Source of the DNA: Sedimentisphaerales bacterium
GTDB lineage: Bacteria; Planctomycetota; Phycisphaerae; Sedimentisphaerales; SM23-30
Length of the DNA stretch: 64,000 nt
Direction: 5' to 3'
Assembly (NCBI GenBank): GCA_963662515.1
Contig: OY759675.1
Span: 965,473-1,029,472 of the forward strand
This document shows positions 1 to 64,000 of the stretch, piece after piece. The position numbers and the translations under genes are program-made. How positions within the stretch are numbered: the stretch's first letter is position 1; every line of letters begins with the position of its first letter. The notes under the pieces are model-generated. The model searched no databases and was not told where the DNA came from. It saw only the letters and a program-made list of their open reading frames with translations.

Positions 1-864
1 GAAGTTAATCCTGATAAGGTCTCTGTGCTAACCACTTCCAGGGAGGCGGGCTCCAGAGTAGTGGAAGATGGCGGTACAGGTTCGTATAAAGCGATTATGG
101 CGGCAGATGAGTCTTTGGCCAGCCATACGGTATTTCGGCCACAGGATCTGGCGCCATTTGGTCCGGAGAAAAAGCTGCCGATCGTTGCCTGGGGTAATGG
201 TGCTTGTGCCAATTCGCCCTGGGAGCATATAAATTTTTTGTCGGAGGTATGTTCGCATGGTTTTCTGGTGATCGCCATTGGCCCGATGCCCAAAGAAGGT
301 GAGCGGGGTGGCGGTCGTTCTGAAGCTCATCAGTTGATCGACGCGATCGACTGGGCGATTGCACAGAATGCCGATAAGGACAGTCAGTATTATGGCAAAC
401 TGGATGTCAGTAAGGTCGCGGTTGCAGGAATGTCTTGTGGCGGTTTGCAGACCCTGGAAACTGCACCAGATGCAAGGGTGGTAACTGCTATGGTATGTAA
501 TAGCGGGATACTGGGTAATGGCGGTGGTATGCCCGGCATGCCGCAACTGACTAAGGATCAGCTCGAAAAGTTGCATACCCCGGTCATCTATATTCTCGGC
601 GGACCGACCGATATAGCCTATAATAATGGCATGGATGATTTCAAGCGTATCAACCATGTCCCGGTTTGCGTTACTAATCTGGAAGGTATTGGCCATGGTG
701 GCACTTATGGCCAGCCTCATGGCGGTGATTTCGCCAAAGTTGCGACCGCCTGGCTCCAGTGGCAACTTAACGGTGATACCGAAGCTGCCAAAATGTTTGA
801 GGGTGACAAGTGCGGCGTTTCCCAAATGAAGGGCTGGAGTATAGAGAAGAAAAATATCAAGTGA
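1..864 (+). CDS. alpha/beta-fold serine hydrolase (dienelactone hydrolase / chlorophyllase / PETase-like); 5' end probably outside the window
   Basis: Frame 1 is open from base 1, with no stop before the GTG at 25. GxSxG nucleophile elbow AGMSCGG, followed by GGPTD and GIGHGG, gives Ser-Asp-His order. A strong terminator follows. Confidence 0.6.
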   Translation, partial: EVNPDKVSVLTTSREAGSRVVEDGGTGSYKAIMAADESLASHTVFRPQDLAPFGPEKKLPIVAWGNGACANSPWEHINFLSEVCSHGFLVIAIGPMPKEGERGGGRSEAHQLIDAIDWAIAQNADKDSQYYGKLDVSKVAVAGMSCGGLQTLETAPDARVVTAMVCNSGILGNGGGMPGMPQLTKDQLEKLHTPVIYILGGPTDIAYNNGMDDFKRINHVPVCVTNLEGIGHGGTYGQPHGGDFAKVATAWLQWQLNGDTEAAKMFEGDKCGVSQMKGWSIEKKNIK

Positions 865-906
865 TATATTTTCCCCTGTGAGTACCATCAGGAACTGAAA
901 TAAGGG

Positions 907-953
907 TCAGGCCGGCGTTGGCGATATGCGTAACGCCGGCCTGAGCTGTTTTA
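907..953 (+). terminator. rho-independent terminator of the hydrolase gene
   Basis: 13-bp GC-rich stem TCAGGCCGGCGTT (907-919) / AACGCCGGCCTGA (932-944), followed by GCTGTTTTA. Confidence 0.7.
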
Positions 954-960
954 TGAGATC

Positions 961-1008
961 GTATCTCCTTGACAATAAAAGAGATACCACTTTCTTGTGT
1001 GTTCCAGG
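961..1008. repeat. copy X' of the ~48-bp sequence that lies just downstream of the S9 peptidase stop (compare 2356-2406)
   Basis: By-eye alignment of GTATCTCCTTGACAATAAAAGAGATACCACTTTCTTGTGTGTTCCAGG with ATATCTCCTTGATAATAAGAGAGATATCGCTGTTTGGTGTTTGTCCACAGG. Both copies contain a 7-bp stem hairpin. Confidence 0.55.
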
Positions 1009-1054
1009 TTATTTGAGAATAGTATAGTAGTACGGATTTAATTTATATTTTAAG

Positions 1055-1108
1055 TTGACCATATACGATAGAAAGAATACAATCTTACTGGTAAGATAGT
1101 ATTCTTTC
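1055..1108 (+). promoter_or_regulatory. sigma70-like promoter with overlapping palindromic operator of the AbrB-PIN TA operon
   Basis: TTGACC (1055-1060), 17 nt spacer, TACAAT (1078-1083). Near-perfect 18-bp-arm inverted repeat GAAAGAATACAATCTTAC / GTAAGATAGTATTCTTTC spans 1071-1108, typical of antitoxin autoregulation. Confidence 0.55.
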
Positions 1109-1122
1109 TGGAGGTGATATTT

Positions 1123-1386
1123 ATGACACAATTAGCTACTACGAAAATGTCCTCAAAGGGGCAGGTTGTTATCCCGGAGGCGGTGCGTATTGCTCTTGGG
1201 TTGGAAAACGGTTGCCAGTTTCTGGTATTAGGCGAAAAAGACGCTGTTATTCTCAAAACGATTTCAGCGCCCTCTAAAGACCAGTTCAGCGGATTGCTTG
1301 CCAAAGCCAGAAAAGCAGCCAAAGATGCCGGGCTGGAACCTAAGGATGTTGCCGACGCAATCAAGAAAGTCAGGGGCAAAAAATGA
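1123..1386 (+). CDS. AbrB/MazE/SpoVT-family antitoxin
   Basis: MSSKGQVVIPEAVRIALGL...ILK is a SpoVT/AbrB swapped-hairpin motif. GGAGG lies 8 nt before ATG 1123; the ORF-track start at 1114 is a GTG inside the RBS. The stop overlaps the downstream PIN gene (ATGA). Confidence 0.8.
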   Translation: MTQLATTKMSSKGQVVIPEAVRIALGLENGCQFLVLGEKDAVILKTISAPSKDQFSGLLAKARKAAKDAGLEPKDVADAIKKVRGKK

Positions 1387-1793
1387 GAGCGGTCAAGGTG
1401 GTAGTTGATACCAATGTCTTTGTTTCTGGTATCTTTTTTAGTGGGCCGCCCGCTAAGATACTAACCGCCTGGCATAGTGGCCACATCAAGCTGGCTATAA
1501 CTGAAGAAATAATAGAAGAATATCGACGGGTTTTGGAAAGCCTTGCTTTGAAACTCAATCCGGTGGACACGGGCTCTATTCTTGAGGCCGTGCTTATCGA
1601 AGCTGAGCTGGTGCCAACCTATTTTTTGAAAGAGCCTGTCTGTGAAGACCCAGATGATGACAAATTTCTGGCTTGTGCTGTTGCATCTAAAAGCAAATAT
1701 ATCATAAGTGGCGATAAGCACTTACTCAAAATAGGCAATTTTTCCAATATAAGCATAGTCACTCCCAGATTTTTTCTTGATAACATGCTTTGA
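1383..1793 (+). CDS. PIN-domain ribonuclease toxin
   Basis: VVDTNVFVSG N-terminal acidic motif, later EDPDDDKFL and ISGDKHLL, as in the PIN/TIGR00305-like family. 4-nt overlap with the antitoxin gene. Confidence 0.8.
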   Translation: MRAVKVVVDTNVFVSGIFFSGPPAKILTAWHSGHIKLAITEEIIEEYRRVLESLALKLNPVDTGSILEAVLIEAELVPTYFLKEPVCEDPDDDKFLACAVASKSKYIISGDKHLLKIGNFSNISIVTPRFFLDNML

Positions 1794-1810
1794 TTCAAAA
1801 ATAGCTTGCC

Positions 1811-1918
1811 CTATGGTAAAAACTGTTCTTTTGGCACAGTATTCCAGTCAACGGGGATATCGCCCCTTAAATTGCGGATGAAGAAATCGCGGAGGTTGTG
1901 TTTGTATGATTTCCCGCC
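1811..1918 (-). pseudogene. relic of the last 35 codons plus stop of an S9 peptidase paralogue
   Basis: The minus strand translates in frame to GGKSYKHNLRDFFIRNLRGDIPVDWNTVPKEQFLP*. The intact gene end (2412-2519) reads GGKFGERKRRDFFIRNLRGDIPVDWNTVPTEQILP*. No similarity upstream of GGK. Confidence 0.65.
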
Positions 1919-1928
1919 ATTGTGACTA

Positions 1929-2291
1929 TTACTGTTTGTTATAGATTTTCCATACAACCACGCAGCCATTACATAAAATTATAAATGCTAATGAAAGCCA
2001 CATGGTAAATGTGATTTGTTGGCATTTTTGGGTTTTCCTTTTTATTTCGGCCAGATATGCGTCACCATAATCTTCATTGTTGCGAATAAACTGCCATATC
2101 CTTTTTCTGGTTTTCCCTGTCCAAAATTGTGGTATTTCTTTGAGGCCCATTATTTCTTCTATATTCTGCGGATAGTGGCTCTGAAGATATTGCGTCAGTT
2201 GGCTGAAATACCCAAATGTGATCATTCCTGTGATCACAAATGCTGCGACCAGTATTGCTCCGGCTATAATCATTACTGTTTCCATTTCCAT
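1929..2291 (-). CDS. hypothetical small membrane protein (two predicted TM helices)
   Basis: 120-aa ORF with hydrophobic N- and C-terminal segments. Weak RBS and no recognisable family. Confidence 0.4.
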   Translation of the reverse strand: MEMETVMIIAGAILVAAFVITGMITFGYFSQLTQYLQSHYPQNIEEIMGLKEIPQFWTGKTRKRIWQFIRNNEDYGDAYLAEIKRKTQKCQQITFTMWLSLAFIILCNGCVVVWKIYNKQ

Positions 2292-2327
2292 AATTACTGT
2301 TGTCAGCCTTATTGTTTCTGTTTTCTG

Positions 2328-2356
2328 TAATTACGAAACAGCCTGTTTCGTAATTA
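2328..2356. repeat. perfect 29-nt palindrome (14-bp arms around one central base)
   Basis: TAATTACGAAACAG C CTGTTTCGTAATTA, between the S9 peptidase stop and the 120-aa ORF. No U-tract on either strand. Confidence 0.7.
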
Positions 2357-2411
2357 TATCTCCTTGATAATAAGAGAGATATCGCTGTTTGGTGTTTGTC
2401 CACAGGATGTG

Positions 2412-4724
2412 CTATGGCAATATCTGTTCTGTAGGCACAGTATTCCAGTCAACGGGTATATCGCCTCTTAAATTGCGGATGAAGAAGTCGCGGCGTTTGC
2501 GTTCGCCGAATTTTCCGCCAGCGGAGTGGTCCATGCCGGGCACCATGAGCATTTCGAAGTCTTTATTGGCCTTTATCAGGGCGTTGACCACTTGCAGGGT
2601 AGAGGCTGGGTCAACATTGCGGTCAAGTTCGCCCACGATCAGCAGGAGTTTGCCTTGCAGTTTCGCGGCATTGACCACATTGCTGTTAGTGGCATAAGAA
2701 TCATCGACCGGGAATCCCATCCACTGTTCGTTCCACCATATCTTATCCATGCGATTGTCATGGCAGCCGCAAGAGGCGACAGCGGCCTTATAGAAATCGC
2801 CGTGGAACAGTAAAGCTCCCAGAGCACTCTGGCCGCCGGCACTGGTACCGAAGATGCCAACATGGTCGATATCCATATAGGGGTATTTAGCGGCAGCGGC
2901 TTTGATCCACTTTATCCGGTCGGGGAATCCGGCATCGGCGACATTCTTCCAGGCGAAATGATGGAAGTCGCGGCAGCGGTTAGAGGTTCCCATGCCGTCG
3001 ATCTGGATAACGATAAAGCCAAGTTCCGCCAGGGCCTGCTGCCAGTAGTTATAGCCGCCCCAGGCCTTGGGCACGAAATTATCATGCGGCCCGGCATAAA
3101 TATCCTCGATCACCGGGTATTTCTGGGCCGGGTCGAAATTCACCGGTCGATATATTATGCCCCATATCTCGTATTTGTCGTCCCGGCTCATGGCCATGAA
3201 CGGCTCCGGGGCCTGCCAGCCGGCCTTGAACTGGGCTGAGGCATCGCCCCGGGTAAGGGTGCAGATCAACTCAGTGTCGGCCTTGTGCAATTCGCAGACA
3301 GGCGGCAGGTTTATCCTTGACCATTTATCGATGTAGTATTCACCACCCGGCGACCAGGTCAGGTCGTGAGTGCCATCAGCAGAGGTATAAGCTATCAGTC
3401 CGGTGCCATCGAAATTCACACGGAAAAAGTGCATATAGTATGGATCCTGGCCGGAGTAATAGCCACAGGCAGAAAAATATATCTGCCTATTTTCGCTGTC
3501 GGTCCGTTGCACCCTGCGCCAGACCCAGTTTCCGCTGGTAACCTGATTTTTCACCTGACCGCTTTTGATATCGTAGAGGTAGAGATGGTTCCAGCCATCA
3601 CGCTCTGAGGCCCAGATCAGTTCGTTGGTCTCACCTAGATATTGCAGATATTTTTTACCAGAATAAGATATAAACGAATCTGATTTTTCTTCTACGACGC
3701 TGCGTACTGTGCCATCTTGGGCACTGATCGCCAGAACACGATTGACCTGATGACCACGCTGGTTGAAGTAGAACAGGAATTCGCTGCTGTCGGGCAGCCA
3801 GTAGAAGTCGTCTATATTAAAGGGATTGTCAAACAGTTCGGTAGAAACCGGCAACTGATTGCGACTGGCCAGGTCGAACATAGTCGGATAATAAGTGGTA
3901 ATATCATCGCCGGGCTTGGCATAGTTGATCGTGAAATGTTTGGGCTGGAGCTGATCGGCGGGTGATGACTCTATATAGTGCACCTGTCGTTCCTCAACCG
4001 GTTTTACGGCAATGCATACCAGCTTATTGGAGTCTGGTGAGAAATAGACATCATCGCTGTATTGCCGCTGAGCGGTACCATCTGTGGTCAGGGCCAACTG
4101 CTCACCGCTGGCGGTATTTTCCAGCCAGAGCTGATAGTCTTTGGCAAAAGCTTTCCACTTGCCATCCGGCGATATATGCCGGTCGGTGGGCTGCCAGTCA
4201 CGATTACGGCCATTACGCCATTTCCGCCGCTGATCCTGCGGCTCATCTGTGGCAGGTTCCAGTTTGGTTATTTCTCCACTGGAAATGGTGTATTCCCAGC
4301 GATTCTTGTCGAACTCAAAGGAGAGCTTATTCTGCTCCTGGTCAAAGCGCAGCCGGGATATTGGCAGATTGGTTGGGTCAAGAGATTGCCCCGATGCTTC
4401 AGACAGAACTCTGGCCAGGGCCGCATGATCGAACAGATCACTTTCCGATCCGGTTGCCGGGTTAAAAAGGACGAAATGCCGGGTATTTTCACTGCGAAGC
4501 TCATACCAGAGCCCGGCATCATCCTTGAGCCAGTGGAACTCCGGATTGATATTATAAGCCTTGTCACGAATAGAGTTATAAAAGTCCAGCTCTTTATGAT
4601 AATCAGCAACTGTATATTGCCGACCGGCAGCCTGGCAATAATTGGCTGGCCCGATCAGGGGAAAAACTGAGATGATGAGGGAAAAGCATATACCAGTTGC
4701 TTTTAAAATATTGCTGAAAAACAT
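2412..4724 (-). CDS. S9 family serine peptidase (DPP IV / prolyl oligopeptidase-like; beta-propeller plus alpha/beta hydrolase), secreted
   Basis: N-terminal signal-like segment. Long propeller-like N-terminal region. C-terminal catalytic domain with GTSAGGQ (Ser), GELDRNVD (Asp) and GMDHS (His). Confidence 0.85.
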   Translation of the reverse strand: MFFSNILKATGICFSLIISVFPLIGPANYCQAAGRQYTVADYHKELDFYNSIRDKAYNINPEFHWLKDDAGLWYELRSENTRHFVLFNPATGSESDLFDHAALARVLSEASGQSLDPTNLPISRLRFDQEQNKLSFEFDKNRWEYTISSGEITKLEPATDEPQDQRRKWRNGRNRDWQPTDRHISPDGKWKAFAKDYQLWLENTASGEQLALTTDGTAQRQYSDDVYFSPDSNKLVCIAVKPVEERQVHYIESSPADQLQPKHFTINYAKPGDDITTYYPTMFDLASRNQLPVSTELFDNPFNIDDFYWLPDSSEFLFYFNQRGHQVNRVLAISAQDGTVRSVVEEKSDSFISYSGKKYLQYLGETNELIWASERDGWNHLYLYDIKSGQVKNQVTSGNWVWRRVQRTDSENRQIYFSACGYYSGQDPYYMHFFRVNFDGTGLIAYTSADGTHDLTWSPGGEYYIDKWSRINLPPVCELHKADTELICTLTRGDASAQFKAGWQAPEPFMAMSRDDKYEIWGIIYRPVNFDPAQKYPVIEDIYAGPHDNFVPKAWGGYNYWQQALAELGFIVIQIDGMGTSNRCRDFHHFAWKNVADAGFPDRIKWIKAAAAKYPYMDIDHVGIFGTSAGGQSALGALLFHGDFYKAAVASCGCHDNRMDKIWWNEQWMGFPVDDSYATNSNVVNAAKLQGKLLLIVGELDRNVDPASTLQVVNALIKANKDFEMLMVPGMDHSAGGKFGERKRRDFFIRNLRGDIPVDWNTVPTEQILP

Positions 4725-4929
4725 TCATTCGTCTCCGGTAATAACAACTATATTTGTCAATGGTATAGTAAGTCGCGTTAATATACCAGTGGCCAGAACC
4801 GCAGCGGAAGTGCTCCCGTCTGATTGATAGTCATTGTAGTTTATTGTGGGGTTGTGGGCAAGGGGTAATAATTGTGGGTAAGGTCCAATAGCAGATAGGG
4901 TGTTTTGGATAAATAGGAAGTGTCGATTT

Positions 4930-5000
4930 TGCCTCCTATGCATCCTCTGGTATAGGTCCTATCCGTCTTCATAAGTCCTATATCCTATAATTCCTATCCT
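4930..5000. repeat. degenerate ~9-nt tandem repeats with TCCTAT core (ATAGGA on the minus strand), locus A
   Basis: TCCTAT at 4934, 4957, 4976, 4983 and 4992, plus GGTCCT / CGTCTT / AGTCCT units. Lies immediately 3' of the ligA stop codon. Confidence 0.6.
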
Positions 5001-5004
5001 GATC

Positions 5005-7020
<2,016 letters not shown>

Positions 7021-7436
7021 TTATGCGCCTTTCAATAGCTATAATTATAGTTATGCCAATGCATTGTGCAAGTATTTGTTCACTGACAGGCCACGCAGTG
7101 ATCGCAGAGTGATATACCGGGCGAGTACGCCCTGGATTTTTCAGCAGTTTGAGCAAGCCGGGCTTGTTTTTCTGACTTTATTTCCTTTCCGACCGTTATT
7201 TGCATATTATTCAAAAAATACATGCAAAATAAAGCCGGGAATGAAACAATAAGACAAATGAAACTGGTATAAACTCGATATGCAGATATAATCCAGCCCG
7301 TAATCGGGCGGTTATTTCGTCAAGCAATATTTTATGTTTTACCCAGAGATCACCTCGGGAAATCTTTGGCATTTTTGCTGATTTGGCTATAATATCTCAT
7401 GTTGAAAGCATTTACAGACAAAACAGGAAAATTATT

Positions 7437-8699
7437 ATGTTAGCAGCGATAATAAGTACCGGCGATGAGCTGGTTAATGGTCAGTTGGTTGATACTAATT
7501 CCACCTGGCTCAGTGAGCAGTTGGCTCAGGTCGGGATCGGCGTGCGGGAGCATATCTCTCTGGGCGATGACCCGGCTATGCTCAAAAAGCACCTTGACCG
7601 GCTGGCTGGCGAGGTGGATTTCGTTCTGGCTACCGGCGGGCTTGGGCCTACCGCCGATGACCTGACCCGCTTTGCCATTGCCGAGCTGCTGGGTGTTGAG
7701 CTGGTCTGTGATACCGCTTCGCTGGCGAAGATAGAAGCGATATTCCGTAAGTTCAACCGGCCCATGCCCGAAAGCAATCGCCTGCAGGCATCGTTCCCGG
7801 CTGGTTGCAGTGTATTGGCTAATAGCTGCGGTACGGCCCCGGGTATAAGGGCCAGTCTGCGGGGTACGCTGCTGTATTTTATGCCGGGCGTGCCCTCGGA
7901 GATGAAGGCGATGTATGCCAGTGGCGTATTACCAGAGCTAAGCGGTCTGGTGGCTGCCGCCGGTGGGGCGGTTATCCGGATGCGGACCCTGCATACGATG
8001 GGTCTGGGTGAGTCGATGCTGGGCGAGAAGATAGCCGATCTTATGGCACGCGGCAGTAATCCGATAGTGAATACTAATGCCGGGGCAGGTATTGTCAAGC
8101 TGCGGATCAAGGCCTCGGCCGCCGATGAGGTAACTGCCGATGCTATGATAGCGGCAGCGGAAGCGGAGATACGCCGCCGGGTAGGGGAGTTCATCTGGGG
8201 TGTTGATACTGATACGCTGCCGGGCCTGGTTATGAAAGGGCTGCTGGCAAAGGGCAAGACAATCGCTACTGTCGAGAGCTGTACCGGTGGGCAGATCGCC
8301 AAGGAGCTTACCGATCTGCCCGGCTCGAGTAAGGTATTTGTGGGCGGGTGGTGTGTCTATAGTAATGCTATGAAGGTCAGTCAGATCGGCGTTGATGCTG
8401 AACTACTGGAGCAATTTGGAGCGGTGAGTGAGCAGGTAGCCGGACAACTTGCCCAGAAGGGCCGACTGCTGGCGGGCAGTGACTACTGTCTGGCAACGAC
8501 CGGCATAGCCGGACCTGACGGCGGCACAGAGACTAAACCTGTGGGGCTGGTGTATATTGCTCTGGCCGGGCCCGATGGCGAACTGACAGTAGAAAAGACC
8601 AGCTTCTCCGGCAGCCGCGACTTCATACGCCACCGGTCAGTGAACTATGCTTTTAATTTGTTAAGGAAGGTCCTTACGCCGGACGGGCGGGTCAGGTAG
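7437..8699 (+). CDS. cinA: CinA-family protein (MoCF-binding domain plus nicotinamide-nucleotide amidohydrolase PncC domain)
   Basis: MLAAIISTGDELVNGQLVDTNS start typical of CinA. C-terminal ESCTGG...GIAGP motif of PncC. AGGAAA RBS before ATG 7437; the ORF-track start at 7383 is a likely over-extension. Confidence 0.9.
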   Translation: MLAAIISTGDELVNGQLVDTNSTWLSEQLAQVGIGVREHISLGDDPAMLKKHLDRLAGEVDFVLATGGLGPTADDLTRFAIAELLGVELVCDTASLAKIEAIFRKFNRPMPESNRLQASFPAGCSVLANSCGTAPGIRASLRGTLLYFMPGVPSEMKAMYASGVLPELSGLVAAAGGAVIRMRTLHTMGLGESMLGEKIADLMARGSNPIVNTNAGAGIVKLRIKASAADEVTADAMIAAAEAEIRRRVGEFIWGVDTDTLPGLVMKGLLAKGKTIATVESCTGGQIAKELTDLPGSSKVFVGGWCVYSNAMKVSQIGVDAELLEQFGAVSEQVAGQLAQKGRLLAGSDYCLATTGIAGPDGGTETKPVGLVYIALAGPDGELTVEKTSFSGSRDFIRHRSVNYAFNLLRKVLTPDGRVR

Positions 8700-8727
8700 C
8701 TCGAGCATCCTTGCTTGAGATTCTTCT
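8700..8727 (+). terminator. rho-independent terminator of cinA
   Basis: CTCGAGCA-TCCT-TGCTTGAG directly after the TAG stop, followed by a T-rich tail. Near-twin of the hairpin at 52722-52741. Confidence 0.55.
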
Positions 8728-8828
8728 GGGTTGTCAGTCTGGTATGACATATTCGCCGGATGCTACAGTTAATACTTGGATGAGCTACTAATTCTATTGT
8801 TGCTGAAACTATTGATGGTTACGATAAT

Positions 8829-10211
8829 ATGAAACAGGTTAGATATATATTGGTTCTTCTTGTCCTTGTTGCGATAGCGGTATGTTTTCCCGATATGCCG
8901 TTTAGTGATGCGGCGCAAACGGAAGTTCGCCTGTATGATATGTGCAATGAGTTTTCCAGTAAATATTATCCTGATCTTGTCAATAGTAAGGCTACCCTTG
9001 AAACTCTCAGTAAGGTCAGGCAGGGGCTTTCTGGTATAAGTGACCCCAATTTGTTATTACAGCGTATTGGTGAAACGATATATAATGATCTCAAGATATC
9101 AACAGGCAGATCAGTTGGCGACCCCGGTACTCTGATAGTGGATTCTGTTTTAGATCAAGGTAAAGGTAATTGTGTCAGTATTTCGATACTCTATATTGTT
9201 ATCGCCGAAGAATTGGGGCTGGAACTTTCTGCTGCGTGTTGTCCGGGACATATGTATGTGGTATATGAAGGCTCTGGTCGGAGAGTCAATATTGAGGTGA
9301 CCGATCGTGGTGATATTCGGACCGATGCTGACTATGCAGGGAAGATACCGCCGTCATTTTCGTATAATCCCGATTATAATCGAACATTATCGAAAAAAGA
9401 GATTCTCGGTGTTTTTCTTGGTAATATGCTTGGTGAACTGGCGGATCAGGGTCGTTACGCTGATGGTTTGGAAGTCTTTGAAAAGGCCAGAACATTATTT
9501 CCAGCCCATGCGGCAATATATAATAATGCCGCGTGTTGTTATTTAAGGAATGGCGATAGAGACGAGGCTCTGCAATGCTTGTTATATGGTATAAAGCTTG
9601 ACCCCAATATCTGGTCAACTCAATCGATGGCCGCTGGAATATTTCTTAGCAAAGAGCAATATGGTCAGGCCAGAATTTCCTATGAAAAGGGTGTTAGCCT
9701 GTTATTTGATGAGATCCTTTTTGCTTTACCTGTTAAACATCTGCATGATGAGGGTGACAGTCAGGCAGCAGCTCAAAATGTATTGGTGTCGGAACATGTC
9801 AACAACTGTGTCTCCTGCTGTAATGCGTATGCAAATTATTATCTACGGCTGGAAAAGTATCAATTGGCGGTCGAATTGCTCAATAAAGCGAAGGCTTTGG
9901 AGCCTGATAATGCTGATACAAGCCGATTGTTAATGTTGGCGGCATATCGCACTGCTGATTTGGATTTAATTTTGCAAAAGAAAGGGGAATTACCAGCACA
10001 GCCTGGCAATGTTGTGGTTGGTTTTCATCTGGATATGTCTGAAAAAAGTCTTTGTGGCATGCTGCATGGCCTGGCGGTTGCAAATTACTATGAAAAAGAA
10101 TTTGAAAAGACAATATGGCTGATAGATTTTATCAACAGGGTAGGTGGTGATAATGTAGAGAATCAGAAATTAAGAGGAGATGCCTGTCTTAAACTGGAAA
10201 TTACGCAATAA
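8829..10211 (+). CDS. transglutaminase-like / TPR repeat protein (SirB1-like architecture), N-terminal membrane anchor or signal
   Basis: Hydrophobic N-terminus. GKGNCVSISILYIVIAEELGL resembles the transglutaminase-like Cys motif. Remainder is TPR-like helical repeats. Confidence 0.55.
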   Translation: MKQVRYILVLLVLVAIAVCFPDMPFSDAAQTEVRLYDMCNEFSSKYYPDLVNSKATLETLSKVRQGLSGISDPNLLLQRIGETIYNDLKISTGRSVGDPGTLIVDSVLDQGKGNCVSISILYIVIAEELGLELSAACCPGHMYVVYEGSGRRVNIEVTDRGDIRTDADYAGKIPPSFSYNPDYNRTLSKKEILGVFLGNMLGELADQGRYADGLEVFEKARTLFPAHAAIYNNAACCYLRNGDRDEALQCLLYGIKLDPNIWSTQSMAAGIFLSKEQYGQARISYEKGVSLLFDEILFALPVKHLHDEGDSQAAAQNVLVSEHVNNCVSCCNAYANYYLRLEKYQLAVELLNKAKALEPDNADTSRLLMLAAYRTADLDLILQKKGELPAQPGNVVVGFHLDMSEKSLCGMLHGLAVANYYEKEFEKTIWLIDFINRVGGDNVENQKLRGDACLKLEITQ

Positions 10212-10521
10212 GCCTGCTTGGCTGATTGTTATTTACTGTAAAGGCATTGAAGGTTGTGAAGGGAATGTAAGAGTATCCGCCACTTGGCATCCTTCGACAG
10301 GCTCAGGATAATAGCTCATGGCGATGCAGGAATGGCAGATTGAGGATAAATCCTGTAACTTTTAATGCTTGTTGCTGTAGTTATTGATGGATATAATAAA
10401 ACCATCTCTGGCTGAACAGAAGGTATGACAGTTATGCCAGATACTGGTCGCTGGTGTCTGGCTCTGTTGTCTGAAGGTGAAATGGATAATCGTAACTTTA
10501 TGGTATATCAGGAGATTGGTT

Positions 10522-10866
10522 ATGGATAATAATGAAAAGCCGGTTCGGGTGGCTATTGAGCCTTTGTTCTTTGTTTTGGGGTATGTGATCGTTCTGCTGG
10601 GTTTGATGTTATTTGTTGTGCCGCGATTTATGGTTATTTTTGCCGATATGGGATACGAGCTTCCGGCGATAACGGCGAAGCTTTTAAGTATAAGGTATTG
10701 GGTAGTAGTGCCGCTGCTGCTGCTTGGCTCCGGCAGGCTGCCAGTGAAACAGCCCCAGGCCAGGCGGGGTTTTTCTATCGCTGTGCATGTATTGGGGGTA
10801 TTGTCGATATTATATGTTGTATTAGCATTGCTGGCAGGGGTTGTGGCCATGAAGGCGGGAGTATAG
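10522..10866 (+). CDS. stand-alone central fragment of a type II secretion / type IV pilus platform protein (GspF/PilC family)
   Basis: IEPLFFVLGYVIVLLGLMLFVVPRFMVIFADMGYELPAITAKLL matches the TM1-(VVPxF..F...G.ELP..T) junction between the two T2SSF domains. AGGAG lies 7 nt before ATG 10522. Only ~114 aa, versus ~400 aa for full-length members. Confidence 0.5.
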   Translation: MDNNEKPVRVAIEPLFFVLGYVIVLLGLMLFVVPRFMVIFADMGYELPAITAKLLSIRYWVVVPLLLLGSGRLPVKQPQARRGFSIAVHVLGVLSILYVVLALLAGVVAMKAGV

Positions 10867-10982
10867 AACTTATCGTGCCGATATAAAACAGAATGTAACC
10901 GTTCACGCAGAGAGATGCGAGAAAATCCAAAGTGTTTGCGTTCATTTTTAGTTCTGGTCTGACGGTTGGCTTATTATATGTA

Positions 10983-13877
10983 TTATCTGGGGGTTATAAT
11001 TATTCCCAGAGGTTGTTTCCAACTACTACCCTGAGTGTCGGTGACATTGAATTGATAACCGGCCCGACCGGAATAATTACCGGTGGGGGTGAAAACTATG
11101 ATAGGGCCGGTAGAAGATGGGGTAATGCCATCAGCAGCGAATTGGGCTACTGTCCCGCCTTTAATATCAGTTATGGCGAAGCGAGGTTCGGAGGTGAATC
11201 CGCGTGTATATCTGCTGACATCAACGGTAAGTGATGAGGGCTGAGCTGCAGTATTCTCGGGCATAATTGCGTGCGGGATAGAGCAGAAATAGAGATATTC
11301 TTCCAGTTTGGTATAACCAGCAGATGTATTATCCGGGAAGAAAGTCGGGGTGGTGATTATCACGCCGTTGTTTTTGAAAACATTGTTATGGTTCTGTACC
11401 AGTGGGTCTGAACCTAAGGTATTTTCCCAGTAGTCTGGCATGCCATCGCCATCGGTATCAGTGGGAGCGGTGGCGGAATTCAATGTGCCAAAACCGCTGT
11501 TTGATATGTTGTATGGCGCACTGGCTAATTGATACTCGCCATTACTTGGCGGATCGTATGCATATTCCGGGTGGTCCTGGGTTACTTCACGAGGGCTGTC
11601 CTTGGCCACCAGAATGCTTTCCTGATTCTCAACGCTGTCGATGAGTAAGGTGTCAAGCTCGTCTCTTAATGAAGCTGCACTTGCATCCAGACGCAGGGCA
11701 CCAGCCGAAGATAGTACCTTTTTGTAGGCGGTCAGAGGGTCATCAGTGGTTATGGAAACAGGGGCTCCGGCAAAGGGTGTTGCCGACTTATCGTAGCTCA
11801 GAGTTCCTGAGACGCTGCCGGCATCCGGATAGGGCAATCCATCGACGATGTCATAGCCTTTATCGGTGCCATTCAGCAGACCATTGCCATCAGAGTCGTG
11901 CAGGCAGTTGCTGAGATATAAATGGAAATTGGGTTTGCCATCGGAGGCGATGCGTCCTTTTGCCAGTGCTTTATATTTCAGGCCGAATTCATAATCCGGG
12001 ATCGACAGGAAATAACAACCGATAACATTGGCATACCAATCGACATTAGATTCTGAGTCGCCCATAATGAAGCCTTCGCTGCGCCAGTGACAGGTTACAT
12101 TATTAACCCATTCCAGCAGTCCGTAAGGTCTGGCCTTGGGATTGCGAGTTCGATGATGTGCCCAGAGTGAGTGATGACATGAGCCGTGAACCATATCCCA
12201 CAGGCCGCCGGCATTGTGCCGTTCCATTCCCCAGGAGCTGGTTGAATATTGCATTGTGAAGTTGTCGAGTGAACTATTGAAAAACGAGATGTTCTCGTCA
12301 GTACTGAACATCAGCGAAATATGGTCAATTATACTGGTGTGGGCCGTGCTTTCCAGATTGAGACAGTCGCCTGCCCCGCCATATTTGCCATGTCTTATAC
12401 GCAGATGGCGAATAATGGTGTTATTACCGGTCATGAGGATCCGTCCATCTTTTAATCCGATACCGTCACCGGGTGCTGTCTGGCCGGCAATGGTAACATT
12501 ATTCTGAACGATCCGTACGGTCTGGTTGCCGGTGTCGCTGTTGTAATTGATAGGGATATAGCCGCTGACAGCAAAAACTATCGTCCGGCCGCTGGCGGGT
12601 GCATTTTCAACTCCATACCTGAAAGAACCCGCTCCGCTGCTGTTGAGGTTAGTAACGGTATATACATCACCGCCCCTGCCGCCTTTTGCGTAGGCGCCAT
12701 ATCCTTCAGCCCCCGGGAAGGCTGGCAGGTCAGAATATACGGGTAGCGTTGTGGTGAAATTCCAGATATCGCCTGGAGTTACAGTGTCACAGGTAACAGA
12801 ATCGGCCCGCCAGTAATAGGTAGTGCCCGGCTCGAGAATGTCACAATTTACAGAAGTCTGGTCAGTGGCAGCCAGATATGTTGTGTCAGCCTGGCAGGTC
12901 CAGTTCTGGCTTAGTAGCTGGATGTCGGTGATGTCAACCTTGCCGCTGTGGTTGAGGTCAGGGCAGGGGTAGCTTCCTCCGATATTCAGCCATTGGCTGG
13001 CCAGACTGGCAAAATCAACAAGATCGACTACGCCGCTGCCGTCCAGGTCACCTGTCAGGCGTACGGCTTGCGTGACGGCTGTAGAACTGGTGCCAAAGTA
13101 TATCTCGGTCTGCAGGGCATTCTTGCCGGGCTTCCAGCTTAATATGGTATTGTAGGGGCTGGAAGTACCGCCTGTGGCTGGCGACGGTCCGGTTGCGTAG
13201 GCTACCTGGGCAGTTGTTATGACTGTATATGTGCCATTATAAACAACGGAAACTTTCCAGCCACTTTCAGTAGTCAGTAATCCTGAAGAGATCAACCCAT
13301 TAAAGGTGTCAACCGCATTACCGGAATAATAGATCGTACCGCTGTTTTTGATGCCGATCCGGCCTGTTCCGCCGCTGTAGGCTACTCGCAACCCTTTCAT
13401 ATATACCGAACCGCCATATACATTGAGCGTGCCGTCGGCTCCAGATCTGAAGCCTAAAGTGAGAACTGACCCGCAAGTGAATACTCCGCTGGTAATTTCA
13501 ACTTTTCCCGTGCCTGAGCCGCTGCCAACATATACATTACTTTTGCAGTTGAGATTACCACCTTGCAGATAGCATTCGCCATTTACATAGGTGTAATAAC
13601 TTGTGGTTGTGGTCTTAATCTCGCCTGCTCGAATGGTTAGTTTGCCACCAGCATTGATCGACATTTGCTCAACAGATGTCGTCTGCCCGGCATGATTGTA
13701 GGCCGGGTCATAGGGGTTGCCATTGACAACAAACCACTGGCCTGCCGGGGTACCTTCATAAGACCAGTTAGTAAGGTCGAGAAAATCGACACTATTAGTA
13801 CCAACCCAGGTAACATCTGCTGACAGAATGGCTGGGATTGTCAGAATAAAAAACAGGAATTTGCAAATTTTAATCAT
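10983..13877 (-). CDS. secreted multidomain polysaccharide (pectate) lyase-like beta-helix protein with dockerin-like and TSP3-like calcium-binding repeats
   Basis: Signal peptide. N-terminal Gly/Thr/Tyr-rich beta-strand repeats. Dockerin-type pair DLDGSGVVDLVDF...DLNHSGKVDITDI. GGRGGDVYTVTNL...IRH..IRHG beta-helix region resembling PL1 pectate lyases. TDTDGDGMPDYWE repeat. Confidence 0.65.
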   Translation of the reverse strand: MIKICKFLFFILTIPAILSADVTWVGTNSVDFLDLTNWSYEGTPAGQWFVVNGNPYDPAYNHAGQTTSVEQMSINAGGKLTIRAGEIKTTTTSYYTYVNGECYLQGGNLNCKSNVYVGSGSGTGKVEITSGVFTCGSVLTLGFRSGADGTLNVYGGSVYMKGLRVAYSGGTGRIGIKNSGTIYYSGNAVDTFNGLISSGLLTTESGWKVSVVYNGTYTVITTAQVAYATGPSPATGGTSSPYNTILSWKPGKNALQTEIYFGTSSTAVTQAVRLTGDLDGSGVVDLVDFASLASQWLNIGGSYPCPDLNHSGKVDITDIQLLSQNWTCQADTTYLAATDQTSVNCDILEPGTTYYWRADSVTCDTVTPGDIWNFTTTLPVYSDLPAFPGAEGYGAYAKGGRGGDVYTVTNLNSSGAGSFRYGVENAPASGRTIVFAVSGYIPINYNSDTGNQTVRIVQNNVTIAGQTAPGDGIGLKDGRILMTGNNTIIRHLRIRHGKYGGAGDCLNLESTAHTSIIDHISLMFSTDENISFFNSSLDNFTMQYSTSSWGMERHNAGGLWDMVHGSCHHSLWAHHRTRNPKARPYGLLEWVNNVTCHWRSEGFIMGDSESNVDWYANVIGCYFLSIPDYEFGLKYKALAKGRIASDGKPNFHLYLSNCLHDSDGNGLLNGTDKGYDIVDGLPYPDAGSVSGTLSYDKSATPFAGAPVSITTDDPLTAYKKVLSSAGALRLDASAASLRDELDTLLIDSVENQESILVAKDSPREVTQDHPEYAYDPPSNGEYQLASAPYNISNSGFGTLNSATAPTDTDGDGMPDYWENTLGSDPLVQNHNNVFKNNGVIITTPTFFPDNTSAGYTKLEEYLYFCSIPHAIMPENTAAQPSSLTVDVSRYTRGFTSEPRFAITDIKGGTVAQFAADGITPSSTGPIIVFTPTGNYSGRAGYQFNVTDTQGSSWKQPLGIIITPR

Positions 13878-14310
13878 ATATCATCTCTTTTTGTGATCGA
13901 TTGCTCTGGATAGTTTCAAAAACTATGTTATTATAGTGCAATGCATTTCTGCAATGTCTGATTTTAGTAGTAAATATCGGCTTAGTGTATATAACTATAA
14001 TACTATTCTTCGTCGTTATTCAGAAGTGAAATTACGAGGCTCAGGCCTTAATGCATTATACGGCAATATAAAGTTATAATAGTACAGTCTTGCAGGTAAA
14101 TGTTTATCGCAAGTAAAACCCGGGTAACCTTTTTCAATATGAGAATAACCAGTATCAGTGCATTATGAGCTCAGTTTAAAGTGATTATTTTTTTGGCTTG
14201 TTATTGTCACATGATTTAACTATTGTGTACAATGTTGATGGCGTTTGCTTTATTTGTTATTCAGGTCAGTGTTTTTGGTTGTGGCAGTTAGTGAAAGGGA
14301 AAAAGTGGCT

Positions 14311-15963
14311 ATGAAAAAGATAAATATGGTTATTCTGGTGGTTGGATTGCTATTTAGTGCCTGTTATGGCGATGCCATGCTCAGGGGTAAGATTGTAAAT
14401 ACTGCCGGTGAGCCGATGGCGGGCCAGACTGTTTGGTGTAAGTCGCAAACAGGTTTCTATGATAGTGATTTAAGTGGCGATGATGGTATTTACAGGATCG
14501 GGTTGCCCTCCGGGGTTTATAAGGTAAGTATATTGTCTTCTTCAGAGAGTGGCTACGCTCAATCATCTGAAAGTGATGTGGTTGTGGGTGATGAGAATGT
14601 TGAACTGAACTTTACGCTGCGAAAAGTTCAGGAGATGGGCAGTATTACCGGGCGGGTGACTGATGATCAGGGCAAGGCGGTAGCTGGTGTCAAGGTCCTT
14701 GCCAGTGGCACAGATCGTAAATTTGCAAGTGATGAAACTGATGAAAATGGTTGTTATCAGCTTGGTTCGCTGGAAGATGGCAAATATGAGGTGCAAATTA
14801 TTGGCGATGGTTATAGCAGGAACTTTTTGAATAAAAAAACCGTTGATATATCTGGCTCTGCGGTTGCAGGTGTTGATATTGAGCTTCTCGGAAAGAATAA
14901 GGTCGAAAGTGTTCTGTCGGCACTGGCAGAGCAGGCTGACGCCTCGATATTGGAATCTGGTAAGCCTGATCTTATAAATGATGAGGCAAAAGATAGCGGA
15001 GTGCTTTATGAAATGCTTATCAAAGTAGATTTGGGTGAACAACCGGCTGGCCCGATTACGGCTGTGACTATGACTTCTCTTGTGCTGTTAAATAATGATG
15101 GTTTTTGTATGGAAATGAAGAACGATAAGACCGGCGAGATAACTTCAAGGCAATATATGTCATATGCCCGGCAGCAGATGGTGTCGCTTTTGGATGCGAC
15201 TGGCACCTATATGAAGATCGATATGGGCGATAATTTGCCGGGCAAATTTGGGCAGAATGTCAATGACCCAAAGGAGATGTTCAGGCAGTTTGAGGGTAAT
15301 GAATGTATTGATCTGGGCGAAAAGGAGATAGATGGAAAAAAAGTGCGGGGGCGGCAATGCAGTGAGATCGATGTGGCGGGCTATAAAAATGCAGTTACTA
15401 CCGTTTGGACCGATGTTGAAAATGATAATCCGGTGTGCATAGAGGTTAAAGGTGAGTTTGGTGCAGGAAAGAAAGTCGATCTGGTAATGAATAATTTCCG
15501 GTGGAATGTCAAGGTTGACCCGGCCTTATTCATTCCTGAGATACCCGCTGATTATAAGGCAGCTGGTCCGGATATGAAAATGCCCGCTGTGGATATGCCA
15601 GCGGCCATAGAAGCGTTGAAAATTTATAGCGAAAAACTCGGTGAATTCCCGGAAGATACAACAAATTATTCATTAAAATACTTTGAGAAGGCAAGTGAGT
15701 CAGTAGTTAAGGCTGGTATTCCTGGTAAAGGCGAGCAAATGCGGGCTGACACTATGAAGGTCATGGGCCTGTTATCTTTCAGTACGAAATTAGAATCAGA
15801 AAAACGCGATATGCAATATTATGGCAAGAGCGTGAAAGTGGGCGATGGCAGTGCCGTACTGATGAGCTGGCGGCTGGATGATGGCAGGTATCAGGTGATC
15901 TGGGGTGATCTGCAAACGGCGGTTATGAGCAAGGAAGAACTGGATGGCAAAGAGGTTAAATGA
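14311..15963 (+). CDS. secreted protein with two CarboxypepD_reg-like beta-sandwich repeats and a LolA/RseB-like C-terminal region
   Basis: MKKINMVILVVGLLFSAC signal peptide after a GAAAGGGA RBS. Repeats GKIVNTAGEPMAGQTV and GRVTDDQGKAVAGVKV. The C-terminal fold assignment is a guess from sequence pattern. Confidence 0.55.
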   Translation: MKKINMVILVVGLLFSACYGDAMLRGKIVNTAGEPMAGQTVWCKSQTGFYDSDLSGDDGIYRIGLPSGVYKVSILSSSESGYAQSSESDVVVGDENVELNFTLRKVQEMGSITGRVTDDQGKAVAGVKVLASGTDRKFASDETDENGCYQLGSLEDGKYEVQIIGDGYSRNFLNKKTVDISGSAVAGVDIELLGKNKVESVLSALAEQADASILESGKPDLINDEAKDSGVLYEMLIKVDLGEQPAGPITAVTMTSLVLLNNDGFCMEMKNDKTGEITSRQYMSYARQQMVSLLDATGTYMKIDMGDNLPGKFGQNVNDPKEMFRQFEGNECIDLGEKEIDGKKVRGRQCSEIDVAGYKNAVTTVWTDVENDNPVCIEVKGEFGAGKKVDLVMNNFRWNVKVDPALFIPEIPADYKAAGPDMKMPAVDMPAAIEALKIYSEKLGEFPEDTTNYSLKYFEKASESVVKAGIPGKGEQMRADTMKVMGLLSFSTKLESEKRDMQYYGKSVKVGDGSAVLMSWRLDDGRYQVIWGDLQTAVMSKEELDGKEVK

Positions 15964-16123
15964 TTCAGGGGAGCTATGCCTTGAGGGCAGACAAGATGGG
16001 TTTTTTCTGATTATAAAAAAGATTTGGCATGTTGGTTCTATAGTGATATAATTCCAGATGTTCCGTGTTTTGACAGTTTTTTCTTACTGCTGCCGGAATG
16101 ATCTGGCAGAAAGGGGGTCTGTG

Positions 16124-17449
16124 ATGGGTATGAGGCAGGCGGTGGTATTGATCCATGGTATTGGCGAGCAGCGTCCTTTTGAGAATCTGGAATCTTTTGT
16201 TACAGCTATCACTCAGGGTTCAGATATTCGCAATAAGCCGGATCGTTTTGACCCGCTGTATGAGTTGAGGCGATTGCAGTTGCCGGGTGATCGCAGTCGG
16301 CCGCTGACCGACTTTTACGAACTGTACTGGGCTCATCACATGCGTGATACCCGGACCAAGATGGTTGTTGCCTGGCTCAGGTTGCTGTTGAAGAAGAATC
16401 CTCGCTATTATAATATGCGATTCCTCCCTATCTATATTGCCGGGCTGTTAATGCTGGCCCTGGTCGTATTCCTTTTGCTGATACCGTTATGCCAGAGCTA
16501 TTTATTTGCAGTTAAGGAAAGTGGCCCGCAGATAAGTTTCACCTGGCGGGTGATCCTTTTGTCATTACTGGCTTTGGTCGGAGCAAAGCTCTCAGTTATT
16601 ATTTATGGTTATGTTGGCGATGCCGCGAGATATTTGAATCCTGACCCGGATAATATAGAGCAGCGGAACAGTATTCGGCGTGAGGGTATTGAATTACTCG
16701 ACCGCTTGCATGCCAGCGGCAAATATGTGCGTATCATTGTTGTCGGTCACAGTCTCGGCTCGGTTATCGGTTATGATATAATTACCCAATATTGGTCTCG
16801 CCTGGTAGTTAAAGGGCCCTTAGAGCGATATGCTCAGGAAGAGCCGAATCGGTTTGAGCATTATGTCAGGGAATTCAATGCCAAAGATACTGTTAATGGC
16901 AATGATGTCGAGTTATTCAGGCAGAGACAGCATGCCCTCTGGCGAGAGTATCAGGCGGTGAAGTTCCCCTGGCTTATAACTGATTTTATTACCCTGGGTT
17001 CCCCGCTGACTTATGCCGATTATCTGCTGGCGGAAAACCCCGATAAGTTCAAGGCGAAAAAGGCCAGTTATGAGTTTTCGACCTGTCCGCCCACGATTCA
17101 GGAAAAAGATGATATGTTCTTTAGTTATTTCACCGAGGGCCCGCAGGGTAAATGTAATACGACAGTTCCCAATCATGCCTCGGTATTTAGTTGTACCCGC
17201 TGGACGAATCTGTACTTTCCCTCTCGCTTTGTTCTCGATGGCGACATTATCAGTGGGCCACTGGCAGCGAATTTTGGCCGGGGGATAAAGGATATTGCCT
17301 TGCCGGCCGGGCCGGGTAAATGGTTGCAGCATTGTAAATACTGGTCTGTTGCCCGGCATGAAGGCCAGCAAAAGGAGCCCGTTGAAGTCTTGAAAAATAT
17401 GCTCATGCTTGATTGTCTCAAGGCCAAAGGTAACTGGCCGTTGCCTTGA
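16124..17449 (+). CDS. membrane-inserted alpha/beta hydrolase (lipase/esterase-like)
   Basis: HGIGEQ oxyanion-type motif near the N-terminus, two or three hydrophobic helices, then the nucleophile elbow GHSLGS. GGGGG RBS before ATG 16124. Confidence 0.6.
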   Translation: MGMRQAVVLIHGIGEQRPFENLESFVTAITQGSDIRNKPDRFDPLYELRRLQLPGDRSRPLTDFYELYWAHHMRDTRTKMVVAWLRLLLKKNPRYYNMRFLPIYIAGLLMLALVVFLLLIPLCQSYLFAVKESGPQISFTWRVILLSLLALVGAKLSVIIYGYVGDAARYLNPDPDNIEQRNSIRREGIELLDRLHASGKYVRIIVVGHSLGSVIGYDIITQYWSRLVVKGPLERYAQEEPNRFEHYVREFNAKDTVNGNDVELFRQRQHALWREYQAVKFPWLITDFITLGSPLTYADYLLAENPDKFKAKKASYEFSTCPPTIQEKDDMFFSYFTEGPQGKCNTTVPNHASVFSCTRWTNLYFPSRFVLDGDIISGPLAANFGRGIKDIALPAGPGKWLQHCKYWSVARHEGQQKEPVEVLKNMLMLDCLKAKGNWPLP

Positions 17450-17535
17450 AGATGTAAAAAGTTAAATGTTAAAAGTTGTTGTTTCACCAGCGGCGAGGCT
17501 TATTGATGGTGAAAAAACCTGTAAGGGAGTATAAA

Positions 17536-18039
17536 ATGATAAATAGATTTGGTTTCTCTGGTGTTTTAGGTTTGTTTTTGTTGGCTTTACTTGGTTCGGG
17601 CTGTTGTCGGATACCGGGGCAGGTGCCGGAACTGGTGGCAGCTTCTGCTGAGTCGATCGATAATCAGGCGGCAGTGGCCACGGCCCAGTGGGACAGTGCC
17701 CTGGCGGCTGCCAGTGCGGCCAGAAAGTTGCTGGTACTGGTCAATGAGATAGTGCCGCCCGAGCCGCTGGGAAATATGTCTGATGCGCAGGAGAAGGCTC
17801 TGGTCAGATTTCACAGGGGTTATCCGCTGGTAATGCATCAGTTGGATGCTGCTCTGGCACAGGGTACAGCGCCGCAGCAGACTCTGGCTAAATTCCAGAA
17901 GATATCTGATGCCATTCGGCTGGCTAATTCATATATTGCCGAGGCTCTGGATGAAAATGCCCGCCTGCAGGCGGCTTTAGATAGTCTCGATAAGATAAAT
18001 GCAGTAATAACGGAGGTGAAAGATGGATCCATTGATTAA
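17536..18039 (+). CDS. hypothetical lipoprotein / secreted helical protein
   Basis: Signal peptide ending LLGSGCC. Ala/Leu-rich helical remainder. AAGGGAG lies 6 nt before the ATG. Confidence 0.5.
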   Translation: MINRFGFSGVLGLFLLALLGSGCCRIPGQVPELVAASAESIDNQAAVATAQWDSALAAASAARKLLVLVNEIVPPEPLGNMSDAQEKALVRFHRGYPLVMHQLDAALAQGTAPQQTLAKFQKISDAIRLANSYIAEALDENARLQAALDSLDKINAVITEVKDGSID

Positions 18040-18343
18040 GGAGTTGTCAGACCAGCTCGAGATATTGAATCATAAGATCATGGACGCCGACCCCTGGGAA
18101 GATGGTTATGAAGGACTGCTGGCCATTTATGAACATCTGCTGGGAGTGATGAAAGATAAAGCCAATGCCGATTATGAGAGTTTTTGCCTGGCATTGACCC
18201 AGTCGGCCGCTCAAATTGAAAAGGAATGGGCTGATAACGGCGGTAAGCTGTCCGGACAATGGCTCAAAGACCTCCAGCCGGTATTTGCTACAGTGGAAAA
18301 GATAATAGGCAAAGCTGTTCCTCTGCTGCTGTTGTTATTGTAG
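18023..18343 (+). CDS. hypothetical small helical protein with hydrophobic C-terminal tail
   Basis: GGAGG lies 6 nt before ATG 18023. 17-nt overlap with the preceding gene suggests translational coupling. Ends AVPLLLLLL. Confidence 0.55.
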   Translation: MDPLIKELSDQLEILNHKIMDADPWEDGYEGLLAIYEHLLGVMKDKANADYESFCLALTQSAAQIEKEWADNGGKLSGQWLKDLQPVFATVEKIIGKAVPLLLLLL

Positions 18344-18439
18344 GGGAGATTAGGGTGTCAGGCAGGGTGAACCCTGAACTCCGAACGAATAAAACTTTGT
18401 GCTATTGGCGAATCTGTGTGAGAATATGACTTAGAGGTG

Positions 18440-18576
18440 ATAGGACTCAGAGAACCGATAGGAGCAATAAGACAGGACCAATAGGAGAAATCGCTTCTCT
18501 TATTGGTCCTGTTCATATAGGTCTTATTCTATAGGTCCTACAGGTCTTATATGTCCTCTATCCTATGTGTCCTATG
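18440..18576. repeat. intergenic repeat locus B: three ATAGGA units, a 15-bp-stem hairpin, then about seven GGTCYT/GTCCT units
   Basis: ATAGGA at 18440, 18458 and 18481. Hairpin GGACCAATAGGAGAA (18475-18489) / TTCTCTTATTGGTCC (18495-18509). GGTCC/GGTCT/GTCCT at 18505, 18520, 18534, 18543, 18553 and 18569. Confidence 0.65.
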
Positions 18577-18612
18577 CTTTATTTGCCCGGTGAGCGAGCT
18601 TGAGACGCATAA

Positions 18613-21288
<2,676 letters not shown>

Positions 21289-21408
21289 ATATTCTCCATT
21301 ATAAAAGAGTCGTTGTCAGTGTAAACTTGAAATATCATAAGCTCGAAGAATGTTTCTGTCAAATAATAGGTGGGTGAGAGGCCGGGCTTATTAAGATAGT
21401 CTGTGCCT

Positions 21409-21455
21409 GTAAAAAAGGACCAACAGGGGATAGAATCCCGATCTATTGGTCCTTT
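21409..21455 (-). terminator. rho-independent terminator of der, also repeat locus C
   Basis: The minus strand reads AAAGGACCAA-loop-TTGGTCC followed by TTTTTT (complement of 21411-21416). The stem shares GGACCAA/TTGGTCC with locus B. Confidence 0.7.
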
Positions 21456-21523
21456 AATATAAAGTCTTATTGGTTTTACAGGGTTGCTATGCAGTAGAAC
21501 CAATATCAGCATTTGTTTGACTA

Positions 21524-23101
21524 TCAGAAGCCTTCGTGACGACCCTTTTCGCTTTCATAGTCGAAGCCATCATCATCAAAATCATCATCGTCATCATCGT
21601 CATCGGCTATATAGTTATCTTTAAGGAAGTCAGGATATACTCCGCCTTCCTGATTGTTTTCCTCACCTTCTGGAGTATCCTCATAGAAGGTTACCTCAAC
21701 GGCTTCATTATTATACTGCTCTTCGGTAATGGCATCTTTAAGATCACGAACATCATCGAAGTTGAATTCTTCCTGTACCTTTTCATTGCGGGCCCGGACG
21801 ATCAGGCGGATCGGTACTTCGCCCCACGGCATAATATCACGCAGGCGGTTAGTGAAGAAGCGTTGGTAATTATCATCGATCTTTTCCGGGTCATTAACGA
21901 ACAGTACCAGTGTGGGCGGATTAACAGCCACTTGTGTACCGTAATAGATACGCGGGATACCGACCTTGCGTCTGGAAGAAGGTGTTTTTTCTGCGGTAAT
22001 GGTTTTAATGGCCTTATTAACCCGGCCGGTACCGACTTTGGTACGAGTCTGCTTGAAGATATTACTGGCCAGATCGACCAGCGAATTAACATTACGGCTC
22101 TCTTTGGCGGTAATAAAGCAGATAGGGGCATATTTCAGGCCGGGCAGTACTTTATCGAAATAATCAGCGAAATCTTCTGTAGAAGCGCGATTTTTAACCA
22201 GATCCCATTTGTTCACTACGATAATAACCGGCTTATACGAATCAATAATGAATCTGGCCAGTTTCTTATCAACCTGTGAGATCGGTGCGGTTGAATCGAC
22301 AAAGAACAAGCAGACATCGGCCCGGCGAATAGCGTGTATTGATCTGGTAAAACTGTAGAACTCGATACCGTTGGCATCGTTCATCTTGCTCTTTTTGCGT
22401 ACTCCGGCGGTGTCGATCACCACAAAGGTGTGGCCATCTTTCTCAAAGCGGATATCAACAGCATCTCGGGTAGTGCCCGGGACATTACTGACAATAACCC
22501 GCTCTTCGCCAGCCAGTGAGTTGATAAAAGTGCTTTTGCCGACATTTCTCTTGCCGACAACAGCTATTTTCATTATTTCTTTTTCCGGTTTGGCTGTGTC
22601 CATGCCATCAAACTCATCAAAGATGCGTTCTATAAGCTCTTCCCGGCGGCGGGCATGGAGAGCAGAAATGCAAAGAGGTTCGCCAAAACCAAGCTTGTGA
22701 AATTCGCCGGTGTGATAGTCAAGTTCGGGTGAATCTGCCTTATTGGCAACCAGAATAACATTGAGCTTTTCTTTTCTGAGTATCTGGGCGACTTTGATAT
22801 CGAGAGGCATAACTCCGCTGCGAATATCAACTATGAACAGAACAACATCGGCCTTAGTGATGGCACTTTGTATCTGAGTTTCAACATGGGCGGTCAGATT
22901 GTCGTGGTCAACAATGCCGTATCCGCCGGTGTCAACCATTTCAAAATAGCGGCCGTCCATCTCGATAAGGGCACTGACACGATCACGAGTTACACCCGGT
23001 GTGTCTTCAACAATACTTATTCGCTCGCGGGCCAGAATATTAAGCAGGCTGCTTTTGCCCACATTTGGTCGGCCAATAATAGCTACAACTGGAATTGCCA
23101 T
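21524..23101 (-). CDS. der: ribosome-associated GTPase Der/EngA with an acidic C-terminal extension
   Basis: Two G domains (GRPNVGKSSL and GKRNVGKST P-loops) plus a KH-like domain. AGGAAA RBS before ATG 23101; the ORF-track start at 23185 is a likely over-extension. 84-aa Asp/Glu-rich tail. Confidence 0.9.
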   Translation of the reverse strand: MAIPVVAIIGRPNVGKSSLLNILARERISIVEDTPGVTRDRVSALIEMDGRYFEMVDTGGYGIVDHDNLTAHVETQIQSAITKADVVLFIVDIRSGVMPLDIKVAQILRKEKLNVILVANKADSPELDYHTGEFHKLGFGEPLCISALHARRREELIERIFDEFDGMDTAKPEKEIMKIAVVGKRNVGKSTFINSLAGEERVIVSNVPGTTRDAVDIRFEKDGHTFVVIDTAGVRKKSKMNDANGIEFYSFTRSIHAIRRADVCLFFVDSTAPISQVDKKLARFIIDSYKPVIIVVNKWDLVKNRASTEDFADYFDKVLPGLKYAPICFITAKESRNVNSLVDLASNIFKQTRTKVGTGRVNKAIKTITAEKTPSSRRKVGIPRIYYGTQVAVNPPTLVLFVNDPEKIDDNYQRFFTNRLRDIMPWGEVPIRLIVRARNEKVQEEFNFDDVRDLKDAITEEQYNNEAVEVTFYEDTPEGEENNQEGGVYPDFLKDNYIADDDDDDDDFDDDGFDYESEKGRHEGF

Positions 23102-23533
23102 GATATTTTCCTTGTAAAATTTGTAATCCCGATACGCATTGCACGGATCGAAACAGTTCCCGGCATTTACACCGGCATTGTACAACGGCCGGATTGACCT
23201 CTGGTTTTAACCTGAGCGGGCCTGTTGCGTTTATTCAAGCCCTGTATTATAACAGAAAAGATCACTGTTTCATCATTAATTCTTTTGATAATTGAGGGGG
23301 TAATGGTTCTCCAGTCCTGTAAAGTATTTTCCCAGGCCTTGCTTCTATAGCTATAAAAGTAAAAGTGGACATGCCATTTCAATGATAAAGCTGTTTTCAG
23401 TACTGGAAAACCGCATTCCATGATTATCTAGGTTGACTTATCCATACAATTAATATATCATTACGCAGTCCAAGGCGGAGAGATATGTTGTTCCGCTATC
23501 GTTAAGTTAATAATTTAGAGAGGTTTATAAAAT

Positions 23534-24403
23534 ATGGCTTATAACTGTGTTGTGCTGGTAAAGCAAGTTCCAGACACCAAGGCCGTTACAGGTAAGGCGA
23601 TGAACGATGATGGAACCGTCAATCGTGCGGCGCTGCCGGCGATTTTCAATCCGGAAGATCTCAACGCCCTGGAAATGGCATTGGAAGTTAAGGCAAGATA
23701 TGGGGGAACTGTTACGGTAGTAACAATGGGTCTTCCATCGGCTTGTGAAGTACTCAGGCAGTCACTCTATCGCGGGGCAGATAAGGCTGTGCTGGTAACC
23801 GACCGTCGGGCTGCTGCAAGTGACACCCTGGCAACCAGTTATATACTAAGCTGTGCGGTGCGGAAGATCGAAGATGTTGATCTGGTCTTCTGTGGTCGTC
23901 AGGCGATCGATGGCGACACTGCTCAGGTAGGCCCGCAGGCCGCTGAGAAACTGGGATATCCGCAGATAACTTATGTTGAAGAACTCGAACTGAAAGATAA
24001 AGTGGTATTTGCCAAACGAGGAGTGGGAGCAGGCTGGGAAAAGGTTAAATGTAATCTCCCGGCATTATTGACTGTTCTTGACACCGCCAATGACCCCCGT
24101 CCGGCAGTAGCTCATCAGTTGATGTGGTATAAAAAGGCTCGCAGTGCCTCAGAGGTTAAGGCCGCTGGTGGTACCGTGGAGCAGGTCGAAGAGCTGCGCA
24201 GTCGCGGCTTGCTGATCGAAGAATGGGATCTTGATCATTTGGAAGCTGACATGCAGTGGTGCGGCAAGAGCGGCAGTCCGACCAAGGTTAATCGGATCCA
24301 GAGCGTGGTACTGACCACTGGTGATTCGCGTATCATCGATTCTTCAGAGGAAAGCATCAAAGAACTTATCCATGAGTTGATCGAAGATCATACTATCGGT
24401 TAA
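23534..24403 (+). CDS. etfB: electron transfer flavoprotein, beta subunit
   Basis: N-terminal VVLVKQVPDT motif and EtfB-like remainder. GAGAGG RBS. Confidence 0.9.
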   Translation: MAYNCVVLVKQVPDTKAVTGKAMNDDGTVNRAALPAIFNPEDLNALEMALEVKARYGGTVTVVTMGLPSACEVLRQSLYRGADKAVLVTDRRAAASDTLATSYILSCAVRKIEDVDLVFCGRQAIDGDTAQVGPQAAEKLGYPQITYVEELELKDKVVFAKRGVGAGWEKVKCNLPALLTVLDTANDPRPAVAHQLMWYKKARSASEVKAAGGTVEQVEELRSRGLLIEEWDLDHLEADMQWCGKSGSPTKVNRIQSVVLTTGDSRIIDSSEESIKELIHELIEDHTIG

Positions 24404-24491
24404 GAGCAGGCTAGTACCAGTTGTGAGGCTGCGGCGTTAATAGTCGGCGGCCATAACCAGGATAAAAGGAAAATAAACCAAAGGTTTTAAT

Positions 24492-25520
24492 ATGATAGAA
24501 GTAAATAGAAATGGCGAAGTCTGGGTTTTTGCCGAGCAGATAGATGGCAAACTCTCTGATGTCTCTCTGGAATTGCTGGGCAGAGGTCGTGAACTGGCCC
24601 AGAAGCTCAGTGTTAAGCTGGGAGCGGTATTAGCTGGTCGCAGTGTTTCTGAGGCGGCCAAAGAGCTGGGTTATTATGGTGCAGACCGCGTATATATGGT
24701 TGACAATGATGACCTGGATATCTACCAGACCAATAGTTATACCAAAGTAATTTGTGAGTTGATCAGTAAGTATAAGCCGCAGATCATGCTTTATGGTGCG
24801 ACCCATATCGGTCGTGATCTGGCCCCGCGTGTGGCTTCGACCATGCGTGCCGGACTGACCGCCGACTGTACTGACCTGCAGATAGATGATTACACCGAGA
24901 GTAAGTCGGGCGAAGTGCATAAGAACCTGCTCCAGCAGATCCGTCCGGCATTCGGTGGTAATATTATCGCGACCATTATCAACTATGACCGCTGGCCGCA
25001 GATGGCAACCGTGCGTGAAGGTGTAATGCCGATGCCTGAGAAGGATATTAAGCGGGCGGCAGAGATCATAGCCGAAGAATGTTATCTGACTGCTGCTGAT
25101 CTACCATTGACCATAATGGATCGTCATGTAGCTAAGAAGAAAGTGAATTTGAAGGCCGCTAGAATCATTGTTGCTGGTGGTGCAGGTGTAGGCAGTAAGG
25201 ATAACTTCAAGCATATCTGGGATCTGGCCCATGTTCTGGGTGGCGAGGCCGCCGGTAGCCGTGCTGCAGTTGACCTGGGATATATTGACCATGACCATCA
25301 GGTAGGCCAGACAGGTACAACTGTTCGTCCGGCACTGTATATTGCAGTGGGCATAAGTGGTGCCATTCAGCATGTAGCAGGTATGAGCGAGTCAGCCCGT
25401 ATCATCGCGGTCAATAATGATCCTGAGGCCCCGATCTTTTCTGTGGCTAATTACGGTATTGTCGGCGATTATCAGGATGTACTGCCTAAGATGATCAAGG
25501 CGATCCGTGCCAGGCAGTAA
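24492..25520 (+). CDS. etfA: electron transfer flavoprotein, alpha subunit
   Basis: C-terminal FAD-binding signature QVGQTGTTVRPALYIAVGISGAIQH. Confidence 0.9.
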   Translation: MIEVNRNGEVWVFAEQIDGKLSDVSLELLGRGRELAQKLSVKLGAVLAGRSVSEAAKELGYYGADRVYMVDNDDLDIYQTNSYTKVICELISKYKPQIMLYGATHIGRDLAPRVASTMRAGLTADCTDLQIDDYTESKSGEVHKNLLQQIRPAFGGNIIATIINYDRWPQMATVREGVMPMPEKDIKRAAEIIAEECYLTAADLPLTIMDRHVAKKKVNLKAARIIVAGGAGVGSKDNFKHIWDLAHVLGGEAAGSRAAVDLGYIDHDHQVGQTGTTVRPALYIAVGISGAIQHVAGMSESARIIAVNNDPEAPIFSVANYGIVGDYQDVLPKMIKAIRARQ

Positions 25521-25568
25521 GCCGCTTAAAACAAGATTATAACTTTACATATTTATGGAATAAAATAA

Positions 25569-27383
25569 ATGGCTAACTTTTATACTGACAATGATGATAT
25601 CCGTTTTCTCTTTCGCTATTACCAGCTGACCAGGCTGGCTGATCTGATGGAAGGGGACTATAGTGATAGTAAGAAATATAACTGGGCTCCTGAAACTGCT
25701 GCTGATGCTGTAGATAATTACGATCGTCTGCTTGAGGTTATTGGCGGCATAGCCGGTGATTTCGTAGCACCCCGTTCAGAACAGATCGACCAGGAGGGTA
25801 ATACCCTTAATGAAGATGGCACTGTTACCTATGCCAAAGGCATGAAAGAGTGTATTGATCGTTTCGCTCAGGCCAAGCTTATGGCTTTTACCCTGCCGCA
25901 CCGTTTTGGCGGTCTGAACTGTCCGAATTTCATTTATACAATGAGTAATGATGTAGTATCACGAGCTGATGCTGCCTTGATGAATATTTATGGATTACAG
26001 GGAATAGCAGAGACCATTAACGCTTTTGCTAATGAAGAGATCAAGCAGCAGTATTTGCCGCTGTTTGCCGAGCAGGGTGCAACTGGTGCTATGGTGCTCA
26101 CTGAGCCTGATGCCGGTTCTGACCTTCAGGCAGTTAAGCTGCGTGCCTATCAGGATTCAAACGGTCAGTGGCGTTTGCATGGCGTAAAGCGTTTTATCAC
26201 TAATGGTTGTGGTGAAGTATTGCTGGTTCTGGCCCGCAGTGAACCTGATCGTGCTGGCGGTATGGGTTTGAGCTTGTTCGTTTGTGATAACGGCCCGACT
26301 GTCAAGGTTCGTCGTTTGGAAAATAAGCTTGGTATTCACGGTTCACCGACCTGCGAGATGTATTTTGATCATACTCCCTGCCAGTTGGTAGGTGAGCGCA
26401 AGCGTGGTCTGGCCAAGTATGTAATGAGCCTGATGAACGGTGCCCGCGTTGGTATTGCCTCGCAGTCGCTGGGTATTGGTGAGGCTGCTTTCCGGGTGGC
26501 TCGTGATTATGCGGCGAGTCGTGAGCAGTTTGGCCTGCCAATTGAGAAGCTGCCTTCTGTGCGTGATTTGCTGGTAGAAATGAAGATCATGCTTGAGGCG
26601 GCTCGTTCTCTCACAATGGAAACATGTTGGGCCGTTGATTTCAGCAATGGTCTTGAGCTCAAGACCGAGTCTGGCGAGATAGAAGACAAAGAGCAGCTCA
26701 AGCAGCTTAAGAAGGAATACAAGCATTATCGCCGTCTGGCAGATATGCTTACCCCAATGAGTAAGTATTATGCCTCTGAGATGTGCAGTAAGGTTTCTTA
26801 TGAAGCCATGAGTGTACTGGGTGGTAGTGGTTATATGAAGGATTATCCGGTAGAGCGTCACATGCGTGATGCCCGTATTACTTCTATCTATGAAGGAACA
26901 ACCCAGTTGCAGATAGTGGCAGCGGTTCGTGGTGTTTGTTCTGGTGCCGCCGAGAGCTATCTGGATGAGTTGAGTACTTTTGCTTATACGCCAGAGGTGA
27001 GCGATCTGGTAGCATTGCTGGATGAAGGAAAACGCGAATTGCTGGAAGCAGTGGCTTTTGTCAAGGAGCAGCCAGGCACTGAATATATGGACCTGCATGG
27101 CCGTAAGCTGGTTGACATAGCTATCAATCTGATTGTCGGTCATTTGTTCCTGCAGCAGTCTATTGCCCGTCCGGCCCTGGAAGACAAGTTCTGTCAGCCA
27201 GGTAAAGATCAGGAGATTTCTGCTTATGATAATCATCGTAAGCATAAGGCAGTAGTTGCACGCCGCTTTATTACCGCTAATGGCCCGATAAACACTGCTA
27301 TGGCTCGTAAGATCATTAGTGGCGACCGCAGCACTATGACAGACTATGATACCATAGTAGGTCCGCTGCCGGACGCAAACTGA
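25569..27383 (+). CDS. long-form acyl-CoA dehydrogenase (~600 aa)
   Basis: ACAD motifs LTEPDAGSD, FITNG and IYEGTTQLQ, plus an extra C-terminal helical domain. Immediately downstream of etfBA. Confidence 0.85.
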   Translation: MANFYTDNDDIRFLFRYYQLTRLADLMEGDYSDSKKYNWAPETAADAVDNYDRLLEVIGGIAGDFVAPRSEQIDQEGNTLNEDGTVTYAKGMKECIDRFAQAKLMAFTLPHRFGGLNCPNFIYTMSNDVVSRADAALMNIYGLQGIAETINAFANEEIKQQYLPLFAEQGATGAMVLTEPDAGSDLQAVKLRAYQDSNGQWRLHGVKRFITNGCGEVLLVLARSEPDRAGGMGLSLFVCDNGPTVKVRRLENKLGIHGSPTCEMYFDHTPCQLVGERKRGLAKYVMSLMNGARVGIASQSLGIGEAAFRVARDYAASREQFGLPIEKLPSVRDLLVEMKIMLEAARSLTMETCWAVDFSNGLELKTESGEIEDKEQLKQLKKEYKHYRRLADMLTPMSKYYASEMCSKVSYEAMSVLGGSGYMKDYPVERHMRDARITSIYEGTTQLQIVAAVRGVCSGAAESYLDELSTFAYTPEVSDLVALLDEGKRELLEAVAFVKEQPGTEYMDLHGRKLVDIAINLIVGHLFLQQSIARPALEDKFCQPGKDQEISAYDNHRKHKAVVARRFITANGPINTAMARKIISGDRSTMTDYDTIVGPLPDAN

Positions 27384-27437
27384 AGTTTTTCTGACAAAAA
27401 GTAAATAAACAGGCTTTCCGGCCTGTAATAAATTATT

Positions 27438-27482
27438 CGCCTTTGACTGAGCCAGACCGGTTTGGTCAGAGGCGTTTTTTTA
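27438..27482 (+). terminator. rho-independent terminator after the etf-acd operon
   Basis: Stem CGCCTTTGAC / GTCAGAGGCG followed by TTTTTTT. A smaller hairpin lies at 27409-27426. Confidence 0.8.
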
Positions 27483-27826
27483 TATGAATATTTGTAAACC
27501 AGCTTTGAATATTTCTGGTTTGAAACGGTATTATGTAGTAGTGTCTTTTTGCTTAAGTGATTGTTATTAAATGTTTTATATTGTTGGTGTGTTATATTGA
27601 GGTGGCGTTCTGGTGTTTTTCCCGAGATAATGCCGGTGTGAATTCTCTCAATGCTTGTATTAATAAGTTTTTATGGTTATCATGTATTGTCTGGACAAGG
27701 TGAGAAGTAAGGAAGCACTGCGGATAAATGCAACTTCTTGTACTGTATGGCATTAAAAAGTTCCAGACTCAACTATTAATGCCAGAGTAACTATTGATAG
27801 TGATTTTATGATGGAGCTAAGAACTG

Positions 27827-28927
27827 ATGGCCAAAGCCAAAAGCGATAATATAGATGTGATAAAGATGATCAGAGAATCAGCTAAGGATATTCACACCAA
27901 GATCAATTTGCTGTCGATACCGCATATGCGTATTCCGGTTCGGTCGCTGAATAATGTTGACTATGATGTTAAAAAGGGTTGTTTTGAACTTAAGGGCAAT
28001 ATGAAGGAGCGAAATTTTACTGTTAATACGGTAAAGACTTTTGCTCAGACAATGAAAATGATGGCTCTGAGTAAGGAATTGATCGAAACTGATGATATGG
28101 CAACCAAAAGAGAGGCGTACTACATCAGCAAAAACTGGGCTGATGCAGCGTTTCGTGAGCAGCCGGAATCTGATACGGTAATGGAAGATATAGAGGCTAT
28201 GTTCGGTGTTATCCGCGAGCGGCTGAAGTTTATCCCAGAGGAAAAGGGTGGTGAGGTTGCCGGTCGTCTGGAGGTAATAGACCGCGATCTGCAAGGACAT
28301 AAGCTCAAAATCGATTGTACCAAGTTTGGTTCTGGTTCCTATTCGATTCCTATTGATGTTGAGCATCTGGAATTTCGCAGTAATGCCAAGTTTATCCTGG
28401 CGATAGAGACAGCAGGTATGTTCCAGCGTTTAGTGAAATACGGTTATTGGGACACTGCAAATTGCATATTGGTGAGTATGGGAGGTGTTCCAACCCGTGC
28501 CTGCCGTCGTTTTGTCAGACGGTTAAGCGATGTATTGCGGATCCCTGTTTATGCCTTTGTTGATGGTGACCCCTATGGTTATTTTAATATCTACCGTACT
28601 TTGAAGGTAGGTTCGGGTAATGCCGCTCACCTAAATGAGTTTTTCTGTGTACCACAGGCAAGGTTTCTGGGCGTAACACCGCAGGATGTTAAGGATTATG
28701 ATCTGCCTACGCATAAGCTAAAAGAGGTGGATATTAAGCGAGCGAAGGATGCCTTGAAAAATGACCCCTTTGTGCATCATCATAAGTTATGGCAACGGGC
28801 TATTGATCAGATGCTGCGTGCCGGCACTCGTGTGGAGCAGCAGGCATTTGCCAAGCATGGTCTTGATTTTGTGGTTAAGCAGTACTTACCCGATAAGCTC
28901 AAGGCAGTAGATAAGTTTTTGCCTTAA
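27827..28927 (+). CDS. top6A: DNA topoisomerase VI subunit A (Spo11/Top6A family)
   Basis: CAP-domain KREAYY tyrosine motif. Toprim Glu in ILAIETAGMF and DxD in YAFVDGDPYGYFNIY. C-terminal VEQQAF...YLPDKL. 366 aa, the length of canonical Top6A. Confidence 0.85.
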   Translation: MAKAKSDNIDVIKMIRESAKDIHTKINLLSIPHMRIPVRSLNNVDYDVKKGCFELKGNMKERNFTVNTVKTFAQTMKMMALSKELIETDDMATKREAYYISKNWADAAFREQPESDTVMEDIEAMFGVIRERLKFIPEEKGGEVAGRLEVIDRDLQGHKLKIDCTKFGSGSYSIPIDVEHLEFRSNAKFILAIETAGMFQRLVKYGYWDTANCILVSMGGVPTRACRRFVRRLSDVLRIPVYAFVDGDPYGYFNIYRTLKVGSGNAAHLNEFFCVPQARFLGVTPQDVKDYDLPTHKLKEVDIKRAKDALKNDPFVHHHKLWQRAIDQMLRAGTRVEQQAFAKHGLDFVVKQYLPDKLKAVDKFLP

Positions 28928-29000
28928 GGTATCGAATCTGAATAGCGGTGGGTTTGTAAGCCAGCCCTAAAAAGAATATTTCCCCAGAGAGATCCATAAA

Positions 29001-31139
29001 TTGGTATATTTCAGAAGATTATTAAAGTATGTATTTGCCCAGAAGGTAAGTGTATTTGTTGCAATAGTTGCAGCCGGTCTGACAGCGGCTCTGATGGCTG
29101 TGAATGTTACGGCTGTGATGCCGGTGATCCAGATGATGCTGGATGACAGTGGTTTACATGGCTGGGCAGAGGGGCGTATTGTCAGTAAGAGAAGCGGTAT
29201 TGTCTTTCTGGTAGAAGAAGCCAAGGAGCTGGAAGATGGTGTAATGTCATGTCCCCAGCCTTTGATGGTAACTAAGATTGAACGCACATCTGATGTTGGT
29301 AATAGTCTGAGTGTAGGCGATCAGATTTTTAATGCCTGGCCGGAGGAACCATCTGATATTACTGGTGTGCCAGTTCAAAGTGCAGTGGAGCTAATAGCAT
29401 ATCTGGCGGCAAGTGATAAAGAGCAAATATGGCTCAGGGTCCGTCATGTGGATGGCAAAGAAGCGATTGTTGCTTATTCGCCAGGTGTAAAGCCGTTCTG
29501 GATAGAATGGGCTCTGTCTCTGCTTGACCGTATTCCTCGTGGTCAGGGTGTGGATTATAAGTTTCGTTGTATATCGGTTATGTTGTGGCTGACACTTATT
29601 TTGGCTCTGGTTCGTTGTGTATGTCGCTTTACCCATGAATTCACTGTGCGGAAAATATCGCTCACTTCAATTCGCAATTTGAGAAATGACACCTTTGCCC
29701 GTGCTATCAGGCTGCCCCTGGGTGTATATACCCAGGAAGGTGTTTCAGATACAATAAGCAGATTTATTAACGATACAAATCTGGTAAGTAGAGGCATTAC
29801 AGTTCTTTTTGGTAAGGCAATGGTCGAGCCGCTTAAGATCGTAAGCTGTTTTATTATGGCTTATATGATAGACAAGCAGATTACCCTTATCGTGCTGGCC
29901 AGTAGTCCGCTGGTATTTTTACTTGTGTTGAAGATCGGTAAAAAGAGCAAGAAAGCGACAAAGCATTCATTGCAGAAATGGTCTGCCCTGTTGGGTAAAT
30001 TACAGGAATCATTCCTGGGAATAAAGGTAATTAAGGGCTATCATCAGGAAAGCTGGGAGACAGATCGTTTTCGCAATGCTAATCAGGACCTGTATTCCCG
30101 GCAGATCCGTATGGCCCGGGTTGAAGCCTCAAGCAGTCCCTCGATAGAGGCTGTGGCTTTTACGGGAGCATGTATTGGTTTTATGTTTGCCTTGCGTATG
30201 ATACAAGGCAGTGATATGAATCCATCGGGTTTTATTATTCTGGTAGCTTTACTGGCTACTGCGGCTGAAAGCGGCCGCAAATTAGGTGATATACTACCGC
30301 AGGTGCAGGAGGCTAATGCCTCAGCCCAACGCGTATTTGAGTTGTATGATCGTGAGATAGAAGCTGATCATCCAGATGCCGTACAGTTAGCTCCGCTACA
30401 TAAAGATATGGAATTTTGTGATGTCTGGTTTAAATATCCTGGCAGTGTTGAGCATAATCTCAAAGGAGTAAATCTTAAGGTTAAGGCCGGTGATACGGTT
30501 GCCATTGTCGGGCCTAATGGTTCTGGTAAGACTACATTGCTTAGTATGATACCTCGTTTCTTTGAACTGGAAAAGGGTCAGATACTTATTGATGGTATCG
30601 ATATTTCCCGGGCGACTATAGAGTCCTTGCGTGGGCAGCTGGGTATTGTTACTCAGAATACGATCGTGTTTAATGATACTATTGCCAATAATATAGCTTA
30701 TGGTCGGCCGGGGACAGATATAGAGACAATTAAAGAGGCTGCTCGTCATGCTTATGCAGAGGAATTTATTCTGGAGAAAGCAAAAGGCTATGATGAATTG
30801 ATCGGTCAGCAGGGGGCAACCCTTTCTGGTGGTCAGTTGCAGCGTCTGGCAATTGCCCGGGCAATATTGCGTAATCCTTCAATATTGATATTTGATGAGG
30901 CTACCAGCCAGATAGATTCTGATAGTGAAGCCAAGATACAGCGGGCACTTAAAGAGTTTTGTAAAGGGCGCACAGCTTTTATTATTGCCCATCGGCTCAG
31001 TACTATAGTTGATGCTGATGTGATAGTAGTTATGGATAAAGGTCAGATAGCCGCCTGTGGCAGTCATAATGAGCTGCTGGAGAGCTGCCAATTATATCGT
31101 ACACTGTATGAGACCCAGTTTGGTAGCAGAGATGCATGA
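29001..31139 (+). CDS. ABC exporter, fused permease/ATPase (MsbA/lipid A exporter-like) with a ~135-aa insert between TM1 and TM2
   Basis: Walker A GPNGSGKTT, signature LSGGQLQR, Walker B ILIFDEATS, H-loop AHRLST, six-TM exporter domain. The TTG start at 29001 is uncertain. Confidence 0.85.
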   Translation: MVYFRRLLKYVFAQKVSVFVAIVAAGLTAALMAVNVTAVMPVIQMMLDDSGLHGWAEGRIVSKRSGIVFLVEEAKELEDGVMSCPQPLMVTKIERTSDVGNSLSVGDQIFNAWPEEPSDITGVPVQSAVELIAYLAASDKEQIWLRVRHVDGKEAIVAYSPGVKPFWIEWALSLLDRIPRGQGVDYKFRCISVMLWLTLILALVRCVCRFTHEFTVRKISLTSIRNLRNDTFARAIRLPLGVYTQEGVSDTISRFINDTNLVSRGITVLFGKAMVEPLKIVSCFIMAYMIDKQITLIVLASSPLVFLLVLKIGKKSKKATKHSLQKWSALLGKLQESFLGIKVIKGYHQESWETDRFRNANQDLYSRQIRMARVEASSSPSIEAVAFTGACIGFMFALRMIQGSDMNPSGFIILVALLATAAESGRKLGDILPQVQEANASAQRVFELYDREIEADHPDAVQLAPLHKDMEFCDVWFKYPGSVEHNLKGVNLKVKAGDTVAIVGPNGSGKTTLLSMIPRFFELEKGQILIDGIDISRATIESLRGQLGIVTQNTIVFNDTIANNIAYGRPGTDIETIKEAARHAYAEEFILEKAKGYDELIGQQGATLSGGQLQRLAIARAILRNPSILIFDEATSQIDSDSEAKIQRALKEFCKGRTAFIIAHRLSTIVDADVIVVMDKGQIAACGSHNELLESCQLYRTLYETQFGSRDA

Positions 31140-31223
31140 TAGTTGGTTTTATGATGCTTGAAATGATATACAGAGACGCTGTTGTGCGTTTCTATGGTTT
31201 AATATATAATTGTGAGTTAAATA

Positions 31224-32945
31224 ATGAGCGAAAACTGTAATTGCAATTGCGGTAATAATGATAATGTAAATCCTAATCGTGAGAGTCTGGACTTTGTCCG
31301 GCAGATAGTTGCTGATGACTGTGCCAGCGGCAAATGGGGCGGTCGGGTGGCAACTCGTTTTCCGCCGGAGCCTAATGGCTATTTGCATATAGGTCATGCT
31401 AAGAGCATTGTGCTTAATAGCGGCATTGCCCAGGAATTTGGCGGTTTATTTAACCTGCGTTTTGATGATACAAATCCGGTGAAGGAAGAGGATGAATATG
31501 TACAGTCGATAATGGCTGATGTAAAATGGCTCGGCGGTGACTGGCAGGACAGGCTTTATTTTGCCAGTGATTATTTTCAGCAGATGTATGACTGGGCCGT
31601 TGATTTGATTCGTAAGGGTAAGGCTTATGTCGATGATCTTACCCCCGAAGAGATAAGGCAGTATCGGGGTACTCTGACTGAGCCGGGCAGGCCAAGCCCC
31701 TATCGTGATCGCAGTGTAGAGGAGAATCTCGATCTGTTCGAGCGGATGAAGAACGGTGAATTTGCCAATGGGGCCAAGGTGTTGCGGGCTAAAATTGATA
31801 TGGCCAGTAATAATCTTAACCTGCGTGATCCGATCATGTATCGTATATTACATGCCAGTCATCATCGCACTGGCGATAAATGGTGCATTTATCCAATGTA
31901 CGACTGGGCGCATGGTCTGGAAGATTCTATTGAAAAAATAACTCATTCTATCTGTACTTTGGAATTTGAAAATCACAGGCCGCTTTATGACTGGTTTCTG
32001 GATCAGCTTGATGGTGTTTTTCACCCTCAGCAGATAGAGTTTGCCAGACTTAATCTTACCTACACGGTAATGAGCAAGCGTAAGCTGTTACAACTGGTAA
32101 CGGAAAAGCATGTTAACGGCTGGGATGACCCGCGTATGCCTACTGTTTCAGGTATGCGGCGGCGTGGCTATTCGCCGGAATGTATCCGCAGCTTCTGTAA
32201 GAAAGTTGGTGTGGCAAAGTTCAACAGTACGGTAGATGTTGCCTTGCTGGAGCATTGTGTGCGGGCGGAACTGAATAAGACATCATCTCGTTATATGGCG
32301 GTACTAGACCCGGTAAAGGTAGTTATTACAAATTATCCTGAAGGTCAGGTGGAGTATCTCGATGCGGTGAATAACCCGGAAGATGCCTCAGCGGGCAATC
32401 GTAAAGTTCCTTTTGGTCGTGAGATATACATCGAGCGGGATGATTTTATGGAAGATGCTCCTAAGAAATTCTTCCGCCTGACGCCGGGCCGTGAGGTTCG
32501 CCTGCGCTATGCTTATTTCATTACTTGTCAGAGTGTGGTAAAGGATGCCGCCGGTAATATTATCGAGATACACTGTACTTATGACCCGGCTACTCGTGGT
32601 GGTGATTCACCTGATGGCCGCAAGGTTAAAAGTACGATACACTGGGTATCGGCGGTGGAGAATGTCAAAGCCGAAGTCCGGATGTATGACCACTTATTCA
32701 GTAAGCCTGACCCGGAAGATGTGCCAGAGGGGCAGACTTTCCTCAATAGTATAAATCCTGACTCGCTTAAGGTTATCGAAAATGCTTTGCTGGAGCCGGA
32801 GCTGGGTAAACTCACTGCTGGTACCAGGGTGCAGTTTGAGCGGCTGGGCTATTTCTGCGTTGACCCGGATAGTACGCCGGAGAAGAAGGTATTTAATCTG
32901 ACCATTAATCTGCGTGATACCTGGGCCAAGGAGCAGGGTAAATAG
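31224..32945 (+). CDS. glnS: glutamine--tRNA ligase
   Basis: [17 protein letters not shown] (HIGH) and VMSKRK (KMSKS). Close collinearity with E. coli GlnS motifs. Confidence 0.95.
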
Positions 32946-32976
32946 AGATGCATAATTGCGTTTCTGCGAGGGTGCC

Positions 32977-33657
32977 ATGTCGATATATTTAATTACAGCA
33001 ATAGATACCGGTGTGGGCAAATCGGTTGTCACCGGAATGCTTGCCCGCCAGCTCATCCGGCAGGGGCGAGTGGTTATTACGGCGAAACCGGTGCAGACTG
33101 GCTGTGTTGGTATGGCAGAAGATATACTCACGCATCGCAGGCTGATGGGTACAGGTTTGTTGACTGAGGATAAACAGGGGCTTACCTGTAATTATACCTT
33201 TGCTATGCCGGCTTCACCGCATTTGGCTGCTCGTCAGGAAAATAAGACTATTGACCCGGCATTTATATCCGATTCTATAAAGAAACTATCTGCCAGTTAT
33301 GATACTGTTCTGGTTGAAGGGGCTGGCGGATTGCTGGTTCCCTTTACGGAAAAGTTCCTGGCCGTTGATCTGGCCTTCAGTAATAAATGGAAACTGATAA
33401 TAGTTACCACTCCCAGGCTGGGCAGTATTAATCATACTCTGCTGACCTTGTTCTGTGCCGCGAGTTTCGATTGTGAAGTGGCTGCTGTAGTATATAATCA
33501 TTATTGCCCGGAAGGTGAAAATGAACTTATAACACAAGATAGTCGTACTATTATCCAGACTCATCTTAAAATGCTCTTTCCCGGGGCCTGTTGGATAGAA
33601 ATGCCTGGAATTTCTGATTTTGATAACTTACCAGAGATTACCACGCTTAACATTTGA
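32977..33657 (+). CDS. bioD: dethiobiotin synthase
   Basis: MSIYLITAIDTGVGKS P-loop at the N-terminus and VEGAGG motif. GAGGG RBS before ATG 32977. Confidence 0.85.
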   Translation: MSIYLITAIDTGVGKSVVTGMLARQLIRQGRVVITAKPVQTGCVGMAEDILTHRRLMGTGLLTEDKQGLTCNYTFAMPASPHLAARQENKTIDPAFISDSIKKLSASYDTVLVEGAGGLLVPFTEKFLAVDLAFSNKWKLIIVTTPRLGSINHTLLTLFCAASFDCEVAAVVYNHYCPEGENELITQDSRTIIQTHLKMLFPGACWIEMPGISDFDNLPEITTLNI

Positions 33658-33666
33658 ATATTTAAT

Positions 33667-34941
33667 ATGGATCTTACCCCTGACAATCTGCTTGCTTTTG
33701 ATCGAGAGCATATTTGGCATCCTTATGCTTCTATGTCCTCGCCGCGTGAGGTTTACCCGGTGGTCAGGGCACAAGGTGCCGAGCTGGAGCTGGCTGATGG
33801 TCGTCGGCTTATTGATGGCATGAGTTCCTGGTGGTGTGCAGTGCATGGATATAATCACCCGGCATTAAATAAGGCAATAACTGACCAGCTTGCCGATATG
33901 GCTCATGTTATGTTCGGTGGTCTGACACACCGCCCGGCGGCTGAGCTGGTTGACAGGCTATTAAAAATGCTTCCACAGGGGCTGGATAAGGTCTTTCTCT
34001 CTGATTCTGGCTCGATCGCTGTTGAGGTGGCGATCAAAATGGCATTGCAATATTGGCAGGGTTTGGGACGCAAGAGCAAGACCCGGCTGGTTACTGTTCG
34101 GGGTGGTTATCATGGCGATACTATGGCGGCAATGAGTGTTTGCGATCCGATTTCCGGTATGCACAGTTTGTTTGCTGATATGCTGCCCAAGCATTATTTT
34201 GCCGAACGGCCTTCCTCCCGCTTTGATTCAGATTATGATTCCGGCAGCATAGCAAATCTGGGTAAAATATTAAAGAACCATGCTGGAAATATTGCCGCGG
34301 TAATAATTGAGCCAATAGTGCAGGGGGCTGGCGGAATGTGGTTCTATCATCGCCAATATCTCGCGGATCTGCGCCGTTTGTGTGATAAATACGATGTACT
34401 GCTGATCTGCGACGAGATAGCGACGGGATTTGGCAGGACTGGTAAGTTATTTGCCTGTCAGTGGGCAGATATTGTGCCGGACATTATGTGTCTGGGCAAA
34501 GCCCTCACCGGCGGTTATATGACTCTTGCTGCTACTGTTACCACTATGAAAGTTGCCGAGGGTATTTCGGCTAATGGTATGGGGTTTATGCATGGACCAA
34601 CATTTATGGCCAATCCGCTGGCTTGTGCTGTTGCTTGTGCAAGTCTGGATATTATAGCAACTGGCAAATGGCAGCAGCAGGTCGCCAACATGGAAGGGCG
34701 GCTCAGGGTGGGACTTGACCCTTTGCGTGAGCATGAGTCTGTTGTCGATGTAAGGGTCCTGGGTGCTATTGGAGTAGTTGAACTGCAAGAGCCGGTTAAG
34801 GTAGCTGAACTTCAGGGAAAATTTGTAGAGCAGGGAGTTTGGGTGCGTCCGTTTTCCAATATTATTTATCTTATGCCAGCCTATATTCTTAGGACGCAAG
34901 ATATTGACAAACTGACAAATGCAATAGTTAATGTGTTATAA
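33667..34941 (+). CDS. bioA: adenosylmethionine-8-amino-7-oxononanoate aminotransferase
   Basis: LAFDREHIWHPYASM...DGMSSWWCAVHGYNHP...FGGLTH is near-collinear with E. coli BioA. PLP lysine region CLGKALTGG. Confidence 0.9.
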   Translation: MDLTPDNLLAFDREHIWHPYASMSSPREVYPVVRAQGAELELADGRRLIDGMSSWWCAVHGYNHPALNKAITDQLADMAHVMFGGLTHRPAAELVDRLLKMLPQGLDKVFLSDSGSIAVEVAIKMALQYWQGLGRKSKTRLVTVRGGYHGDTMAAMSVCDPISGMHSLFADMLPKHYFAERPSSRFDSDYDSGSIANLGKILKNHAGNIAAVIIEPIVQGAGGMWFYHRQYLADLRRLCDKYDVLLICDEIATGFGRTGKLFACQWADIVPDIMCLGKALTGGYMTLAATVTTMKVAEGISANGMGFMHGPTFMANPLACAVACASLDIIATGKWQQQVANMEGRLRVGLDPLREHESVVDVRVLGAIGVVELQEPVKVAELQGKFVEQGVWVRPFSNIIYLMPAYILRTQDIDKLTNAIVNVL

Positions 34942-35013
34942 CTGCTTGATAATGCAGTAGTTAGTTATTGTTTATATGTTTTGTCCATTTAAGCTTTTCA
35001 ATATGGTTTGACA

Positions 35014-37191
35014 ATGTCTGATATAAAAGTTATTAGACTTAATGCTGCCATTGAAACAGACGATTATGCCTGTGGTGCGGCTATGTATGGAATTATTAAC
35101 AAAAACGAACTGGTTTACTTCATAATTATACTAATATTAGGCTTTATAGCATCTATAACTAGTGGCCAGGGTAATTTATTAATGGCAGATACAGCTTCGG
35201 CAGATAATGTCAGTGCTGTGATTGCCTCTGGTAGCGAGACTGACTCTGGTAGTGGGGATTATCTGGACTTATCGCTGGAAGAGCTGGTTGAAATGCCAGT
35301 GGTAGTAACCGCTTCGCGAGCTGCGTATCAGATCAATAAGAGTACTATTCCGATATCAATTATTACCGCGGAAGATATTCATTATAGTGGCCTGACCAGT
35401 ATTTCAGATATTCTTCGTTTTGCGCCCGGCATGGATGTGCTTCCCAATCGTCGGGGCTTTACAGTGTCAGCAGTAAGAGGGTTTCATGATAATCTGTCAG
35501 AAAGAACTTTGGTTCTGATCGATGGCCGGCCTATGAATAATCCTTATTATGGCGGTTCAGATTATTTCCGATTTCCGATCAGTACCCAAGATATAGAGCG
35601 GATCGAGATCCTGCGTGGCCCGGGCGGGGCTGCCTGGGGTGCAAATGCCTTTACTGGTGTAGTGAATATAATCACCAGGAAACCGCAGAAAAGTCCTGAG
35701 GTTATATCAACGACAACTATAACGGAATTTAATGATATTTATAACAGTTTGCAGTATAGTTTTGGCAATGATACGATCAGAAATCGGTTTTCGCTCAATT
35801 ATAATGATATAGTCAGTTCGGCAGAGGCTGGTTATGGCGATGTTATATTCAGGAATGAGTCGCTAGGTTTGGTTCTTAATCGGAGTGATTATTATGATAA
35901 GGATTTTTTCCGTCAGAGTGCTTTTAATTATGGCAGTAATGTGACTCTGACTGAAGATAATATACTGGATTATGGTGTAGGATATTCTGATGTTGAGACT
36001 GGCAGTATAGAGTTTCTTGGTATTCCCTCTGTTAAGGATTTTTATGCAAGAACGCTTATTTCGCATGTAAAGCTGGAGCATAAGTTCGATGAAGAAACTT
36101 CTGCTTATATTCAATGTCGTTATGATCGTTATGAAATGTTCAATATGTCAGCAGCGAACTATAAATCTGACGAATTTGGACTGGATGGACAATATAGTTT
36201 TGTTCCCTTTGACGACCATGAATCGCAGTTTGGAGCTGATCTACACTTTTCAGATATGAAAATGAATTTTGTCGGAGATACTCAGACAAAGTTTGATAAT
36301 GATCATAACTATCAATATCAAGCAGGAGCGTTTGTTATCGATCGCTGGAAGTATGATGATTACTGGACATTTGAGGGCCAGTTCAGGGGCGATTATTTTT
36401 CCGAAAATAAAAACGAACTGGGTAGCAGGCTGACCGCCTTGCGTTTTCTGGATGAGGGTCAGAGTCGGGCATTGCGATTCAGTGCCGGTCGTTCATATCG
36501 CACACCCATGATCTTTTTGCGGGGAAGTAGTCAGGCAGCTATATATCTGGCTCCGAATCTGTACTATACTAATCTGTCAGAGGCTGATGACCTTAAAAAT
36601 GAGAAGATCGTTTTTTTTGAGGCTGGTTATCAACAGACGGTAATAGATAATACGGTATTTAACATAAACAGCTATTATCAGCAGATGGATGATATGATCG
36701 GTCTGCGATTATTGGATGATCCGCTGGGGCTGGGGCGGCGATTTACTCAGTTCTATAATCAAGGCAAGATCGGTGCCTACGGCGTCGAGTGTGACCTTGA
36801 ACGAAGATTTAAGTATGCCAGATTGTCTGTCTGGTTTGCTTATAATGATATTCAGAACAGGTATCCGGAACAGGATTTCAGGTCATATTCTCCTTCAAAG
36901 TATAAGACAGGTTTGTCCTGGCGTTATTTTATTAATGACTACTGGGTAGTGAACAGCAACTATCAATATGCCGGGCAGGCAATTTCTTATTCTGATATTC
37001 CTGATATCGAGCCTAATCATAGGCTTGATATTTCTATTAGCAGAAAATTTAACAATAACAAAGGCGAATTCATGATTGGAGTCAGTGATATCATAAATAG
37101 TGATAATAATGCCCATCTTGGCTTTGGTCAGTTTACTGCTAATACCACGCCTGGAAGAATGTTTTTTGCTCGTTTGCAATTGAAATTCTAA
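35014..37191 (+). CDS. TonB-dependent outer-membrane receptor
   Basis: TonB-box-like EMPVVVTASR. Plug motif IERIEILRGPGGAAWGANAFTGVVNIITR. Beta-barrel body with terminal aromatic residue (..LQLKF). Start is uncertain: 35008 TTG, 35014 ATG or 35083 ATG. Confidence 0.8.
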   Translation: MSDIKVIRLNAAIETDDYACGAAMYGIINKNELVYFIIILILGFIASITSGQGNLLMADTASADNVSAVIASGSETDSGSGDYLDLSLEELVEMPVVVTASRAAYQINKSTIPISIITAEDIHYSGLTSISDILRFAPGMDVLPNRRGFTVSAVRGFHDNLSERTLVLIDGRPMNNPYYGGSDYFRFPISTQDIERIEILRGPGGAAWGANAFTGVVNIITRKPQKSPEVISTTTITEFNDIYNSLQYSFGNDTIRNRFSLNYNDIVSSAEAGYGDVIFRNESLGLVLNRSDYYDKDFFRQSAFNYGSNVTLTEDNILDYGVGYSDVETGSIEFLGIPSVKDFYARTLISHVKLEHKFDEETSAYIQCRYDRYEMFNMSAANYKSDEFGLDGQYSFVPFDDHESQFGADLHFSDMKMNFVGDTQTKFDNDHNYQYQAGAFVIDRWKYDDYWTFEGQFRGDYFSENKNELGSRLTALRFLDEGQSRALRFSAGRSYRTPMIFLRGSSQAAIYLAPNLYYTNLSEADDLKNEKIVFFEAGYQQTVIDNTVFNINSYYQQMDDMIGLRLLDDPLGLGRRFTQFYNQGKIGAYGVECDLERRFKYARLSVWFAYNDIQNRYPEQDFRSYSPSKYKTGLSWRYFINDYWVVNSNYQYAGQAISYSDIPDIEPNHRLDISISRKFNNNKGEFMIGVSDIINSDNNAHLGFGQFTANTTPGRMFFARLQLKF

Positions 37192-37331
37192 GAATACATG
37201 CTGGCTGACATATTTTTATATCTGCTTGTAATGTTCTTATAAATAAGATCTTATATGATTTTTTGCTATGTCTTTTCGGTTATTCATCTTTAATTGTTAA
37301 AAAAATATCGATAAAAAAATATCTAATGGTA

Positions 37332-37360
37332 TTGACAATGTGTAATTGTTATTGTAATAT
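37332..37360 (+). promoter_or_regulatory. sigma70-like promoter upstream of adhE
   Basis: TTGACA (37332-37337), 17 nt spacer, TAATAT (37355-37360), about 100 nt upstream of the adhE ATG. Confidence 0.5.
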
Positions 37361-37459
37361 CGATATAGAAATAACGATTACTGGATTGTAGCTGTTATTT
37401 CAAATTGTCAGAAGTAGAAAGTAGATATTATTGAGCTAGTAAAACAGGAGATACAGACA

Positions 37460-40078
37460 ATGGCGACAGCAAAAGCAGTAGAGAAAAAAGACAAGCCCGA
37501 AGTGGCTGGTGAGGCAGAAAAGATAAAAGAACTGGTAGCCCGGGTCAGAGCGGCTCAGGAGAAATATGCTTCATATACGCAAAAGCAGGTGGATTATATT
37601 TTTCGTGAGGCAGCAATGGCGGCAAATGCCATGCGTATTCCTCTGGCCAAAGCAGCGGCAACTGAGACCGGCATGGGCATAGCTGAAGATAAGGTTATCA
37701 AGAATCATTTTGCCAGTGAGTTTATTTATAATAAGTTCAAAGATACACCTACCTGCGAGATAATAGAGCGGGATGATACTTATGGTATTCGTAAGGTCGC
37801 TGAACCTATAGGTGTGCTGGCAGGTGTTGTGCCTACGACTAATCCGACTTCAACGGCGATATTCAAGGCATTGATAGCATTGAAGACCCGTAATGGTATT
37901 ATCTTTTCACCGCATCCCCGGGCTAAGAACTGTACTATTGAGGCTGCCCGCATAGTGTTAGATGCGGCTGTTAAGGCAGGTGCTCCGGCGGATATTATAG
38001 GCTGGGTCGATGTGCCTACGGTTGAAGCCAGTCGGGTGCTGATGTCATCAGTTGATATGATATTGGCTACTGGCGGGCCAGGTATGGTGCAGGCGGCATA
38101 TTCTTCTGGCCGGCCGGCTATTGGTGTAGGTGCTGGCAATACCCCGGCGGTTATTGATGAAACTGCCAATATACCTATGGCAGTTAATTCAGTGCTTATC
38201 AGTAAGACATTTGATAATGGTATGATCTGTGCTTCAGAACAGTCTATTATCGCTGTGGCTGATGTTTATGCCAATGTTAAGGATGAGTTTCTCAAGAGAG
38301 GGGCTTATATTCTGAATGCTAAGGAGAAACAGGCTTTAGGAAAGGTGATAGTAAATGATGGTAAACTTAATGCAGCTATTGTTGGTCAGCCTGCTGTTAA
38401 AATTGCTGAGCTGGCGGGATTGAAAGTGCCTGCTGAGACCAAGGTGCTTATTGCTGAAGCTGAGGTAATAGGAGCCCAAGAGCCTTTTAGTTATGAGAAG
38501 CTCTCGCCGGTATTGGCTCTGTATAAGGCGAAGGATTATGCTGATGCCTTTGATAAAGCCGAACAGTTGGTTAAGTTCGGTGGCCGGGGGCATACTGCGG
38601 TGTTATATACAGACCAGGGTAAAGCTGACCGTATAGAGGAATTTGGCCAGAGGATCAATACTGGTCGTGTTCTTATCAATCAGCCCTCAAGTCATGGTGC
38701 TATTGGTGATATTTATAACTTCAGACTTGAACCATCTCTTACTCTGGGGTGCGGAAGCTGGGGAGGAAATGCTGTCAGTGAAAATGTCGGAGTAAGGCAC
38801 TTGCTCAATATTAAGACAATATCAGAAAGGCGTGAAAATATGCTCTGGTTCCGTGTACCTGAAAAAATATACTTTAAGAGAGGCTGTCTGCCAATCGCCC
38901 TGGGTGATCTGGCCGGCAAGCAGAGGGCGTTTGTTGTAACTGATAAACCGCTATTTGACCTGGGCATAGTTGATAAGGTAACCGCTATATTAGAAAATAT
39001 GGGTATAGAAACTGATGTATTCTATGATGTTCTGCCTGATCCGGACATTACCACAGTTAAGGCTGGTGTCAAGCGTATGGAACGATTCAGCCCTGATGTA
39101 ATTATTGCAGTTGGCGGCGGCAGCCCGATGGACGCAGCCAAGATCATGTGGCTTATGTACGAAAGCCCGGATGTGGAGTTTGATGACATGGCAATGCGTT
39201 TTATGGATATTCGCAAACGCGTATATAAGTTCCCTCAGTTGGGCCGCAAGGCTACTATGATCGCTATTCCGACAACATCTGGTACAGGCAGTGAAGTTAC
39301 TCCATTTGCGGTAGTTACTGATGATGCCACTGGCAGGAAGTATCCGATAGCCGATTATGAGCTTACGCCGGATATGGCCATTTGTGATGCCGACCTGGTT
39401 ATGACCATGCCAAAGGGCCTGACTGCCTTTTCTGGTATCGATGCTCTTACCCATGCCCTGGAGGCTATGGTGGCTGTTACTGCAACTGACTATACCAATG
39501 CTATGGCTCTGGAAGCGATACGCATATTGTTCAAGTATCTGCCGGCGGCTTATAATGAAGGTGCAAATAATATTCGTGCCCGCGAAAAAGTACACAATGC
39601 TGCAACGATGGCTGGTATGGCCTTTGCTAACGCATTCCTTGGTATATGTCATTCTATGGCGCATAAGCTGGGTGCAAAACACCATTTACCCCATGGGCTG
39701 GCCAATGCTCTGCTCATAAATGAGGTGATCCGCTTTAATGCTTCTGATAACCCCACCAAACAGGCAGCTTTTGCCCAGTATGAATACCCCGATGCCAAAG
39801 GACGCTATGCCCGCATAGCCCGTTATCTGGGGCTGGCAGGCAAGAATGACGATGAGTTAGTTGAAGCCCTTATTGCTGAGATTGGTAAGCTCAAAAAGGC
39901 TCTTGATATCCCGGCTTCGATCTATCTGGCTGGCGTAACCGAAAAGGCATTTGCCGACAGTCTTGATGAACTCAGTGAGATGGCTTTTGATGACCAGTGT
40001 ACCGGATGTAACCCGCGTTATCCGCTGATTGCTGAGATAAAGCAATTATATATCAATGCCTTTGCCGCTCCTCAATAA
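37460..40078 (+). CDS. adhE: bifunctional acetaldehyde-CoA / alcohol dehydrogenase
   Basis: 872 aa. N-terminal ALDH domain with catalytic Cys region (NGMICASEQS). C-terminal iron-ADH domain (GGGSPMDAAK, CHSMAHKLGAKHHLPHG). Confidence 0.95.
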   Translation: MATAKAVEKKDKPEVAGEAEKIKELVARVRAAQEKYASYTQKQVDYIFREAAMAANAMRIPLAKAAATETGMGIAEDKVIKNHFASEFIYNKFKDTPTCEIIERDDTYGIRKVAEPIGVLAGVVPTTNPTSTAIFKALIALKTRNGIIFSPHPRAKNCTIEAARIVLDAAVKAGAPADIIGWVDVPTVEASRVLMSSVDMILATGGPGMVQAAYSSGRPAIGVGAGNTPAVIDETANIPMAVNSVLISKTFDNGMICASEQSIIAVADVYANVKDEFLKRGAYILNAKEKQALGKVIVNDGKLNAAIVGQPAVKIAELAGLKVPAETKVLIAEAEVIGAQEPFSYEKLSPVLALYKAKDYADAFDKAEQLVKFGGRGHTAVLYTDQGKADRIEEFGQRINTGRVLINQPSSHGAIGDIYNFRLEPSLTLGCGSWGGNAVSENVGVRHLLNIKTISERRENMLWFRVPEKIYFKRGCLPIALGDLAGKQRAFVVTDKPLFDLGIVDKVTAILENMGIETDVFYDVLPDPDITTVKAGVKRMERFSPDVIIAVGGGSPMDAAKIMWLMYESPDVEFDDMAMRFMDIRKRVYKFPQLGRKATMIAIPTTSGTGSEVTPFAVVTDDATGRKYPIADYELTPDMAICDADLVMTMPKGLTAFSGIDALTHALEAMVAVTATDYTNAMALEAIRILFKYLPAAYNEGANNIRAREKVHNAATMAGMAFANAFLGICHSMAHKLGAKHHLPHGLANALLINEVIRFNASDNPTKQAAFAQYEYPDAKGRYARIARYLGLAGKNDDELVEALIAEIGKLKKALDIPASIYLAGVTEKAFADSLDELSEMAFDDQCTGCNPRYPLIAEIKQLYINAFAAPQ

Positions 40079-40146
40079 GATTTGATGTATTTGTCTTATT
40101 GCCAGTCAAGGCATATCTGATATTTGATCTCTATGAAATCAATTGA

Positions 40147-40195
40147 CGGCCCTGTATGTGTAGTATGTCATACAGGGCCGCTGTTGAATGTTTTA
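40147..40195 (+). terminator. rho-independent terminator after adhE
   Basis: 12-bp stem CGGCCCTGTATG / CATACAGGGCCG with a 10-nt loop, followed by a T-containing tail. Confidence 0.7.
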
Positions 40196-40235
40196 CCTGG
40201 TGTTAAATCAGGCCTGAATTGAAAAGTAAATAATA

Positions 40236-40505
40236 ATGAAGAAGATAGTGATATGTATGGGGAGTTCCTGTTTTTCCAGGGGGAATGAACAGAACCTGGA
40301 TAATCTTGAGCGTTTGATAGACCGGGGGATTATCTCTGGGGAAATAGACTTATCCGGCAGTCGCTGCGAAGGTAAGTGTCACACCGGTCCTATAATCGGT
40401 ATTGATGAAAAAATTTATTGTAATGTTATACCTGATGCTTTGCCGGAAATAATTCTGCATGAATTTGGTGTTATGATAGATAGCGAAGGAAATAGTATTA
40501 AATGA
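40236..40505 (+). CDS. small thioredoxin-like [2Fe-2S] ferredoxin (NuoE/HfsA-like)
   Basis: 89 aa. Cys pattern ICMGSSC...SRCEGKC. The stop overlaps the next gene's start (ATGA at 40502-40505). Confidence 0.7.
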   Translation: MKKIVICMGSSCFSRGNEQNLDNLERLIDRGIISGEIDLSGSRCEGKCHTGPIIGIDEKIYCNVIPDALPEIILHEFGVMIDSEGNSIK

Positions 40506-42220
40506 ACAGGAAATATCCGGTTTATACAGCCCAGACTCAATGTCAGGATTGCTATAAATGTGTGCGGGAATGTCATGTTAAGGCTATTCGGGTTGAAAAT
40601 CATCATGCCAGTGTTTTGACCGAATATTGTGTAAGTTGTGGTCATTGTGTTGATGTCTGCCCGGCAGGAGCTAAACATATTCGCGATGATGTCAGCAGAC
40701 TTAAGCTTATGCTCAAAGCACAGGATCAGATATTTGTTTCTCTGGCTCCCTCATGGGTATGCGAATTTCCCGGCATAAAACCAGAAGTGATAATAGCTGC
40801 GATAAAACAACTGGGTTTTGCCGGTGTAAGTGAGACTGCCCTGGGGGCGGAAGTTGTTTCTTATAAGATAAAAGATATGCTCAGAAGGCAGCGAGGCGGT
40901 TTGTATATCTCTTCTGCCTGTCCATCGGCTGTGGAATATATTCGTCGTTACCGTCCCGATCTGTGCAGTAATCTCACCAGTTTGTTTTCGCCGCTGTTGG
41001 CTCATGCCAGAATGCTAAAGGCTGAGTTTGGGGCAGGTGCAAGGGTTGTATTTTTTGGCCCTTGTGTCGCAAAAAAACTTGAGGCAGATAATAATGCGGA
41101 TCTACTCGATCTGGCTCTTACTTTTTCCGACTTGCGGCAATTGCTTACTGAAGCAAATATTGATATTGATGCATTGAAACCTGATAGTGACAACTGGCTT
41201 GTTGGACAGGCTGGTGATGGTCATTATTATCCGGTTGAAGGAGGAATGAATCGCACAATTACCGATGTGCCAGATGCTGAGTTGATATGTATTTCAGGTA
41301 TTGACCGCTTTAATGAGGAACTTGGCGGTTTGGTTCAGTTGTCTCAGGAGCGGGCTGTTTTCATTGAGCTTTTGGCTTGTTCTGGTGGTTGCGTGAACGG
41401 CCCGGGTATGACTAATCGAATAGAAGCCGGCTTGAGCAGAAAGCTCAGGATATTGAGTCAGCAGTCGGTCGGTAACCGATTCTCTGACTTTGGCAATATT
41501 GATATTAAGGCGGCTTTTGAGCGTTCTTATCTGCCGGTAAATGCGTTTAGTGATTATGAGGTTAAAAAGGCATTAGCTACTGTCGATAAACACAGCCATA
41601 GTGATGAATTGAATTGCGGCGGGTGTGGTTACGAAACCTGCCGGGAATTTGCTTTTGCTATGCTGAATGGCAATGCCGAGCCTGACATGTGCGTTTCGTT
41701 TATGAGAAACAAGGCTCAGAATAAAGCTAATGCCCTTTTACGCTGTATGCCTTCTGGGGTGGTAATAGTTAACAGCAAGCTGGAGATAATGGAATGCAAT
41801 AAGCCTTTTGCCGAGATGTTCGATGAGGATACCAGGTTGGCTTTTGACAGTATTGACACTCTCGAGGGAGCTAATGTTAATCATGTTGTGCCTTTTGCTG
41901 GTTTATTCAGATTGGCACTGCATACCGGTGAAGAAATATTTCGTCAGCGATATGTAGCAGGTGACCGAATATTTAATCTGACTATTTTTTCGATTCAGAC
42001 CGGGCAGATAGTGGGGGCGGTAATACAGGATGTGACAGAAATACAGTGGCAAAGACAGCAGATCGCTCAAAAGGCTCGCGAGGTACTGAGAAAGAATCTG
42101 GCTACTGTGCAGAATATTGCCTGTAGCCTGGGTGAGCATATGGCAGATACCGAGGTTCTGCTTAATTCAATTGCAAACAGCTATACTGATGGCAGTGAAG
42201 AGGCCGGTAAAAATGGATAA
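40502..42220 (+). CDS. hydS: sensory [FeFe]-hydrogenase homologue with C-terminal PAS domain (HydS / HfsB-like, group C)
   Basis: Two CxxCxxCxxxC ferredoxin motifs. H-cluster motifs are altered to SSACPS, FGPCVAKKLE and ELLACSGGCVNGPG. Cx2Cx4Cx16C motif (CGGCGYETC...C), then a PAS-like region. Confidence 0.85.
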   Translation: MNRKYPVYTAQTQCQDCYKCVRECHVKAIRVENHHASVLTEYCVSCGHCVDVCPAGAKHIRDDVSRLKLMLKAQDQIFVSLAPSWVCEFPGIKPEVIIAAIKQLGFAGVSETALGAEVVSYKIKDMLRRQRGGLYISSACPSAVEYIRRYRPDLCSNLTSLFSPLLAHARMLKAEFGAGARVVFFGPCVAKKLEADNNADLLDLALTFSDLRQLLTEANIDIDALKPDSDNWLVGQAGDGHYYPVEGGMNRTITDVPDAELICISGIDRFNEELGGLVQLSQERAVFIELLACSGGCVNGPGMTNRIEAGLSRKLRILSQQSVGNRFSDFGNIDIKAAFERSYLPVNAFSDYEVKKALATVDKHSHSDELNCGGCGYETCREFAFAMLNGNAEPDMCVSFMRNKAQNKANALLRCMPSGVVIVNSKLEIMECNKPFAEMFDEDTRLAFDSIDTLEGANVNHVVPFAGLFRLALHTGEEIFRQRYVAGDRIFNLTIFSIQTGQIVGAVIQDVTEIQWQRQQIAQKAREVLRKNLATVQNIACSLGEHMADTEVLLNSIANSYTDGSEEAGKNG

Positions 42221-43388
42221 TAGTCAGGTGCCCTTGTTGATCGAAGTTGACTGGCAGAGTACACTGAAAACAGGGCAGAGTATCTGCGGCGATTCAGTAG
42301 TAGCGGTAAAGTCAAAAGAGCAGCAGCGTTATGTGCTGGTTGTTTCTGATGGGCTTGGCAGTGGTGTTAAAGCCAGTATCCTCTCGCAGATGACGGCGAC
42401 TATGGCTGCAAAATTTGTGTCTTCCGATATGGAACTGCCAATTTCTCTGGGGGTTATGATGGATGCTTTGCCCGTCTGTCAGGTACGCAAGATCAGCTAT
42501 GCTACTTTCACTATAGTTGATTCAACGCTGGATGGAGAGACCAGGGTGATAGAAATGGGCAATCCCCCTTTTGTGCTTATTAGAAATGGTGTTGTTGTAC
42601 GCTATGATTCCAGACAGATCAGCTCTCCGGGGTGGTCAGGCAGAAAGATAACAGTTACTAACTTGAAGATAGAACCAGGCGACCGTCTGGTAGTTCTGTC
42701 TGATGGTATAACCCAGGCTGGCCTTGGTACTGTTGCCTGTAAACTGGGATGGCGCAGTAAGGGGTGTGAAGAATATCTCTTAAGTCGCCTGCGGCAAAGC
42801 CCTGATCTGTCAGCCCGGCAGATAGCCTCAGATGTGGTTAAAAAGGCAATAACCTTTGAACCAGGCTTGCTCCCTCATGATGATATGACTTGCGCGGTTA
42901 TGTATTATCGTAAGCCAAGAGAGCTTATGCTGGTGACCGGTCCTCCTTTTCGTGAAAGTAAGGATAAGGAATGGGCTGGCAGATTATATAGCTTTTCTGG
43001 CCGCAAAATAGTGTGCGGTGGCACTACGGCCAATATACTGGCTCGTGAATTAGGAGCTAAAATAAAAACTGGCCTTAAGCCTGCCGGCGGTTTGCCTGCA
43101 ATGTCTGAAATGGATGGTGTTAACCTGGTGACTGAGGGCATATTAACTCTTACCCGGGTGGTTACACTGCTCGAAAACAATGAGTCTGATAACTCTGCGG
43201 CTGCTGTTATAGTCGAAGAGTTGAAAAATCATGATATTATTTATATTTGTGTTGGTACAAGGGTTAATGAGGCTCATCAGGACCCGACTTTGCCGGCTGA
43301 ATTGGATATAAGGCGTAATATTATTAAGAGAATGAAACAAATACTGGAAGATAAGTATCTTAAGGAAGTGGAAGTAGATTATCTTTGA
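42213..43388 (+). CDS. PP2C/SpoIIE-family serine/threonine phosphatase (HfsC-like)
   Basis: VVSDGLGSGVKAS, LVVLSDGIT and HDDMTCAV metal-binding motifs. ATG 42213 overlaps the hydS stop by 8 nt. Extra ~150-aa C-terminal domain. Confidence 0.8.
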   Translation: MDNSQVPLLIEVDWQSTLKTGQSICGDSVVAVKSKEQQRYVLVVSDGLGSGVKASILSQMTATMAAKFVSSDMELPISLGVMMDALPVCQVRKISYATFTIVDSTLDGETRVIEMGNPPFVLIRNGVVVRYDSRQISSPGWSGRKITVTNLKIEPGDRLVVLSDGITQAGLGTVACKLGWRSKGCEEYLLSRLRQSPDLSARQIASDVVKKAITFEPGLLPHDDMTCAVMYYRKPRELMLVTGPPFRESKDKEWAGRLYSFSGRKIVCGGTTANILARELGAKIKTGLKPAGGLPAMSEMDGVNLVTEGILTLTRVVTLLENNESDNSAAAVIVEELKNHDIIYICVGTRVNEAHQDPTLPAELDIRRNIIKRMKQILEDKYLKEVEVDYL

Positions 43389-43400
43389 AAGGCTCAGATA

Positions 43401-43655
43401 ATGATAACGGTTGAAATATGTATGGGAACTACCTGTTTTGTTTTAGGTGGAGATAGTTTTTCTGATTTTGAGGAGAAACTACCTGTTGAAATGGTCGGTA
43501 AGGTTGAGATAGTTGCCGGGCGATGTCTTGGATTATGCCGGGGTGGTAAGTTTGAAGGTGCGCCTTATGTGAAAATTAATGGTGTGCCAGTTGGTAATTC
43601 AACACCTTCGCTGGTCCTGGATATATTGCATGAGATGATGAGAGGTGAGGAATAA
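43401..43655 (+). CDS. second small thioredoxin-like [2Fe-2S] ferredoxin
   Basis: 84 aa. ICMGTTC...GRCLGLC, paralogous to the protein at 40236-40505. 3-nt gap to the next gene. Confidence 0.7.
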   Translation: MITVEICMGTTCFVLGGDSFSDFEEKLPVEMVGKVEIVAGRCLGLCRGGKFEGAPYVKINGVPVGNSTPSLVLDILHEMMRGEE

Positions 43656-43658
43656 GCA

Positions 43659-45089
43659 ATGTCAGAGCGAATATTTCATAACGCCAAAAGGATATGTCGC
43701 GAGATACTTGTGCGTCTGGTGCGGGGTCATCTTTCTGGGAATCTGGCAGAAAAGATCGACCGCATACCTCTGGATATGAGACCATCACAAGACCCGGTTA
43801 CCCGCTGTTGCATTTATAAAGACAGGGCTGTGATCAAGTATCGCTGTATGGCATCTTTGGGTATGGCAGTTGAAACAGAAACCGATGAGCTAACCTCTCT
43901 GGCTGAGTATTATCAGCGGGCCAGTGCTGGTGGGTTAAGTTCTGGTGAATATATGACTGTATTGCAGGTTGCGTGCAGTTCCTGTGTCCGCTCTGGTTAT
44001 AGTGTGTCAAATGGCTGTCGCGGCTGTGTGGCTCGCCCTTGTGTTTCTGTGTGCCCCAAAAATGCAGTAGCAGTTATAAAGGGTCAGGCCCATATAGATC
44101 AGGATCTGTGTATAAAATGTGGAAAGTGTCTGGAGGCCTGCCCGTTCCATGCCATAGTCTGGATGCCGGTGCCTTGTGAAGAAAGTTGTCCGGTAAAGGC
44201 TGTATATCAGGATGAGCAGGGGAGGAGGGTTATTGATAAGGATAAATGTATTTATTGTGGTAAGTGTATTGTCGCTTGTCCCTTTGGTGCAATAATGGAG
44301 TGTTCCAGATTGCTCGATGTTATCAATGCAATAAAATCAGGCCGTCATGTAACGGCTTTGCCGGCTCCGGCCATTGAAGGACAGTTTCCTGCCAATTGGC
44401 AACAGATGGAGATGGCACTAAAAAAACTTGGATTTTCTGATGTCTTGCAGGTAGCCTGGGGCGCAGAAATGACAATTGCACATGAGGCCGCAGAGTTAGC
44501 AGAAAAACTTGACAGCGGCCAGACACTGATGACCACCTCTTGTTGTCCTGCTTTCGTGCAGTTCGCCAGGAAGCATTCTCCAGCAATTGAGCCCTTTGTT
44601 TCGCATACGCCCAGCCCGATGATATATGCCGGTAAGTTAGCAAAGCAAAAAGAGCCAGACACGCTGACTGTTTTTATCGGCCCATGTCTGGCCAAGCGGG
44701 TTGAAGCTCAGGCCAGTGACCAGATAGATTTTGTTGTATCTTTTGAAGAGCTGGGTGCCTGGCTGGTTGCCGCTGAGATATTCCCAGATGAGCTGGAGCC
44801 AGATTTTTATGGTGAAATGCCTTCAGGGCCTGCCAGAGGCTTTGCTCTGAGTGGGGGCGTAGCTGATGCTGTTTCACTTTGTTACAATGGGAATACCCCT
44901 TTGAAAAAGTCTTGTATTGATGGTATTGACCGTAAAGCGGCAGCTATATTGAAAAATCCCCACAAGGCTGTAAAAGATAATTTCCTGGAGGTTATGTCTT
45001 GTAAAGGCGGCTGTGTGGGTGGACCGACTGCTTTGCAGTCAGTCCAAAAGGCTGCAAGTCAGGTTAAAAAGGCTATTAGTGGGTTCTGA
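43659..45089 (+). CDS. [FeFe] hydrogenase, catalytic-type large subunit with N-terminal Fe-S domains (HfsD / group B-like)
   Basis: H-cluster motifs TTSCCPAF, IGPCLAKRVE and VMSCKGGCVGGP. Several CxxCxxCxxxCP ferredoxin motifs. Confidence 0.85.
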   Translation: MSERIFHNAKRICREILVRLVRGHLSGNLAEKIDRIPLDMRPSQDPVTRCCIYKDRAVIKYRCMASLGMAVETETDELTSLAEYYQRASAGGLSSGEYMTVLQVACSSCVRSGYSVSNGCRGCVARPCVSVCPKNAVAVIKGQAHIDQDLCIKCGKCLEACPFHAIVWMPVPCEESCPVKAVYQDEQGRRVIDKDKCIYCGKCIVACPFGAIMECSRLLDVINAIKSGRHVTALPAPAIEGQFPANWQQMEMALKKLGFSDVLQVAWGAEMTIAHEAAELAEKLDSGQTLMTTSCCPAFVQFARKHSPAIEPFVSHTPSPMIYAGKLAKQKEPDTLTVFIGPCLAKRVEAQASDQIDFVVSFEELGAWLVAAEIFPDELEPDFYGEMPSGPARGFALSGGVADAVSLCYNGNTPLKKSCIDGIDRKAAAILKNPHKAVKDNFLEVMSCKGGCVGGPTALQSVQKAASQVKKAISGF

Positions 45090-45139
45090 TACTATATTCT
45101 ATTTGCAGTTGCTGCTATGTCAAAGGTGCGATAAAACTC

Positions 45140-45168
45140 TTGACAAAAGGCAGGGCTTAATTGATAAT
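45140..45168 (+). promoter_or_regulatory. sigma70-like promoter upstream of rex
   Basis: TTGACA (45140-45145), 17 nt spacer, GATAAT (45163-45168). Confidence 0.5.
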
Positions 45169-45274
45169 ATTGTATCGATAATTGTAATGTCAATATGGCT
45201 CAATAATTTTGAAAGTTGTATATTTTTTTTACAACTTATTGTGAGCTATAGTTTTAACTGAAAATGAGGTTCTG

Positions 45275-45922
45275 ATGCCAGATAAGAAACGCCTGACCAA
45301 ACTGCCTACCATAAGGAGAATGCCGATGTATCTTCGTATGTTGGGGAAGGTTCGCAAGGACGGCATGGAGCATGTATCGTCTAATTTTCTGGCAGAAGCC
45401 CTGGATCTTGAGGCTATAGTAGTTCGCAAGGATCTGGCGGTCGCCGGGATACTTGGTAAGCCCAGAGTTGGTTTCGAGGTTCAGACTGCCATAGAGGCTA
45501 TAGAAAGATTTATGAATTTTAATAGCCCTACTGATGCAGTGTTGGTAGGTGCCGGTCATTTGGGTTGTGCCTTGTTGGGCTATACCGGCTTTGTAAATCT
45601 GGGCCTTAATATTGTAGCCGCATTTGATAGTGATTCGGGTAAGTCTGGAACTATCCACGACAAGCCGGTGTATCCTTTGACTGAGTTTACTCAGAGATGT
45701 AAGGATATGAAAATCCAGATCGGGATACTCTGTGTGCCGGGCCGGTTTGCTCAGGAAGTGACAGACATGATGGTTCAGGCCGGTATTAAGGGGATCTGGA
45801 ATTTTACACCGCGAAAATTAAATGTACCTCAGGGGGTGGTGGTGCAGCGTGAGGATCTGGCCGAGGGTCTGGCCGAATTGTCGGTTAAGCTAAGTCGTAT
45901 GGCCCAGTTAGCAGAAGAATAA
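45275..45922 (+). CDS. rex: redox-sensing transcriptional repressor Rex
   Basis: N-terminal winged helix with the RMPMYLRML motif. Rossmann GAGHLGCALLGY. 215 aa. Confidence 0.9.
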   Translation: MPDKKRLTKLPTIRRMPMYLRMLGKVRKDGMEHVSSNFLAEALDLEAIVVRKDLAVAGILGKPRVGFEVQTAIEAIERFMNFNSPTDAVLVGAGHLGCALLGYTGFVNLGLNIVAAFDSDSGKSGTIHDKPVYPLTEFTQRCKDMKIQIGILCVPGRFAQEVTDMMVQAGIKGIWNFTPRKLNVPQGVVVQREDLAEGLAELSVKLSRMAQLAEE

Positions 45923-45925
45923 CTC

Positions 45926-47140
45926 GTGGTTGTTGAAAAGCAAAAAACGCACGATCTTTCCCGTCCGGAGGAGATCCGTTATATTTTCTTTCTGGGATTA
46001 CTGGCGACAGTACCGCCTCTGGCCACTGATATGTATTTGGCTGCAATGCCGACTATTGCCAGTCAGTGGTCGGTTAGTGAGCAGCAGGTTAGTCAGTCGC
46101 TGGTTTTGTGGTTTCTCAGCTTTAGTATTTCCTTGTTGGCATGTGGTCCGATAGCAGATAAGGTTGGACGCAGACCGGTTCTGCTTTCAGGTCTGGTATT
46201 ATTTACGGTATCAACTTTTCTTTGTGCCTTTTCTCAGGGACTTGGCCAATTGATCTTTTTCAGGATATTGCAGGGTATTGGGGCATCAGCGCCATCGTCA
46301 ATGTCAATGGCAATTTGTCGAGACAGGTATCAGGGCAGTGTTCGTAAGAATATTCTTGCATATATATCTATTATCTTGTGTATGGCACCCATGGTTGCTC
46401 CGAGTATAGGTGCAGTTTTATTAAAATATTACAATTGGCGTTCGATCTTTATTGCTCAGGGAATTTTATCATTAATAAGCCTGCTGGTATCAATACCATA
46501 CAAGGAAACGCTGGTTGAGCCTTTGAAAACAGGCTGGGTGGGTGCTTTTGCCCGGTATGGTTCACTGGTCAGAAATAGTCGCTATATGTTGTGCAATAGT
46601 GTCATGGGGCTTATCCCCGGTCCATTTTATGGTTATCTGGCATTGTCACCTCTGGCGTATATAAAAATATTTGGTCAGAGTGAATTTACTTTTGCCATAA
46701 TGTTTGCCGTAAATGCCCTGGTGTCTATTGCCGGAGCTTATAGCTGTACCAGGTTCAATCGTTTTATAAATGACCGTCGCCTTATCACTTATTGTCTGTT
46801 TGGCTGTTTAGCTGGTGGTGTGGGTATGATACTTTGGGGTGGGAAGAGTTTTGTCCTTTTTGCAGTCTTTGTTGCTTTGATAACTTATTTTTCTGGTATG
46901 ACCAGACCGTTAAGTAATAATCTTATTCTGGAGCAGGTTAATACCGATATTGGCTCAGCTTCGTCCTTTATCGTGTTTTATCAGATGTTTATTGGCCAGT
47001 TTTGTATGGCGATTACTACCTATAGCTGGTCGGACCAGATATTTTCTTATGGCATACTGGCCAGTGCAGTACCGGTATTAGTATTAGTTGGCTGGCTGGT
47101 ATTTGTTGCCAGGCTTGATACCGCGACTGTCAGGAAATAG
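45926..47140 (+). CDS. MFS transporter (Bcr/CflA drug-resistance subfamily-like)
   Basis: 12 TM pattern. Motif A-like GPIADKVGRRPVL. GTG start 4 nt after the rex stop. Confidence 0.8.
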   Translation: MVVEKQKTHDLSRPEEIRYIFFLGLLATVPPLATDMYLAAMPTIASQWSVSEQQVSQSLVLWFLSFSISLLACGPIADKVGRRPVLLSGLVLFTVSTFLCAFSQGLGQLIFFRILQGIGASAPSSMSMAICRDRYQGSVRKNILAYISIILCMAPMVAPSIGAVLLKYYNWRSIFIAQGILSLISLLVSIPYKETLVEPLKTGWVGAFARYGSLVRNSRYMLCNSVMGLIPGPFYGYLALSPLAYIKIFGQSEFTFAIMFAVNALVSIAGAYSCTRFNRFINDRRLITYCLFGCLAGGVGMILWGGKSFVLFAVFVALITYFSGMTRPLSNNLILEQVNTDIGSASSFIVFYQMFIGQFCMAITTYSWSDQIFSYGILASAVPVLVLVGWLVFVARLDTATVRK

Positions 47141-47149
47141 TGGGGGCTT

Positions 47150-47896
47150 ATGATAAGACTTAATGATTTACATTGGTATCATAATCGTGGTCTTGAGCTG
47201 CTTAATGCCGGTGACTATGAGGGGGCTGCTGAGATATTTTCTCGTCTTACTGAGCTGGACCCGCTTGGCTCTCATTGGTACTATAATTGGGGGTTGGCTC
47301 TTACCTCAATGGGTGAGCATGAGCAGGCCTGTGATAAATATCTCAAGGCCCTTCAGATCAAGGGTGATTATGCTGATGCCTGTTTTAATTGTGCCCGCAG
47401 TATGTTCGATTTGGGGCGGTATTTCCAGGCGGTAAAGATGCTCGAGAAATTACTGGCCCTTGAGCCTGATGCGGTAGAGGGCTGGTATCTGCTGGGTGAC
47501 TGTCTGTGTCAGTTGGGTTTTTATCGTCAGGCTTGCGATAAATATCGTGAGGCTACAGAGCTTGATCCGACTTTGTATTTTGTTTATGTTAATTGGGGAC
47601 TGGCTTTGTTCAATCTGGCTCAGGAAACAGAGGAAGGGCCGGAATATCGGGAATTACTCAGGCAGGAGAAAGAGAAATATTTATTGGCCGAAGAAATTGA
47701 GCCCGGCAGCGGCAGTTATAATCTGGCTTGTGTCTTTTGCCTTGAAGGTGATATCAGACAGTGCCGCAACTGGCTGGAAAAAGCCAGTTATACCGGTCAT
47801 CTCCCTGATTGGGACTATGCCAGTAATGATGAAGACCTGGCAGCAGTAGTAAATAAATCATGGTTCAAAAATCTGCAATGGGCAGCACTGGAATGA
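47150..47896 (+). CDS. TPR repeat protein
   Basis: Repeated W/Y-x-x-G-x-A-L...A/Y...A-L-x-L-x-P 34-residue units. Confidence 0.7.
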   Translation: MIRLNDLHWYHNRGLELLNAGDYEGAAEIFSRLTELDPLGSHWYYNWGLALTSMGEHEQACDKYLKALQIKGDYADACFNCARSMFDLGRYFQAVKMLEKLLALEPDAVEGWYLLGDCLCQLGFYRQACDKYREATELDPTLYFVYVNWGLALFNLAQETEEGPEYRELLRQEKEKYLLAEEIEPGSGSYNLACVFCLEGDIRQCRNWLEKASYTGHLPDWDYASNDEDLAAVVNKSWFKNLQWAALE

Positions 47897-47912
47897 AAGT
47901 ATGGGTGTTTAG

Positions 47913-49139
47913 ATGTCAACTCAAGGTATAGAATTTGAAAGTGATTATGCTGTAATATTTTCTGGCAAGATTAAGAGTTTATTCAGCCTTGACATGAAGT
48001 TTCTTCTGATTGTCCCAGCGTTATTTATAGTTCTGAGTTCTGGATATCTTGCTCCTTTTTTTATTTTTGCAGTAATTCCTGTTTTGTTATTGTGGTTGGC
48101 TAATGTGTTACTATTGTCTGTTTATTATCTGAAGCTTAAAAGAGTAGGCTTAAGCAATTTGTTTTTAGAAGCTGGCAAACCGTTGCTTTTGCTGATGCTT
48201 ATGATATTTACCATACCGTTAGGTAGCATAGGTTTTGCCAGTAGAAGTGACTATACCAAGAGTTACTTCAAAGAAAGTTCAGTAATGTCTGATGTTGCCA
48301 GTGCTCTGGCAAAGTACGCAGAGACTCATAATGGCCAATATCCAGATCCGGAGAGGTGGTGTCAGGAGCTGTGTTTTGATCAGAATCCGATTAGATTTGC
48401 TTCTGAAATGAATGTTGTGCTGAATCCTATGGCTCTGGAGCTTGGAGCTGATAAGCCTGTTGATATGGTTTTGGGTTTTGTCTGTTATAATGGACAATGG
48501 GGTCAGGTTGGTATTTATGATCGGAATGTTCATCTTGTTGGTAAATTGTTTCATTATTTTACTGGCAGATGGCGGGATAAAGTGGTCAGGTCAGATCAGG
48601 CTGAATATTTGAAATGGAATATGGAAAAGAAGCCAAGGGTCGATAGTACGATTAGTGATATTTGCGGAGCTATATTGTTCGGTAGCCTTGTTGTATTGGG
48701 CGGCTATGCAACAGTACGACACAGAAGTCTTTTGAAAAGATGTATTTTTCCCATTTTTGTAATAGGTTCATTATCAACAATATCTGGTGGTTTATTTTGT
48801 TCCTGGGCTACGATGTTATTTGAAGGTGGCAGCGCGCAAAGATTTATGGGACTCCATGGGTTTGGTATGTTTTTAGGTGTATTGTTTTCATGGTGCTTTG
48901 TGCTTTGGATGGCATATTACAGATTAAGGTGTAATTATGAACAATATGCTTACTGGGCGACCTTTTGGGGTGCGATTGCCGGAATTATTTGTTCATGTTA
49001 TCTGCATCTTTTTTTGATGGTGATGTACAATGAGTTGACTTTTTACCCATTGTTGGCAGGTGTGCCGTTCGGTGCCTGGTCAGGTATGCTTCTCGGCTGG
49101 TGGACAGGCAGGATGCTTGATTCCCGGCTAATTAAATAA
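47913..49139 (+). CDS. hypothetical polytopic membrane protein with a pseudopilin-like soluble insert
   Basis: Multiple hydrophobic helices. The central ALAKYAETHNGQYPDPERW resembles the GspG/DUF1559-type motif. Confidence 0.5.
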   Translation: MSTQGIEFESDYAVIFSGKIKSLFSLDMKFLLIVPALFIVLSSGYLAPFFIFAVIPVLLLWLANVLLLSVYYLKLKRVGLSNLFLEAGKPLLLLMLMIFTIPLGSIGFASRSDYTKSYFKESSVMSDVASALAKYAETHNGQYPDPERWCQELCFDQNPIRFASEMNVVLNPMALELGADKPVDMVLGFVCYNGQWGQVGIYDRNVHLVGKLFHYFTGRWRDKVVRSDQAEYLKWNMEKKPRVDSTISDICGAILFGSLVVLGGYATVRHRSLLKRCIFPIFVIGSLSTISGGLFCSWATMLFEGGSAQRFMGLHGFGMFLGVLFSWCFVLWMAYYRLRCNYEQYAYWATFWGAIAGIICSCYLHLFLMVMYNELTFYPLLAGVPFGAWSGMLLGWWTGRMLDSRLIK

Positions 49140-49259
49140 AGGTGCCATGTTGGCAGCGTCCGCCTCAAAAAAAACACCCCGCTTGGTCCTGTTATCAGCA
49201 CAACCATTCGGGGTTTTAGCAAATGAATTTACATATCAGTCAAAAATGACTTATTGCGG

Positions 49260-49508
49260 TTACTTTCCGCTATTGCTGCTGAACAGACTGAAACTGCTGA
49301 CTTTTTCTTTAGCAGCGTTGACACCTGTCCAGACCTTTTCTTCGGCTCTGCCCCAGTCGGCCAGTTCCTGAGCCCGGCTGATGTTCAAAGAGCCGCCCTC
49401 TGTTATGTCAGAGATGAACTGCTTGGTGTCGCCCGGGCTTAATACCCAAAGGGTGCAGAAAACGCCTAGTGCAAAAGCAATAACGAATGTGAACAAAAAT
49501 TTCCTCAC
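49260..49508 (-). CDS. hypothetical small membrane-anchored protein
   Basis: GGAGG lies 5 nt before GTG 49508. N-terminal hydrophobic helix FLFTFVIAFALGVFCTLWVL. The ORF-track start at 49646 is probably too far upstream. Confidence 0.4.
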   Translation of the reverse strand: MRKFLFTFVIAFALGVFCTLWVLSPGDTKQFISDITEGGSLNISRAQELADWGRAEEKVWTGVNAAKEKVSSFSLFSSNSGK

Positions 49509-50276
49509 CTGTACCTCCTGTCTGCAATCGCTTTTTTTGTAACCCTGAATAGCAACTGCCTGAAATCGCACCTGAACGGGGAATCTCCTGGCAGATCTAC
49601 ATGATCTGCTGCCTGTCGGGGCAAAAAACAAGAAACATTCCCGCATCAGTTAAAGTTTTCTCCGAGGATCCTGATTGTTCGGTGTTCTCACCTTAATTCT
49701 CCAATATAACACAGAAATAGTCAAGCTGGGAAATTGATAATAAATAAAATATTTATTTTGAATATTCTATTAAAGTCAGCCATAACGATGATTTGATCTG
49801 AATATGGTCTTATAACTAATTATTACTGTTTCATGTTTTGTAACACAGTGCTAAATAGTATCTTATGTGTTGTTTGTTGTGCTGTCAAAAATACCATTGC
49901 TTATGGCAGTGTCCCATAATATTTTTTTAGGTCCAATAAGAAAATTATCCCCCAGAAAATAAAGAAATTGTTGTCGGTCGGTCGATTGCCTGAGTGTCGC
50001 GTTAAAACGACAGCAAGGAAAAGAAAGAGAACGAGGTAAGGCCAGATGTGATATAGCGGCCGCAGAACCGTGAAGTATCACATGTAAAAAGTAAATATGT
50101 TATGGGTTTTGGGACTCAGCTCAGATCTTTGGTTTTGAGAAGGAGCCAGAGATAGTCGAAAACTCATGTGATAAGCACCCCGGGTATTGCAGGTTCGTCG
50201 GTATTATCTGAAGGCAGAAGTCAGTATAGTACTACACTGAAGCTGTTTGTTACAGCCAGGAAAACGAATAGCAAGC

Positions 50277-50295
50277 CCTCCATTGTGGATGGAGG
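50277..50295 (+). promoter_or_regulatory. hairpin sequestering the fliC Shine-Dalgarno
   Basis: CCTCCAT (50277-50283) - TGTGG - ATGGAGG (50289-50295). The GGAGG lies 9 nt before ATG 50305. Confidence 0.45.
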
Positions 50296-50304
50296 TATAT
50301 TAAG

Positions 50305-51774
50305 ATGAGCAGGATCAACACTAATGTGACTGCGCTAATAAGTACGCGCATTTTGAACAACAACAATGATCAGTTAAATCTTTCGCTGGAACGACTCAGT
50401 ACTGGTGTAAGGATCAATCGCGGAGCAGATGACCCTGCCGGGTTGATCGCTTCTGAGAATCTCAGAAAGCAGATAAAAGGTACTGAGACAGCATTGTCAA
50501 ATGCTGAGCGGGCGATAAATATTATCGGTACCGCTGAAGGTGCCCTCAGTGAGGTCAGTGATATGCTGGTCGAATTGCAGGGATTACTGCTTCAGTCGGC
50601 TAATACCGGTGGAATGAGTGAAGAAGAAATTGCCGCTAACCAGCTACAGGCTGACTCCATTCTTAACACTATCGATCGCATAGCCAATTCTACCGAATTT
50701 GAGGGTATTAAGCTCCTTAATGGTAACTATGACTATACTGTCAGTGGTGGAAATATTACCACTTTTACCAGTGCTATTAACGACCTTAAGGTTAATGGTG
50801 CCAAGCTCATTGATGGGGCGGCTATGAATGTCTCTGTGTCGGTGACTACTTCGGCTCAGACTGGTAAGGCATATCTCTCTGGAGCTGTTTCGGGCGTACT
50901 TACCATCAAGATAGGTTCTAATCGAGGCAGTACTGAGCTTACTTTTGCCAGTGGTACATCAGTAGCAAATGTTGCAACCAGTATTAATGCTGTCAAAGAG
51001 GTTACAGGTGTTTCTGCTACTGTAAGTGCTAATAATGTGTCAGTCAAGCTCAATAGTGTTGACTTTGGCAGTGAGGCTTATGTAAGCGTCGAGAGACTTA
51101 CTGTTCCAGCTAATGGCATGAGAATATTGGCTTCCGATGCAACCACCGGCCTTAAGACTGGCGGTGCTCTTACCGAAACCAGAGATGCTGGTGTGGATGC
51201 TGTTGCTACGATCAATGGTACGCAGGCCGTCGCCAGCGGTAAGAGAATATCGATCAAGACCGCGATGGTTGATCTGGAGATGGCACTGACTAATGATCGG
51301 GCGACAAGATTAGGTAGCAGCTCTTTCAGTATAACCGGCGGTGGAGGCGACTTTGCTATTGGCAGTGTGGTTGATGCTATCGGTTTAGAGGCGGTAGGTA
51401 TTTACAGTGTATCTTCTTCTTCGCTTGGAACCACAGATGATGGAAGATTGAGCACATTAAAGACCGGTGGGGCAAACAGCCTTAGTTCTAAAAACCTTTA
51501 TACCGCTCAACGAATTGTCAGCCAGTCGATTAAAGATATTTCCTCGCTTCGCGGAAGACTTGGTTCATTCCAGAAAAACACACTTGATAAGACCATAAAT
51601 TCGCTGACTGTAACCAAGGAAAACCTCTTTGCCGCTGAGTCTGCTATCAGAGATACAGACTTCGCCACTGAGACTTCAGCTCTGACCAGAAGTCAGATAT
51701 TGGTACAGTCTGCTACTAATGTTCTGTCGCAGGCTAATGTCTCTCCGCAGAATGTATTGCAACTGCTGGGGTAA
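50305..51774 (+). CDS. fliC: flagellin
   Basis: Conserved N-terminus MSRINTNVTAL...LERLSTGVRINRGADDPAGL and C-terminus ...ILVQSATNVLSQANVSPQNVLQLLG. Variable Ser/Thr/Gly-rich centre. Confidence 0.9.
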   Translation: MSRINTNVTALISTRILNNNNDQLNLSLERLSTGVRINRGADDPAGLIASENLRKQIKGTETALSNAERAINIIGTAEGALSEVSDMLVELQGLLLQSANTGGMSEEEIAANQLQADSILNTIDRIANSTEFEGIKLLNGNYDYTVSGGNITTFTSAINDLKVNGAKLIDGAAMNVSVSVTTSAQTGKAYLSGAVSGVLTIKIGSNRGSTELTFASGTSVANVATSINAVKEVTGVSATVSANNVSVKLNSVDFGSEAYVSVERLTVPANGMRILASDATTGLKTGGALTETRDAGVDAVATINGTQAVASGKRISIKTAMVDLEMALTNDRATRLGSSSFSITGGGGDFAIGSVVDAIGLEAVGIYSVSSSSLGTTDDGRLSTLKTGGANSLSSKNLYTAQRIVSQSIKDISSLRGRLGSFQKNTLDKTINSLTVTKENLFAAESAIRDTDFATETSALTRSQILVQSATNVLSQANVSPQNVLQLLG

Positions 51775-51814
51775 TGACCAGAAGGTTTTTATCTCATATT
51801 ACTGAATTTTTCCC

Positions 51815-51847
51815 AGGCCATCTGCTCTCAGCAGGTGGCCTTTTTTG
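51815..51847 (+). terminator. rho-independent terminator of fliC
   Basis: AGGCCATCTGC / GCAGGTGGCCT stem followed by TTTTTT. Confidence 0.75.
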
Positions 51848-51941
51848 TTGAAATATAGTCTGATACAGGCTAAACTGGCTTGCTGCTTTCCATGGCTGCC
51901 AGAGTTGGTAACTATGTGTTAGTAGCAATAGAAAAGAGGAA

Positions 51942-52721
51942 ATGATGCTTGATATTATTCGCAATAAGAAAGCCTTTATCTGTGATATGGACGGCGTGAT
52001 CTATCATGGCAGCAAACTGCTTGATGGTGTAGCGGAGTTTCTTAACTGGATCAAGGTTAATGATAAAAAGTTCCTCTTTCTGACCAATAGTTCTGAGCGG
52101 TCACCTCGTCAGTTGCATCAGAAATTGCTCGATATGGGACTCGATGTCAGCGAAAACTGCTTTATGACCAGTGCGATCGCCACAGCTTTGTTTATCAGCC
52201 AGCAGATGCCGGGGGCAAGGGTATATGCTATTGCCGCTCATGGTCTTTCTGAGGCTCTGCTGGAATGTGGCTGTGTGCTTACAGATAAGAACCCGGATTA
52301 TGTCGTATTGGGTGAGACTAAAGAGTATAACTACGATAAGCTGGAGAAGGCGATCAGGCTCGTATTGGGTGGTGCCCGGCTTATCGGCACGAATCCTGAT
52401 GCCAGTGGGCCAGGCGAAGGCGGCATAGTTCCGGCATGTAAATCGCTTATGGCTCCCATCGAACTGGCAACAGGCCGACAGGCATACTATATTGGTAAGC
52501 CCAATCCGCTGATAATGCGTAATTCACTCAAAAAGCTCGATGCCCAGAGAGAAGACACTGCGATTATTGGCGACAGAATGGACACCGACATAATCGCCGG
52601 CATAGAGTCTGAAATTACTACAGTGCTGGTGCTAAGTGGTATTACCAAAAGAGAAGAAGTAGATAATTTCCCCTATCGGCCATCAATAATCCTCAACGGC
52701 GTAGGTGATATTGCAATGTAG
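51942..52721 (+). CDS. HAD-IIA family hydrolase (NagD-like sugar-phosphate phosphatase)
   Basis: Motif I ICDMDGVIY, motif II LTNSS, motif IV IGDRMDTDI. Confidence 0.8.
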   Translation: MMLDIIRNKKAFICDMDGVIYHGSKLLDGVAEFLNWIKVNDKKFLFLTNSSERSPRQLHQKLLDMGLDVSENCFMTSAIATALFISQQMPGARVYAIAAHGLSEALLECGCVLTDKNPDYVVLGETKEYNYDKLEKAIRLVLGGARLIGTNPDASGPGEGGIVPACKSLMAPIELATGRQAYYIGKPNPLIMRNSLKKLDAQREDTAIIGDRMDTDIIAGIESEITTVLVLSGITKREEVDNFPYRPSIILNGVGDIAM

Positions 52722-52751
52722 CACAAGCATCCTTGCTTGTGATTTTGTTTC
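52722..52751 (+). terminator. rho-independent terminator
   Basis: CACAAGCA-TCCT-TGCTTGTG followed by ATTTTGTTT, directly after the TAG stop. Confidence 0.7.
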
Positions 52752-52892
52752 ATTCATTCAAAATATACAATTTTTCTGGTGCTTTTGTCGTACTACATTT
52801 GTATTAGTCAAAGTGAATGCAGATTTGAGCATTTTTAACCTCAAGTCCCGAAGCTAGTTCGGGATTTCGGTGTACATCAACCGCTTGAGCTA

Positions 52893-55403
52893 TTACGACA
52901 TGCTAACCGGGTCAACATCAATCACGACCCGGCATTGGGCGTTCTCTATCGCCCCAGTACGCAACGCTCCCAGCATTTGCTGGATCGGCCCGGCGGTGGC
53001 GCATTTTATTATTATTTCAGCCCGGTGGTATTTTTCCAGCCGGGCTATGGCCGCGGGCATTGGCCCACGCAGCTCCAGTTTGCCGTCCAGTTGCTCGTTG
53101 ATCTTATCAAGTATCAGCCGCATTTTCTTTGCTTCTTCCTCCAGCGTTTCCAGCAGCGGGTCAGACATTATTATTCGGGCCATACGCCAGTAGGGCGGCA
53201 TTTGCAACTGCTTGCGTAACTGCATTTCCAGTTTGGCAAATCCATTAAAATCATGCTTACAGGCAAATTCTATCGCCGGTTCTTCGGGCATAAAGGTCTG
53301 CAATACTACCCGGCCACTGGCATCGGCCCGCCCACAGCGACCGGCTACCTGGCTTATAAGCTGAAATGTGCGTTCACTACTGCGATAATCGGGTATAGCC
53401 AGCGCAGTATCAGCATTTAATATGCCAACCAGTGCGACATTTGGAAAGTCCAGGCCCTTGGCGATCATCTGGGTGCCGATAAGTACATCAATTTCGCCGC
53501 GGCCAAATTGGTTGAGCACTTTACGATAATCGTCAGGCTTCATAGAGTCGCTGTCAACTCGCTGGATCCGCATGTCTTTGAGCATAGTGATAAGCTGGTC
53601 TTCGGCTTGCTGAGTGCCCGGGCTCAGCATAACAAGCTGTTTGCGGCATACCGGGCAGCAATCGGGCACTTTACATGAGTGCAGGCAATGATGGCACATC
53701 AGCATTTTGCCAGTGACACTTTCAGCACTGCGGCGGCGATGCACTTTAAGCGAGACATCGCAGTTGGGGCAATTGACTACATATTGACAAGAAGGGCAGA
53801 ATAATACATTGCTATGGCCACGCCGGTTCAAAAACAAGATCGCCTGCCGTCCGGCCTTAATACAGTTTTTTAGCTCCTTTTCCAGCAATTCACTTAAAAG
53901 GTTGTCTTTCCGACCTTTTTTATATTCATCTTTAAGGTTCACCACCGTTATTTTTGGCAGTGGCAGATCCTTAACCCGGCGGGGCAGGGTAACATATTTA
54001 AACTCTGGTCGTTTCTGGCAGTTGGTCAGTGTCTCAAGGCTGGGCGTAGCTGAGCCGAGAATGATAGATATATTTGCGTTATGTGCCCTCTTAATAGCTA
54101 CATCACGGCCATGGTAGCGGGGGGACTGGTCCTGTTTATAGCTGCCTTCATGCTCTTCATCAACTACTATCAGGCCCAGGTTTGGTACAGGGGCAAAGAT
54201 CGCTGATCTGGCACCAACGATAACATTTGCCCGTCCTTCGGCTATTTGTCGCCATTGCTGATGACGACGAACCTGGGTCATGCCAGAATGTAGTACTGAC
54301 ACACTGCCGAACCGTTCTATGAACCGTCGTTCTGTCTGAGGGGTAAGGGCTATTTCCGGCACCATTACAATAGCCTGCTGACCTCTTTCAACTACCTTCT
54401 GGATACATTCCATATATACTTCAGTTTTGCCTGAACCGGTAACGCCATGCAGCAGTACTGCATTAAAACCACCTTGAGCGATAAGGTCATTTATTGTTTC
54501 TGATGCCTTTAGCTGGTCGTTATTAAGCTGGAAGGACGGTATGCTCTCAGCAGGCAGTTCATCGTTACAGTCAAAATCAAAGATCGGGCTTGAGTCATAT
54601 TCGCTGTTTTGCGGATTGAATGGACTTGGCTCTTTATCCTGCTCTTCCTGCTCTTCCTGCTCAAGTAAGGCCAGAAGCTCATCGGATGGCATCTCTCGCT
54701 TACTGATAAATTCCAGCAGCCCGGCTTTGGCCAGGGTACGCAGCACCGGCTTGCTACAGTTGGCACTATTGCAAACTGTCAGCAATTTATAAAGATATTC
54801 GCTATCGTCATTATCGGCGGCTGTTCTCCGGTTATGCAGCTCGCGAATGATTTCTAATGCACGCTGGCCTTTAGCCGATATTTTCAGCTTCTTTTCAGAG
54901 CCTTCTTCTCTGAGTTCGATAGTTTCATTATTGAGCCAGGGCAGTAATTTAGCAGTAGGGCGCAGGTATTGTACCAACACTGACCCGGCCTGTTTTTTTA
55001 CCGCCGCCGGTACTATCGCTGAAAGCACCATACCCAGCGGATAGCAGTAATATTGCGAGATCCAGCGGGCAAGGTTCAGCAGTTCCTCAGTGATCAGTGG
55101 CTGTTCATCAACGAGGCCACCAATATACTTGAGTTTGTCAAACTGACTGGTGTTCGGGAATTCGACACAAAAAGCTATTTGCGGGCGATTACCCCGGCCA
55201 AATGGAACATTAACTCGCTGGCCGGCAAAAACAAAATCAACCATATCTTCCGGGATCGCATAGTCATAGAGACTGTCGCCGCCGTCAATGCGAGCCACTC
55301 TGACTATCTTTGCCTGACTGGCGTCAACACTCAGGCCATGGCGATTTCCCTGCGGCTCTATTGGCCCGAACAAGCCCTGCTCCGTTTTAGGTTTATAGCT
55401 CAA
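52893..55403 (-). CDS. priA: primosomal protein N' (replication restart helicase PriA)
   Basis: Walker A GVTGSGKTEVY. DEEH box. Cys-rich zinc region CPSCQ..CPNC...CHHC..CPVC. Apparent TTG start overlapping the psd stop (TTGA). Confidence 0.9.
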   Translation of the reverse strand: MSYKPKTEQGLFGPIEPQGNRHGLSVDASQAKIVRVARIDGGDSLYDYAIPEDMVDFVFAGQRVNVPFGRGNRPQIAFCVEFPNTSQFDKLKYIGGLVDEQPLITEELLNLARWISQYYCYPLGMVLSAIVPAAVKKQAGSVLVQYLRPTAKLLPWLNNETIELREEGSEKKLKISAKGQRALEIIRELHNRRTAADNDDSEYLYKLLTVCNSANCSKPVLRTLAKAGLLEFISKREMPSDELLALLEQEEQEEQDKEPSPFNPQNSEYDSSPIFDFDCNDELPAESIPSFQLNNDQLKASETINDLIAQGGFNAVLLHGVTGSGKTEVYMECIQKVVERGQQAIVMVPEIALTPQTERRFIERFGSVSVLHSGMTQVRRHQQWRQIAEGRANVIVGARSAIFAPVPNLGLIVVDEEHEGSYKQDQSPRYHGRDVAIKRAHNANISIILGSATPSLETLTNCQKRPEFKYVTLPRRVKDLPLPKITVVNLKDEYKKGRKDNLLSELLEKELKNCIKAGRQAILFLNRRGHSNVLFCPSCQYVVNCPNCDVSLKVHRRRSAESVTGKMLMCHHCLHSCKVPDCCPVCRKQLVMLSPGTQQAEDQLITMLKDMRIQRVDSDSMKPDDYRKVLNQFGRGEIDVLIGTQMIAKGLDFPNVALVGILNADTALAIPDYRSSERTFQLISQVAGRCGRADASGRVVLQTFMPEEPAIEFACKHDFNGFAKLEMQLRKQLQMPPYWRMARIIMSDPLLETLEEEAKKMRLILDKINEQLDGKLELRGPMPAAIARLEKYHRAEIIIKCATAGPIQQMLGALRTGAIENAQCRVVIDVDPVSMS

Positions 55404-56059
55404 TACTTCACCATAACGGTTTCGCCGGCTTTGACTTTATCGCCCGGCTTTACTGTTATCTGAGCTTTGCTATTGCGAGGAATGAAAAGCTCAGTACGAG
55501 AGCCAAATTTTATCATGCCATATCGCTCACCGGCGAGAAGCTCACTTCCTTCCTGACAATCGCAGACTATTCGCCGGGCTATCGCTCCGGTTATCTGCTT
55601 TACTACCACTTTGCTTACCGGGTGGTCAGGACATTCCATGCCTATGGAGCAGGACTGATTCTTCTGGCTGGCCAGTTCACTTTTGAGAGCATTAAGACAA
55701 AGACCGGGTTTCTCAAATTTCCAGGTGACGCGACCGGCACAAGGTACGCGGTTGATATGCACATTAAATACGCTTAAAAATATGCCTATTCGGGTTACCG
55801 GGCCGCCAAAATATTCATGGTCGTCAAGCTCAGTTATATCGGTTACTTTACCATCGGCCGGCGAGACCAGCACATTCTTATCTGAAGGTACTTTTCGTGT
55901 CGGGTCGCGGAAAAATGCCAGTAAGGCTACGCCGATTATCAGTATTGAACATACCGGCATAACCGCATTATCGCAGATTATAGCCGCTAATGCCGCAGCT
56001 GCTACGATTATCGCTATTATAACTGTTGTTTGTGGTTTGCCATATTGTGTAAGTTTCAT
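55400..56059 (-). CDS. psd: phosphatidylserine decarboxylase (short form)
   Basis: N-terminal TM helices. C-terminal self-cleavage-type motif KFGSRTELF. AAGGGA RBS. Confidence 0.85.
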   Translation of the reverse strand: MKLTQYGKPQTTVIIAIIVAAAALAAIICDNAVMPVCSILIIGVALLAFFRDPTRKVPSDKNVLVSPADGKVTDITELDDHEYFGGPVTRIGIFLSVFNVHINRVPCAGRVTWKFEKPGLCLNALKSELASQKNQSCSIGMECPDHPVSKVVVKQITGAIARRIVCDCQEGSELLAGERYGMIKFGSRTELFIPRNSKAQITVKPGDKVKAGETVMVKY

Positions 56060-56080
56060 TTATTTTCCCTTTGATATGTA

Positions 56081-56614
56081 TTATTTTCCGAACTTATTAA
56101 AGAATGCCCGCTTTTCAAAGGGCAGTTTTGCTGGTTGGTGATGTTCTTCAGCTGGAACTCCTATTGGTAGCAGGATCCTGATTGCTTTATTGTCGGGTAT
56201 GCATAGTAGTTTCCCGATCGTATCGCAGTTATTGTTAACCCTCAGCCAGCCGTCAATCCAGACACTTGCATAGCCCAGAGCGGTTATTGCCAGCAGCATA
56301 TTTTCTACTGCTGCTGCACAATCTTCCACCTGAAAGGCAAATCCTTCATAAACAGCTTCTGGATTGCGGTCAATAACACAGGCTATATAGGCTTTAGCTG
56401 TCTGCATTGCCTTGTTGCCGGGGTGGAGTTTCTGTATTTGCTCCAGCAGTTCCGGGTTATCGACAATTACAAAGCCAGTTGTCTGGGCATTTTTACCCGA
56501 TGGGGCAGCCAGAGCTGCCTCTACTATTTTTACCAGATCGTCCCTTTTAACTGATGCTGAGGTAAATGTGCCGCGATAACTATGTCTTTTTTTTATAACT
56601 TCAAATATTTCCAT
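56081..56614 (-). CDS. nitroreductase family protein
   Basis: IKKRHSYRG N-terminal FMN-binding motif and APSGKNAQ. 177 aa. Confidence 0.8.
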   Translation of the reverse strand: MEIFEVIKKRHSYRGTFTSASVKRDDLVKIVEAALAAPSGKNAQTTGFVIVDNPELLEQIQKLHPGNKAMQTAKAYIACVIDRNPEAVYEGFAFQVEDCAAAVENMLLAITALGYASVWIDGWLRVNNNCDTIGKLLCIPDNKAIRILLPIGVPAEEHHQPAKLPFEKRAFFNKFGK

Positions 56615-56750
56615 TATTTATGACTCGCTTTCATTTGTATGTTCAAACCAATACTATAATTTACAATAAGCATTTGAGTCAAGTATAATCGAATTGACAG
56701 ATATATTAATTAAAGCGAGTCTTTATGTTTTATTTTAGGGTTGTTTTTAT

Positions 56751-56778
56751 TTGATTTATGAGGTTATATGGCTATAAT
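56751..56778 (+). promoter_or_regulatory. candidate sigma70-like promoter for tRNA-Leu
   Basis: TTGATT (56751-56756), 16 nt spacer, TATAAT (56773-56778), about 55 nt upstream of the tRNA. Confidence 0.4.
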
Positions 56779-56834
56779 CCCCTTTCCCGGATAAATTGTC
56801 TGTTTTCTACTGGCGGTTTATATCGAAGTATTTT

Positions 56835-56916
56835 GCGGGCGTGGCGGAATTGGCAGACGCGCCAGATTTAGGTTCTGGTATCGAAAGGTGTGGAGGTTCG
56901 ACTCCTCTCGCCCGCA
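56835..56916 (+). tRNA. tRNA-Leu (anticodon UAG), long variable arm, CCA not encoded
   Basis: Acceptor stem GCGGGCG / CGCCCGC plus discriminator A. Anticodon stem-loop CCAGA-TTTAGGT-TCTGG. Long variable arm. T-arm with GGTTCGACTCC. Confidence 0.85.
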
Positions 56917-57096
56917 TTTCTTTTGGTCTTTTATTTTCTGTTATCATAAACGGTCAAATACCGGTTGTTGCATTTTTGGCAGTGTAAGTAGTTGTTCCCA
57001 GAGATCAAACTGTGTGAGCGGTTACAAATTGTATCGCGATGATGAGTTTAAAATGCGATTTGTATCCTAACTAATTCTGTTGAAATTGGTTATGGC

Positions 57097-57627
57097 TTAG
57101 AAATCCAGGAAAAGCGAATTTGAGTAGAGTATGGGCGGTTTTTCGCTGTCTGTAGTACTGGGGCAGATCATTATCGCGCATTTATGTTTTCCAGGCTCTA
57201 TAGAATTTATGATCTCGCGACTCAGATTAAAGGTGAAATCTTTATGTTGGAACTGAAGTGTATCGTTAAGCAGATGAAATAACTTGTTGCCAACCTGCAT
57301 ATAACAGTTATATTCCTCATACTTTTGGAGCCATTGGGAATTGCAGAAATTTATACTGCAAAGGTAGAGATCTTGCTGGGAATTATTGAGAGAGCTGCCT
57401 GATGGTTCGCACAAAAAAACAACTGATGGGCGATTATCGGGCCAGAAAAGGGTAGCAAAGGTCAGGGCGATCAGAAGGATGCATATTGCTATCTCTTTGA
57501 TCGAATTGCGAGTCAGGATGCAAATATGTCTGATGTAATCTGGCAAATTATATATCTCCGCTTGTCTGTTTATGCTTATTTCGGCTATTGACATATCAAC
57601 TATTGGTAAAATAAACTTTTGGAACAT
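57097..57627 (-). CDS. hypothetical protein with one internal hydrophobic helix; orphan
   Basis: 176-aa ORF in a visibly AT-rich stretch next to the tRNA. No recognisable motif. Confidence 0.35.
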   Translation of the reverse strand: MFQKFILPIVDMSIAEISINRQAEIYNLPDYIRHICILTRNSIKEIAICILLIALTFATLFWPDNRPSVVFLCEPSGSSLNNSQQDLYLCSINFCNSQWLQKYEEYNCYMQVGNKLFHLLNDTLQFQHKDFTFNLSREIINSIEPGKHKCAIMICPSTTDSEKPPILYSNSLFLDF

Positions 57628-57721
57628 AGTAATTAAAAGCTATTACTATGACTTGTGTAAGTCTATTTTTTATAAGTTCTTATATTTAAGTTTCTAGTCA
57701 GGTTAAGCAGTTTGGATGCTT

Positions 57722-57760
57722 GAAGGTCACTTAAAGGTCTGGTTATAGGTCTATGTTGCC
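57722..57760. repeat. three phased direct repeats AAGGTCA / AAGGTCT / TAGGTCT (repeat locus E)
   Basis: GGTCA at 57725, GGTCT at 57736, GGTCT at 57748 (spacing 11 and 12 nt), in a divergent intergenic region. Confidence 0.55.
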
Positions 57761-57900
57761 ATGTATGTGTAGTGTTATGCTAAGGCTTTTCTTTTGACCA
57801 TGCCGGTATGTTGGCATATAATTTTCCAGGTAGCCGGTGTTTACGAAGCTGGCTATCTGGCAGCTCAGGCAAAAATAACTCAGATTTTGAAAAGGAACAC

Positions 57901-58650
57901 ATGGCAGGAAAAATTGATGCAGTACTGTTCGACTTTGGCGGTACACTGGACTTTGATGGTGTGGACTGGTTCACCAGGTTTTATGACTATGTTGTCGCCC
58001 ATAATGGCGGCTGCGAACCTCATAAGCTCAATTTCTTTACTGCTATGAAGCAGGCAGCTATGCAAATGTCTGATATGAATGACATTATGAGCCTTAACAT
58101 AGATCAGACGGTACTTCGCTGGATAGAGACTACCCATGCTGTAATTGCCACAGAAAAGGGCAATGATTCTGGCAATTGGGATCCTATGGAGGTTGCGGCT
58201 GATTTTCTGGCTGATTCACATAAAATAATTGAGAGAAATCATGCTGTTTTATCGGAGTTAGCCAGAGAGTATCGGCTTGGGTGTATAAGCAATAATTGGG
58301 GTAATATTGCCGGCTGGTGCTCTCAGGTGAACTATGACAGTTTTTTTGAAGTTATGGTTGATTCTGCCCGGGAGAATTCAATTAAACCTGACCCGGTGAT
58401 ATTCCAGGTTGCATTGCAAAAGATGGGGCTTGATCCGGCCAGAACGGTTTATGTTGGTGATCGCTATGATGCAGATGTTATTGGCTCAAGTGGTGTTGGT
58501 ATGAAGCCTTTGTGGATAACAGGTGGTACTGAGACGATTGAAAATGATATTGTTTTTATGGACTACGGTCTGAGACAATGGCACTATGTTGTCAAGCCGG
58601 CTAAAATAAGGAGTCTGACAGATGTACTTCAAATTTCAGAACTTTTCTAA
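57901..58650 (+). CDS. HAD-IA family hydrolase
   Basis: Motif I AVLFDFGGTL, ISN (motif II region), motif IV VGDRYDADV. AAAGGA RBS before ATG 57901. Confidence 0.75.
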   Translation: MAGKIDAVLFDFGGTLDFDGVDWFTRFYDYVVAHNGGCEPHKLNFFTAMKQAAMQMSDMNDIMSLNIDQTVLRWIETTHAVIATEKGNDSGNWDPMEVAADFLADSHKIIERNHAVLSELAREYRLGCISNNWGNIAGWCSQVNYDSFFEVMVDSARENSIKPDPVIFQVALQKMGLDPARTVYVGDRYDADVIGSSGVGMKPLWITGGTETIENDIVFMDYGLRQWHYVVKPAKIRSLTDVLQISELF

Positions 58651-58918
58651 TTATAATAATTTCAATATAGGCTCTCCGTTTTCGATGGCCGCAAAACCAT
58701 TGCTGACATTAGGTGTAATTCTGATAGTGCTTGGATTATTGATAACGAAATTTCCGGAAGCTTTTGCCGGACTTATTGCTTTTATTTTGTATTTTTTAGC
58801 GGCAGTGTGTATATATATATCTATTAAAATATGGCGAGCTGGCCGTATGTTTAAAGCTCCGCCGCCGGCAGATAATAATGCCGATTCGGTGAAGGTTGAT
58901 GTAAAGATAATAGAGTAG
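58622..58918 (+). CDS. hypothetical small membrane protein (two TM helices)
   Basis: AAGGAG lies 8 nt before ATG 58622. Overlaps the end of the HAD gene by 29 nt in another frame. Confidence 0.5.
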   Translation: MYFKFQNFSNYNNFNIGSPFSMAAKPLLTLGVILIVLGLLITKFPEAFAGLIAFILYFLAAVCIYISIKIWRAGRMFKAPPPADNNADSVKVDVKIIE

Positions 58919-59037
58919 CTATTATCGACAAAATGCCATTTCAGGGGGTTTTAGGGCTCTCTAATCAGACAGGAGGTCTGATATAATGGTGATAAATAAA
59001 GCAGGGTGAAAGCCCGTAAATTCAAGGAAGAATTATA

Positions 59038-60354
59038 ATGAAAAAAGCCATTATCTGGTTATTTGTTGCTTTGGCATTGACTATTGGTCTGGAAATATTC
59101 TCTGGCAGCAATAGCAGAGTTTTGGCCGATGATAATTTTGCCCAATACAATAATGGTAAGTTGCGTTTGGTTGTTGTCGGGTCCTCAGTTGCTTATGGAT
59201 CAGGTGCGACAGAAGATAGAGGATGGGCCTATATGCTTAAAGAAGAGCTTCAGGCCAGTGGTCGTTGGGAAGTTATTAATAAAAGTATAGGTGGTAATCG
59301 TACCAGTGATGTGCTGGGCCGACTCGATCGTGATGTCTTGGTCTATAACCCTGATATTGTGGTAGTTGGCTTATCTCTGGCTAATGAGGGGCTTGCCGGC
59401 AATGCGGATGTCCAGGAAGTATATACCAGCTATAGAAACGGCCTTAAAAAGATAATTCAGGTATTGCAGGCCAATGATATAGTGCCAGTTATCTGCAATT
59501 GCTACCCAAATTCAGGTTATGACCAGTTGAAGTATGACCTGATATGTCAGATGAATCGGGAGATAGCTTCATGGCCGGTTGCCAGTATTAACTTTCTGTC
59601 TGCCACTGACGATGGTCATGGGCGATGGGTAGAAGGATATTTGAAAGATGGCGGTCACCCTAATGATGCAGGTCACAGGGAGATGTTTTATAACATTCCC
59701 GGTTCTCTTTTTGACAATTATATCGGTTCTTCACCAGCAGGTTCACTAACAATGCAGAATTCAGGCTGGCTGACAAGATCAGGCAAATCCGGCGTTATGC
59801 CCCTGAATTGTTCTGTAAAAAAACCATTGCACTCTTATACAATCTATTTTGAATTTATGGCCGAATCAGATAGTTCTGAAACCATAATGGATATCGACAG
59901 TAATGGTAAAATAGTTGTTGATGAACAGGGGCGGCTCACATATCTTACAGGCGAAGAGAAAATAGTAAGCAATGTATCAATAACTCCGGGCAGAATGAAC
60001 CAGATAGCTCTTAACTGCTCTTACAGCCAGGAAAAGGCCTCGTTCTATATCAATGGTGAACTTATCGGCAATTGCCATTACAGACAGTCTGAGGTGGATT
60101 CATTTGGCCTGGGCCAAAATGAGCAGGAAAGTGGCTGCGAAGTAAAATATCGTAATATTATTATATATCGAGGGGCACTGTCTCATTCGGAGATGCTCTC
60201 ACTCTTTGCCGGGAATATCGGTCAGTCCAGTCTGGAACTATTTTCACCTCTGAATGATCCGATAACTTCCAGGGGTATAAGATTGATCAATCTGGCACCC
60301 ACCAGCAGCAATTTCAGGATAGAGGATGATAACTATTCCTTCAGTACATATTGA
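59038..60354 (+). CDS. secreted SGNH/GDSL hydrolase fused to a LamG/concanavalin-like domain
   Basis: Signal peptide. Block I VVVGSSVAYGSG, block III GGN, block V GGHPNDAGH. C-terminal half has LamG-like beta-sandwich character (inferred). Confidence 0.65.
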   Translation: MKKAIIWLFVALALTIGLEIFSGSNSRVLADDNFAQYNNGKLRLVVVGSSVAYGSGATEDRGWAYMLKEELQASGRWEVINKSIGGNRTSDVLGRLDRDVLVYNPDIVVVGLSLANEGLAGNADVQEVYTSYRNGLKKIIQVLQANDIVPVICNCYPNSGYDQLKYDLICQMNREIASWPVASINFLSATDDGHGRWVEGYLKDGGHPNDAGHREMFYNIPGSLFDNYIGSSPAGSLTMQNSGWLTRSGKSGVMPLNCSVKKPLHSYTIYFEFMAESDSSETIMDIDSNGKIVVDEQGRLTYLTGEEKIVSNVSITPGRMNQIALNCSYSQEKASFYINGELIGNCHYRQSEVDSFGLGQNEQESGCEVKYRNIIIYRGALSHSEMLSLFAGNIGQSSLELFSPLNDPITSRGIRLINLAPTSSNFRIEDDNYSFSTY

Positions 60355-60594
60355 GCAGGGATAGCGTGTGCTATTGGTTATGACAGGTCTTGAACTGCAA
60401 GAGGCTAAACAAAAGCATGGTTCGCGGGGTTGTTATCAGTACTGATAATGGCGGTTGAACTATAATAAATGTTCGAGATTAAGGCATATAATATCCAAAA
60501 ATAACAGTTAGAGACTGTCTGGTGTGGCTATATCTTATTGCAAGGTAATGAGTTATGGCATATTACTTTTTTTGGTGATTCTTAAATTTTATAG

Positions 60595-60623
60595 TTGACG
60601 CCTAACTGGTACTGCCATATAAT
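60595..60623 (+). promoter_or_regulatory. sigma70-like promoter about 300 nt upstream of rpsJ
   Basis: TTGACG (60595-60600), 17 nt spacer, TATAAT (60618-60623). Confidence 0.5.
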
Positions 60624-60789
60624 GCTACATCTCAACTGAAGCGAGCGGAATTGACTGCGTAAAGTGAAGGTTGAGTGAAGAGCGCATAATTTTTGGACGA
60701 AAATTTTAATCGCAATTTACTCATCTTGTTTTTTTAGTGGTTTCTCCCTCGTTATTTAAGATTTAGCTTAGAAATAAGTTATTTAGATA

Positions 60790-60818
60790 TTGACAAAAAG
60801 TCTTCAGATTGGTACTAT
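60790..60818 (+). promoter_or_regulatory. second sigma70-like promoter upstream of rpsJ
   Basis: TTGACA (60790-60795), 17 nt spacer, TACTAT (60813-60818). The leader hairpin TGCCTGTT-GCGT-AAACAGGCA follows. Confidence 0.5.
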
Positions 60819-60901
60819 TACGGGTCTGTAGAGTTTTTGCCTGTTGCGTAAACAGGCATCATAAGAAATATAAACCGTTGCTAGATATGGAGTTGGCTTA
60901 A

Positions 60902-61210
60902 GTGGAAGCCGAAAAGATTAGAATAAGGATGGAAGCGTACGACCATAAAGCTCTTGATGCTTCAGCAAAAGAGATAGTCGAACAGGCGCTTCGTACCAAT
61001 GCTCGTGTTAGCGGACCGGTCCCTCTTCCAACGCGTATCGAAAGATACACGGTTCTTCGCTCTCCTCACATTGACAAAAAGTCTCGTGAGCAGTTCGAGA
61101 TGAGAACACACAAGAGATTGATCGATATCTATAACGCAAACCCGCATACTGTTGAGGCGTTGAATCGTCTGGTGGTACCTGCGGGTGTTTTCGTCAAGAT
61201 TCGTGTCTGA
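60902..61210 (+). CDS. rpsJ: 30S ribosomal protein S10
   Basis: [15 protein letters not shown]...[27 protein letters not shown] start. Confidence 0.95.
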
Positions 61211-61269
61211 CGGAAGCAACGAGTAAGTACGTTAACGGTAAAAAAGGTTACAAAACAGGAAGTATTTAA

Positions 61270-61917
61270 ATGATGCTTTTAGGCAAAAAAGTCGGCATGA
61301 GCAAGATGTATGATGAGAAGGGCGTATCAGTGCCTGTTACCCTCATACAGGCTGGACCTTGTGCAGTTCTTCAGGTAAAGACACCTGAAACTGATGGGTA
61401 TCATGCTGTCCAGATAGGTTTTGATGATGTTAAAGAGAATCGTCGCAAGAAACCTGAAGTCGGTCACGCCGCTAAGGCAAACGCCGTACAGAAGGCTTTT
61501 ATTCGCGAAGATCGTCTCAAGGCAGCTTCAGAATATACAGTAGGTCAGGAATTGACAGTATCTATCTTTGAAGAGATCAAGTATGTAGATGTTACAGGCA
61601 CCAGCAAAGGTAAAGGTTTTGCCGGTGTAATGAAGCGTCACCACTTCAAGGGTATGGACGGTTCACATGGTTGCGAGCGTATGCATCGTCACGGTGGTAG
61701 TATCGGTAGCGGCTCAGCCAGCAGAGGTACAAGTCGTGCGGTTCGTAAGGGTCGTAAGATGAGCGGTCACATGGGTGCAGAGCGTTGCACAGTCAAAAAC
61801 CTCAAGATAATGGGTATTGATACAGTTAACAATCTGATAATAGTTAAAGGTGCTGTAGTAGGTGCTAATAACGGTTATGTGATGGTTAAGAAGGCCAAGA
61901 CCAGCAAGAATAACTGA
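61270..61917 (+). CDS. rplC: 50S ribosomal protein L3
   Basis: LLGKKVGMSKMYDEKG...VTGTSKGKGFAGVMKRH. Confidence 0.95.
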   Translation: MMLLGKKVGMSKMYDEKGVSVPVTLIQAGPCAVLQVKTPETDGYHAVQIGFDDVKENRRKKPEVGHAAKANAVQKAFIREDRLKAASEYTVGQELTVSIFEEIKYVDVTGTSKGKGFAGVMKRHHFKGMDGSHGCERMHRHGGSIGSGSASRGTSRAVRKGRKMSGHMGAERCTVKNLKIMGIDTVNNLIIVKGAVVGANNGYVMVKKAKTSKNN

Positions 61918-61965
61918 TGCAGCTGTTCTGATGAGCAGCCAGGCAAATAAGGTATAGTATAAGAA

Positions 61966-62601
61966 ATGGCAATAACTATGATAGAGTTACCAGTTTACAA
62001 TCGTGAAGGCAAGGAGCTTGAGAAAGTTCAGATCGATCCGGCCGTATTAGGCTCGGTAGTTCGCTCTGCACTGTTGAAGCAGGCTATTGTTATGTATCAC
62101 GCCAATAAGCGTCAGGGAACAGGAGCCAATCGTGGCCGTGGCGACAAGGCCGGTTCAACCCGTAAGCTGTATAAGCAAAAGGGTACGGGCCGTGCTCGTG
62201 CCGGTAATAACCGTACACCGCTGCGTAAAGGTGGTGGTGTGTGCTTTTCTAAGTATGCACGCGATTTTTCGCACCGCATGCCTAAGAAGCAGCGTCGTCT
62301 GGCTCGTAACAGTGCTATACTGTCTAAGCTCAAGACAAATGATGTGATGGTTATAGATAAGCTGGAATTCGCAGCACCTAAGACAAAAGAGTTTGTTGCG
62401 ATCCTGAAGAATCTGAACATCACTCGCAGTTGCCTGATCGCAGTTGAAGATCATAATCTCAATGTATATAAGTCAGTAAGAAACATACCGACTATGGAGA
62501 TCCTGGAAGTGGATCAGCTTAACGCCGGTGATATTTGCAACAAGCGTAAGCTGCTGTTGACCAAGAAATCACTGGAATGTCTGGTAAGTGTGTCAAACTG
62601 A
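61966..62601 (+). CDS. rplD: 50S ribosomal protein L4
   Basis: KQKGTGRARAGNNRTPLRKGGG motif. Position in the S10 operon. Confidence 0.95.
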   Translation: MAITMIELPVYNREGKELEKVQIDPAVLGSVVRSALLKQAIVMYHANKRQGTGANRGRGDKAGSTRKLYKQKGTGRARAGNNRTPLRKGGGVCFSKYARDFSHRMPKKQRRLARNSAILSKLKTNDVMVIDKLEFAAPKTKEFVAILKNLNITRSCLIAVEDHNLNVYKSVRNIPTMEILEVDQLNAGDICNKRKLLLTKKSLECLVSVSN

Positions 62602-62636
62602 AGTAATAATAACCTGTTAAACAGAGGTTAATAAAA

Positions 62637-62915
62637 GTGGATAAGTATCAGGTAATAGTAAGACCGTTAATCACAGAAAAAGGAACAACACAGCAGACAT
62701 TTGCTAATGCTTATCCTTTTGAAGTTGATAAGGCTGCCACCAAGATAGATATCAAGGCAGCGATCGAAGAGATATACGGCGTAAAAGTAAAAGATGTAAG
62801 AACAATGATCCGCAAAGGCAAGCCTTGCCGTCGCGGTTACTTCCAGGGTCATAAGCCCAGTTGGAAGAGAGCCATTGTTGTGCTTGAAGCAGATAATGTA
62901 ATTGATCTGTTTTAA
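62637..62915 (+). CDS. rplW: 50S ribosomal protein L23
   Basis: VIVRPLITEKGT...FEVDKAATKIDIKAAIEEIYGVKV. GTG start. Confidence 0.95.
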   Translation: MDKYQVIVRPLITEKGTTQQTFANAYPFEVDKAATKIDIKAAIEEIYGVKVKDVRTMIRKGKPCRRGYFQGHKPSWKRAIVVLEADNVIDLF

Positions 62916-62979
62916 TATAGTAAGTTAAGTAGTGGGCCCTTTATGGGTTGGGTTCACACAGTAATTAAGGAAAGTATAA

Positions 62980-63831
62980 ATGGGTATTCGCGTTTATAAA
63001 CCTACCAGTGCTGGTAGAAGAAATGCTTCGGTAAATGATTACGCCGAAATAACCAAGACCAGCCCCGAAAAGACACTGGTAAAGCGTATCAAGAAGCATG
63101 GTGGTCGTAACCACAGCGGTAAGACAACCGTTCGCTTCCGTGGCGGTGGTGCTCGTCGTATATATCGTATGGTTGACTTCAAGCGTCTTAAAGACAATGT
63201 CGTAGCCAAGGTAGTTGCTATTGAGTACGATCCAAACCGTACTTGTCATATTGCTCTGCTTCAGTATGCAGATGATACCAAGAGCTACATATTGGCACCT
63301 CTGGGCCTCAAGGTCGGTGAAGAACTTGAATCAGGCGACAGAGTTGAGCCAAAAGTTGGTAACTGTATGCCATTAAAGAACATCCCTAACGGTATGGAAG
63401 TTCACAATGTTGAGCTTAACCCCGGACAGGGCGGCAGATTGGTTCGTTCTGCCGGTTCTGTAGCTAAGATCGCTGGTAAAGAAGAAAAGTATGTTACTTT
63501 GATAATGCCCAGCGGTGAAATGAGAATGGTTCGTTCTGATTGCCGGGCTACTATCGGTCAGATAGGTAATACCGAGCATCAGTTGGTTATAATCGGTAAG
63601 GCTGGTCGTAAGCGTCACATGGGTCGTAAGCCGCATGTTCGCGGTAAGGCAATGAACCCTGTAGATCACCCAATGGGTGGTGGTGAAGGTAGAAGCAACG
63701 GTGGTCGTCACCCCTGTTCACCTACCGGCTTGCTGGCTAAGGGTGGAAAAACCCGTGCTAAACGCAAGGTCAGTAATAAGCATATCATTCGTAGAAGAAA
63801 GAGTAAACATTACGGTCAGTTGGTGCTGTAA
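62980..63831 (+). CDS. rplB: 50S ribosomal protein L2
   Basis: [16 protein letters not shown]...[14 protein letters not shown]. Confidence 0.95.
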
Positions 63832-63871
63832 AGCGGCTAAGATCGCATAATATTGTTAAAAGGAATCGGCT

Positions 63872-64000
63872 ATGTCTCGTTCACTTAAAAAAGGCCCTTT
63901 TGTTGACGAAAAACTCTTCAAAAAGGTAATGAAGCTGGAAGAAACCGGCAAAAAAGATGCAATCAAAACCTGGGCTCGTCGCTCTACTATAGTGCCTGAG
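63872..64000 (+). CDS. rpsS: 30S ribosomal protein S19 (3' end outside the window)
   Basis: [19 protein letters not shown]...[11 protein letters not shown]. Runs to the window edge. Confidence 0.9.

Follow-up and report, generated by a model that had tools for sequence, protein, structure and literature searches.

Seven genes in a row in the genome of a Sedimentisphaerales bacterium (Planctomycetota) are likely to represent a planctomycete version of the known fermentation-control cluster made up of rex, adhE, hydS, a PP2C phosphatase gene and a ferredoxin-hydrogenase gene, with a predicted mechanism that combines Rex with HydS and PP2C. Because Ruminococcus albus 7 already has the same cluster on plasmid pRUMAL01, with the same parts in another order plus a kinase, the island is a known system and is not new in kind. 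It adds to what is known the conservation of the core order over phyla, predicted operator dyads, a phosphatase C-domain private to the family, and the lack of a linked kinase or STAS gene. The gene content, order and domain make-up of the island are established here.

Gene content and domain make-up of the island

The earlier note had read seven same-strand genes in a row, assigned each to a family, and placed them in an apparently non-Firmicute background. The ORF list recovered all seven on the + strand at the same coordinates, profile searches agreed with every family assignment, and the closest matches came from Sedimentisphaerales MAGs (92–94% identity). The features are as follows:

37294–37325, + strand: upstream candidate operator pair, the overlapping 18-bp dyads TTGTTAAAAAAATATCGA and TCGATAAAAAAATATCTA (PWM 21.4 and 22.8 bits)
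37332–37360, + strand: adhE promoter-like site, TTGACA-17-TAATAT (promoter scan, 10/12 positions match)
37346–37377, + strand: downstream candidate operator pair, TTGTTATTGTAATATCGA and TCGATATAGAAATAACGA (PWM 21.7 and 23.1 bits)
37460–40078, + strand: adhE, bifunctional acetaldehyde-CoA/alcohol dehydrogenase, 872 aa (NF010378, 1393.5 bits, cutoff 951; Pfam Aldedh and Fe-ADH)
40140–40186, + strand: GC-rich hairpin after adhE (fold z = -3.9), with a weak T-tract at 40189–40194
40236–40505, + strand: fdxA, thioredoxin-like [2Fe-2S] protein, 89 aa, C-x4-C...C-x3-C (PF01257)
40502–42220, + strand: hydS/hfsB-type putative H2-sensing [FeFe]-hydrogenase, 572 aa (PF02906, PF04060 and PAS)
42213–43388, + strand: SpoIIE/RsbU-type PP2C phosphatase, 391 aa (PF07228, SpoIIE)
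42906–43388, + strand: Rossmann-like C-terminal domain of the phosphatase, residues ~232–391 (family-private, highly conserved)
43401–43655, + strand: fdxB, second thioredoxin-like [2Fe-2S] protein, 84 aa (PF01257)
43659–45089, + strand: hydB, hfsD/hydA2-type monomeric group B [FeFe]-hydrogenase, 476 aa (TIGR04105, 514.6 bits, cutoff 450)
45140–45168, + strand: rex promoter-like site, TTGACA-17-GATAAT (promoter scan, 11/12 positions match)
45161–45178, + strand: candidate rex operator TTGATAATATTGTATCGA, over the -10 (PWM 17.6 bits)
45275–45922, + strand: rex, NAD(H)-sensing repressor, 215 aa (NF003994, 255.8 bits, cutoff 130)
45926–47140, + strand: MFS transporter gene, 3 nt past rex (PF07690)

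The ORF coordinates also reproduced the spacing of the five middle genes, with overlaps of 4 and 8 nt and gaps of 12 and 3 nt. The first of these, fdxA, opens a conserved sensor core and lies 5' of hydS in 74 of the 85 related loci compared, which span more than ten phyla.

HydS consists of two [4Fe-4S] clusters, an H-domain, a C-terminal FeS motif with four cysteines, and a PAS domain; PAS_8 scored 20.3 bits in the whole protein, marginally below the cutoff of 21.8, and 22.2 bits on the C-terminal fragment. Its motifs (SSACP, GPC and LLACSGGC) were read from an alignment to the HydA structures 7p5h and 8a6t. All four H-cluster cysteines are retained, Ala stands in place of the proton-relay Cys (SSACP), and M353 and M497 are replaced by Gly and Leu, respectively. 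Compared with active-site statistics for the sensory class (PMC10055695), these substitutions, the C-terminal FeS motif and the PAS domain support reading the 572-aa protein, which has more than 5,600 homologues, as a putative sensory-type hydrogenase, and the likeness to HydS/Hfs systems proposed earlier stands. HydS of Thermotoga maritima (group C, M2f) is similarly built from 2x[4Fe-4S], an H-domain, a C-terminal [4Fe-4S] and PAS, and shares the Ala at C299 (PMC10055695, PMC13104023), but has Ser at the M497 position. In a group D enzyme, the C-terminal cluster does not respond to H2 (PMC13104023).

The phosphatase matched SpoIIE, RsbU and RsbX in the PDB by sequence and by fold, its metal-binding Asp residues are invariant among homologues, and it looks catalytically competent. 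Homologue N-termini and the gene call in one related locus (L001) support a start at ATG 42213 and disfavor TTG 42117 and ATG 42189. The C-terminal domain contains the conserved motifs GPP, CGGTT, EGILTLT and NEAHQDP..LP..RRNI and had no Pfam match. Its model (pLDDT 85) has no close solved structure, the top PDB match having E = 4e-3 and TM = 0.43. The same domain recurs across 1,082 representative clusters, where it nearly always forms the C-terminus of a ~390-aa protein.

The second 2Fe-2S gene, fdxB, is paired with the catalytic hydrogenase and lies 5' of the group B gene in most loci having one; the TSCCP, GPC and MSCKGGC motifs of the 476-aa hydrogenase are intact. Kinase and STAS genes, whose absence the earlier note had pointed out, were found neither within the window (the whole 64-kb stretch analyzed) nor linked in any of the 85 related loci, and no transcription factor besides Rex was linked in those loci.

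Candidate Rex operators and the adhE and rex promoters

Rex aligned over its full length to the solved Rex structures 2vt2, 3keo and 3wg9. The promoter scan recovered both promoters that had been proposed, and the TTGACA of adhE is kept in the related loci L001–L003. Four overlapping TCGATA-N6-TATCGA dyads flank the adhE promoter, and one lies over the rex -10. The upstream pair, whose dyads have a TCGA core in common, is directly 5' of the adhE -35; the downstream pair, starting 52 bp past the start of the upstream pair, overlaps the -10 as well as the expected start of transcription. Both pairs are kept in L001–L003 (the upstream one at the equivalent position), and the rex operator is kept in L001 as TTGATACTATTGTATCGA. 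The pattern search gave five matches in the window against 0.51 expected, four of them at the adhE promoter, and none of 100 shuffles reached five. Three of the four TATCGATA octamers in the 64 kb fall in the adhE and rex promoters.

Of the 112 upstream regions searched, 26 carried a site, where 0.039 per region would be expected. The same dyads occur 5' of rex, adhE or fdxA in Planctomycetota, Lentisphaerota, Melioribacteraceae, Hydrogenedentes, Pontiella and Acidobacteriota, and canonical TTGTGA...TCACAA occupies the equivalent position in L040 and L052. Their geometry is that of the published 7-4-7 Rex box TTGTTAANNNNTTAACAA (PMC5367854, PMC8457756), and the sequence of the Rex recognition helix co-varies with operator type. 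From position, geometry and co-variation, we infer that the TCGATA-type dyads are Rex operators; a regulator other than Rex could bind them.

The view of the locus as one control island held for the adhE and rex promoters, with their predicted Rex-type operators, but not for the five middle genes: pattern and PWM searches found no operator before any of them, fdxA included, and the promoter scan found no recognizable promoter, indicating that these genes are regulated by read-through from adhE or by something unseen. An unrecognized promoter could serve fdxA. The "strong terminator" described after adhE was likewise upheld in part. The hairpin is strong (12-bp perfect core; intergenic fold of -44.4 kcal/mol), but it is followed by a poor T-tract and was not called by the scan for consensus terminators. 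It is probably a partial terminator or attenuator; it could instead be an efficient terminator, as the alternative to read-through. The MFS gene probably shares a transcript with rex, and the rex-MFS pair is also present in L001; in L002 and L003, rex is not beside the cluster. Hairpins similar to that after adhE were spotted by eye in the sequences of L001 and L003.

Related loci and known systems

The order of the fdx-hydS-PP2C core is kept in nearly all of the 85 loci, with adhE beside it in 20 and rex in 22 (about a quarter with adhE or rex). The adhE-fdxA-hydS-PP2C-fdxB-hydB order is kept in four Sedimentisphaerales relatives with different flanks, and, across many phyla, adhE and/or rex adjoin the module in several arrangements. 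The core occurs joined to catalytic hydrogenases of two unrelated types, group B and trimeric A3; genes for the latter lie 3' of it in about 20 loci besides L004 and L005.

The eight-gene cluster of R. albus 7 was published as one H2-regulated cluster, showing a 111-fold fall at low H2 (PMC6776011). Its annotated order on pRUMAL01 is rex, adhE, phosphotransferase, 2Fe-2S, 2Fe-2S, hydS, SpoIIE phosphatase and hydA2, on one strand. Every island protein has a homologue there: AdhE (62% identity), Rex (37%), HydA2 (36%, full length), HydS (32%), PP2C (29%, full length with the C-terminal domain) and both Fdx proteins. Both clusters have all genes on one strand, the same 8-nt hydS/PP2C overlap, and TATCGATA repeats upstream, which in R. 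albus are 5' of rex. By contrast, rex lies at the 3' end of the island, with its own promoter and the MFS gene, and at the 5' end in R. albus; only the island has one 2Fe-2S gene between PP2C and the hydrogenase; and the island is chromosomal, in Planctomycetota, whereas the R. albus cluster is on a Firmicute plasmid. The 249-aa R. albus phosphotransferase (kinase) is absent from the island, and no homologue was found in the window or the 85 related loci.

By published description, hfsABCD of Thermoanaerobacterium saccharolyticum, Thermoanaerobacterium thermosaccharolyticum and C. thermocellum resembles the island in its small Fe-S protein, PAS-hydrogenase HfsB, Ser phosphatase HfsC and ferredoxin-linked hydrogenase HfsD; the island has an additional 2Fe-2S gene 5' of the catalytic hydrogenase. 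In C. thermocellum, rex (Clo1313_1799) and hfs (Clo1313_1796-1793) are near neighbors (PMC8457756, PMC5707799). Whereas adhE is directly upstream in the island, T. saccharolyticum adhE (tsac_0416, neighbor tsac_0415) is treated apart from the hfs operon (PMC5707799). Genetic evidence connects hfsB with both ethanol yield and the expression of adhE (PMC5707799, PMC11837493), and deletion of hfsA or hfsB in T. saccharolyticum raises adhE transcript and ethanol only with hfsC and hfsD intact (PMC5707799). Compared with the Thermotoga-type rex-fdx-hydS-PP2C-hydCBA, the core here is joined to a monomeric group B hydrogenase and adhE. The [NiFe] HoxBC-HoxJ-HoxA system of Ralstonia/Cupriavidus also uses a low-activity hydrogenase as H2 sensor and controls hydrogenase expression via protein phosphorylation (PMC5707799), but its proteins are unrelated, and it has a histidine kinase and response regulator with known output where the island has PP2C.

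Proposed mechanism and alternative readings

At low NADH/NAD+, Rex would occupy the TCGATA-type dyads, and a rise in NADH would release it. It would repress adhE via the four overlapping sites bracketing the -35 and covering the -10 and transcription start, and the rex-MFS unit via the single site over the -10. Transcription of fdxA-hydS-PP2C-fdxB-hydB would come mainly from read-through past the weak-tailed hairpin, so that ethanol formation and ferredoxin-dependent H2 evolution would be turned on jointly. Using the H-cluster, the C-terminal FeS cluster and the PAS domain of HydS, HydS and FdxA may pass information on H2 or ferredoxin redox state to PP2C, whose gene is translationally coupled to hydS. 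PP2C would alter phosphorylation of a target encoded elsewhere and so tune adhE and hydrogenase expression or activity, as implied by the hfsB and hfsC genetics of T. saccharolyticum.

It is unlikely, though conceivable, that the five middle genes instead encode a multi-subunit ferredoxin hydrogenase with two hydrogenase-like and two 2Fe-2S subunits, in which the 572-aa subunit has a structural or electron-transfer role and does no sensing, PP2C regulates the enzyme post-translationally, and adhE and rex are mere neighbors. The tight translational coupling of the five genes is consistent with such a complex, and the hfs operon was first called "the main hydrogenase" (PMC11837493). AdhE activity shifts in hfs mutants are also only partly accounted for by transcript levels (PMC5707799), and, with Rex as the only linked transcription factor and no linked kinase or STAS in the 85 loci, a protein-level target inside the operon would be economical. 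However, the 572-aa protein carries a PAS domain and lacks the proton-relay Cys, its M353 and M497 substitutions are typical of low-activity sensory enzymes (PMC10055695), and hydrogenase activity rises upon hfsB deletion (PMC5707799). That the core is joined to either group B or trimeric A3 enzymes is easier to reconcile with a portable regulator than with a fixed subunit.

A further reading, in which adhE, the hfs-type operon and rex are each under separate control and were brought together by chance or shared horizontal transfer, with dyads belonging to an unrelated regulator, is highly improbable: the strong hairpin between adhE and fdxA, the separate promoter-like site of rex, the missing rex in L002 and L003, and the lack of an operator 5' of fdxA would fit it, but chance does not explain the recurrence of adhE and/or rex beside the module in many phyla and varied orders, the same dyads mark adhE, rex and fdxA-hydS promoters across phyla, with the canonical Rex box substituting in some lineages, and the R. 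albus cluster is co-regulated by experiment (PMC6776011).

A Planctomycetota member of a known adhE-hydrogenase cluster

All seven same-strand ORFs of the island described in the earlier note were present, and their coordinates reproduced its overlaps of 4 and 8 nt and gaps of 12 and 3 nt. The features discussed here are as follows:

37294–37325 and 37346–37377, two dyad pairs at the adhE promoter
37460–40078, + strand, adhE
40140–40186, hairpin after adhE
40236–40505, + strand, fdxA, small [2Fe-2S] protein
40502–42220, + strand, hydS, hydrogenase homologue of 572 aa
42213–43388, + strand, PP2C phosphatase
43401–43655, + strand, fdxB, small [2Fe-2S] protein
43659–45089, + strand, hydB, hydrogenase of 476 aa
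45161–45178, single dyad at the rex -10
45275–45922, + strand, rex

Profile searches upheld every gene-family assignment. AdhE matched NF010378 with 1393 bits (cutoff 951), the two small proteins were thioredoxin-like [2Fe-2S] proteins (PF01257), and Rex matched NF003994 with 255.8 bits (cutoff 130), with an N-terminal winged helix and a Rossmann NAD(H) domain (PF06971 and PF02629). The GxGxxG motif of Rex (GAGHLG) aligned with solved Rex structures. A promoter scan again found the two promoter-like sites before adhE and rex. The "strong terminator" placed after adhE was only partly right, because the hairpin is strong but its T-tract is weak and a terminator scan made no call. The nearest protein relatives (92–94% identity) are encoded by MAGs of Sedimentisphaerales, an order within Planctomycetota, which bears out the non-Firmicute background suggested earlier. 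The GC content of 0.43–0.47 is like that of the neighbouring sequence and gives no pointer to a horizontal-transfer island.

We compared the island with clusters of known gene content. Plasmid pRUMAL01 of Ruminococcus albus 7 carries, on one strand, rex, adhE, a phosphotransferase gene, two 2Fe-2S genes, hydS, a SpoIIE phosphatase gene and hydA2. This cluster has a homologue for every island protein, and its phosphatase gene overlaps hydS by 8 nt, as in the window; rex, adhE, 2Fe-2S, hydS, PP2C and ferredoxin hydrogenase genes lie on one strand within ~10 kb in the window, as in the R. albus-type cluster. By contrast, the linked Ser/Thr kinase (phosphotransferase) of R. albus has no counterpart in the window: the 64 kb contained no kinase Pfam families, and tblastn of the window and 85 related loci returned no homologue of the R. 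albus kinase at E ≤ 1e-3. Greening et al. reported that the putative eight-gene cluster of R. albus fell 111-fold when H2 was kept low, and proposed the sensory hydrogenase, with its phosphatase subunit, as the driver of this response (PMC6776011). In Thermoanaerobacterium saccharolyticum, deletion of hfsA or hfsB raised adhE transcript and ethanol, only when hfsC and hfsD were intact (PMC5707799). In Clostridium thermocellum, rex (Clo1313_1799) is close to hfs (Clo1313_1796-1793) (PMC8457756, PMC5707799). Given these precedents, the window carries a reordered, kinase-less member of a known cluster in a new phylum. The original observation is thus real and correctly read, the locus belongs to an already known cluster type, and it extends the rex/adhE/hydS/PP2C/hydrogenase cluster to Planctomycetota.

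The order adhE-fdxA-hydS-PP2C-fdxB-hydB is kept in four Sedimentisphaerales relatives despite differing flanks; rex and an MFS transporter gene follow hydB in one of the four (L001), and the contig of another (L006) stops right past hydB and cannot be judged. Among the 85 related loci, from more than 10 phyla, fdxA-hydS-PP2C was almost always present in that order, with either fdxB and a group B hydrogenase or a trimeric HydCBA downstream. The comparison indicates that this sensor core usually travels without a kinase. adhE occurs in 20 of the 85 loci and rex in 22, in varied gene orders and many phyla; both are present in L001, L036, L044, L052, L053, L057 and L067, and rex often heads a rex-fdx-hydS-PP2C operon. 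Clustering of all neighbours revealed no further recurrent family except hydrogenase maturases, leaving Rex as the single recurrently linked DNA-binding protein. In a Holophaga MAG (L078, 5339–12810), adhE lies between fdxA and hydS, within the otherwise invariant sensor core.

The two hydrogenases and the adjoining phosphatase

Profile searches resolved the 572-aa protein into 2x[4Fe-4S], Fe_hyd_lg_C (PF02906, E = 5.6e-40), a C-terminal four-cysteine FeS motif (PF04060, 42 bits) and a PAS domain. The PAS domain claimed in the earlier note was marginal in the whole protein (PAS_8, 20.3 bits, slightly below the cutoff of 21.8); the C-terminal fragment by itself exceeded the cutoff (22.2 bits), and further PAS models matched it more weakly. 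T. maritima HydS has an equal domain layout (PMC13104023). Alignment to the HydA structures 7p5h and 8a6t showed that the four H-cluster cysteines are kept (SSAC-P, GP-C, LLA-C and GG-C), that the proton-relay position C299 is Ala (SSACP versus TSCCP), and that M353 and M497 are replaced by Gly and Leu, respectively. Substitutions at these three second-sphere positions are reported as typical of the sensory-enzyme class, in which C299 is replaced, the M353 residue is small and the M497 residue varies, with Ala in ~43% and Gly in ~51% (PMC10055695). The HydDB subgroup "C3, phosphatase-linked (putative)" is characterized by an adjacent Ser/Thr phosphatase gene (PMC5037454), an adjacency also seen here, where the last 8 nt of hydS are shared with the SpoIIE/PP2C gene. 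By gene context and motifs, the 572-aa protein is a candidate C3 member, and we regard it as a putative sensory [FeFe]-hydrogenase of group C (HydS/HfsB-type).

The 476-aa protein matched TIGR04105, the profile of monomeric group B [FeFe]-hydrogenases, with 514.6 bits (cutoff 450), and the TSCCP, PC and MSCKGGC motifs are intact in its translation. By profile and motifs, this protein is an HfsD/HydA2-type catalytic enzyme.

The N-terminal domain of the phosphatase matched SpoIIE, RsbU and RsbX structures (5mqh, 3pu9, 3ke6 and 3w40), and its metal-binding D27, D46, D164, D223 and D224 are invariant among the PP2C homologues. The C-terminal domain (residues ~232–391, window 42906–43388) is better conserved than the N-terminal domain, with about 50% identity across phyla and invariant CGGTT, EGILTLT and NEAHQDP motifs. 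Searched against Pfam, it gave noise alone even at E ≤ 10. Its predicted structure is a Rossmann-like three-layer fold (pLDDT 85). A PDB fold search with the whole protein was dominated by the PP2C domain; with the C-domain alone, it yielded weak Rossmann/MGS-like matches (best E = 4e-3, TM = 0.43), and because these are weak we assign the domain no function. Among 1.84 billion representatives searched by profile, the domain turned up in 1,082 clusters, where its position was essentially always C-terminal in proteins of ~390 aa; no fusion of it to any other protein was seen. When one genome was scanned for each species, at least 598 species had this phosphatase. HydS-linked phosphatases appear to form a separate family to which the C-domain is private, and the domain is an obvious candidate for the missing link in HydS signalling.

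As the earlier note had remarked, neither a kinase nor a STAS gene occurs in the 64-kb window; no linked STAS substrate or anti-sigma kinase was found there, nor was either family recurrent in the gene neighbourhoods of 86 loci. A classical partner-switching module (RsbU/SpoIIE phosphatase, STAS anti-anti-sigma factor and RsbW/SpoIIAB kinase) was rejected because its STAS and kinase parts are missing.

Candidate Rex operators at the adhE and rex promoters

By phylogenetic footprinting, the region upstream of adhE contains 18-bp dyads that overlap in two conserved pairs: the first precedes the -35, and the second spans the -10 and the transcription start. A single additional dyad overlaps the rex -10. 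The dyads have 7-4-7 geometry and TCGATA half-sites, and two sites have a TTGTTAA half-site. The operator pattern TYGWTAW-N4-WTAWCRA, with core TATCGATA, had five matches in the window versus 0.51 expected, and three of the four TATCGATA octamers in the 64 kb fall in the adhE and rex promoters. A PWM match at 28576, within the coding sequence for TopoVI-A, was set aside as chance.

Rex repressors bind TTGTGAA/TTGTTAA-N4 inverted repeats at target promoters and are released by NADH. In at least six phyla, TCGATA-type dyads precede rex, adhE or fdxA, and two loci have the canonical TTGTGA...TCACAA at the equivalent position. In R. albus, rex is preceded by TATCGATA repeats. Overall, a site was present in 26 of 112 upstream regions, versus 0.039 expected per region. 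The Rex box is an 18-bp inverted repeat of the same geometry as the window dyads (PMC5367854, PMC8457756). Because of this equal geometry, and because the recognition helix of Rex differs between the TCGATA-type and canonical operator types, we infer that the dyads are Rex operators. They would provide a defined handle on Rex control of adhE. Between adhE and fdxA, we found no Rex-type operator or clear promoter, either in the window or in L001–L003, so read-through from adhE is the simplest expression route for the five middle genes.

Several loci differ in operator spacing or Rex number. Two Terracidiphilus MAGs (L063 and L068) have, upstream of rex or adhE, three TCGA cores at exactly 14 bp spacing (TCGATA-N6-TATCGATA-N6-TATCGA), such that neighbouring dimers would share one core; the TCGA-core spacing in R. 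albus is 15 bp (L086, ~2610–2635). Two Rex paralogues occur in one locus in L004 (7928–9553) and L044 (2907–3566 and 16112–16723), with identities to the window Rex of ~50% for one paralogue and ~28% for its partner. The difference hints that the cluster has a dedicated Rex subfamily alongside a general Rex, similar to Rex_1799 and Rex_2471 of C. thermocellum. In the window, the MFS transporter gene (45926–47140) begins 3 nt past the rex stop, and L001 has this pair too. It is unusual for rex and an MFS gene to form an operon.

Proposed signalling and neighbouring genes

The most likely scheme has four steps. Rex would repress adhE and rex until NADH rises, and read-through would then co-express the hydrogenase module with adhE; these two steps rest on the sequence evidence gathered here. 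HydS, together with FdxA, may signal H2 or redox state to the PP2C coupled to it, whose target may in turn tune how strongly AdhE and the group B hydrogenase are expressed or how active they are; these later steps draw on the homologous systems studied in R. albus and Thermoanaerobacterium and are unproven in any organism.

Three features appear to point away from a kinase/STAS switch: the private C-domain, the kinase- and STAS-free loci (at least 85, in more than 10 phyla), and a Rex subfamily with its own operator. It is conceivable, albeit improbable, that HydS-PP2C acts directly on the cluster Rex, or that the C-domain is a receptor for a nucleotide signal, so that H2 and NADH sensing converge on one operator set. 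If true, the two signals would meet there without a classical partner switch.

The locus alone leaves the picture of HydS signalling unchanged, and it is chiefly useful as a comparative data point for the missing HydS output. H2 sensing and switching between acetate/H2 and ethanol in fermenters govern interspecies hydrogen transfer, and hfsB deletions make use of the H2/ethanol switch in the engineering of biofuel strains.

Other genes in the window were also noted. About 10 kb upstream of the island, EtfB, EtfA and a 604-aa acyl-CoA dehydrogenase are encoded consecutively on the + strand (23534–27383); they may constitute an electron-bifurcating Bcd/Etf-type module and a second ferredoxin/NADH node. 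A gene for topoisomerase VI subunit A (Spo11-like; 27827–28927) is present in this bacterial genome, and L001 has it at the corresponding position. A TonB-dependent receptor gene (35008–37191) immediately precedes adhE but is absent there in L001, where a BioA-like aminotransferase gene abuts adhE; from the comparison with L001 alone, the receptor may have been inserted in the window lineage or lost in L001. Downstream of the receptor gene, the block that holds the adhE promoter and candidate operators is conserved. Beyond the island are a gene for a multi-pass membrane protein of 408 aa that matches no Pfam family (47913–49139) and a flagellin gene (50305–51774) that is syntenic with L001.
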